A stretch of DNA of 32,000 nucleotides from Parasynechococcus marenigrum WH 8102. Its GTDB lineage: Bacteria > Cyanobacteriota > Cyanobacteriia > PCC-6307 > Cyanobiaceae. Position 1 is the first letter of the stretch, and each line of letters starts with the position of its first letter. The notes under the pieces are model-generated. The model was not told the origin of the DNA and did not search any database. It saw nothing but the letters and a program-made list of their open reading frames with translations. The stretch is taken from the NCBI RefSeq assembly GCF_000195975.1, contig NC_005070.1:450001-482000 (forward strand), in the 5' to 3' direction. Shown piece after piece: positions 1 through 32,000 of this stretch. A program made the position numbers and the translations under genes.

Positions 1-189
1 AGAATGCGGCCGGAGGGTTCAGAGGTGAATCGTTTGTTTGGTGATAACACCCTCTTGCGTCAGCTCACTGGATGGAAGCCGGTTTATGGCGGCCTCGATG
101 GCTTTCGACGTGGTTTGGCTCAAACCGCAGAATGGTTCAGTGATCCTGCCAACCTTGCGCGTTATCGCCCTGGCACTTATGCGGTCTGA
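1..189 (+). CDS. C-terminal fragment of an NAD-dependent sugar epimerase/dehydratase (gene runs off the 5' edge); LegB-type 4,6-dehydratase is a candidate by context only
   Basis: Frame 1 is open from nt 1 to TGA 187-189. Only 62 codons are visible. The gene lies 3 nt upstream of the sugar aminotransferase gene in the same operon-like string. Confidence 0.45.
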   Translation, partial: RMRPEGSEVNRLFGDNTLLRQLTGWKPVYGGLDGFRRGLAQTAEWFSDPANLARYRPGTYAV

Positions 190-192
190 GAC

Positions 193-1404
193 ATGACAAC
201 TCTTGGAGCTGCCAACGTGGATTCTGTTCTTGAGGCCATTCAACAGGTGGTGGGTCCCAGCTCAAAGGAGCATCCCATCAGCTTGCATGAACCTGATTTT
301 ACTGGCACCCAGGCCTGGGCCTACGTTAAGGAGTGCCTTGATTCCGGCTGGGTGAGCACAGCAGGCAGCTGGGTGAGTCGTTTTGAGGAAGAGCTGTGCA
401 CCTTTACTGGTGCAAGCCATGCGGTGGTTGTCAGCAATGGCACTGTCGCGCTGCGCTTGGCTCTGCATCTGGTGGGGGTTGGTTACAGCGATGAAGTGTT
501 GTTACCTCCGTTGAGTTTTGTTGCTACGGCCAATGCCGTTGCTCATCTGGGGGCTTTTCCTCATTTTGTTGACGTCGCGCCTAACGCGCTAGGGATGTGT
601 CCCATTTCCTTGGCTGCTCGTCTGGAGACCATTGCGGAGCGACGCGAAGACATTCTGGTGAATAGAGAAACAGGGCGTCGTATAGCTGCGGTGTTGCCTG
701 TGCATGTGTTCGGCCACCCGGCTGAGGTAGATCAGCTCCTGGCAGTGTCTGACTCCTGGGGGCTACCACTGGTTGAAGATGCTGCTGAAGCCCTCGCGAG
801 CTGGCGAGGAAGCACTCATTGCGGTCTCTTTGGGGCGGTGGGCACACTCAGCTTCAACGGAAACAAGTTGATTACAACTGGAGGTGGTGGTGCTCTGCTC
901 ACCAATGACGCCGACTTAGCCAAGCGTGCACGTCACTTGTCCACTACCGCAAAGCAGCCTCACCCTTGGGCTTTTGACCACGACGCCATCGGCTGGAATG
1001 ACCGACTGCCCAACCTCAATGCCGCACTTGGTGTAGCCCAGCTAGAGGATTTGGATCGTCGGCTTGATGCCAAACGTCAGCTTGCTCAGCGCTATGCAGA
1101 TGCCTTTGCTGATTTGGAGGGTGTGGAGTTGGTGGCCGAACCAACAGATTGCATCAGTAACCATTGGTTGGTGAGCTTACGCTTTACGGCAGAAGATCCA
1201 CGAGCTGTACAAGCTGAGCGGTTGCAGCTACTCGAACGTGCACACTCAGTAGGTCTGTTGCTGCGCCCAATCTGGACCCCATTGCATCAGCTCCCCATTT
1301 ACGAGGCTTGCCCTGCAGGATCACTTGTTGTGTCCGAGAACCTGGCACCGCGTCTCGTCAACCTGCCAAGTAGCCCTCAGCTCCTGGACGGATGTGCGGC
1401 ATGA
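193..1404 (+). CDS. DegT/DnrJ/EryC1/StrS-family PLP-dependent sugar aminotransferase (LegC/PglE-like)
   Basis: 403-aa ORF with family-typical segments VVVSNGTVALRLAL and LSFNGNKLITTGGGGAL (Schiff-base Lys context). Its stop overlaps the next start (ATGA at 1401-1404). Confidence 0.85.
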   Translation: MTTLGAANVDSVLEAIQQVVGPSSKEHPISLHEPDFTGTQAWAYVKECLDSGWVSTAGSWVSRFEEELCTFTGASHAVVVSNGTVALRLALHLVGVGYSDEVLLPPLSFVATANAVAHLGAFPHFVDVAPNALGMCPISLAARLETIAERREDILVNRETGRRIAAVLPVHVFGHPAEVDQLLAVSDSWGLPLVEDAAEALASWRGSTHCGLFGAVGTLSFNGNKLITTGGGGALLTNDADLAKRARHLSTTAKQPHPWAFDHDAIGWNDRLPNLNAALGVAQLEDLDRRLDAKRQLAQRYADAFADLEGVELVAEPTDCISNHWLVSLRFTAEDPRAVQAERLQLLERAHSVGLLLRPIWTPLHQLPIYEACPAGSLVVSENLAPRLVNLPSSPQLLDGCAA

Positions 1405-2000
1405 AGCAGCTTCTGCTGATTGGTTGCGGTGGCCATGCTCGATCACTCATTGAGCTGATTGAATCGTCTTCGGAGTGGCAGATATATGGGTTGGTGGGAT
1501 TGCCAGAGCAGGTTGGTCGTCGAGTTCTCGGTTACCCGGTGATTGGCTGTGATGACGACTTACCATCGCTGCGTGAGAAATGCTCGGCTGCGGTGTTGGC
1601 GATCGGTCAGGTACCAGATGCTGCTCCACGTGTTCGCCTTGCCGAACAGCTTGATCAGTTTGGTTTTCAATTCCCTGTTTTGATATCACCCCATGCGGTG
1701 GTTAGCAGTCATGTGCAGCTTGGCCTTGGAACTACCTTGGGCCATGGTGTGATCGTGAATGCAGGCGCGGTTATCGGTGATCATTGCATCATTAATAGTC
1801 GCGCATTGGTTGAACACGATGTGCAAATAGGTCATCACTGTCATATAAGCACCGGAGTTTTGGTTAATGGAGGAGTACAGATTGGATCCGAAAGCTTCAT
1901 TGGCAGTGGTGCCATTATTCGAGAAGGGCTGATTTTGCCTCCCCTATCGGTGATTGGGGCCGGTAAACGCGTTATGGGTTGGCCTTTAAGGGATCAATGA
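1401..2000 (+). CDS. NeuD/PglD-family sugar N-acetyltransferase (left-handed beta-helix, hexapeptide repeats; LegH-like)
   Basis: The N-terminus MKQLLLIGCGGHARSLIELI is a Rossmann-like NeuD/PglD start. The C-terminal half has hexapeptide repeats (GHGVIVNAGAVIGDHCIINSRALVEHDVQIGHHCHISTG). I chose the ATG at 1401 (ATGA overlap with the upstream stop) over the track start at 1392. Confidence 0.8.
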   Translation: MKQLLLIGCGGHARSLIELIESSSEWQIYGLVGLPEQVGRRVLGYPVIGCDDDLPSLREKCSAAVLAIGQVPDAAPRVRLAEQLDQFGFQFPVLISPHAVVSSHVQLGLGTTLGHGVIVNAGAVIGDHCIINSRALVEHDVQIGHHCHISTGVLVNGGVQIGSESFIGSGAIIREGLILPPLSVIGAGKRVMGWPLRDQ

Positions 2001-3007
2001 AAACAATGCAAAAGACCCTTGTGATTGCTGAAGCAGGTGTGAATCACAATGGTGATTTGCAGCTAGCAAAGAGCCTTATCGATGTTGCTAGAGATGCTGG
2101 CGCTGATGTCGTGAAGTTCCAGACCTTTCAAGCGAGTCAACTGGCTACTCAGCATGCAGAGCAGGCGGCTTACCAGCAGAAGGCCCTCGATAGCTCTGAG
2201 GGCCAATTAGCGATGTTGAAGCGCCTTGAACTTCATCCAGAGCACCATGTTGAATTGATTGAATATTGCATGCAGAAAAATATTGAATTTCTTTCTACTG
2301 CTTTTGACATTTCAAGTATCGGGCTACTGGCAACCCTGAAGCCCAAACGTTGGAAGGTGCCCTCGGGGGAAATCACCAATCTTCCTTATTTGCGTAAGAT
2401 CGGTCGACAGGGCCAGCCTGTCATACTTTCAACCGGTATGGCTAATCTTGGCGAGATTGAAGCCGCTCTTTCGGTGCTGGAACAGGCTGGTACATTCCGC
2501 AGCATGATCACCGTGTTGCACTGCACTACTGAATACCCTGCACCAGTTGAGCAGGTGAACCTCCGAGCTATGAATTCGATCTCTCAAGCCTTCGACGTTG
2601 CTGTGGGCTATTCCGACCATACCAGTGGCATTTCAGTTCCTATTGCTGCGGTGGCGATGGGCGCAGTATTGATCGAGAAGCATCTCACCCTCAATCGCAC
2701 CCTGCCGGGACCTGATCACAAGGCCAGCCTTGAACCCGATCAGTTTGCTGCCATGGTGCAAGGTATTCGCACAATTGAGCAGGCTCTGGGTGATGGGATC
2801 AAGCGTCCTACGCCTAGTGAGCAATCGAACTTACCGGTGGTACGCAAATCGCTTGTAGCAGCTTGTCCGATTCGAGCTGGAGAGATATTTAGTGAAAATA
2901 ATCTAACTGCCAAGCGCCCCGGCACAGGTATTTCTCCGATTCATTGGGATGCCTGGATCGGCCGAAAGGCTTCCAGAGACTTTGCTGAGGATGAGATGAT
3001 CGAATGA
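1997..3007 (+). CDS. neuB: NeuB-family nonulosonic acid synthase (N-acetylneuraminate/legionaminate synthase) with C-terminal SAF domain
   Basis: VIAEAGVNHNGDL...DVVKFQTF N-terminal signature, internal HCTTEYP and SDHT motifs, and a SAF-like C-terminus (PIRAGEIFSENNLTAKRPGTGISP). I chose the ATG at 1997 because it forms an ATGA overlap with the upstream stop; the track start at 1979 is a TTG. Confidence 0.9.
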   Translation: MKTMQKTLVIAEAGVNHNGDLQLAKSLIDVARDAGADVVKFQTFQASQLATQHAEQAAYQQKALDSSEGQLAMLKRLELHPEHHVELIEYCMQKNIEFLSTAFDISSIGLLATLKPKRWKVPSGEITNLPYLRKIGRQGQPVILSTGMANLGEIEAALSVLEQAGTFRSMITVLHCTTEYPAPVEQVNLRAMNSISQAFDVAVGYSDHTSGISVPIAAVAMGAVLIEKHLTLNRTLPGPDHKASLEPDQFAAMVQGIRTIEQALGDGIKRPTPSEQSNLPVVRKSLVAACPIRAGEIFSENNLTAKRPGTGISPIHWDAWIGRKASRDFAEDEMIE

Positions 3008-4176
3008 GTACCGTCCGGCGCAAAATTGGTGTTGTTACAGGTACACGTGCCGAATATGGTCTTCTGCGCTGGGTGATGCAGGGTATCAAGGATTCTGAGT
3101 TGCTCGACTTGCAGCTCATCGTGACCGGTATGCACCTATCCCCAGAGTTCGGTCTTACGGTGAAGGATATCGAAGCCGATGGGTTCAGCATCGACCGCAA
3201 GGTTGAGATGTTGCTTAGCTCCGACACTCCAACTGGTATCACGAAGTCAATCGGTTTGGGCATGATTGGTTTTGCGGATGCACTCACGGAGCTTCAGCCA
3301 GATCTGCTTGTCGTGCTTGGCGACCGCTATGAGATTCTCGCCGCTGCTTCAGCCGCGTTGATTGCACGTGTACCTATTGCTCATATTCATGGCGGTGAGC
3401 TTACCGAAGGCGCTTTTGATGATGCGATTCGTCATTCGGTTACTAAGATGGCGAATCTTCATTTTGTTGCGGCTGAAGAATATCTTAAAAGAGTGATTCA
3501 GCTAGGTGAACAACCTGAGACTGTTTACAATGTCGGCGGTCTTGGTATAGACAATATCCTTAGACTTACACTTTTGACGCGTACTCAATTAGAGAAAGAG
3601 ATTGATTTCAAGTTGTCGAAACGTAATCTTTTGATTACGTTTCATCCCGTCACTCTCGAGAGCGATTCTACTGCTGATCAGATGGAAGAGCTATTGGCTG
3701 CTTTAGAGAAATTAGATGATATTGGTCTGATTTTCACCATGCCGAATGCTGATACTGACGGGCGCAATTTATTTAAGCAGATTAATGCTTTTTGTGAATC
3801 GCACCCTATGGCTCGCGCTTATACCTCACTTGGTCAGTTGAGATATCTCTCTTGTATTAAGCATGTGGATGGCGTGATCGGTAACTCCTCTAGTGGGCTT
3901 ACTGAAGTACCTAGTTTTCGCAAAGGTACCTTAAACATCGGTGATCGCCAACGAGGTCGTCTTTGCGCTGCGAGTGTGATTAATTGTCCGGCTGATCATG
4001 TGTCAATCTCAGAATCCATTCAGCGCATATTCTCCCCTTCGTTCTTGTCCACTTTGCCGACGGTGAAGAATCCATATGGAGATGGAGGCGCAAGCGAAGC
4101 TATTGTTAAAGTGATTGAGCAGCGAGAGTTCACCAATCTTCTAAAAAAAAGCTTTTTTGATTTTAGCTGCCTATGA
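3004..4176 (+). CDS. neuC: NeuC-family hydrolysing nucleotide-sugar 2-epimerase (LegG/NeuC-like)
   Basis: 390-aa ORF with TGTRAEYGLL...VVLGDRYE...HIHGGE...GNSSSG motifs typical of hydrolysing UDP-GlcNAc 2-epimerases. ATGA overlap with neuB. GC drops part-way through the gene (about nt 3400). Confidence 0.85.
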   Translation: MSTVRRKIGVVTGTRAEYGLLRWVMQGIKDSELLDLQLIVTGMHLSPEFGLTVKDIEADGFSIDRKVEMLLSSDTPTGITKSIGLGMIGFADALTELQPDLLVVLGDRYEILAAASAALIARVPIAHIHGGELTEGAFDDAIRHSVTKMANLHFVAAEEYLKRVIQLGEQPETVYNVGGLGIDNILRLTLLTRTQLEKEIDFKLSKRNLLITFHPVTLESDSTADQMEELLAALEKLDDIGLIFTMPNADTDGRNLFKQINAFCESHPMARAYTSLGQLRYLSCIKHVDGVIGNSSSGLTEVPSFRKGTLNIGDRQRGRLCAASVINCPADHVSISESIQRIFSPSFLSTLPTVKNPYGDGGASEAIVKVIEQREFTNLLKKSFFDFSCL

Positions 4177-4507
4177 AATGCCTTTTAAAACATTTTATTT
4201 TTTAGCGTCTCTTATTTTATTTATATTTTAACGACTTAGAACTCTCATTGTATACCAGGCTCCAATATTATCTTCTATTTCTATCTTTGCATTTGATTTT
4301 CCACCCGAGTGCTTTTGTCACAATTCACAGGGTAGAATAAAGTTGCGTCCGACTACTTTGTGCCTCTTTATTGTCTCGCATAAGTCTCGCAATTTCTATT
4401 GATTCACTGAACCCATAATACCTCACGTTTTTAAGAAAACTTCTTTATTTAGCCACCATTTCGAGGTTTTCAAATCTTTACTTTCTGGCTACACTCTGAC
4501 AAGAACC

Positions 4508-5133
4508 TTGATGGATCTTGAAGCCAGATCATTCCCTCTTTCTGGCAATATATTAGATGTTGGCTCAAAATCAAACAAGGCATCTTATTATGACAAAATA
4601 GATATAAATTGCTTACAAATAACCTTTTCGGACACAAATCCTCAAGGCGAAGGTCTAATCAAGCTTGATTTTGAACACAAGCTTCCGATTTGAGATGATT
4701 ATTTAGATTGTGTGATTGCCATGAATATTCTTGAGCATGTTTATAACTATAATCTTTTTCTTCCGGAAGTTTATCGTATTCTCAAGCCTGATGGCATCTT
4801 AGTGGGTTGTGTTCCATTCCTTATCCCTTATCATGCTGTTCCTGATGATTACTTTAGATATACTCATTCATCACTCGAGAGAATATTACGTCAAACTGGC
4901 TTTGACAATGTAAAATAACTAAACTTGGTGAAGGCGGTTTGGCTTGTGGTGTTGACCTGCTGTATACCTATTATCCAAATACCAGTCGGGTCACTCTTAA
5001 GCTCCGTCCTTTTCATTATATCACTGCATGCTTGCTGTACACATTAAATATCTTATTGCTTAAATTCGGCTTAAGTCAATTTAGTAAAAAAGGTGGAGCT
5101 TATCTCGCTTTATCTTTTAAAGCCCAAAAGTAA
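4508..5133 (+). pseudogene. Degraded class I SAM-dependent methyltransferase (Methyltransf_11-like)
   Basis: Three track ORFs form one gene. ILDVGSKSN (motif I-like) is followed by ...KLPI, an in-frame TGA at 4691-4693, then DDYLDCVIAMNILEHV...LKPDGILV. The frame ends at TAA 4916-4918 and continues in the -1-shifted frame as ITKLGEGGLACGVDLL... to 5133. Confidence 0.7.
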
Positions 5134-5311
5134 CAATTAAGCTTAAGAAGAATCTGGAAACGTGCTACTATATTCCAAGTCAATTATTAATACTTTATCG
5201 ACACGTATTGCATTCGCCATTTACTTCAACCAAGTATAATTATTCGTACAGAAGTAATTGACGCCTTTCCAACCCAATCTCTCCGTTTAGTCGTTCGTAC
5301 GTAATTTACCA

Positions 5312-6370
5312 ATGTCTCAATCTGCTTGCTCTGTTTTTGATTGGTCAAAGGTCCTTATATCGGAAGATTTATCATTCAATGATGCTTTAAAAGTCTTAAG
5401 TGCAGGTGGCTACCAAATTGCCCTCGTTCAAAAGGCCAATGGCCGTGTGGCAGGTATTGTTACGGATAGTGATGTCCGTAAGGCATTGCTTCGTGGTGTT
5501 CGATTAGACGATACGGTCTCATTAGTTATGAATACGGATCCTAAAGTGATTTTGTCTCGATCTATTCCGCACGATATTAATGGTTTAATGAAAAATCAAA
5601 ACGTTTTTCATCTTCCCATCGTTGATGATCAGAACCGATTTGAAGGTCTTTATATTGCTCCTCAACTTAATCCCAAAAAATATAATCCCGAAACCATTGT
5701 CATTATGGCGGGAGGGAAAGGTAAACGGTTGATGCCGTTGACTGCCAATACTCCTAAACCAATGCTACCTGTTCATGGAAAACCAATGCTTGAACATATT
5801 CTTGATCGGTTACGAGAAGATGGTTTTAAGAATGTTATTATCTCTGTCAATTATCTTTCAGAACGCATAACTAGCTATTTTCAAGATGGATCCAAATTTG
5901 ACATGAATATTAGTTACCTTTATGAAGATAAACCTTTGGGTACAGCGGGTGCTCTCAGTGGCCTGGATTCAAAGACAAGAGAAAATCCTGTTATAGTTAC
6001 TAATGCAGATATTCTTTCAGGAATTTCTTACTCAGACTTGCTAATATATTTTAGGCGAAATACATCCAATGGATTAATGGCTGTGCGTACTCAAGAGTGG
6101 CAAAACCCTTTTGGCGTTGTTCAATCAAATGGTAGCCATATCACAAATATTATTGAAAAGCCTACACATTATTATCAGGTTAATGCAGGGCTATATGTTC
6201 TCGACAATAAGTTACTTGACCTCCTTACTCCTAACAGCTACTGTGACATGCCCGATCTTTTTAGGATGGGTTTAGAAATTAATTTAAATTTGCAGGTTTA
6301 TCCTCTCCATGAGCAGTGGCTTGATATTGGCAGACCTAAGGACTATGATATTGCCAATAAAGAATCTTAG
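5312..6370 (+). CDS. CBS-pair + sugar-phosphate nucleotidyltransferase (PtmE-like, candidate GlcN/GlcNAc-1-P guanylyl/nucleotidyl-transferase)
   Basis: N-terminal tandem CBS-like segments (VAGIVTDSDVRKALL...FHLPIVDD) are followed by IVIMAGGKGKRLMPLTANTPKPMLPV, the NTP-transferase G-x-G-x-R-L loop. Confidence 0.8.
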   Translation: MSQSACSVFDWSKVLISEDLSFNDALKVLSAGGYQIALVQKANGRVAGIVTDSDVRKALLRGVRLDDTVSLVMNTDPKVILSRSIPHDINGLMKNQNVFHLPIVDDQNRFEGLYIAPQLNPKKYNPETIVIMAGGKGKRLMPLTANTPKPMLPVHGKPMLEHILDRLREDGFKNVIISVNYLSERITSYFQDGSKFDMNISYLYEDKPLGTAGALSGLDSKTRENPVIVTNADILSGISYSDLLIYFRRNTSNGLMAVRTQEWQNPFGVVQSNGSHITNIIEKPTHYYQVNAGLYVLDNKLLDLLTPNSYCDMPDLFRMGLEINLNLQVYPLHEQWLDIGRPKDYDIANKES

Positions 6371-6474
6371 CTAAATGTTTTTCTATCCACTCTTGTCTTA
6401 TGCGATCAAATCGCGTTTCTAATTCTGTTAATCATATACATCACCAATTTATACCCAAATTATTTTAATTATTT

Positions 6475-6978
6475 TTGGTTTCCCCTAATCCTTTCATGAT
6501 TGATTTCTTTGGGGTTTTTCTTTTTCTATTTAGAGAGCTATACAATGTGTTTAAGCTGATGATACGAAGATATCGTATATTCAGATATGCACATCATACG
6601 AATTCATCCCTTTCCTTGGATCTTGTTGTAACCGGAGCCTTTTCTGACCTTAAGATCGGACAAGGCTCTAGAATAAACGGTAACTCACAATTTCGAAATA
6701 TGGATGGTTCACAAATTATTATTGGTTCAAACGTGTTCTGTGGAAGTGGTCTCATACTTATTGCGCATACATACCAACGAAATTCAGATTCTTCACGTTC
6801 TGATATTATGATTTCTTCTTCAGTCACTATTTCTGACGATGTTTGGATTGGATCGAGAGTCATTGTCTTGCCAAATGTCCATATTGGAAAGGGCGCGATT
6901 ATTGGTGCTGGTTCAGTAGTTACTAAAGATGTAGAGAGCTTTTCAACTGTTGCTGGTATACCAGCTAAACCACTATGA
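6475..6978 (+). CDS. Hexapeptide-repeat O-acetyltransferase (LacA/WbbJ-like)
   Basis: C-terminal [51 protein letters not shown] is a classic LbH acetyltransferase end. The start is uncertain: the track start is a TTG, and an ATG follows at 6496. Confidence 0.75.
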
Positions 6979-7904
6979 AATCCTCACTCCCTTCTCAAAA
7001 GTTATCAGCAGACTATCCTCTTAGTCTTGTTGGAAGACTCACTTGGTTTTATATTAATCTATTATCTAATATAATTTCTCTTCCACAGTTCATTAATTCT
7101 CCGTGTTATTTATTCAATTTCTCTTTGCCATCTTTACAGTCTTTTCTCTTTAATAGTTTAGATTCAGCAAAAAGTCCTTCTCGTTTCTTGTGCGAGGAGT
7201 ATCTGTTTAGGGAATTTGTTACCCTATTTAGAAATTCCTCCAAATCTAATATTCAAGTTTACGATTTTGGTTGTGGTGGTTCATCCATTCTTGAGATCAT
7301 TGACAAAGCATACACTTATGTTTTTAACACTGACGACAATACAAAAGTGACCTACATTGGTTATGATCCCTATCTTCCCAGTTTAAACTTCAATAAATCT
7401 CCAGGCTGGCTTGTTATTAATCGTTCATCTGATTTCTCGCCTGATTATATGAAGAATGAATCAATCGATATCGACTTGTCTGTTTCTTTTTCAGTCTTAG
7501 AACATGTTTATGATGATATTAAGCAACTTAATCTTATTGCAACTTTTAGCTCATGTCAGCTTCATTTTGTACCCTCGTGGTGTTGCTTGTTTGTCTATTT
7601 ATGGCATGGCTATCGTATTTATAATCCTTTTATTCTAAGACGTTTGTTTTTGAATCTTTCAGAAGGCTTAGAATTAAAAGTATATTCGATTGGATCCTTA
7701 AGCGCATCTTTTACCTATATAGTATTTACTTTAATCCCTCAAGTCTTATTCTTTATTCTCAAAAAAGTCCTCCATATTCATATTTATAAAGATGTTGTTC
7801 GATTAAGGTTTAAATATCTTTACCGTTATTTTCTGTCTAAATCGGTATTGAATGCCATTAATTCCCGGTTTTTTCCTTCATTTCTTCTTCTTAAAATAGC
7901 TTAA
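6975..7904 (+). CDS. Putative SAM-dependent methyltransferase with hydrophobic C-terminal tail
   Basis: [14 protein letters not shown] (motif I-like) and [14 protein letters not shown] overlap with the upstream stop. The family assignment rests on motifs only. Confidence 0.5.
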
Positions 7905-7908
7905 ACGT

Positions 7909-8811
7909 ATGTCATCGTTAAATCACCTTGTTACTGTCATCATAACTACATATAAACGACCTGATTTACTTAGAAGATCTATATCCTCAGTCCTGAATCA
8001 AACCTATTCCAATCTTCAAATAGTAGTTGTCAACGATGATCCCGAATCCAGTTACTCTAATACTGACTTTTCTGTTTGGGACGATAGTAGACTTCAATTC
8101 ATAAATCACTCTGTCAATAAGGGGGTCTCTTTTGCAAGAAACACTGGCCTTAATCATTCAATCGGTGATTTCATTTGTTTTTTAGACGATGATGATATTT
8201 GGCTTGCTGATAAGGTTGAGAAACAGCTTCGCATCTTAGCCAAAACACCCCTTTATATTGGATTTACATATTGTTGGTCGTATGTTCTTGATGCCTCTAA
8301 CAATGTCACATCACATATATCTCCTAATATATCCGGTAACATCTTTGACTTAATGCTTCTCCGTCAATGCATTCCCAATATATCGACGATAATGATTAAG
8401 TCATATGTTCTTAATGAGGTTAGTGGCTTCGAAGTCAGTTTAATGCGTGGTAACGACTCTGATTTTCTTCGCAAGCTATCTTTCTTTTATCATGTAATTC
8501 CAACTCAGGAATTTCTGGTTTATTATAGTGACTCACCCCTTTACCAACGTATAACTAATTTTTCCCGGGGTGGTCTCACGAAATCCCTTGCTAGTCTTGA
8601 GTATCGGAAGGATCGTTTCAAACATGAATTATCATTTCGTCCCTACACAAGAAACTTTTTAGACGTTCAGCTCATGTCCATATACTTTCATAGTAACCAA
8701 TATATTAAGGGCTTCAAGATTTTTACCTTTGCAGTATTATTTTATGCTGGCTTGCAATTGAGATTGTTTTATAGACTTATAATCGGCTGTACCAGTTTTC
8801 CTCATGATTGA
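7909..8811 (+). CDS. Glycosyltransferase family 2
   Basis: VTVIITTYKRPDLLRRSISSVLNQTY...IVVVNDDP...FLDDDDIW (GT-A fold, DxD). Confidence 0.85.
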   Translation: MSSLNHLVTVIITTYKRPDLLRRSISSVLNQTYSNLQIVVVNDDPESSYSNTDFSVWDDSRLQFINHSVNKGVSFARNTGLNHSIGDFICFLDDDDIWLADKVEKQLRILAKTPLYIGFTYCWSYVLDASNNVTSHISPNISGNIFDLMLLRQCIPNISTIMIKSYVLNEVSGFEVSLMRGNDSDFLRKLSFFYHVIPTQEFLVYYSDSPLYQRITNFSRGGLTKSLASLEYRKDRFKHELSFRPYTRNFLDVQLMSIYFHSNQYIKGFKIFTFAVLFYAGLQLRLFYRLIIGCTSFPHD

Positions 8812-9688
8812 CATCACTGTTTGCATCGTAACTTTTAATCGCTCACATTTGTTAGACGATTGCATCAATTCTGTTTTGAGTAATAAAGTACCCTCTGATT
8901 TTATACACGTAATAGATAACTCAACATCTTCTGTCCACCTTTATGTCAATAGTTTAATAGCAAATTCATACAATGTTCTATATTTCCAATCACCTGTCCC
9001 GGGTAATTTGTCAACCGCTCGAAATCTTAGCATCAGTAATACTGCCTCCACATTTTGGACTTTTGTTGATGATGACGATCGATGGCCATCTAACTATCTT
9101 GAATCAATAGATAAGATTAAGGATATGAACTCTGCTTCAGTTATTCTCACTTATGGTCAGCCTTATCATAACTCTTCTTATCCATTTGATTTGGTCGATA
9201 CTTTACACTCAGCATTTTTGCTGGGACTCACCCCACCGGTCGGCATGCAAGTCTATAATTTAAAAAAGCTTCTGCCTAGTCTCAGATACTCTGAACAAAT
9301 AAAATCTGGAGTTGATCATGACCTTTGGATTTCTCTTTTAGAAGCAACTCCTTCAGTCTATGTCAACCGTTTGCCATTTAATATAATTTCAGTTCCCTCT
9401 CAAAGTCGCATTACACAGTCATATTCGTCTAGAAAAAGGAATATATCAAAATCTCTTAAATTATGGCGGGGGACTCTAAACGATCAGTTTGGCATCCATT
9501 TTTTTAATCATTTTTGTCGTTGTTACCAAACATCTCTTGATGATTTATTATATTCAAAGATCTTGAAAGGCCATTGGCAGCTCCTTTTATACTTTAACCT
9601 GTTTTACTTCTTGATGTTTATTGTGAGGCGTTTGTCCCTTCGCTTAGTGAGTAATTTTTTGATGTTTGTACCTTATAACTCAAAATGA
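8804..9688 (+). CDS. Glycosyltransferase family 2
   Basis: ITVCIVTFNRSHLLDDCINSVL...HVIDNSTS...FVDDDDRW. 8-nt overlap with the upstream gene. Confidence 0.8.
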   Translation: MIDITVCIVTFNRSHLLDDCINSVLSNKVPSDFIHVIDNSTSSVHLYVNSLIANSYNVLYFQSPVPGNLSTARNLSISNTASTFWTFVDDDDRWPSNYLESIDKIKDMNSASVILTYGQPYHNSSYPFDLVDTLHSAFLLGLTPPVGMQVYNLKKLLPSLRYSEQIKSGVDHDLWISLLEATPSVYVNRLPFNIISVPSQSRITQSYSSRKRNISKSLKLWRGTLNDQFGIHFFNHFCRCYQTSLDDLLYSKILKGHWQLLLYFNLFYFLMFIVRRLSLRLVSNFLMFVPYNSK

Positions 9689-10461
9689 CTAGTAATCTTT
9701 CACTAATTGTTCCTTCTGCATTTTGTTCTGGGGATCAAGCAACCTCATTTTTAGTCAATCTTTGTACTTATGATCATTTGCTTGGGGATATTATTGTTGT
9801 AGATTTCAAAAGTTCATCCGAATTTCTTGACATCATATCTAAACACTCCAAGGTAAATATCCTTCAACAATCTGAATCTACAGGAATATATGGAGCTTGG
9901 CAACTAGGTCTCGCTAAGATTACTTCAACTCACGTTTGCTTTGCTGGCATAGATGATTGTTTAAACCCTTTGTTTATTTCTGCGTTTCTTCAGTCGGATG
10001 GTAAAGATACCACTACAACCATCTATTATGGAGATAAAGTTCTTATTAAAGATGACAAGCATATTCTGGTCCGCTCTCCTAAAGTTTCTTCTTTAGCTCA
10101 TTATTCGTTTGTATCATGTGATGTACCGATACCAGGTCTTATTTTCCCTAGGTTTCCACCGAGTTATATTGATTTGAGATTTCAGCTGGCTGCTGACATG
10201 AATCTCTTGCTTTTACTTCTTCGTCAGCGAAATTTTAATTTATCTTATTTACACTTCGTTCAAGTTAATCAGAACTTTGATGGATTGAGTAATTCCTTCA
10301 AGTCGGTTCCAATCTACTTGCGAGAATGGCGTCTCATCGAATACCTTCATTCTGTAAAAATTAACTATTTTACGAAACTGTATTTTTACTTTATGATTTT
10401 ATCCAAACGATTTTATCTTTTTAACTTCTTTAAAAGAATAAAGCGTCATGTCCTCTGTTAA
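9685..10461 (+). CDS. Divergent GT2-like glycosyltransferase
   Basis: LSLIVPS...IIVVDFKSS...GIYGAWQLGLAKITSTHVCFAGIDDCL resembles the GIYDAMNKG...DD signature of small GT2 enzymes. ATGA overlap upstream. Confidence 0.55.
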   Translation: MTSNLSLIVPSAFCSGDQATSFLVNLCTYDHLLGDIIVVDFKSSSEFLDIISKHSKVNILQQSESTGIYGAWQLGLAKITSTHVCFAGIDDCLNPLFISAFLQSDGKDTTTTIYYGDKVLIKDDKHILVRSPKVSSLAHYSFVSCDVPIPGLIFPRFPPSYIDLRFQLAADMNLLLLLLRQRNFNLSYLHFVQVNQNFDGLSNSFKSVPIYLREWRLIEYLHSVKINYFTKLYFYFMILSKRFYLFNFFKRIKRHVLC

Positions 10462-11476
10462 TTCTAAATCACTTTCAGTATATCATCTCATACCAACTAA
10501 CCAGTATGGTGGAGTTGAAGTTGCCGCAAAGCTTTCATTTTCACAACTAAACCGTTCAATTGATTACAATTTAATTTTTTTAAATTACAAACAATCAGAC
10601 TCAATATCATTCTCACATCATCACAGTCTTTGGGATTTTCTTCTTAAAGCGTTAACTGGAAATCGTCTGATTCTCATAGTTTCGTTATGGCCATCTTATT
10701 TTGTATCTCAATTCTTTCTACTATTTCCTAATATTCAAGTCATCCCTTTTTATCACAATTCAAAATTCGCGCATTGGAGAGACAAACTCTTTTCTTTATT
10801 AGTTTTATTTCAATCCAAATATTGTTTTGTAGATTCTAATAAAACAAATTCTTTTATTTCATCTTTTCGAAAAATTAAATCCTTTGTTATTCCTTATGAG
10901 TTTCCTTTCCCCAACACTATTACCCCAAAGCCTTTTTTCTGTCGAAAATTTGATTTGATTTTTATTGGCAGATTTGCTCCCCAAAAAAGGTTCGACTTGG
11001 TTCGCCCTTTCTTAATCTCATTGTCTCGTTGCTTATCGCATAAATTAAGCATTGCAATAGTGTTTGCATCTTCACCATTCGATGAAGTCTCTTCCTTTCG
11101 TGATCAATTGGCATCTCTTGCTAATATTTCGGTATCTTATAGCTTCAACATAACCAATGTCGAGGTTTTACAACTATTGACTAATTCAAAGGTATTTGTA
11201 TTGCTTTCGGATTACGAAGGATATTCAATGACGTTGTCTGAAGCCATAAGAGCTGGTTGTATTTGCATGGTTAGAGATTTATATAATTATAGTACTAATT
11301 TTGCTACCTCTAATCAATCTTTTAACCTCGATTACAGTTCTGGTTCCTTCTCTGATTCTGACTTGATTCCACTCGTGTCTTACCTATCAAATCGATCAAT
11401 ACCTCCAGTTTTCAGAACTCCTTTTGACGATGTGTCATATGTATCGAGCCTTTGTAGTGCATTACTTTCGTTATGA
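10448..11476 (+). CDS. GT-B fold glycosyltransferase (GT4-like)
   Basis: FIGRFAPQKRFDL and the E-x7-E motif EGYSMTLSEAIRAG. 14-nt overlap upstream. Confidence 0.7.
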   Translation: MSSVNSKSLSVYHLIPTNQYGGVEVAAKLSFSQLNRSIDYNLIFLNYKQSDSISFSHHHSLWDFLLKALTGNRLILIVSLWPSYFVSQFFLLFPNIQVIPFYHNSKFAHWRDKLFSLLVLFQSKYCFVDSNKTNSFISSFRKIKSFVIPYEFPFPNTITPKPFFCRKFDLIFIGRFAPQKRFDLVRPFLISLSRCLSHKLSIAIVFASSPFDEVSSFRDQLASLANISVSYSFNITNVEVLQLLTNSKVFVLLSDYEGYSMTLSEAIRAGCICMVRDLYNYSTNFATSNQSFNLDYSSGSFSDSDLIPLVSYLSNRSIPPVFRTPFDDVSYVSSLCSALLSL

Positions 11477-12735
11477 CAAACCTCCTTTATATTCTTCCAC
11501 TTTATGCTATTCCTTTTGGGTATTTATTCATCCCTTTTGGTCACCTTCCTTTGTGGCTTTTGAGCTGTCTTCCTTTGCTTCATAAGCCTTTCGCAAGGAT
11601 CAATAATAAGACTATTTCCTTATTCTTATTACTTATACCATTGTATTCTTTACTTCTTTCATTCTTAGGTTCTAAATATATTCCTCTTGGACATCTCCTC
11701 GCCTTGTTTACACCTTTCTTTTACTTTTCGGTTTATAACTTTCTCATTAGAAAGCTTTCTTTGCATCGTGTTGTAATTATTTTGTCTAACTGTTTTTTGA
11801 TTGCAATCTTGATTCTTTTTATAGATATATTTTTACCTTCTGAGCTACTCAGCTCTCCTTATATAGTCGGGTTCTCTGGATTAGGCTCAAATTCGTTCCC
11901 TCAAAATAGATTTGCTGGCTCCTTTACGGAGCCGGGACACTTTGGTGTTTTACTCAATTTCCTTCAACCTTTCTTTTTTTATAGACGAATTAATCGTCCG
12001 TTCTTTAAATTTTTTGCATTTGGTGTTCCGCTACTTGTACTCAATACAATCGGATCAGCTCCATCCTTTTTGTGCTCCCTACTCTGCAGCTTTATATTTC
12101 TTTTTCCTGAGTTTTCTTCCAAGACTTTAGTAAACTTTTCGACAAGTGCTAGTTCTTTATTTAAACTTAAATTGGCTAAAACATCTGTCTTTTTGTTGAT
12201 ATCATTTCCACTTACTTTGTATTTCCTTGGTTTGTCCTCTAGATATATAGGTTATTTCTCGGCGTTGATATCTGGTACTTCTACTGGCGATATTCTGTCA
12301 GCAGGTAATCGTGCTGCACGTGTTAGATACGTTTTAGGCGAGATTTGGCAGTATCCTTTTGGTTCCGGTATTGCACCAAATTGGAAGGTTAATCAACTGG
12401 GAGGGGAGGTTACACTTGATAGGGCAACTGGTGATGTTTTTGCAGTGAATGTCGACTCTTCGATTTCTAGTCCAATTGATTTGGCTTGGTTTGCTGGCAT
12501 TCCTTTTCTATTAATTTCCATTTTTTTTATTGTAAAATCTATTTTTCATACAATTAAATTTATTTCTCTGTGTCAAGATTCTAGTATCAGATTACTTCTA
12601 TTAACTGCTTTATGGTCATTCGTCTCCATGATTTTTAGATTTAGTTTTGTTAATAACTACTACTTTCCATTTTTGGTGTTTTCTCTGTCCTTTTTAATGG
12701 CTGTTAATTCATCTATTGTAAAAGCCCATGATTGA
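11473..12735 (+). CDS. Wzy-type O-antigen polymerase / O-antigen ligase-family membrane protein
   Basis: 420 aa, about 10 or more hydrophobic segments. NRFAGSFTEPGHFGVLLNF resembles the Wzy_C R..G.f..pN motif, and there is a large loop at 290-330. ATGA overlap upstream. Confidence 0.7.
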   Translation: MTNLLYILPLYAIPFGYLFIPFGHLPLWLLSCLPLLHKPFARINNKTISLFLLLIPLYSLLLSFLGSKYIPLGHLLALFTPFFYFSVYNFLIRKLSLHRVVIILSNCFLIAILILFIDIFLPSELLSSPYIVGFSGLGSNSFPQNRFAGSFTEPGHFGVLLNFLQPFFFYRRINRPFFKFFAFGVPLLVLNTIGSAPSFLCSLLCSFIFLFPEFSSKTLVNFSTSASSLFKLKLAKTSVFLLISFPLTLYFLGLSSRYIGYFSALISGTSTGDILSAGNRAARVRYVLGEIWQYPFGSGIAPNWKVNQLGGEVTLDRATGDVFAVNVDSSISSPIDLAWFAGIPFLLISIFFIVKSIFHTIKFISLCQDSSIRLLLLTALWSFVSMIFRFSFVNNYYFPFLVFSLSFLMAVNSSIVKAHD

Positions 12736-13843
12736 TCTCTATTTTTATATATCAAGGGCTAACATATATGCCGGTGCGCAAAAGTTTTTTGACGATTTTG
12801 TGCACTATGTCGATACTAGTCACAGTTCTCGTTTTTATTGTCGTGGCATTTGGAGTCTTTCTTCTTCAATTAATTTTTCAAGGACTCTTCGCTTTAATAA
12901 ACGTATAACCTTTTTTGATTCACTCTCTATTTTTGTTCGTTCTCTTGTCTTATCAAAAAATTCTGATATTCATTTTTCATCCTCATTCCTTGCTGGCTTT
13001 TTAGTTTCTTTGGTTTCTTTGCTGCTACGAAAGAAGCATGTCTATATAGTTCATGGTGTTTTGTCCTCACGAGTACGTCGAAATAGTATTATTTACTATT
13101 TTTACCTTTTTTTCGATTGGCTTCTTTTTCTTGTTGCAAGAAATCTTGTTTTTATCGCTCCCTGTGATTATTACTACGCTCATAATCTTCCATTTGTTCA
13201 GTCTAAAGTTAAATCTATTCTTATAAACAATTCTATTTCACCATTAGGTTCTGACTTTGTTTATCCTTTCACTTCATTGTCCTCGTACTTAGCTACTCAC
13301 GACATTATTCTTCCCTCATCAGTTACTTGTAACTTGTGCATGACTGCGAGGTTCGAATCTCAGAAAAGTCAACCGGTATTGGTGGAGTCTATTAAGAGTT
13401 TGCCTTTTATCTCGGTATGTTTTTTCGGTGATGGTAAAAGTATTGATGTTGCAAAAAAATTAGCTGGTAGATATCAACTTCTAGACAGAGTTTTTTTCTT
13501 GGGTCATGTTGATTCTCCATATTTGTATTATAATCTTTTTGATTTATTTGTACTTGTTTCACGTTGGGAATCCATGCCATTTTCTTTAATCGAAGCTTTG
13601 AGGTCGGGTCTTCCTTTTGTATCATCTAACGTTGGCTCATGTGATTATCTTTCCGATAGTGGCAAATGTGGTGAAGTTTTAAAATATACAACTCCGGATT
13701 GCCTTGCGGATCTTTTGTTGCACCTTTCCCAGTCAAAGGATAAGCTTTCTTTGATGTCGCGATCTGCTGTAGATTTCTTTTGTCGTGAATTATCTTCATC
13801 CGCTAATTACGATAAAATTATTGCTTTTTTTGACACCCTATAG
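12728..13843 (+). CDS. Glycosyltransferase family 4 (GT-B)
   Basis: ARFESQKSQ...FFGDGKS...LFVLVSRWESMPFSLIEALRSGLPFVSSNVG (E-x7-E). 8-nt overlap upstream. Confidence 0.8.
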   Translation: MIDLYFYISRANIYAGAQKFFDDFVHYVDTSHSSRFYCRGIWSLSSSINFSRTLRFNKRITFFDSLSIFVRSLVLSKNSDIHFSSSFLAGFLVSLVSLLLRKKHVYIVHGVLSSRVRRNSIIYYFYLFFDWLLFLVARNLVFIAPCDYYYAHNLPFVQSKVKSILINNSISPLGSDFVYPFTSLSSYLATHDIILPSSVTCNLCMTARFESQKSQPVLVESIKSLPFISVCFFGDGKSIDVAKKLAGRYQLLDRVFFLGHVDSPYLYYNLFDLFVLVSRWESMPFSLIEALRSGLPFVSSNVGSCDYLSDSGKCGEVLKYTTPDCLADLLLHLSQSKDKLSLMSRSAVDFFCRELSSSANYDKIIAFFDTL

Positions 13844-13849
13844 CTTCCT

Positions 13850-14791
13850 ATGTCTCTTGGGTTTGTCGTTTCTGGTTCTTCCGGTTTTATTGGTTCTGCC
13901 TTTTGCCGCTATATTGAGTCTTTAGGTGACAGAGTTCTCCGCCTTACACGTTCAACGAGGTGTATAGATGGTAACTCCATATCATACTCTGAGTTTCTTG
14001 CTGGAAGTTCAACCAAAGTCAAAAACTTCGAGCCTGATATTTTTGTTAATTGTTCTGCTATTGCACATAAGATTGTTGGTTTGTCTCGCTCTCGTTATAC
14101 AGAGGCCCAGATCTTTGATGTCAATTCAAGGCTTCCAGTGACACTCGCTAAGGTTTGTGAGTCGTATATGTTTAAACGTTACATATTTCTCAGTTCTGTT
14201 GGTGTACATGGCTCGTCGTCAAGTGTTCCACTTACTGAAACTTCTCCTTACTTGCCGGAGAACATATATTCAGCTAGCAAGATCGTCGCAGAATGTTCAC
14301 TTCGTGAGTTTGCTTACACTTCTCCTCTGGATTTAGTTATTCTACGCCCGACACTTGTCTATGGCCCAGGCTGTCCCGGAAATCTTTCATTTTTAAAGCA
14401 GTTAATTGATATTGGTTTTCCTCTTCCTCTTAAAGGTGTTTTCAATATGAGGAGTTTTCTCTATCTTGATAATCTTCTCGACGCTTTACATTTTCTCTCT
14501 TTGCACTCCAATTCATCGGGTCACTCTTTTCTGATTTCTGACAGCGAGATCATTTCTAGCGCTTGCTTGTCTGCGACTATTTGTGAACTTCGTGATTCAA
14601 GATCTATGTTTTTACCCCTTCCTCCACTTCTCGTTAGTAGCTTGTCTCGTTTTCGGCCCTTTTCTCGTTTTTACGAGAAGCTTTCATGTGATCTTTTTGT
14701 TGATACTACTAAATTAGTTGATCAATTTAACTGGGTCCAGCCTTTTTCGCAGTCTGAAGGTCTAGCTCGTTCCTTTTCGATTAATTCTTGA
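13850..14791 (+). CDS. NAD(P)-dependent sugar epimerase/4-keto reductase (extended SDR; WbpK/WbpV-like position)
   Basis: VSGSSGFIGSAF glycine-rich loop and YSASKIVAE (YxxxK). It sits directly before the wbpL-like and wbpM-like genes, as in many O-antigen loci. Confidence 0.75.
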   Translation: MSLGFVVSGSSGFIGSAFCRYIESLGDRVLRLTRSTRCIDGNSISYSEFLAGSSTKVKNFEPDIFVNCSAIAHKIVGLSRSRYTEAQIFDVNSRLPVTLAKVCESYMFKRYIFLSSVGVHGSSSSVPLTETSPYLPENIYSASKIVAECSLREFAYTSPLDLVILRPTLVYGPGCPGNLSFLKQLIDIGFPLPLKGVFNMRSFLYLDNLLDALHFLSLHSNSSGHSFLISDSEIISSACLSATICELRDSRSMFLPLPPLLVSSLSRFRPFSRFYEKLSCDLFVDTTKLVDQFNWVQPFSQSEGLARSFSINS

Positions 14792-14816
14792 ATATTTACC
14801 ATTTTATGGTTATAAT
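14788..14816 (+). promoter_or_regulatory. Sigma70-like promoter candidate TTGAAT-N17-TATAAT upstream of the initiating transferase gene
   Basis: TTGAAT at 14788-14793 and TATAAT at 14811-14816 with exactly 17-nt spacing, about 87 nt upstream of ATG 14903. The AT-rich context makes chance matches likely. Confidence 0.3.
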
Positions 14817-14902
14817 ATATTTGAATAGCGCCTAGCTCTTCTTGCTGACTCCTTTTATTTGCTTCGCCTCTCAGCTTTGTCCTATGCTTCATCGATAACT
14901 CT

Positions 14903-15883
14903 ATGTTTATTAGTTTTTTTTGCTATTTTGTTGCTGGCTTCTTTGTTGCTTATTATTTATTGAGACGCCTAGTTCCGCTTCTTGTTTGTTGTTCTGTAGA
15001 TTTGCCTAATAATCGCAGTAGCCATTCTGTTCCCACGCCCCGTGGTGGCGGTATTTCCTTTGTTTTTGTATCGTCTTTTGCGGCTATTGTGTTTCTTTTA
15101 TTGCCTGGTAGCGAGCTCTCCCAAGTGCAATTTATTGCTGCTCCCTTGGTTTCGTTGCCATTGGCTTGTGTTGGTTTTCTAGATGATCGGCATAACCTTC
15201 CGGCATCCTGGCGTTATGGCGTACAGCTTGCCACCGCATTGATCATTGTCATTTTAAGTCCTCTAGCGACTAATTCTGTTGGGGTGCTTCCTCTCATTTC
15301 GTTGTTCTTTTTCATTGCCATAACTGCAGTAATCAACTTCACCAACTTCATGGATGGCTTGGATGGCCTTGTGGCTGGTTGTATGGTTCTGACCATCACT
15401 TCGGCTGCCATCCAGCTTGCGGCTCCATCGCCCATTTGGTCCTTGGTGGGTGCCTTGCTGGGCTTCCTGCTCTGGAATTGGAGCCCCGCCAAGGTGTTCA
15501 TGGGCGATGTGGGCAGCACCTTTCTGGGTGCCGTTTTTTCTTTGCTTGTGCTTCAGTCATCTACCTGGTCTGAAGCGCTCGCCTTGCTGCTTGTGGCTAC
15601 TCCGCTTATGGGCGATGCCTTCCTTTGCGTACTGCGGCGACTGATGGACGGGCAGCGGGTGTTTCAACCTCACCGTTTGCATCTGTTTCAGCGCTTGCAT
15701 CAGGCAGGCTGGCCACATGCCCGCGTCTCCAGCTTCTACATCGCAGCCACCGCTGTGCTTGCCATTGCTCTCCTGTGCGGGGGCTTACCTTGGGTAATTA
15801 TTTTGGCTGCCCTTGAGTTGTTGTTGGGCATCTGGTTGGATCAACGTGTGGCTGTTCCCTTTGTTGTGGCATCTCGCTCTTGA
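14903..15883 (+). CDS. Polyprenyl-phosphate HexNAc-1-phosphate transferase (WecA/WbpL/MraY family), initiating enzyme
   Basis: NNRSSHSVPTPRGGG, FLDD, NFMDGLDGL and FMGDVGS motifs with multiple TM segments. The 5' ~450 nt are AT-rich and the 3' part is host-like in GC. Confidence 0.85.
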   Translation: MFISFFCYFVAGFFVAYYLLRRLVPLLVCCSVDLPNNRSSHSVPTPRGGGISFVFVSSFAAIVFLLLPGSELSQVQFIAAPLVSLPLACVGFLDDRHNLPASWRYGVQLATALIIVILSPLATNSVGVLPLISLFFFIAITAVINFTNFMDGLDGLVAGCMVLTITSAAIQLAAPSPIWSLVGALLGFLLWNWSPAKVFMGDVGSTFLGAVFSLLVLQSSTWSEALALLLVATPLMGDAFLCVLRRLMDGQRVFQPHRLHLFQRLHQAGWPHARVSSFYIAATAVLAIALLCGGLPWVIILAALELLLGIWLDQRVAVPFVVASRS

Positions 15884-17796
15884 AACCAGAGTTGTCTCTT
15901 TTCTACTCCCTAGAAGTCGCTGAACGAGCTGTTCGTTTTCCGCCCAAGGCCCGTCGTCTATTGCTGATCGGCATCGACGCTCTGCTGCTGCCTTTGGCTG
16001 TTTGGCTCAGCTTTTGGCTGCGGTTGGCTCATCCGTTTCATCCCAATTTTCAGTCTGCCGGTCTGTGGTTACTACCAGCGGTTTTGCTGGTTGGTCTGCC
16101 TCTTTATGCCTTTACCGGGCAATACAAGGGCCTCACCCGCTATGTAGGCAGTCGTGTCGTTTACCGCCTCGCTGGCCGCAATGGGTTGTTTGTGCTGCTG
16201 TTGGCGGCCACGGGCCTGATGCTGCGTTTGCCAATGCCGCCACGCAGCAGTTGGATTCTGCTTTGGTTGTTGCTCACTGGTTTCACCGGAGTAGTGCGCT
16301 TTGCCCTGCGTGACCTACTCCTGTCGCTGCGTTCGGTGAGCCAAAGGCAGATGATGCGTGTGGCCATATATGGCGCCGGTGAGGCCGGTGCCCAGCTCGC
16401 CGCTGCCCTGCGCCTGGCGGGCAACCACCAGATCATCACCTTTCTCGATGATGCGCCGAGTCTCTGGCGGCGCACGATCAACGACATTCCGATCCGGCCG
16501 CCCCAGGTGCTGAGTGAGATCCAGGATCAGGTCGATCAGGTGTTGTTGGCGATCCCTTCGCTGCCCCGCAGTGAACGCCGCCGAATCGTCGCTGAGTTGC
16601 AACGCCAGGCGATCCCGGTGTTGCAGATCCCCTCGGTCGATGACCTCACCTCCGGCAGGGCCCGCATCGATGCACTCCGCCCCGTCGCCATTGAAGACCT
16701 GCTCGGCCGTGATCCTGTGCCGCCCGTGCCGGAGCTTCTCGGCCCTGGCCTGCGTGATGTGGTGGTGTGCGTCACCGGCGCCGGCGGCTCGATCGGCTCC
16801 GAGCTCTGTCGTCAGATCCTGCAGCTGAGCCCAAGGGTCTTGATACTTCTTGAGAGCAGTGAACCGTCGCTCTATGCCGTGGAGACGGAGCTGCGCCAGC
16901 AGCTGCCCGCATCGGTTGAGCTGTTTCCAGTGCTCGGCAGTGCCGCCGATCCGGCGCTGGTGCAACGGACTTTTGCAGGCCACGGCGTGCAGACCGTGTT
17001 CCATGCCGCCGCTTACAAGCACGTTCCTCTGGTGGAAGCCAACCCGCTGGCAGGTCTGGCCAACAACATGGGTTCCACTCGAGTGGTCTGCCAGGCCGCT
17101 GTTGCCTCTGGAGTGACCGAACTGGTACTGAACTCGACCGACAAAGCGGTGCGTCCCACCAATGTGATGGGCGCCAGCAAGCGTCTAGCGGAGCTTGTTG
17201 TGCAGGCCTCAGCACTAGAGCTGTCCCAAATCCCCCAGTCCGCGGGCCAGCCCCGCACACGATTTGCCATGGTGCGCTTCGGCAACGTGCTGGGCTCGTC
17301 GGGGTCAGTGGTGCCCCTGTTCCGGAAACAGATTGCTGCTGGTGGGCCGATCACACTTACCCATCCCGAGATCATTCGTTATTTTATGACGATCCCGGAG
17401 GCCGCACAACTGGTTCTGCAGGCTGCCACCCTTGCTGAGGGAGGTGATGTGTTCCTGTTGGATATGGGTGAACCGGTGCGCATTAAAGACTTGGCTGAGC
17501 AGATGGTGCGCCTCAGCGGTTTGTCGCTGCGTAATGCACACAATCCCAACGGCGATATTGAAATCGTTTGCACAGGACTGAGGCCAGGCGAGAAGTTGTA
17601 CGAGGAGCTGTTGATCGAAGCTGAATCGCAGACCACAGATCACCCTTTGATTTTTAGAGCAACTGAGCGCTCAATTCACCCAAGAGACCTTTGGCCTCGA
17701 TTGGATCAACTTGAGGAAGCTCTCAAAATTCAAAATAAAGAGAAATCACTGGAGATACTTTCTGAACTTGTCCCCGAGTGGAAAAAAGCTCAGTAA
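15880..17796 (+). CDS. Membrane-anchored nucleotide-sugar 4,6-dehydratase (CapD/WbpM/PglF family)
   Basis: 638 aa. N-terminal TM helices, then two Rossmann-like regions (IYGAGEAG... and VTGAGGSIGSEL), YKHVPLVE, and STDKAVRPTNVMGASKRLAE. The TTG start overlaps the upstream stop (TTGA), so the start is uncertain. Confidence 0.85.
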   Translation: MKPELSLFYSLEVAERAVRFPPKARRLLLIGIDALLLPLAVWLSFWLRLAHPFHPNFQSAGLWLLPAVLLVGLPLYAFTGQYKGLTRYVGSRVVYRLAGRNGLFVLLLAATGLMLRLPMPPRSSWILLWLLLTGFTGVVRFALRDLLLSLRSVSQRQMMRVAIYGAGEAGAQLAAALRLAGNHQIITFLDDAPSLWRRTINDIPIRPPQVLSEIQDQVDQVLLAIPSLPRSERRRIVAELQRQAIPVLQIPSVDDLTSGRARIDALRPVAIEDLLGRDPVPPVPELLGPGLRDVVVCVTGAGGSIGSELCRQILQLSPRVLILLESSEPSLYAVETELRQQLPASVELFPVLGSAADPALVQRTFAGHGVQTVFHAAAYKHVPLVEANPLAGLANNMGSTRVVCQAAVASGVTELVLNSTDKAVRPTNVMGASKRLAELVVQASALELSQIPQSAGQPRTRFAMVRFGNVLGSSGSVVPLFRKQIAAGGPITLTHPEIIRYFMTIPEAAQLVLQAATLAEGGDVFLLDMGEPVRIKDLAEQMVRLSGLSLRNAHNPNGDIEIVCTGLRPGEKLYEELLIEAESQTTDHPLIFRATERSIHPRDLWPRLDQLEEALKIQNKEKSLEILSELVPEWKKAQ

Positions 17797-17912
17797 TAAC
17801 GTATTGATTTGGTATGTGAGTTTTTTATGCCTAACTTTAGTCAATGGCCTTTTGTCTGAATATGAATCTCTCAGTTGGGGAGGCTTTTATAGTTGATTAG
17901 CTTGAGTGGAAT

Positions 17913-18272
<360 letters not shown>

Positions 18273-18302
18273 TTAAGCATGACGTGAATGGTGGCGGTGT
18301 GG

Positions 18303-18316
18303 GTAGCCCCTGTAAC
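18303..18316 (-). promoter_or_regulatory. Imperfect NtcA-type site GTA-N8-AAC in the glnB/queF divergent intergenic region
   Basis: GTAgcccctgtAAC (consensus GTA-N8-TAC, one half-site mismatch) lies 52-65 nt upstream of the glnB ATG. A TAATTT -10-like hexamer follows about 27 nt downstream on the glnB strand, which is longer than the usual ~22 nt. Confidence 0.25.
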
Positions 18317-18384
18317 CGAATGAGTGCCTTCGCCTTCTAGCGTTCTGGCAACTCTTGGCTTGACGCCTTTCTTCTCTCGGCTCC

Positions 18385-18786
18385 ATGACGGATCAGCTGA
18401 CCCAAACCCCCCTCTACGGCGAGCGTGCCATTGCTGAAGCCGAGCTGATTTGCTTCGACAATCCCCGGCCAGGCAGGCCCTATGAGGTGTCGATTGAGCT
18501 GCCGGAATTCACCTGCAAGTGCCCGTTCTCCAGCTACCCCGATTTCGCGGTGCTGCGTCTGATTTACCAACCCGGACCCCGCGTGGTGGAGCTCAAGGCG
18601 ATCAAGCTCTACGTCAACAGCTACCGCGACCAGTCGATCTCCCATGAGGAGGTGACCAACCGCATCCTGGATGACCTAGTTGCGGCAACGGATCCGGTCT
18701 GGATGCAGCTTGAGGCGGATTTCAACCCCCGCGGCAATGTCCACACCGTGGTGCGGGTGAGCCATGGCACTCGTCAGCCTTGCTGA
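18385..18786 (+). CDS. queF: NADPH-dependent 7-cyano-7-deazaguanine (preQ0) reductase
   Basis: 133 aa of the unimodular QueF type: [23 protein letters not shown] (catalytic Cys context) and the ISHEE motif. Confidence 0.92.
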
Positions 18787-18795
18787 GTTTGCGCT

Positions 18796-19020
18796 GTGAA
18801 CTTGTCTGTCGTCTCCGCTAAGGAGCAAGTCACCATCCCAAAGGCTGTTCTGGAGGCTTTAGGACTTAAGGCCGGCGATTTGGTGAGCTTGGAGCTTGAG
18901 GGCGCTCCGGTTCGGCTCAGGCTTGTGTCTGGTGGAGATCAGGCCTATCCGCAAAGCCTGCAATCTGGATTGACGGAGTGGGCCAGTGAGGCCGATGAAG
19001 CAGCCTTTGCGGACTTGTGA
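18796..19020 (+). CDS. AbrB/MazE/SpoVT-type (looped-hinge helix) small DNA-binding protein, antitoxin-like, with no adjacent toxin gene
   Basis: GTG start. EQVTIPKAVLEALGLKAGDLVSLELEG is the SpoVT/AbrB swapped-hairpin signature, followed by an acidic C-terminus (EWASEADEAAFADL). Confidence 0.65.
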   Translation: MNLSVVSAKEQVTIPKAVLEALGLKAGDLVSLELEGAPVRLRLVSGGDQAYPQSLQSGLTEWASEADEAAFADL

Positions 19021-19038
19021 CGACTGTTTGGCCTTGAA

Positions 19039-19524
19039 TCAAATGCTCTCGGAAGCAATCGACCTGAGCCAGCGTTGAAAGCCTGTGATGTCTGCTTGCA
19101 GCTTTGGCCACGTGTGCTGGAGCTGCTCAATCAGGCGCTGGATCGGCTTTGGTCTCAGCTCATCGGCATAGAGATTGAGCACCAGGTGACGGAATCGCAG
19201 GTGTTGCTGAAGCTCCTGCTGTGTTGACTCGTTAAGCACCGCCTGTCTGATGTCTGTGGCCATCGCCATGTGTTCCAACAGGCGCCGGTGCCAGCCTTCC
19301 CATTGGCTGGGTGTTCCTCCATTCACCACACGGCTAATCAGCAGCAACATCCGCTCCACTCCGATGTAGAAGCTGTGCAGACGCAGGGCGGCGGCTTCCA
19401 CAGCGTCGGCTGAATGGTCCAATCGCTGGCTGAGTTTTCTCAAGCCAGTCACCAACTTGTGCAGGCCAGAGCATTCGCGACTCAGGTCATCGCGCAGTTC
19501 CAGCAGATCGGCGACTTGCATCAC
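19039..19524 (-). CDS. HEPN-like (HepT-like) partner of the upstream nucleotidyltransferase; motif position reads R-x4-N-x-Y
   Basis: 161-aa helical protein whose start overlaps the MNT stop (GTGA, or an ATG 3 nt later). LRFRHLVLNLY sits where HepT-type proteins carry R-x4-H-x-Y. Confidence 0.55.
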   Translation of the reverse strand: MMQVADLLELRDDLSRECSGLHKLVTGLRKLSQRLDHSADAVEAAALRLHSFYIGVERMLLLISRVVNGGTPSQWEGWHRRLLEHMAMATDIRQAVLNESTQQELQQHLRFRHLVLNLYADELRPKPIQRLIEQLQHTWPKLQADITGFQRWLRSIASESI

Positions 19525-19892
19525 GGCATGGGTGGATCGTTTTGATACAGGATTTGGCTCTTACGCAGCAGCCGTTGGACCAGATCATCGCTGAGATCTT
19601 CACGTCGTTTCAGGTCCACTGGTAACGGTCCGGCGTCTTCGGCGAGGGTGATGGCATCCAGTAGCGACCCCGGCGGCAGACCGTCCACTAGCAGGTCGAG
19701 ATCGGAATGGCTGCGGAAGCGATCATCAAGAACGGAACCGAACAGATGCACGGCACGGATCTGCGGCCATCTCTCGCGCATCGCCGCAGCCGCCTTGGCG
19801 CCCTGAGCCAAGCCTTCTTGGCGTCTCTTCTCCAGTTGCTCGCGATCTGCCGCGAAGCGCTGCTTCCAGTACTCCTGGGCGTAAAGGGTCAT
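19521..19892 (-). CDS. Minimal nucleotidyltransferase (MNT/MntA-like), module C
   Basis: VHLFGSVLDDRFRSHSDLDLLV fits the G-S-x10-D-x-D pol-beta-type NTase signature. Confidence 0.8.
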   Translation of the reverse strand: MTLYAQEYWKQRFAADREQLEKRRQEGLAQGAKAAAAMRERWPQIRAVHLFGSVLDDRFRSHSDLDLLVDGLPPGSLLDAITLAEDAGPLPVDLKRREDLSDDLVQRLLRKSQILYQNDPPMP

Positions 19893-19905
19893 GGGCTCAC
19901 TCTGA

Positions 19906-20307
19906 TCAGCTGGCCCTGTCTTGATTCAGAGCCTTGAGCATGGTCAACACCTCACCGGCCGTGGTCAGGGCCTGATCAGCTTCTTCTGGATCAAAGAGCT
20001 CCGATGGTGGTGTGGCATCCATCGGGTAACGGGATTGAATCGCCATGCGGCTGAGGCTGCGTAAGGGGAGGGCCTCAAGTGCTCGCGTGTCTAAACCGTT
20101 CTGCTTCAGCCGACCCACTAAGTCGTTCAGCACATGAGTGTGGGGCGGCTCCTCGCCCAGTTCCAGCAGGGCGCTTTTCAACCCCTTTTCTGCAGCTTGC
20201 GAGGCGTAATAACAAGCCTGGGCCAGGAATCCGTTGTCTCGCGCCAGTTGCGCCAACGCCAGGTCGTTCTCGGCCTGGCGTAGCCAAGCGTTGGGGCGGG
20301 CATTCAT
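19906..20307 (-). CDS. HEPN domain protein, module B
   Basis: WLRQAENDLALAQ...YYASQAAEKGLKSALL...HTHVLNDL...AIQSRYP is the classic HEPN-domain layout. ATGA overlap with MNT-B. Confidence 0.8.
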   Translation of the reverse strand: MNARPNAWLRQAENDLALAQLARDNGFLAQACYYASQAAEKGLKSALLELGEEPPHTHVLNDLVGRLKQNGLDTRALEALPLRSLSRMAIQSRYPMDATPPSELFDPEEADQALTTAGEVLTMLKALNQDRAS

Positions 20308-20654
20308 GACCCGGCCTCAATCAGAGGCTGGGCTTCCCGAGCGACATGGCGCCAGATCACCGAGGGATGGTTCGGCAAGTTGTGCCATGCCTCCTGATCG
20401 AGGCCGATCACGTCCTGGGCGAGTCCACCATCGAGCAGTTGATCAGCCCATCGATCAGCTTCCCCTTTGGAGTCGGCAACCACCAGCAGATCGGTGTCCG
20501 AGAGGCCGTCCCAATCACCACGGGCCCGTGAACCGAACAGGTAGATCTGTTGCGGTGGTTTGGCTTCCCTCTCCACGATGGCCTGGATCTGTTGCTTCAG
20601 TTCCGTGAGCCACTGGGCATGACGGCGCTGACGCAGGTCTTGAAAGCTCGTCAT
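20304..20654 (-). CDS. Minimal nucleotidyltransferase (MNT), module B
   Basis: IYLFGSRARGDWDGLSDTDLLVV (G-S-x10-D-x-D). Its ATG overlaps the stop of the HEPN gene of module A (ATGA at 20651-20654). Confidence 0.85.
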   Translation of the reverse strand: MTSFQDLRQRRHAQWLTELKQQIQAIVEREAKPPQQIYLFGSRARGDWDGLSDTDLLVVADSKGEADRWADQLLDGGLAQDVIGLDQEAWHNLPNHPSVIWRHVAREAQPLIEAGS

Positions 20655-21034
20655 GGGCTTGTGTTGGCTCCTGCTTCGATGGCTTGGCGGAGCTGGTCCG
20701 CCAACAGCTGGATCTCCTCCACAATTCTGGCCCGACTGGCGGGCAGTTTGAAGTCGCCGTCCTGGTAGCGCGCTTCCACCGCAAACGGTTGCAGGCCCAG
20801 CAGCAGCTCTGTGAGTTCGAGGTTGGCCTCACTGGAAAGTAGGTCGAGCTCATGGCTGCGGGGAGGCTCGCCGTCCCCAAGGACGATCCAACACTTCAAC
20901 AGCTTTTCGACGGCCTGTTGGGCCGTGAAGCCCCAGTCTTCGGCTGGGAACTGCTCGTCCAGGCCGAAGTTCAGGCTGCGCAGGTGACGCTCCACAATCC
21001 GCAGCAGCAGCTGGGCGTCCTCAGAGGGAGGCAT
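20651..21034 (-). CDS. HEPN domain protein, module A
   Basis: AQQAVEKLLKCWIVL...PPRSHELDLL...FAVEARY. 14-nt overlap with MNT-A. Confidence 0.75.
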   Translation of the reverse strand: MPPSEDAQLLLRIVERHLRSLNFGLDEQFPAEDWGFTAQQAVEKLLKCWIVLGDGEPPRSHELDLLSSEANLELTELLLGLQPFAVEARYQDGDFKLPASRARIVEEIQLLADQLRQAIEAGANTSP

Positions 21035-21467
21035 ACAGCACCACCCCGTGGCGGGCCACGTCCTTCATCACATGCCAACGCGAGCTGGCCAATCTTGCGG
21101 CGTCAGCTTGGCCTTGCAACACCAGATCGACGCCGCAGCCCACCGGGCCGAGGGCTTTTCGATAGGTGCGCCAGCGCTCGGTGCGTTGCTGGCTGGTGAG
21201 CTCAGGCTCTCGGCAGATCACAGCCAGATCAAGATCGGAATCAGCCCGCGCCGTGCCCTGGGGCCTTGAGCCGAACAGGATCACGGCCCCCACACCCTCA
21301 CAGGCCATGAGCCGTTGAAGCCCTTGCTTCAGCAGCGCTATGTCAATGCCGTCTCCGAGCTGTTTGGGCAAGGCCAAAGGCCTGGACGTGGTCCAGGGCA
21401 GAGCAACGGTGGAGAAGGAGTGAGCCACATCATGATTGTGATGCAGGGCAGCAGCTGTTGCTGGCAT
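21021..21467 (-). CDS. Minimal nucleotidyltransferase (MNT), module A; N-terminal extent uncertain
   Basis: VILFGSRPQGTARADSDLDLAVI (G-S-x10-D-x-D). The first ~45 residues of the 148-aa ORF do not look like part of the NTase fold. Confidence 0.75.
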   Translation of the reverse strand: MPATAAALHHNHDVAHSFSTVALPWTTSRPLALPKQLGDGIDIALLKQGLQRLMACEGVGAVILFGSRPQGTARADSDLDLAVICREPELTSQQRTERWRTYRKALGPVGCGVDLVLQGQADAARLASSRWHVMKDVARHGVVLYASL

Positions 21468-21586
21468 TGGTTCGTTTCACGCCAAGTCCAGCCAGGCGCG
21501 CAGGGCGAGATCCAGGCAGCTGAGACGCTCATAGACCCCTGTCGCGGCCACGGCCACGATCAGCCCGTGCAGCACCACCACGGCGC

Positions 21587-21814
21587 TCATGCTGTCCAGT
21601 CACTCCAGTCCGGCACTTGGACGCACCAGTCCGTCTGATGGGCATGCGCGGCCATCAAGGTCGACTGCCGAAGGGCTTCATCGGTTTGGCCGAACCGCTG
21701 CACGTATTGGGCGATGGCGTCGCGCACGCAGGCACTGCGACTTTTTCCTATACGTTTTGCCAATTGATCCAGTTGCTGTTCCAGCTCAGGCTCGAGACGA
21801 ACACCCATAGCCAT
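21587..21814 (-). CDS. Ribbon-helix-helix (CopG/MetJ-type) DNA-binding protein, antitoxin/repressor-like
   Basis: MAMGVRLEPELEQQLDQLAKRIGKSRSACVRDAIAQYV has the beta-strand, helix, G-x-S/T turn, helix pattern of RHH proteins. It is the first gene of the minus-strand MNT/HEPN string. Confidence 0.7.
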   Translation of the reverse strand: MAMGVRLEPELEQQLDQLAKRIGKSRSACVRDAIAQYVQRFGQTDEALRQSTLMAAHAHQTDWCVQVPDWSDWTA

Positions 21815-21820
21815 GGCTGC

Positions 21821-21845
21821 AAGTGTTTAATAACGCGTTCAACAC

Positions 21846-21847
<2 letters not shown>
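21821..21847. repeat. Inverted repeat AAGTGTT-N13-AACACTT enclosing the 8-bp palindrome AACGCGTT, between the ccs1 stop and the RHH start
   Basis: Read directly: AAGTGTT at 21821-21827, AACGCGTT at 21832-21839, AACACTT at 21841-21847. It overlaps the ccs1 stop codon (21846-21848) and ends 7 nt from the RHH ATG (21814). Confidence 0.6.
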
Positions 21848-23802
<1,955 letters not shown>

Positions 23803-23928
23803 CGCCTGATCCAGCAGCGCTTCGCTGGTCTGGGCCAGATCCGAGAGCAGCAGCAGGGCGTCCAGTGTTGGCCTTACGTCAGGGACGTCAGCCTATCCAG
23901 CCAGCAACAGCGCCGATAGCCTCGAACC

Positions 23929-24355
23929 ATGACGGCAGATGTGCGCTGGCAACAACGGTTCTCGAATTACTGCTCAGCCCTTGAGCAGTTGGAGACCTTT
24001 TTCGAGCCTCCCGCACTCAACGAGCGTGAGCAGCAGGGTTTGATCAAAGCCTTCGAATACACCTTTGAATTGAGTTGGAACACCCTTCGCGATCTGCTGC
24101 GCAGCCAGGGCAATGCCAATCTGCTGGGCTCCAGTGACACCCTGCGGGAAGCCTTTCAGCTGGGGCTGATCAGCGATGGCGAGACCTGGATGTTGATGAT
24201 TCAAGACCGCAACCTCACCAGTCACCAGTCACACTTACAACCGCGCCACCGCTGAGGCCATCGCCGCCAACATTACCAACCGCTACCTGGCCTGCTTCCA
24301 ACAGTTGCGGTTGCGATTACGCCAGCGCCTGCAGCAGGAACAGGGCGAGGCATGA
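23929..24355 (+). pseudogene. HI0074-type HEPN protein (nucleotidyltransferase substrate-binding protein / HepT-like), frameshifted by a 7-bp tandem duplication
   Basis: RWQQRFSNY...AFEYTFELSWNTLRDLL...DRNLTSH, after which the frame breaks (QSHLQPRHR*, stop at 24253-24255). Removing one TCACCAG copy gives ...RNLTSHTYNRATAEAIAANITNRYLACFQQL...GEA*. The TGA at 24353-24355 then overlaps the MNT ATG (ATGA). Confidence 0.8.
24215..24228 (+). repeat. Perfect 7-bp tandem duplication (TCACCAG)x2 followed by a partial TCAC
   Basis: Read directly: aacc TCACCAG TCACCAG TCAC ac. TCAC microhomology flanks the unit. Confidence 0.95.
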
Positions 24356-24654
24356 CGATGGTTTTGGAGATTCCCGGTGTCCCAGAGCCCTCCTGCCAGC
24401 GCTTGGCCGAAGTTCTCCTTCAGCAGCCGGGGCTGGAGCAGGTGTGGCTGTTCGGCTCAAGGGCCATGGGGTGCCATCGCCCGGGATCAGACCTTGATCT
24501 CTGTCTGATCGGTGATGCCATCACCCATCAGGACCGCTTGCGGCTGATGCACGCCATTGATGAGCTGCTGTTGCCCTGGTCGGTGGACCTGGCCTTGTGG
24601 CACGAGCTTCCTGAGGATCTGCGTGGGCATCAGCCGCGATCAGCTTCGGCCTGA
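24352..24654 (+). CDS. Minimal nucleotidyltransferase (HI0073-like MNT), module D
   Basis: VWLFGSRAMGCHRPGSDLDLCLI (G-S-x10-D-x-D) and LLPWSVDL. The 3' end overlaps the ftsW 3' end by 15 nt (convergent). Confidence 0.8.
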   Translation: MTMVLEIPGVPEPSCQRLAEVLLQQPGLEQVWLFGSRAMGCHRPGSDLDLCLIGDAITHQDRLRLMHAIDELLLPWSVDLALWHELPEDLRGHQPRSASA

Positions 24655-25887
24655 CGGCCGGATCTTCCGCTCCCGCCCGCCGATCAGGCCGGTGGATTCC
24701 AGGGAGCAACGCACCAGCAGCCCCAGGATCACCAGGCTGGACATCAGCGAATTGCCGCCGTAACTCACCAATGGCAGCGGCAGCCCGGTGGTGGGCATGG
24801 CGCCGGAGGCCACAGCGATGTTGAGGATCGACTGGCCCACCAGGATCGTGCAGCAGCCGATCGCCACCAGCCGGGTCTGGTTGCAACGGCAGCGCAGGGC
24901 CACCCGCAGCCCCACCCAGGCCACCAGCATCAGAAACAGCAGCAGCACCACTGAGCCCACAAAGCCGAATTCCTCGGCGAACACCGCATAGATGAAATCG
25001 GTGCTCTGGATTGGCAAGTACTGCAGCTTCTGGGTGGAGAGGCCGTAGCCCTGGCCGGTGAGGCCGCCTGAGCCGATGGCCAGCAGGCTTTGCACCAGCT
25101 GATAGCCGTCCCCCATCGGATCAGCCCAGGGGTCGAGGAACGACACCACCCGCAGCCGTTGGTATTCATTGATCAGGATGCTGGCGGTGCCCAGGGCGCC
25201 ACCGGCGATGGCGGTGCCCAGCAGGCTGCGCCAGCGGATGCCCGAGGCCAACGCCACCATCCACAAGGTCAGGCCGATCAACGCAGCAGTGGACAGGTTG
25301 GGTTGCTTGAGGATCAGCAGCAGCAACCCCCCGAAGCTGCCCAGCCACAGCAGCTTTTGATCCAGCCGCATCCGGCACCAGGGGGCAAACAGGTTGGCCG
25401 CCTGCAGCACCACAAACGGCTTAACCAGCTCCGACGGCTGGATCTGCAGCGGCCCCAGCACCAGCCAGCGGCTGGCGCCGTTCACTGTGGTGCCAATCAT
25501 CAGGGTGGCGGCGATCAGCAGGCAGCCCACCCATAGGGCCGGCCCAGCCCAGCGCAGGCAGTTCCGCAGATTGGCGGTCAACGCCAGACTGAACAGACTC
25601 CAGCTAGCGATCAGCCAGATCGCCTGGCGCTTCACGTAGAAGGCGCCATCGCCGATCTCCCGGGCGGCCACCCACCAACTGGCGGAGACCAGCACCAGCA
25701 ATCCCGCCAGGCTCCAGAAGGCGGCCAGGCCCACCAGCAACCGTGCTTCCGCTGGCCAGAGGGCCCAGGGCAGGGGCATCAACCGCTGGATCAACCCCGG
25801 ACGCTGACGCACCCGTTCACGGGCGATGCGGCGTCGTGGGGCTGTGGCGGTGACCAACGGGGACTGTTCCAATATTCGATGCCCCAT
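24640..25887 (-). CDS. ftsW: FtsW/RodA/SpoVE-family (SEDS) cell-division/peptidoglycan polymerase protein
   Basis: 415 aa, about 10 TM segments. QPSELVKP, TDFIYAVFAEEFGFVG and LPLPLVSYGGNS are signature segments. The start codon is not verified. Confidence 0.88.
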   Translation of the reverse strand: MGHRILEQSPLVTATAPRRRIARERVRQRPGLIQRLMPLPWALWPAEARLLVGLAAFWSLAGLLVLVSASWWVAAREIGDGAFYVKRQAIWLIASWSLFSLALTANLRNCLRWAGPALWVGCLLIAATLMIGTTVNGASRWLVLGPLQIQPSELVKPFVVLQAANLFAPWCRMRLDQKLLWLGSFGGLLLLILKQPNLSTAALIGLTLWMVALASGIRWRSLLGTAIAGGALGTASILINEYQRLRVVSFLDPWADPMGDGYQLVQSLLAIGSGGLTGQGYGLSTQKLQYLPIQSTDFIYAVFAEEFGFVGSVVLLLFLMLVAWVGLRVALRCRCNQTRLVAIGCCTILVGQSILNIAVASGAMPTTGLPLPLVSYGGNSLMSSLVILGLLVRCSLESTGLIGGRERKIRPSGRS

Positions 25888-25955
25888 TGAGCCGCGTCAT
25901 TGACGCTTTGCCAAGCCACTGGTTATCAACAAATCATGGCCTTGAGGCCTTGGCA

Positions 25956-26156
25956 TCAGGCGGCCCGCAGCCGTTCGTGCTCCACTTCCCATTGCACAAA
26001 TTGCCCCCAGGCCTGCTGACGCACCCAGCAACGTCCACCCCGGCATTGGATCAATTGAAACGGTGGCAGGTCAGCGGGTTGGTTGTCGAGGGTCACGAAG
26101 GTTCCCGGCCGCAGCAGCGGCACCACCTTGGCGGGTTTGGGGCGGTGATCAGACAC
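25956..26156 (-). CDS. Small conserved-looking hypothetical protein (66 aa)
   Basis: GTG-initiated ORF in an otherwise empty gap between ftsW and the amidase-like gene. Its composition is protein-like (not the R/P/A/Q-rich shadow type). No recognisable domain. Confidence 0.4.
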   Translation of the reverse strand: MSDHRPKPAKVVPLLRPGTFVTLDNQPADLPPFQLIQCRGGRCWVRQQAWGQFVQWEVEHERLRAA

Positions 26157-26305
26157 GTCCAGGAGGTGGCTTGCAGCGATCCTCCCGGCGGATTGCTAAC
26201 CGCCGGATGGATCCCTGGTTTTCTTCGGGATCGGGGCGGTGTTTATGACGGAATGGCACAAATGCGGGGTCCCGGTGCGGAGCTGCTGACGTCGTTCCGC
26301 CTTGT

Positions 26306-27241
26306 TTGCACACTTGGTTTCAAGCCAGAGCCTCAGTTGTGGCGGCCACGATCTATCTGCACTGGACCGCCCACGGTTACGACTGGATCCGCCCCGGTCA
26401 CTACCACCGGATCATTGGCGGTGATGGCCGCGTCCATCGCCTGCATGCCCTCACGGCAGACCTGCCGGCCCACACCTGGCGGCGCAACAGCAACAGCATC
26501 GCCCTGGCCTGCGCCTGCATGGGCGGTCAACCCGACCCCTGGACGCTGCCGCCCACGGCGGCTCAGCTGCTCAGCCTGTGCCAGGAGGTGGCGGCCATCG
26601 CCCGCAGCTGGGGCTGGACGGCCGCCGACATCACGATCCAATCGGTGATGGCCCACGCCGAAGCCGCCTCGAACCGCGACGGCCGCTGGATGCATGACAA
26701 CTACGGACCGGTGATCTGGGGCGGCACCGGCGAGCGCTGGGATCTGCTGCAGCTGGAGCAATACGGGCCCAGTGATGGCGGTGAACAGCTGCGGCAGCGC
26801 ATTGCGGCCTTACTGAACGGAGATGAGCTGGCGCCGCCGGCGAGCGATCGGCTGGCATTCCGTGGCGTCACCAGCATCGAAGCCCGCGGTCAGGAGCTAT
26901 CGGTGCAGATCGATGCCGATGGGCGGTCCTGGGCCCTGATGGTGGACCTGTTGCAGCGTTACGACCTGGCGGCCCAATGGGATGGCGATCAACGCCGGGT
27001 GCTGATTGCAGCGAGCGATGTGGCTCCCACCTACCGGGACAATGCCGTGCAGGCGGCGGTGGGCTGGCCCCTGGTGGAGATGGCCCTGCAGGGCGGCCAG
27101 GCGCCGGTGATCCTCACCGGCATCCTGCGACCTTCGTCCGAGGGGGATCGGGCCTGGTGCCGGGTGCTGGAGTTCGCTGAGGAATTCGGCATCAGCGTCA
27201 GCTTTGAACCGTTGGTGCTGGGGGAACGGCGTGGGGGCTGA
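26306..27241 (+). CDS. Putative N-acetylmuramoyl-L-alanine amidase (Amidase_2/PGRP-like N-terminal domain) with an uncharacterised C-terminal domain
   Basis: IYLHWTAHGY...RRNSNSIALACACMGG...PPTAAQLLSLCQEVAAIARSWGW...VMAHAEAA follows the H..T / N..siGi / gH.e pattern of Amidase_2. The start is uncertain (TTG in the track, GTG a few codons later). Confidence 0.5.
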   Translation: MHTWFQARASVVAATIYLHWTAHGYDWIRPGHYHRIIGGDGRVHRLHALTADLPAHTWRRNSNSIALACACMGGQPDPWTLPPTAAQLLSLCQEVAAIARSWGWTAADITIQSVMAHAEAASNRDGRWMHDNYGPVIWGGTGERWDLLQLEQYGPSDGGEQLRQRIAALLNGDELAPPASDRLAFRGVTSIEARGQELSVQIDADGRSWALMVDLLQRYDLAAQWDGDQRRVLIAASDVAPTYRDNAVQAAVGWPLVEMALQGGQAPVILTGILRPSSEGDRAWCRVLEFAEEFGISVSFEPLVLGERRGG

Positions 27242-27244
27242 GGT

Positions 27245-27682
27245 TCAGTCGTAAAAACGTTTGCCGTCGACCCGTTTGATTGCATTGCGGCGGGCGTTGC
27301 GGCGGGTGTACTCGCTCACCGTCGGATTGGCGGCGGTGGGATCCACGTGGGCCACCTGCTCCCAGAGGTCCCGCGATGCCCAGCGCACCGTGTGAGCAAT
27401 CTTGTCGTGCTTGATCACGTGGCACCAACGGCTGCTGCCGCATTTGGGGCAGAACAGCTCCTCCAGCCATTCATTGCTCAGCACCAGCACCGGGTAGGCG
27501 TTGATGATCAGCTGCGCTTTCTTGGCGTTCATGCCCCGCTGCTGCAGCTGCTCTGGCTGCAACAGATGCAGGTAGTACTTCTTGCCGTTGCCCTGGATCA
27601 GCTGTTCGGGATGGGCCGGGCAGAACAGCTCCCGTTTCTTGGGGCGACGGTTGCGACGGATCGGTGCTTCCGTGATGGTCAT
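27245..27682 (-). CDS. Hypothetical protein with CxxH...CxxC zinc-ribbon-like ligands and basic termini
   Basis: I chose the ATG at 27682 (MTITEAPIRRNRRPKKRELFCPAHP...CPKCGSSRW...RRNARRNAIKRVDGKRFYD, 145 aa). The longer 250-aa track ORF would overlap the 5' end of the convergently... divergently oriented 1222-aa gene, and its extension looks like shadow sequence. Confidence 0.6.
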   Translation of the reverse strand: MTITEAPIRRNRRPKKRELFCPAHPEQLIQGNGKKYYLHLLQPEQLQQRGMNAKKAQLIINAYPVLVLSNEWLEELFCPKCGSSRWCHVIKHDKIAHTVRWASRDLWEQVAHVDPTAANPTVSEYTRRNARRNAIKRVDGKRFYD

Positions 27683-27751
27683 CGCTGAACACCAAGCTCC
27701 TTGAACCGTACGTCGACGCCAGGGGCATCGGGCAAGTCCTATTGAGCAGCG

Positions 27752-30700
27752 ATGATCGCAGCCATGCAGCAGTCCTGGTCCGCCACGCTTGAACAGCTTG
27801 CTGAGCTGGATCGCCGCCAGGACTTTGCCGCCTTGGGCCAGGCCCTGCAGCAGCTGCCGGCAGATTGCCCTGAAGACCATCAGGCGGCCCTTACCCATTG
27901 GCGCGGCAAGGCTGCCCTGATGGTGGGCACCCTGGAGGAGGCCCTGCCCGAGCTGGCCGTGGCCGCGCAGCTCGATCCCCAACGCGCCGCCAATCACTAC
28001 CTGCTGGGTGCTGGTTTGGTGCGTCAGCAGCAGTGGCTGGACGCTCGAGCGGCGTTAACCCGGGCCTTGCAGTTGCAGCCGGCTCTTGAGGCGGCCCGCC
28101 TTGAGTTGGCAACGGTGCTCCTGGCCTTGGCGGAGCCTCAGCAAGCTTTGGAGCTGCTGCAACCACTTCCCGACACGGCCGATGGCCCATACCGTGCTCG
28201 CCGCGCCCAGGCAGCCGTCAAGGCGGCGGCAGAGCCGATGGCGGCAGCTGCATTGGCCGCCAAGGCCTTAAGCCTCGATGGTCGCCTGCCGGAATCCCTG
28301 TTGCAGGAGTGGCTTCAGGGCACGGGTGGGTTGCTGATGGCCCATCGTTTTCAGGAGGGCCGGTCCTGGTTGACGGCCCTGATCACGTTGACGCCGGCGG
28401 TGAATGCCACAGCGAATCCTGTGCCGAGGCGCATCGCCCTGATCGCCCTGCTGGGCCTGGAGCTGATCGAGCCGACAACGCCTGATCTGGATCCCTGGTT
28501 GGCTGAGCTGCGCAGCCTGCGTTGGTTGCCCCCGTCAGCGACGGAGCACGGCCTCTGGAGGTCCTGGCTGGAGAGCTGGCTGATGCTGGTGGCCGGGCGA
28601 CTGGAAGACCAGCTCGATCGGGATCAGACCCGTTGCCGCTCTGTGCTGAAGGCGTTAATCGCGATTCTTCCCGCTCTGGAGCCCCCCAAGACGCAGAACT
28701 ACGGTCTGTTTCTACGCCTGCAGCTGCTGCGCCAGGGGATCCAGCCCGATCAAGTGGGCCCTGATGCGCAACTTGAGCTGGCCCTTCAACGCCACAACCA
28801 CGACTGGCTGGCCTTGATCGGCTGGCTCAAGCGCTGCTGCGCCTTGGACGATCGAGCCCTGCGCAAATTGCGGCCGGAGCTGGAACGTCAGCTTCAGAAT
28901 TTCAGCGGCGCCCTGCTCAGCCGCCCGCAGCTGTTGTGCCGGCTGCCGGATCCGGGCTTGTTGCAGGCAGCGCTGCAGCTGCGCCACCTGGGACTGAAGC
29001 AGTTGATTCGCTGCCGCAAGCGCCTCGAGGCCTCCAGCGAGTCCCTGCCGCAGCGTTCGGGGCCCCACCGGCACTGGTTGCTGTTGGCAAGCAACGACCT
29101 GCCCCAGTGTTTTCTGTACCGGGTCGACCAGAAGCGTCAGCAGCTGGAGGGCCTGGGCTGTTCGGTCCGGATCATCCAACGCGAGCAGTTGGAACACTGG
29201 GATTGGAGCGATGCCCTGCTCTGGGCTGATGCGGTGATCGTCTGTCGCTTGCCGGCCACGGTTCAGGTGCTTCGGGCGATCGAAGCCTGCCGACTGGCCG
29301 GGTTGCCCACCTGGTACGACATGGATGACCTGGTGATCGACCTGGAGCACGGTGTGCCGCTTTTGGCCAGCTACGGGGGCACGATCACGGCCCTGCACCA
29401 CCGTTGGCTCCAGCTCGATGTTCCGTTGTTTGCGGCAGCGATGCGGGCTTGTGATGCCGTCATCGTCAGCACGCCGACCCTGGCCCGCCGCTGGAACCAG
29501 TTGCAGCCCGATCAATCGGTTGAGGTGCTTCCCAATCTGGCGCCGCCGTCGCTGCAGAAGGCCCTGAGGACCCCGCGCCGTCTAGGTCGCCGGCCGCGTT
29601 TGCTGGTGGCCAGTGGCACCAAGGCCCACAAGCAGATCTGGATTGAGGAGCTGGCTCCTGCCTTGTCGCAGTTGCTCGAGCGCAATCCAACCCTGCAGTT
29701 GGATCTGCTCGGACACCTCGAGTTGCCTTTGGTTCTCCTTCCACACCGGGAACGGATCCGCTGCCATCCCTTCAGTGATTACCCCACCTATCTGAGCCGG
29801 ATCGCTGAGGCCGACATTGGCTTGGTGGCCTTGGAGCCCGGGCTCTACACCGATGCCAAAAGTGCCATCCGCTGGATGGAGTTCAGCTATCTCGGTCTGA
29901 CCAGCGTGCTCAGCCCCACCCGCACTTACACCGAGTGCCTTCAGGAGGGCGTTCACGCCTGTTTCGCCCGGGGCATCGACAGCTGGGTGGACACGGTGGA
30001 GCAGTTGCTGGCGGATCCCCGCGGCACCCGCGCCATGGCGGTGCGGGCCCAGCGACGGGCCCAGGAGCTGTTTGGTCCCCATCAGGCGGAGGCCTTCTGG
30101 ACGCCGTTGGTCCAGCCACCGGCAGCACAAGTCAGAGCTCTGGCCGCGTCGCAGCGCCGCAGGTTGCTGGTGCTGAACGTTTACTTCGCCCCCCAGAGCG
30201 TTGGGGGTGCCACCCGGATCGCCCAGGATCAGGTGCGGGACATCCAAGAGCAGCTCGGTGATCAGTGGGAGGTCACGGTGCTCTGCACCGAGTCGGCATC
30301 CTGGCAGGAGGATCTTGATCGGGAGCCCGCTGATCCAAGCAAGCCCCGCAAGGTCTGGCAGATCGAACAGCCGTTGCCGATCCAGGTGCACCAATGGAAT
30401 GGCGCGCGGGTGGTCCGCCTGACCCTGCCGCCCCGCAGCTGGAGCCGTCATCACGATGTGAGCGTGGAGGCCTTCTGTCGCCGCTGGTTTGCAGCAGAGC
30501 GGTTCGATCTGGTGCACGCCCACTGCATCCAGGAGCTGGGCATCGGCCCGTTGACTGTGGCTCGAGACCTGGGGATTCCCTACGTCGTGACGCTCCACGA
30601 CGGCTGGTGGCTGTCGCCGCGTCAGTTCCTTACCACCCCCAGTGGTCGTCCGGTCGATGTTCGCGACCCCCTGGGGCATAGGGAGGTGATGGCGGCGAGC

Positions 30701-31420
30701 GATGCGGAGGAGCAGCAGCAGGACCGGCAGCGACGGACAGAGCTGGAGCAGGTGTTGGCCGGTGCTGCTAAGCGCCTGGCGGTGTCGCAGGCTTTTGCCG
30801 ATTTACACGAGTATGCCGGTATTAAAAATGTGTCGGTGATGGAGAACCGCTGGCAGCCGATGCCGGCAGCGGGTCCCCGCAGCCAGCGACCTGCTGATCA
30901 ACCGTTGCGCTGTTGCTTCATCGGCGGCCTGGCCTTCCACAAGGGAATGCACGTGGTTCAGGCGGCGTGTCTGCAGGCCAGGCCCGTAGCTCCCGGGCTT
31001 GAGCTCACGGTGATTGATTCCAGCCTTGAAACCGATGAGGAGCAGTGGATGCAGTGGGGAGAAACATCGGTCTGCGTGATTCCGCCAGTCCCTATGGCGG
31101 CGATGGCAGCGTTCTACGCCGAGCAGGATGTGCTGCTCGCCCCATCGATCTGGCCGGAAAGCTATGGCCTGGTCTCCCGGGAAGCGCTGTCGGCAGGTTT
31201 GTGGGTGGTGGCTAGCGATATCGGCGCCATGGCCGATCCGATTCGCCATGGTGAGAACGGTCACCGTGTGCCGGCCGGCGATGCCTCAGCACTGGCGGCG
31301 GTGCTGGAGCTGCTGTCTGCTGAGCATCCAACACCCCAGCCGTTGCTGGCCTTTGCCGGGGACCAGAAACCACTGCATCAAGAGCTGGATCAGCTGTACC
31401 GCAGTGTCCTGCGCCGATGA
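27752..31420 (+). CDS. Large multidomain protein: N-terminal TPR repeats + two GT-B-type glycosyltransferase modules (second is GT4-like)
   Basis: TPR-like helices lie within residues ~40-140 (AALMVGTLEEALPELAVAAQLDPQRAANHYLLGAGL...). The middle module has WYDMDDLVID...AVIVSTPTLA...LVASGTKAHK...RWMEFSYLGLTSVLSP. The C-terminal module has LLVLNVYFAPQSVGGATRIA...VHAHC...TLHDGWW...FIGGLAFHKG...ESYGLVSREALSAG (E-x7-E). Confidence 0.8.
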   Translation: MIAAMQQSWSATLEQLAELDRRQDFAALGQALQQLPADCPEDHQAALTHWRGKAALMVGTLEEALPELAVAAQLDPQRAANHYLLGAGLVRQQQWLDARAALTRALQLQPALEAARLELATVLLALAEPQQALELLQPLPDTADGPYRARRAQAAVKAAAEPMAAAALAAKALSLDGRLPESLLQEWLQGTGGLLMAHRFQEGRSWLTALITLTPAVNATANPVPRRIALIALLGLELIEPTTPDLDPWLAELRSLRWLPPSATEHGLWRSWLESWLMLVAGRLEDQLDRDQTRCRSVLKALIAILPALEPPKTQNYGLFLRLQLLRQGIQPDQVGPDAQLELALQRHNHDWLALIGWLKRCCALDDRALRKLRPELERQLQNFSGALLSRPQLLCRLPDPGLLQAALQLRHLGLKQLIRCRKRLEASSESLPQRSGPHRHWLLLASNDLPQCFLYRVDQKRQQLEGLGCSVRIIQREQLEHWDWSDALLWADAVIVCRLPATVQVLRAIEACRLAGLPTWYDMDDLVIDLEHGVPLLASYGGTITALHHRWLQLDVPLFAAAMRACDAVIVSTPTLARRWNQLQPDQSVEVLPNLAPPSLQKALRTPRRLGRRPRLLVASGTKAHKQIWIEELAPALSQLLERNPTLQLDLLGHLELPLVLLPHRERIRCHPFSDYPTYLSRIAEADIGLVALEPGLYTDAKSAIRWMEFSYLGLTSVLSPTRTYTECLQEGVHACFARGIDSWVDTVEQLLADPRGTRAMAVRAQRRAQELFGPHQAEAFWTPLVQPPAAQVRALAASQRRRLLVLNVYFAPQSVGGATRIAQDQVRDIQEQLGDQWEVTVLCTESASWQEDLDREPADPSKPRKVWQIEQPLPIQVHQWNGARVVRLTLPPRSWSRHHDVSVEAFCRRWFAAERFDLVHAHCIQELGIGPLTVARDLGIPYVVTLHDGWWLSPRQFLTTPSGRPVDVRDPLGHREVMAASDAEEQQQDRQRRTELEQVLAGAAKRLAVSQAFADLHEYAGIKNVSVMENRWQPMPAAGPRSQRPADQPLRCCFIGGLAFHKGMHVVQAACLQARPVAPGLELTVIDSSLETDEEQWMQWGETSVCVIPPVPMAAMAAFYAEQDVLLAPSIWPESYGLVSREALSAGLWVVASDIGAMADPIRHGENGHRVPAGDASALAAVLELLSAEHPTPQPLLAFAGDQKPLHQELDQLYRSVLRR

Positions 31421-32000
31421 ATGAGCAGCTGCAGGCCGATTCGGAGCTGGCTGCAGCCTCGTGGCTGCGCGATCCGCTGAACCCAGATCCGTTTGATCCA
31501 CTGGCGGAATGGTTTCGGATTCATGCCGAGATCGCAGCTGCCGCACAACCGATCCGCCTCCCCAAGTTGCTGGGAAAGCTCGATGGGCTTTATCCCGACG
31601 AATGGACCGCAGAACCGCAGTTGCTGGAGTACCGCGATGTTCTCTGGCTGCCGGATCGGGGCTGTCTGTTCCATGGCGGCAACGGTCGCGCGCTTCCCTG
31701 GACGGCCTTCAGCCGTTTCCCCCGCCAGCGTCAGCTGCCGCAGCAATCCATTCACCGAATCGAGTTGAGCAGACCGGTACCAAGTTTTCCGCGCCTGGAG
31801 CAGGCCCTCTGGCTGCCGCGGGTGAATGGCGCTGTTTTCGGTGAATGGCTCACCGAAGTGCTGGCCTTCCTCTGGCCCCTGCTGCTGAAGTCTCCCCAGG
31901 AACTGGTCGGGCTGCCGGTGTTGCTCGGTGATGCCGATTCGGAGGACCCATTGCTGGCGGTGCTGCACCGGTTGATGCGTGCCCAGCATCTGACGCCGCT
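31417..32000 (+). CDS. 5' part of a further + strand gene (runs off the window), possibly GT61/DUF563-like glycosyltransferase; not in the supplied ORF track
   Basis: ATG 31417-31419 overlaps the TGA of the 1222-aa gene (ATGA). I read 194 codons to nt 32000 without a stop, with high GC3. Translation: MNEQLQADSELAAASWLRDPLNPDPF...VFGEWLTEVLAFLWPLLL... The antisense 199-aa track ORF (31390-31989) is Q/R-rich and shadow-like. Confidence 0.65.
   Translation, partial: MNEQLQADSELAAASWLRDPLNPDPFDPLAEWFRIHAEIAAAAQPIRLPKLLGKLDGLYPDEWTAEPQLLEYRDVLWLPDRGCLFHGGNGRALPWTAFSRFPRQRQLPQQSIHRIELSRPVPSFPRLEQALWLPRVNGAVFGEWLTEVLAFLWPLLLKSPQELVGLPVLLGDADSEDPLLAVLHRLMRAQHLTP

Follow-up and report, generated by a model that had tools for sequence, protein, structure and literature searches.

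Within a 32,000-nt window of the Parasynechococcus marenigrum WH 8102 genome, eight open reading frames (ORFs) run head to tail on the minus strand between positions 19039 and 21814: an RHH gene, a 37-codon ORF and three pairs, A, B and C, each of a minimal nucleotidyltransferase (MNT) and a HEPN protein. Is this string a single unit with its own regulator at the head, as a first-pass annotation had proposed in calling it RHH-led, or a set of toxin–antitoxin (TA) modules that came to be joined? On the whole, the best explanation is probably a TA islet at a flexible spot between ccs1 and queF, the accreted pairs of which now make up one collinear block. Its host is a relative of two cultured strains, BOUM118 and A18-40. 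Both of these isolates carry the chain, and 16 other chain loci in all were compared, the remainder being 13 from metagenomes (L048-L058, L061 and L062) and the L015-type locus, which was independently assembled also as L059 and L060.

Layout of the gene string

Re-measurement placed all eight ORFs at the coordinates first reported and bore out the description of tight, coupling-type junctions, the boundary between modules A and B included. The seven gaps are, in order, -4 nt (RHH to the 37-codon ORF, an ATGA overlap), +9 nt (37-codon ORF to MNT-A), -14 nt (MNT-A to HEPN-A), -4 nt (HEPN-A to MNT-B, the ATG of MNT-B overlapping the HEPN-A stop as ATGA), -4 nt (MNT-B to HEPN-B), +13 nt (HEPN-B to MNT-C) and -4 nt (MNT-C to HEPN-C). 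The last value applies to a GTG start at 19524; gene callers chose instead the ATG at 19521, with which the overlap is 1 nt. The start of MNT-A may lie instead at its codon-14 GTG (21428-21426): the codon-1 ATG is replaced by AGG in A18-40 and by ATT in L054, and relatives that stand alone are 135 aa long. If this start were the true one, the gap after the 37-codon ORF would be 48 nt.

The junction geometry of the chain is not unusual in itself because stop/start overlaps are the usual arrangement in this genome: in the glycan gene cluster next door they occur at about 9 of 12 junctions between same-strand genes. A scan of the chain interior found no consensus promoter, and no terminator-like site was found on the minus strand from ccs1 to the end of the chain. 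The GC content of the chain had been described as host-like, which is roughly so, although at 0.58-0.64 it lies a few points below that of ccs1 and ccdA (0.63-0.70).

The RHH gene and the mazF remnant

The RHH gene (21587..21814, minus strand; Pfam RHH_1, 2.4e-7) encodes a CopG/RelB-like protein, homologues of which (67-68% identity) have a PemK/MazF gene of 113-114 aa directly behind them, the two genes overlapping by 4 nt. The 37-codon ORF next to it here (21477..21590, minus strand) matches nothing in a Pfam search and is the remnant of a mazF gene. At its position the metagenome variant L054 has an intact 114-aa MazF that shares 77% identity with the L064 PemK, and relative to L054 the window's copy is missing 231 nt in frame, which joins MazF codons 1-20 to the last 17 of 114 codons. 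The stub still overlaps the RHH stop, and in A18-40 and L048 it has lost a further 30 nt, again in frame. By these homologies, RHH belongs as antitoxin to an RHH–MazF type II module of its own, the toxin of which has been gutted.

The chain also exists without RHH, in L015, L053, L057, L058 and L061. It is preceded there by approximately 410 nt of AT-rich spacer (L053, L057 and L061), by a divergent vapBC (L058) or by an unrelated ORF (L015). In L048, RHH carries an internal deletion and a frameshift and the chain itself is intact. The label ‘RHH-led’ therefore does not hold: RHH as a dedicated head of the array is contradicted both by its MazF partnership and by the RHH-less chains.

Just upstream of the RHH start lies an operator-like direct repeat (21823..21844, minus strand; consensus TGTTGAAC-N4-TGTTGAACAC), the second half-site of which is degenerate in the window copy (TTATTAAACAC). 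The same repeat is found 10-35 nt upstream of RHH genes here and at L064-L067, unrelated RHH–MazF loci with completely different upstream flanks. It occurs nowhere else in the window, chance alone predicting 0 matches, and RHH would be expected to bind it.

Insertion site and neighbouring modules

Comparison with L003 defines a variable block, the TA islet, at 18787..21909 between the core genes ccs1 and queF. It measures 3,123 nt and takes in the last ~21 codons of ccs1; in L003, the closest chain-less genome (Ccs1 96% identical), 27 nt stand in its place. In approximately 40 related Synechococcus, Cyanobium and Prochlorococcus genomes the block is absent and ccs1 directly abuts the convergent queF. 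The block has no tRNA gene, flanking repeats or integrase. The ccs1 gene (21846..23144, minus strand; ResB-family cytochrome c biogenesis, PF05140 ResB in the gene calls) is on the strand of the chain and ends 31 nt upstream of RHH; it is a likely source of putative read-through transcription into the chain.

Two more decayed TA modules, missed by the first-pass annotation, are present. One is an orphan mazE, encoding an AbrB/MazE-type antitoxin, that is convergent with the chain (18796..19020, plus strand; MazE_antitoxin 3e-8, AbrB TIGR01439 9e-8). Orthologous mazE genes in L015, L059 and L060 are followed by an intact 116-aa MazF, of which a 3' stub is left in L054 and nothing in the window. 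The other is a fourth MNT/HEPN pair beyond ccdA (23929-24654), of Class I, with a frameshifted HEPN. The RHH at the head of the string and the MazE at its tail are the antitoxins of RHH–MazF/PemK and MazE(AbrB)–MazF type II pairs, intact versions of which occur in L054, L064-L067 and L015. As both MazF toxins have been lost in the window, one reduced to the 37-codon stub and one deleted, RHH and MazE are left there as orphan antitoxins, whereas all three MNT–HEPN pairs are intact.

The three MNT–HEPN modules

Profile searches, with Pfam matches counted above curated cut-offs, sustained the original MNT and HEPN assignments, the HEPNs being two PF05168 members and one HepT-like_2 protein beside three MNTs, all on the minus strand. 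In module A, the putative antitoxin MNT-A (21021..21467; Polbeta 5e-9) has the motif GSRPQGTARADSDLD, and the putative toxin HEPN-A (20651..21034; PF05168 2e-7) is a divergent member of the HEPN-T or ‘Class II’ group, in a small branch that counts 326 representative clusters. The six best PDB neighbours of its AlphaFold model (pLDDT 84.8) are all HEPN domains; H61 is invariant in the family and R89, with Y90 next to it, near-invariant. Module B consists of MNT-B (20304..20654; NTP_transf_2 2e-8), of which 102-aa and 116-aa alleles are both found, and the putative Class II toxin HEPN-B (19906..20307; PF05168 1e-24), which matches TT1696, 1WOL and TM0613 in sequence and has the residues H58 and R93-Y94...D97. 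Module C consists of MNT-C (19521..19892; Polbeta 5e-8), 123 aa long in the window and 115 aa in most variants, and the putative toxin HEPN-C (19039..19524; HepT-like_2, PF20797 1.4e-24). HEPN-C retains every family-invariant residue, R-F-R-H-L-x-x-N-L-Y included, so the motif of this module is RFRHLxxNLY and not RX4HXY.

The observations that all MNTs keep G-S-x10-D-x-D (3 of 3 translations) and that the HEPN partners form at least two sub-types (PF05168 in A and B, PF20797 in C) were both confirmed. The modules are deeply diverged, alignable stretches being no more than 36% identical, and share no DNA repeat >20 nt; recent tandem duplication, already discounted in the first reading, is therefore not their origin. 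With 27.9-45 bits, all three MNTs score below the NCBIfam MntA cut-off of 60 bits. The MNTs are weakly similar to aminoglycoside nucleotidyltransferases, PADLOC gave only candidate-family matches to the MNTs, and phage records contained no homologue of MNT-B or HEPN-B.

The chain shares with the Type VII HepT/MntA systems (Class I; Shewanella SO_3166/SO_3165, Aphanizomenon, Legionella and Thermococcus) the MNT-then-HEPN order, GSx10DxD and a conserved Tyr beside a conserved Arg, the putative AMP acceptor. However, none of its three HEPNs has RX4HXY or belongs to PF01934/PF08780, and its MNTs fall under the MntA cut-off; only the fourth pair, with its frameshifted HEPN, is Class I. Class II combines PF05168 (HEPN-T, COG2250) with PF01909 (Makarova 2009, Anantharaman 2013), structural examples being TT1696 (1UFB), ST0689 (1WOL) and AF0298 (2HSB). 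Modules A and B are alike in having a GSx10DxD MNT upstream of a PF05168 HEPN of ~125-135 aa in overlapping genes, and in keeping R-Y and missing the H of Rx4-6H, with a conserved H further upstream. They differ in being fused stop to start, with a third module of another type after them, and in their host, a mesophilic marine cyanobacterium, whereas the class is described as typical of thermophiles and archaea (Makarova et al. 2009, Yao et al. 2020). AMPylation by the MNT had been called established, and for Class I pairs (PF01934/PF08780, RX4HXY) it is; no biochemistry exists for Class II (Yao et al. 2020), to which A and B belong, and C is of neither class, so for the chain we infer AMPylation and do not take it as established. 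Extremophilic crenarchaea also have several MNT and HEPN genes at one locus, for which it has been proposed that each HEPN may have its own RNA targets. The relevant passage of Anantharaman et al. (2013) mentions these clusters in passing and reports no analysis of order, overlap, selection or decay, and they belong to another domain of life and another habitat.

Conservation of the block

The order A-B(-C) is found in 16 of the 16 other chain-bearing loci, down to ~62-69% HEPN-A identity, and persists at dS >1; the idea of a linked block, put forward on the window alone, thus stands. In the more diverged comparisons dN/dS is ~0.07-0.3 over all six MNT/HEPN genes (MNT-A 0.07-0.22, MNT-B 0.07-0.34), and BOUM118 carries intact copies. 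Across variants the junctions measure -14, -4, -4 and +12 to +15 nt, and synonymous sites around them are more highly conserved. Of the 16 loci, 15 preserve the ATGA at which HEPN-A and MNT-B overlap, among them both alleles with a HEPN-A deletion and the copy that has diverged furthest. The step from MNT-C to HEPN-C is -4 nt only in the lineage of the window and +8 to +20 nt elsewhere, and L058 has no module C. Conservation of the ATGA is by itself no proof of selection for coupling because overlaps are generic here and an ATGA is intrinsically hard to lose.

A search for whole chains and single pairs found both, and the occurrence of each module type as a single pair elsewhere had been missed by the earlier reading. 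A-type singletons are found in L071-L074, a B-type singleton at the same ccs1/queF junction in L015 and C-type singletons in L069 and L070; relatives of HEPN-C at ~60% identity occur in single MNT plus HepT-like_2 pairs between housekeeping genes. Every module type thus exists on its own in other genomes, so the chain was built up by accretion. Comparison of the loci shows that the pairs so united were then inherited and recombined as a collinear block under purifying selection.

Disrupted genes

Five large deletions affect toxin genes, and each of them removes a multiple of three nucleotides and leaves the native start and stop in place: mazF -231, mazF -30, HEPN-A -204 (A18-40 and L062) and -168 (L015), and HEPN-B -141 (L015). 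The probability of this by chance is (1/3)^5, ~0.004, a hint that it matters for translation to run through the string, and two or more of the deletions arose between short in-frame direct repeats. Frame preservation is not absolute, since small frameshifts and a nonsense mutation occur: HEPN-A is frameshifted in L061, codon 30 of HEPN-B has become a stop in A18-40, and frameshift-like tails are present in ~10 of the approximately 260 HEPN-A cluster representatives from metagenomes.

Across the loci, most disruptions fall in toxin genes. In the three genomes of highest quality (the window, BOUM118 and A18-40) every disruption of a live module is in the toxin gene and no MNT is broken. The toxins affected are both MazFs, HEPN-A and HEPN-B in A18-40, where the MNT partners are intact, and the HEPN of the fourth pair in the window. 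Three metagenome contigs have a broken MNT beside an apparently intact HEPN (L058 MNT-B, stop at codon 36; L054 MNT-A, stop at codon 118; L056 MNT-A, 1-nt deletion), which, if real, would misfit simple TA logic.

Weighing the explanations

An interlocked operon is a less probable reading. Coupling would enforce expression of the downstream antitoxin, and a polar upstream disruption would starve an MNT and free its HEPN, so that the block resists piecemeal loss and frame-preserving toxin-gene deletions are the sole survivors. The five in-frame deletions, the cross-module ATGA and the conserved synonymous sites near the junctions all fit. To our knowledge cyanobacteria have no Rho termination factor, so polarity would need to work via translation, which also counts in its favour. 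Yet A18-40 tolerates an early nonsense codon in HEPN-B, frameshifted HEPN-A variants exist in L061 and a few metagenomic sequences, the MNT-C/HEPN-C junction ranges from -4 to +20 nt and L058 does without module C; the deletions, moreover, number only five, and the direct repeats behind at least two of them could bias deletion length. Alternatively, selfish modules might simply be heaped in a permissive hotspot and decaying, their shared order reflecting recent common descent and no constraint. Broken genes in many variants, the gain and loss of modules (C in L058) and the differing heads and tails are what such a graveyard would leave, but dN/dS well under 1 in all six genes even at dS >1, the order and junctions maintained across that divergence and the intact copies in several lineages, BOUM118 among them, make it very improbable.

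The proposal that RHH is the dedicated transcriptional head of one defence or regulatory unit is unlikely. RHH does stand first with no terminator after it, and the operator-like repeat could by its position let it repress a promoter feeding the chain; against this, its homologues pair with MazF, a MazF remnant is still present, and chains persist where RHH is absent or, as in L048, ruined. We give equally little weight to the pairs not being TA modules at all. Class II pairs would on this account be two-subunit nucleotidyltransferases, with HEPN binding substrate as in kanamycin nucleotidyltransferase, that modify small molecules or other proteins and lie together here as accessory genes of metabolism or resistance. 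Makarova et al. (2009) left this open, Class II pairs have neither RNase motif nor biochemistry (Yao et al. 2020), and the similarity to aminoglycoside nucleotidyltransferases agrees with it. However, the loss of HEPN-A and HEPN-B with retention of the MNTs in A18-40 is the decay order of toxin and antitoxin and not that of an obligate two-subunit enzyme, the islet is shared with classical TA modules of the same decay pattern, and the pairs are patchy and mobile in distribution.

A probable TA islet of accreted pairs

Under the preferred reading, a TA islet of accreted pairs inherited as a block, the whole string would be carried on one message, transcribed by read-through from ccdA-ccs1 and/or from an RHH-controlled promoter via the TGTTGAAC repeat, and translation would be handed from gene to gene via overlapping or near-adjacent stops and starts. 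Each MNT would neutralise its own HEPN by nucleotidylating the conserved Tyr beside the conserved Arg (putatively Y90 in HEPN-A, Y94 in HEPN-B and Y118 in HEPN-C), the HEPN proteins being presumed RNases that arrest growth and have non-canonical active sites.

The fullest form of the islet so far known comprises five independent TA modules: RHH–MazF, three unrelated MNT–HEPN pairs and the convergent MazE(AbrB)–MazF. Type II TA surveys report ‘no or few’ systems in open-ocean Synechococcus, whereas this oceanic lineage has five at one spot and a sixth nearby. The region is a real, fairly ordinary, strain-variable TA islet. It resembles the picocyanobacterial TA hotspots and islets by hypervariable surface-glycan islands in being a strain-variable block between core genes, with mosaic recombination, module gain and loss and no integrase or tRNA gene. 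The kinds of module are already known; that three MNT/HEPN pairs stay joined across a whole clade is modestly new. The benefit behind the islet may lie in selfish persistence, in stabilisation of the adjoining hypervariable cell-surface glycan island or in abortive-infection defence.

Gene organization and domain content

Eight reading frames lie head-to-tail on the minus strand exactly where the first-pass annotation had placed them, as seen in both the ORF listing and the raw sequence. The RHH gene (21814-21587) overlaps a 37-codon ORF (21590-21477) by 4 nt (ATGA), a gap of 9 nt separates this ORF from MNT-A (21467-21021), and there follow HEPN-A (21034-20651; 14-nt overlap), MNT-B (20654-20304; 4-nt overlap), HEPN-B (20307-19906; 4-nt overlap), MNT-C (19892-19521; 13-nt gap) and HEPN-C (19524-19039; 4-nt overlap). 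The last six genes, the chain, form three successive MNT-HEPN modules, A, B and C. This geometry is compatible with a single translationally coupled operon; tight overlaps are commonplace in this genome, and in the glycan gene cluster next to the islet, too, neighbouring genes on one strand mostly overlap.

Seven of the eight ORFs exceed the curated Pfam cut-offs, RHH_1 being among the matches, and the 37-codon ORF has no Pfam match. All six chain proteins are thereby supported in the assignments proposed for them from sequence alone: MNT-A, MNT-B and MNT-C match Polbeta/NTP_transf_2, HEPN-A (31.5 bits, the weakest profile support of the set) and HEPN-B (87 bits) match PF05168, and HEPN-C matches PF20797, HepT-like_2 (87 bits, 1.4e-24). 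Each MNT has the motif G-S-x10-D-x-D (MNT-A, GSRPQGTARADSDLD; MNT-B, GSRARGDWDGLSDTD; MNT-C, GSVLDDRFRSHSDLD), and all three score under the cut-off of the NCBIfam MntA equivalog. A PDB sequence search found relatives for neither HEPN-A nor HEPN-C. The AlphaFold model of HEPN-A, built from 18 homologues, is confident (pLDDT 84.8, pTM 0.81), and the six structures closest to it in the PDB are without exception HEPN domains, among them 1WOL, 1UFB, 2HSB, 4NQF and sacsin. The 161-aa HEPN-C read from its GTG start has no exact database record because gene callers take an ATG start. The modules share at most 36% identity, confined to active-site stretches, and have no DNA repeat of more than 20 nt in common; they are therefore not the product of a recent tandem duplication, as had been argued at first reading.

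The start of MNT-A is ambiguous (21426-21467, minus strand), both a codon-1 ATG and a codon-14 GTG being present in the window. The ATG has become AGG in the cultured Synechococcus strain A18-40 and ATT in the metagenome locus L054, so both must start at the GTG; the cultured strain BOUM118 keeps the ATG and is missing the GTG. The possibility that a decayed toxin gene is concealed in the long N-terminal extension of MNT-A was rejected, as this stretch is maintained as coding sequence of MNT-A in L015, L057, L058 and standalone relatives. It is instead the 37-codon ORF that represents the decayed toxin.

Relation to known HEPN/MNT classes

Yao et al. (2020) distinguish Class I HEPN/MNT pairs, with PF01934 or PF08780 and an RX4HXY motif, in which AMPylation of the motif tyrosine has been demonstrated, from Class II, with PF05168, a conserved Tyr and no RX4HXY, which is commoner in archaea and for which they record no biochemical study. 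As minimal nucleotidyltransferases with GSX10DXD, all three MNTs match the antitoxin of the Type VII HepT/MntA system; none of the three HEPN proteins has the PF01934 (DUF86) or PF08780 domain with RX4HXY of its toxin. Modules A and B resemble Class II instead, each having a PF05168 HEPN protein beside a GSX10DXD MNT, a conserved Tyr and no RX4HXY (HEPN-A: H61 and R89-Y90-Q-D-G-D; HEPN-B: H58 and R93-Y94-P-M-D97). Anantharaman et al. (2013) treat this class of HEPN proteins as the HEPN-T family, in which the H of Rx4-6H is often replaced, with a conserved H elsewhere, and HEPN-A and HEPN-B match that account. HEPN-C has R-F-R-H-L-V-L-N-L-Y, of which the family-invariant form is R-F-R-H-L-x-x-N-L-Y, and this fits neither Class I nor Class II. 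It does belong to the HepT-like_2 family with an MNT partner, keeping all 39 invariant columns directly downstream of MNT-C; the same two-gene arrangement is found in loci L069 and L070. Candidate AMP-acceptor tyrosines are Y90 of HEPN-A, Y94 of HEPN-B and Y118 of HEPN-C. Since HEPN-A and HEPN-B are Class II and HEPN-C fits neither class, the AMPylation of HepT by MntA, invoked earlier as established, applies here by analogy and not by membership, having been demonstrated for Class I alone.

A conserved, stop-to-start-fused MNT-HEPN chain was not found described in the literature searched, which has only a passing remark on crenarchaeal clusters. PADLOC returned candidate-level matches only, and a phage database search with MNT-B and HEPN-B gave no match. 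As the individual parts are known kinds of TA genes, the locus is not a new system.

Remnants of type II modules at either end

The RHH gene has homologues of 67-68% identity in unrelated contexts, each followed, with a 4-nt overlap, by a PemK/MazF gene of 113-114 aa. An intact 114-aa MazF, 77% identical to the toxins of these homologues, lies between RHH and MNT-A in L054, a metagenome variant of the locus. The 37-codon ORF consists of MazF codons 1-20 fused in frame with the last 17 codons by a 231-nt deletion. The RHH protein is therefore an antitoxin that has outlived its type II RHH-MazF module; with MazF cut to 37 codons, the two genes are a remnant of the RHH-MazF/PemK family and not a functional member. 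The RHH start is preceded, at a distance of 10-35 nt, by a direct repeat with the consensus TGTTGAAC-N4-TGTTGAACAC. The repeat occurs just once in the window, where its second half is degenerate, and is shared with unrelated RHH-MazF loci whose upstream flanks otherwise differ. It is plausibly an RHH operator.

The description of the array as RHH-led must accordingly be given up, as the chain also occurs without RHH. In L053, L057 and L061 the chain stands behind an AT-rich, non-coding stretch of ~410 nt, in L058 it is preceded by a divergent vapBC pair and in L015 by an unrelated ORF of 172 aa, and in L048 RHH is deleted and frameshifted next to an intact chain. The AT-rich stretch between ccs1 and MNT-A (L057, 690-1100; L053, 2140-2550; L061, 805-1225) is conserved among the three contigs, has a GC of 0.43 against ~0.6 nearby and is a possible site of a promoter or a small RNA. 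The vapB-vapC (PIN) pair of L058 (508-1184, minus strand) occupies the position of RHH-MazF. The 172-aa ORF of L015 (15365-15883, plus strand) contains Cys and stands immediately before the chain, overlapping its start by 1 nt; a Cys-containing ORF in L006 (7029-7349, plus strand) precedes chain remnants, namely fragments of PIN and MNT-C genes and a HEPN-B-like gene. This type of ORF may travel with the chain.

At the tail, convergent with the chain, is an orphan AbrB/MazE antitoxin gene (18796-19020, plus strand; counterpart in L015 at 17994-18565). The gene is intact in the window and lies just 18 nt from the end of HEPN-C, which leaves it without the mazF that a type II MazE(AbrB)-MazF module calls for. 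The partner decays stepwise, being intact in L015, L059 and L060, a stub in L054 and absent from the window. The mazE gene itself is cut to 19 codons in L048, L052 and A18-40 and frameshifted in BOUM118.

Insertion site and surroundings

The syntenic locus was drawn from 45 species-level genomes via the flanking ccs1 gene, and the window proteins were mapped onto them. In this comparison ccs1 directly adjoins convergent queF in Prochlorococcus, Cyanobium, and freshwater and marine Synechococcus, even in the closest representative, L003 (Ccs1 96% identical), where 27 nt stand in place of window 18787-21909 (3,123 nt). The variable block takes in the last ~21 codons of ccs1 (21846-21909, minus strand), so strains with and without the islet differ in the C-terminal tail of Ccs1. 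The block has no tRNA gene, flanking direct or inverted repeat, or integrase to mark it as a mobile element; it represents an insertion at the level of strains, into a flexible site. An Rfam scan of the whole window found no RNA family. A sigma-70 promoter and terminator scan, uninformative for cyanobacterial promoters, found nothing beyond chance on the chain strand, and no terminator or consensus promoter inside the chain.

The edge of a hypervariable surface-glycan island (glnB, queF) adjoins the islet. This island is a glycosyltransferase/epimerase cluster (193-17796, plus strand) whose genes mostly overlap by 4-22 nt and whose GC drops to ~0.50 near 15000-15600. On the plus strand, between ccdA and ftsW, is a fourth MNT/HEPN pair (23929-24654) in the order HEPN then MNT. 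Its HEPN is PF08780 with a canonical RNLTSH|TY motif and has a frameshift at ~24221-24225, immediately after the H; the frame beyond retains 98% identity with the intact gene of A18-40, which marks the HEPN gene as a recent pseudogene. Its MNT (24352-24654) has lost 10 aa by an in-frame deletion. Both A18-40 and BOUM118 have the pair intact, and L003 lacks it.

Conservation and assembly of the chain

A metagenome scan with HEPN-A gave 15 loci, and the complete genomes of BOUM118 and A18-40 also have the locus. Its position is around 433-446 kb of CP047947.1 in BOUM118 and around 451-463 kb of CP047956.1 in A18-40. In almost all, the chain occupies the ccs1-queF interval, and every sufficiently long contig has the order MNT-A, HEPN-A, MNT-B, HEPN-B, (MNT-C, HEPN-C). 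The co-occurrence comparison at this junction proposed in the first-pass annotation thus finds the pairs linked as a block in the metagenome loci and both cultured strains. This order persists with HEPN-A identity as low as 62-69% and synonymous divergence above 1. All loci with an intact MNT-A have the 14-nt MNT-A/HEPN-A overlap, all those in which neither MNT-B nor HEPN-B is broken have the ATGA between these two, and the HEPN-A/MNT-B ATGA, which crosses modules, is present in 15 of 16 loci. The HEPN-B/MNT-C spacer is 12-15 nt across variants, and the MNT-C/HEPN-C overlap is limited to the lineage of the window, the spacing being +8 to +20 elsewhere. In the more diverged comparisons, pairwise dN/dS is ~0.07-0.3 for all six chain genes, against 0.03-0.18 for ccs1 and queF; the chain genes are maintained rather than drifting.

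Identity to the window jumps from gene to gene (in L055, 74% for MNT-A and 91% for HEPN-A), and MNT-B alleles of 102 and 116 aa, set apart by an in-frame indel of 42 nt that falls between helix 1 and the GS motif, are scattered over backgrounds; both observations indicate that chain variants have recombined. The indel region is 20549-20591 in the window and is seen also with respect to L015, L054 and L062.

Each type of module also exists singly. A-type pairs occur in freshwater picocyanobacteria with the same 14-nt overlap and are followed by a housekeeping gene, a B-type pair occupies the ccs1-queF junction of L015, its ATG overlapping the ccs1 stop, and C-type pairs lie between gatB and coaE or between speA and ndk. 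Together with L058, which holds modules A and B without C, these indicate that the chain was built up by accretion at a hotspot and passed on as a block thereafter. In L015 (11305-19470) the A-B-C chain lies ~4 kb beyond the single B-type pair, and after it comes a second copy of queF-glnB-wbpM that is broken in part; L059 and L060 are organized alike. Chain and glycan-island edge were apparently imported together. An extra pair in the order HEPN then MNT is found at L015 13673-14442 (minus strand).

Toxin decay and possible coupling between modules

In the three highest-quality genomes (the window, BOUM118 and A18-40) every lesion in a still-live module falls on the toxin gene and all MNT genes are intact. 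The damaged toxins are the head MazF, the tail MazF, the fourth-pair HEPN of the window and, in A18-40, HEPN-A (a 204-nt deletion) and HEPN-B (a nonsense mutation at codon 30). Toxin-first decay is the order expected of TA pairs and lends indirect support to a putative role of Class II HEPN proteins as toxins; a few metagenome contigs show the reverse, with a broken MNT gene beside an apparently intact HEPN gene.

The best reading of the locus is a TA islet assembled from autonomous modules and adjoining a hypervariable glycan island, probably co-transcribed and possibly translationally interlocked. What was real in the earlier interpretation is the set of diverged, tightly joined and co-inherited MNT/HEPN modules; leadership by RHH and an established mechanism for these sub-types did not hold up. 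A stronger proposal, which we consider improbable, is that the three modules form an interlocked addiction operon that loses toxins only by frame-preserving deletion and persists as a unit. A downstream antitoxin would then be translated only by ribosomes coming from the upstream gene and any polar lesion would unleash the downstream toxin, so that toxin loss would be limited to frame-preserving deletions and the block would stay one unit over long evolutionary times. The large toxin-gene deletions are of this kind, all five being multiples of three with native start and stop retained (231 and 30 nt in mazF, 204 and 168 nt in HEPN-A as independent events, and 141 nt in HEPN-B), so that the junctions with neighbouring genes are preserved. 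With a one-in-three null, the chance of five out of five is ~0.004, and the pattern suggests that translation through the gene string may matter. At least two of these deletions lie between short direct repeats (AGCTGCTGCTG; GAACGAC-T) and are thus products of slippage. Synonymous sites are somewhat more conserved near junctions, a suggestive sign of coupling that is confounded by mosaic recombination.

Against frame preservation stand the nonsense allele of A18-40, frameshifts of 1-2 nt in the metagenome contigs L054, L056, L057 and L061, ~10 frameshift-like HEPN-A proteins among ~260 metagenomic cluster representatives, and premature stops in MNT-B of L058 (in-frame, codon 36) and MNT-A of L054, beside an apparently intact HEPN-B and HEPN gene, respectively. 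Some of these lesions may be assembly errors, and the frameshift-like HEPN-A tails may be sequencing errors. Shortened metagenomic HEPN-A and HEPN-C proteins yielded no new internal-deletion alleles, most short entries being contig-end fragments.

Implications

Candidate functions for the islet are selfish persistence, stabilisation of the island and abortive infection. A review of type II TA surveys credits open-ocean Synechococcus with no or few TA systems, whereas in the lineage of the window five modules share one junction and a sixth lies close by, so that an oceanic Synechococcus carries five or six TA modules beside its glycan island. If the interlocked operon were real, it would be the first evolutionary evidence of Class II (PF05168) HEPN proteins as genuine toxins. 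The conserved fusion of two unrelated modules by stop and start codons, together with large deletions that are in frame only, offers a cheap and concrete handle on the coupling of addiction modules. The locus is in effect a naturally replicated experiment on Class II HEPN/MNT and HepT-like_2, BOUM118 having all three pairs intact and A18-40 being a natural knock-out of HEPN-A and HEPN-B with the MNT partners preserved. Its main value is as a system supplied by nature for studying how Class II HEPN/MNT pairs function and whether separate modules are coupled.

What the first reader, a model, noticed from the sequence alone, without database searches (positions are those of the whole stretch)
23929..24355. 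HEPN toxin-type gene knocked out by a 7-bp tandem duplication placed exactly at its RX4HXY motif, with the partner MNT intact
The sequence reads aacc-TCACCAG-TCACCAG-TCAC (24215-24232). With both copies, the protein is ...DRNLTSH-QSHLQPRHR-stop. With one copy it reads ...DRNLTSHTYNRATAEAIAANITNRYLACFQQLRLRLRQRLQQEQGEA-stop. That restores a canonical R-x4-H-x-Y motif and a C-terminal helix, and it gives a TGA that overlaps the ATG of the downstream MNT gene (ATGA at 24352-24355). The restored frame is open for all 41 codons, which is unlikely by chance. The unit is flanked by TCAC microhomology, so it is a replication-slippage product and in principle reversible. Possible readings are a toxin inactivated under selection, a reversible on/off switch, or an assembly/sequencing artefact.
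Basis: seen in the sequence. Interest (0 to 1): 0.7.

Follow-up and report, generated by a model that had tools for sequence, protein, structure and literature searches.

The report
Decayed HEPN-MNT toxin-antitoxin pair in WH8102
The 7-bp duplication is real and does break a toxin-type HEPN gene in Synechococcus WH8102, but the partner antitoxin gene is damaged too, so this is an ordinary strain-specific dead toxin-antitoxin module rather than a switch.

Summary
The window is Synechococcus (Parasynechococcus marenigrum) WH8102. TCACCAG is present twice at 24215-24228. Removing one copy restores a 139-aa PF08780/HI0074-family HEPN protein with RX4HXY and a TGA overlapping the MNT ATG. Every orthologue examined has one copy: strains RS9915 and A18-40, seven marine metagenome contigs and 120 protein cluster representatives. 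The duplication is therefore derived and WH8102-specific. It is not an artefact, because four independent assemblies with WH8102-identical DNA all carry it. No one-copy WH8102-type protein exists among about 15 billion sequences.

The claim that the MNT is intact is wrong. The WH8102 MNT has lost 30 bp (10 codons) between two GGCATC repeats. This removes the end of the last helix and the last beta strand, a segment present in all 120 homologues. It also carries R41C in the catalytic GSX10DXD loop. The HEPN also carries R69S, at the residue that in the Legionella homologue drives tetramer formation and MNT binding.

The closest characterised system is the Legionella pneumophila type VII HEPN-MNT pair. 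Best reading: recent, strain-specific decay of a class I HEPN-MNT module by replication slippage, probably toxin first. Low novelty; mainly an annotation correction.

The parts
23929..24255 (+). Present-day truncated HEPN ORF (108 aa; CAE06988.1 / WP_011127347.1). It keeps helices 1-4 and R94-x4-H99, followed by 9 out-of-frame residues and a TGA.
   Evidence: helix boundaries from the AF2 model of the intact orthologue
24215..24232 (+). 7-bp tandem duplication TCACCAG x2 (24215-24228) followed by TCAC (24229-24232). All orthologues have a single copy.
24229..24355 (+). Out-of-frame remnant of the HEPN 3' end. In the +1 frame it encodes T100-Y101...A139 (the Tyr acceptor and helix 5) and ends in TGA 24353-24355, which overlaps the MNT ATG.
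24133..24135 (+). HEPN codon 69, AGT (Ser). It is Arg in 97.5% of 120 homologues and Ser in none. It is equivalent to R73 of the Legionella HEPN, the key residue for tetramer formation and MNT binding.
   Evidence: PMC11586414
24352..24654 (+). MNT ORF (100 aa; CAE06989.1 / WP_011127348.1). The GSX10DXD motif (G35-S36...D47-x-D49) is present, but the protein lacks the 10 C-terminal core residues.
24472..24474 (+). MNT codon 41, TGC (Cys), inside the G-loop of GSX10DXD. It is Arg in 94% of 120 homologues.
24625..24632 (+). Junction of the 30-bp in-frame deletion in the MNT. A single GGCATC is left at 24626-24631. Orthologues have GGCATC-N24-GGCATC encoding (H)LQRAGRCLW(H).

Best explanation
This is a class I (RX4HXY + GSX10DXD; PF08780/PF01909) HEPN-MNT toxin-antitoxin module of the Legionella pneumophila / HI0073-HI0074 type. 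It sits between ccdA and ftsW in clade-III marine Synechococcus and is decaying in strain WH8102. In intact relatives the 139-aa HEPN is a five-helix bundle with the RX4HXY motif in the loop between helices 4 and 5. The 110-aa MNT is translationally coupled to it through an ATGA overlap. By homology, the MNT would oligo-AMPylate the motif Tyr to silence the toxin. In WH8102, replication slippage between two TCAC tetramers 7 bp apart duplicated TCACCAG. This shifted the frame after H99, so Y101 and all of helix 5 are lost and the ORF stops 97 nt before the MNT start. A second slippage-type event between two GGCATC hexamers removed 30 bp of the MNT, deleting the end of its last helix and its last beta strand. 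Each gene also has one substitution at a near-invariant residue (HEPN R69S, MNT R41C). Shown: both indels are derived, are WH8102-specific, and are stable across independent assemblies. Inferred: both proteins are non-functional. Inferred from toxin-antitoxin logic: the toxin was disabled first, because an antitoxin defect can only fix once the toxin is harmless, and the MNT then drifted. Substitutions on the WH8102 branch are mostly synonymous, so the lesions look recent relative to the roughly 3% lineage divergence.
For: The duplication is present, and one-copy restoration gives a full-length PF08780/TIGR01987 match. The window is WH8102, and both truncated proteins are its deposited proteins. 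RS9915 (L001), A18-40 (L084) and seven marine metagenome contigs share the ccdA-HEPN-MNT-ftsW synteny, with a 139-aa HEPN (134 aa as annotated in RS9915) and, wherever the contig reaches its end, a 110-aa MNT. In the alignment of nine loci the 7-bp insertion and the 30-bp deletion are unique to WH8102. All 120 MNT homologues carry the deleted segment (G 99%, W 98%). HEPN position 69 is R in 97.5% and MNT position 41 is R in 94%. AF2 models place the frameshift in the helix 4-5 loop, ahead of helix 5 (residues 103-138). They place the MNT deletion over the end of helix 88-97 and strand 99-103. The models superpose on Legionella HEPN and MNT crystal structures at TM 0.83-0.91 and rmsd 1.2-1.7 A (sequence E 1e-35 and 3e-17). 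Function of the Legionella pair comes from PMC11586414, and the class definition from PMC7641770. Four independent assemblies are 100% identical across the module, each with two copies and the deletion junction. WH8102-unique SNPs are 9 synonymous / 2 non-synonymous in HEPN and 4 / 2 in MNT (codon assignment by hand). Lineage-specific substitution density is similar to the flanking genes.
Against: No experiment shows that the truncated HEPN or the shortened MNT is inactive. The MNT deletion is in frame and its catalytic GSX10DXD motif is still present, so residual activity is possible. In the Legionella homologue the RNase active site (Q44/E47 in helix 2) lies upstream of the frameshift. The truncated protein therefore retains the equivalent region (K40/E43). 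Its inactivity rests on loss of helix 5 and of the dimer-interface loop residues, not on loss of catalytic residues. The order of events cannot be read from one genome.
Confidence: 0.85

Rival explanations
1. Toxin-only knockout with a functional MNT retained. The antitoxin or nucleotidyltransferase is kept because it still does something useful, while the toxin was removed by selection.
For: The MNT ORF is still open. Its deletion is a multiple of three and GSX10DXD is intact. Substitutions on the WH8102 branch of the MNT are mostly synonymous.
Against: The deleted 10 residues are present in all 120 homologues and form the end of a helix plus one of the four core beta strands. R41C hits a 94%-conserved residue in the catalytic loop. 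The premature HEPN stop removes the ATGA translational coupling.
Confidence: 0.07
2. Reversible on/off contingency switch. The 7-bp unit expands and contracts by slippage, toggling toxin expression in the population.
For: The unit is flanked by TCAC microhomology, and loss of one copy restores the frame exactly. Another short tandem repeat does vary between WH8102 assemblies (12 bp at 27285-27296).
Against: There are only two copies of the unit. All independent WH8102-identical assemblies examined have two copies. The exact restored 139-aa protein is absent from about 15 billion sequences, whereas the 108-aa form is on 110 contigs. The two-copy 21-mer is not found in any HEPN context in JGI metagenomes. 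The microhomology depends on a synonymous AGT Ser codon confined to the marine lineage and is absent from most family members, being present in 12 of 51. The antitoxin carries an irreversible deletion, so a revertant would be counter-selected.
Confidence: 0.04
3. Assembly or sequencing artefact in the reference genome.
For: Short tandem duplications can arise from assembly errors, and the reference is an early Sanger genome.
Against: Four independent assemblies are identical over 5.6-6.3 kb with two copies: Logan SRR10229907, SRR10229882 and ERR5431275, and ENA ERZ23491930. One of them differs from the reference elsewhere by a 12-bp indel, so it is not a copy of the reference.
Confidence: 0.01
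4. The frameshift is bypassed in translation by programmed +1 frameshifting, or the truncated four-helix HEPN has a new function.
For: The truncated ORF retains R-x4-H and the helix-2 region that is catalytic in the Legionella homologue (PMC11586414).
Against: There is no slippery or stall signal. A +1 bypass would insert two residues between H and Y and break RX4HXY (read from the sequence). No homologue among 120 has this architecture. Helix 5 (36 residues) and the dimer-interface loop residues are lost (PMC11586414).
Confidence: 0.02

Closest known systems
Legionella pneumophila HEPN-MNT type VII toxin-antitoxin module (PDB 8XDJ, 8YUF, 8XEH, 8XEO; Jin et al. 2024, PMC11586414)
   Same: Same Pfam pair (PF08780 HEPN + Polbeta/PF01909 MNT). 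The HEPN is 47-50% identical and the MNT 36% identical. Models of the intact orthologues superpose at TM 0.83-0.91. The HEPN is a five-helix bundle with RX4HXY in the helix 4-5 loop. The MNT is short, with no long C-terminal helix, and has GSX10DXD.
   Different: The WH8102 copy is broken: the HEPN is frameshifted after H99 and the MNT lacks its last strand. Legionella Mg-site residue Q44 is K40 here, invariant in the picocyanobacterial clade, while E47 corresponds to a conserved E43. Legionella R73 is Ser in WH8102 only. No biochemistry exists for the cyanobacterial proteins.
Haemophilus influenzae HI0073/HI0074 pair (PDB 1NO5, 1JOG; TIGR01987 family)
   Same: Founding members of the same families. 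The restored HEPN passes the TIGR01987 cut-off (99 bits against 55.8).
   Different: More distant (31-32% identity). From my own knowledge, the gene order in H. influenzae is MNT then HEPN. Here, and in 77 of 80 related loci, the order is HEPN then MNT.
Shewanella oneidensis HepT/MntA (SO_3166/SO_3165) and Aphanizomenon flos-aquae HEPN/MNT
   Same: The same class I logic applies: RX4HXY toxin, GSX10DXD adenylyltransferase antitoxin, and a Tyr that is oligo-AMPylated (PMC7641770).
   Different: Different HEPN family. PF01934/NF047751 score only 18 bits, below their cut-offs, with 8-16% identity in fold matches. Their MNTs have an extra C-terminal helix needed for binding, which this family lacks (PMC11586414).

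Membership tests
Class I HEPN/MNT toxin-antitoxin pair (Yao et al. 2020 definition, PMC7641770) | HEPN partner belongs to PF01934 or PF08780 | tested here: met
   PF08780 at 132 bits for the restored protein and 99 bits for the present ORF, against a cut-off of 31.8. TIGR01987 at 99 and 70 bits, against a cut-off of 55.8.
Class I HEPN/MNT toxin-antitoxin pair (Yao et al. 2020 definition, PMC7641770) | RX4HXY motif in the HEPN protein as encoded today | tested here: not met
   The present ORF reads R94-NLTS-H99-Q-S, so the Tyr is lost to the frameshift. The one-copy reconstruction and 114 of 120 homologues have RX4HXY. The ancestral gene was therefore a member and the present gene is a pseudogene of one.
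Class I HEPN/MNT toxin-antitoxin pair (Yao et al. 2020 definition, PMC7641770) | Neighbouring MNT with a GSX10DXD motif | tested here: met
   G35-S36-RAMGCHRPGS-D47-L-D49 in ORF 24352-24654. However, X5 is the unusual Cys41.
Class I HEPN/MNT toxin-antitoxin pair (Yao et al. 2020 definition, PMC7641770) | HEPN is growth-inhibitory and is neutralised by MNT-dependent AMPylation of the Tyr | not testable with these tools
   Known only for the Legionella homologue at about 50% identity (PMC11586414).
Legionella-type HEPN-MNT (PF08780 branch) | Complete MNT fold: four-stranded sheet plus three helices, with no long helix 4 | tested here: not met
   The intact orthologue model has E30-34, E48-53, E78-82, E99-103 and H12-22, H59-72, H88-97, and matches 8XEO at TM 0.83-0.91. 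The window MNT lacks residues 94-103, that is the last strand and the end of the last helix.
Legionella-type HEPN-MNT (PF08780 branch) | Mg2+-coordinating active-site pair Q44/E47 in helix 2 | tested here: inconclusive
   The equivalent residues are K40 and E43. Both are invariant or nearly invariant in the picocyanobacterial homologues. The Glu is kept and the Gln is replaced by Lys.
HepT toxin family (PF01934 / NF047751) | Score above the curated cut-off | tested here: not met
   PF01934 at 18.4 bits against 23.5, and NF047751 at 18 bits against 60.
Phase-variable contingency locus (simple-sequence-repeat switch) | Repeat-number heterogeneity between or within populations, with both states recoverable | tested here: not met
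   Two units only. All WH8102-identical assemblies have two copies. No exact one-copy WH8102 protein is in the collection. All other lineages have a fixed single copy. Within-culture minority alleles could not be tested.

The most novel reading that the evidence does not exclude
The two lesions may be causally linked rather than sequential neutral decay. A weakened antitoxin (R41C and/or the 10-residue deletion), or a toxin that could no longer be bound (R69S), would have made the module dangerous. The 7-bp duplication would then have been selected as a rescue. The TCACCAGTCAC microhomology on the LTSH codons of marine clade-III alleles would act as a high-frequency escape hot spot, and in principle a reversible one.
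Probability: 0.07. Interest if true: 0.4.

Novelty: new member of a known kind. Interest (0 to 1): 0.2.

Why it matters
The value is mainly practical. WH8102 is the model marine Synechococcus. Its deposited proteins WP_011127347.1 (108 aa) and WP_011127348.1 (100 aa) are named as ordinary family members, although both are damaged copies of genes that are intact in wild relatives. Work on toxin-antitoxin or defence systems in picocyanobacteria should use the A18-40 or RS9915 alleles instead. The locus is also a clean natural example of both partners of a type VII module being disabled by slippage at short direct repeats. It also provides ready-made mutant alleles for testing what helix 5 and the Tyr loop of the HEPN, and the last strand of the MNT, contribute. 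It does not reveal a new kind of system.

Tried and rejected
1. The open restored frame as evidence. Rejected, because 44% of 40-codon windows are open in this GC-rich DNA and the third frame is open too.

2. AT-biased WH8102-specific substitutions as a sign of long relaxed selection. Rejected, because the same GC-to-AT excess occurs in resB, ccdA and other flanking genes and in the other lineages. Substitution density in HEPN and MNT is similar to the flanks.

3. A conserved slippage 'fuse' at the motif. Rejected, because the microhomology needs the AGT Ser codon. It is found in the marine clade-III alleles but in only 12 of 51 family loci, and freshwater relatives use AGC.

4. Metagenome scan for the two-copy 21-mer. 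It gave five hits, none related to HEPN or to the window.

5. Genome-collection scan for orthologous loci. It was useful for gene order but not for close relatives of WH8102.

6. PADLOC. No named defence system for the HEPN, and only weak candidate-family (PDC-S09) hits for the MNT.

7. Promoter and terminator consensus scan of 23700-24750. Nothing found.

8. Literature. No paper was found mentioning the presumed locus tags SYNW0473/0474 (the tag numbers are my guess from accession order and are unverified). The WH8102 toxin-antitoxin papers found concern other genes.

9. Programmed frameshifting. Considered from the sequence only and rejected (see the rival explanations).

Full report
**Observation**

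The sequence at 24215-24232 reads TCACCAG-TCACCAG-TCAC, as reported. The existing ORF 23929-24255 encodes 108 aa ending ...DRNLTSHQSHLQPRHR*. Removing one 7-bp copy gives a 139-aa protein...DRNLTSHTYNRATAEAIAANITNRYLACFQQLRLRLRQRLQQEQGEA*. Its TGA (24353-24355) overlaps the ATG (24352) of the downstream nucleotidyltransferase gene.

Perfect tandem duplications of this type are rarer than chance, with 3 in the window against a mean of 0.37 in composition-preserving shuffles. In the GC-rich half of the window, 44% of all 40-codon windows in any frame lack a stop, and the third frame downstream of the repeat is also open.

What proves that the one-copy frame is the original is homology. The PF08780 (NTase_sub_bind) score rises from 99 bits covering profile positions 1-95 of 126 to 132 bits covering 1-125. 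TIGR01987 (HI0074 family) rises from 70 to 99 bits. Proteins of 139 aa that are 96-97% identical through the C-terminus are abundant in marine metagenomes.

**Source and polarity**

Exact-sequence look-up identifies both ORFs as deposited proteins of Parasynechococcus marenigrum (Synechococcus sp.) WH8102. The HEPN fragment is CAE06988.1/WP_011127347.1, and the MNT is CAE06989.1/WP_011127348.1.

The orthologous locus has the same synteny, ResB, CcdA, HEPN, MNT and convergent FtsW, wherever the contig extends far enough. It is present in strains RS9915 (L001) and A18-40 (L084) and on seven marine metagenome contigs. Each has a 139-aa HEPN (annotated as 134 aa in RS9915) and, where the contig reaches its end, a 110-aa MNT.

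Nine of these loci, including WH8102, were aligned at the DNA level. In that alignment the 7-bp insertion is unique to WH8102. The duplication is therefore derived.

**The partner gene is not intact**

The same alignment shows a second WH8102-unique lesion. The MNT lacks 30 bp. Orthologues read ...CG(C/T)G-GGCATC-TGCAGCGGGCAGGGCGATGCCTCT-GGCATC-AGC..., whereas WH8102 keeps a single GGCATC at 24626-24631. This is a deletion between 6-bp direct repeats.

It removes ten residues, (H)LQRAGRCLW(H). That segment is present in all 120 MNT homologues retrieved, with Gly at 99%, Trp at 98% and Cys at 95%.

An AlphaFold model of an intact 110-aa orthologue has mean pLDDT 85.6. Its elements are H12-22, E30-34, E48-53, H59-72, E78-82, H88-97 and E99-103. 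The deletion of residues 94-103 therefore takes out the end of the last helix and the entire last strand of a four-stranded sheet. The deletion lies 15 nt outside the convergent ftsW stop codon and does not touch that gene.

Each gene also carries one WH8102-unique substitution at a near-invariant position. MNT R41C lies inside the G-loop of GSX10DXD, where Arg occurs in 94% of 120 homologues. HEPN R69S replaces an Arg found in 97.5% of homologues, and Ser occurs in none.

**What the module is**

The closest solved structures are the Legionella pneumophila HEPN toxin (8XDJ/8YUF, E 1e-35, 47-50% identity) and its MNT antitoxin (8XEH_E/8XEO, E 3e-17). HI0074/HI0073 and the Thermus proteins are more distant. 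Models of the intact orthologues superpose on the Legionella structures at TM 0.83-0.91 and rmsd 1.2-1.7 A.

Jin et al. 2024 (PMC11586414) report the following for that pair:
- The HEPN is a five-helix bundle and a Mg2+-dependent RNase that arrests growth.
- The RX4HXY motif lies in the helix 4-5 'Y-loop', which is also part of the dimer interface.
- Y105 is poly-AMPylated by the MNT through GSX10DXD.
- R98A and H103A remain toxic, whereas Q44A and E47A in helix 2 do not.
- R73 is the key residue for tetramer formation and MNT binding.

Mapping by the gap-free alignment in this region gives these equivalences:

| Legionella HEPN | WH8102 HEPN |
|---|---|
| R98 | R94 |
| H103 | H99 |
| Y105 | Y101 |
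| R73 | S69 |
| Q44 | K40 |
| E47 | E43 |

Yao et al. 2020 (PMC7641770) define class I HEPN/MNT pairs as neighbouring RX4HXY and GSX10DXD genes of PF01934/PF01909 or PF08780/PF01909. The ancestral form of this locus fits that definition. It is not a HepT (PF01934) protein, since that model scores 18 bits, below its cut-off.

The AlphaFold model of an intact HEPN orthologue (pLDDT 88.8) has helices 2-25, 32-59, 68-77, 84-97 and 103-138. The frameshift after H99 therefore keeps R-x4-H but deletes the AMP-acceptor Tyr, the loop residues that form the dimer interface, and the whole 36-residue fifth helix.

*Artefact.* Rejected. The exact 108-aa protein is recorded on 110 contigs. Four independent assemblies (Logan SRR10229907, SRR10229882 and ERR5431275, and ENA ERZ23491930) match the window exactly across the module. 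Three are 100% identical over 5.6-6.3 kb, and ERR5431275 differs only by a 12-bp indel outside the module. All four contain two copies of the repeat and the MNT deletion junction. That 12-bp difference shows the ERR5431275 assembly is not a copy of the reference.

*Reversible switch.* Unlikely, for five reasons:
- There are only two repeat units.
- Every WH8102-identical assembly has two copies.
- The exact restored 139-aa protein is absent from a collection of about 15 billion sequences.
- The two-copy 21-mer is not found in any HEPN context in JGI metagenomes.
- A revertant would re-create a toxin next to an antitoxin carrying an irreversible deletion.

The microhomology is also not a conserved property of the family. 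It depends on the synonymous Ser codon AGT. That codon is shared by the marine clade-III alleles, but freshwater relatives have AGC, and the repeat is present in only 12 of 51 family loci. Placement exactly at the motif is therefore a by-product of local codon choice.

*Toxin inactivated.* Supported as a description. Selection is not demonstrated.

**Most likely history**

Both indels have the signature of replication slippage at short direct repeats.

An antitoxin defect can only become fixed if the toxin is already harmless. The parsimonious order is therefore HEPN inactivation first, by the frameshift and possibly preceded by R69S, followed by neutral decay of the MNT (R41C and the 30-bp deletion). 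This order is an inference, not an observation.

WH8102-unique point changes are mostly synonymous, 9 synonymous to 2 non-synonymous in HEPN and 4 to 2 in MNT. Their density matches the flanking genes. The module was thus under purifying selection for most of the WH8102 branch, and the lesions are comparatively recent. A GC-to-AT bias among these changes looked suggestive, but it is shared by the flanking genes and by the other lineages, so it carries no information.

The premature stop also removes the ATGA stop/start overlap conserved in orthologues. By inference this would lower MNT translation.

**Wider context**

In 77 of the 80 related loci recovered from the genome collection, spread over many phyla, the HEPN gene is followed directly by an MNT gene. 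In freshwater picocyanobacteria the flanking genes differ from ccdA and ftsW, so the module is mobile.

WH8102 carries three further MNT-HEPN pairs in tandem just upstream, at 19039-21467 on the minus strand. Two have PF05168 (class II-type) HEPN proteins and one has a HepT-like_2 protein. These are absent from RS9915 and largely absent from A18-40.

**Verdict**

The observation about the HEPN gene is correct. The main correction is that both partners are damaged, so this is a strain-specific decaying class I HEPN-MNT module of the Legionella/HI0074 type in the model strain WH8102. It is a member of a known kind in pseudogene form. Interest is low, and its main uses are correcting annotation and providing natural mutant alleles.

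Noticed in passing
window 19039-21467 (minus strand): Three more MNT/HEPN pairs lie in tandem between queF and resB. They are Polbeta 148 aa + PF05168 HEPN 127 aa, Polbeta 116 aa + PF05168 HEPN 133 aa, and Polbeta 123 aa + HepT-like_2 161 aa. With the studied pair, that makes four such modules within about 5.6 kb. RS9915 has none here and A18-40 has only one Polbeta plus an RHH gene.
   Followed up: partly
window ~4000-15000: A low-GC island (32-39% GC against 58-67% in the rest of the window) is filled with same-strand ORFs. It looks like a horizontally acquired gene cluster. The contents were not examined.
   Followed up: no
HEPN homologues P0008, P0015, P0018, P0036, P0038, P0053: Six of 120 cluster representatives lack the Tyr of RX4HXY. 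Five change only that residue (to S, H, H, D or T) and keep every other motif residue; P0008 also differs at several neighbouring positions (TYNR to IVNS). These could be natural loss of the AMPylation acceptor or metagenome sequencing errors.
   Followed up: partly
window 27285-27296 (ORF 27245-27682, minus strand): A 12-bp near-tandem repeat (CGCCCGCCGCAA) is present in the window but absent from the otherwise identical assembly ERR5431275. It changes a 145-aa ORF to 141 aa. This is a slippage polymorphism between WH8102 sub-lines.
   Followed up: partly
L001 (RS9915) ~6150, HEPN codon 55: The RS9915 HEPN has a 3-bp deletion that removes D55, a residue conserved in at least 90% of homologues. 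This is a possible second, milder lesion of the module in another strain.
   Followed up: no
L018 41-407 (Prochlorococcaceae MAG): The HEPN match is split into two overlapping tblastn segments, residues 1-37 at 41-151 and residues 22-121 at 105-407. The segments start in different reading frames. This may be an independent frameshift or a MAG assembly error.
   Followed up: no
L091, L092, L094, L095 (JGI metagenome contigs): The 21-mer CTCACCAGTCACCAGTCACAC occurs in four unrelated high-GC contigs within a shared conserved context of about 30 nt. A fifth contig (L093) carries it inside a longer tandem array. None has any similarity to the HEPN gene or to the window.
   Followed up: partly
window 24046-24048 (HEPN codon 40): The residue equivalent to the Legionella Mg2+-site Q44 is Lys. 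It is invariant in the 15-sequence picocyanobacterial alignment and at least 90% conserved across 57 homologues. QGLIKA was also part of the peptide pattern that matched more than 560 loci across phyla. The Legionella active-site description may therefore not generalise across PF08780.
   Followed up: partly
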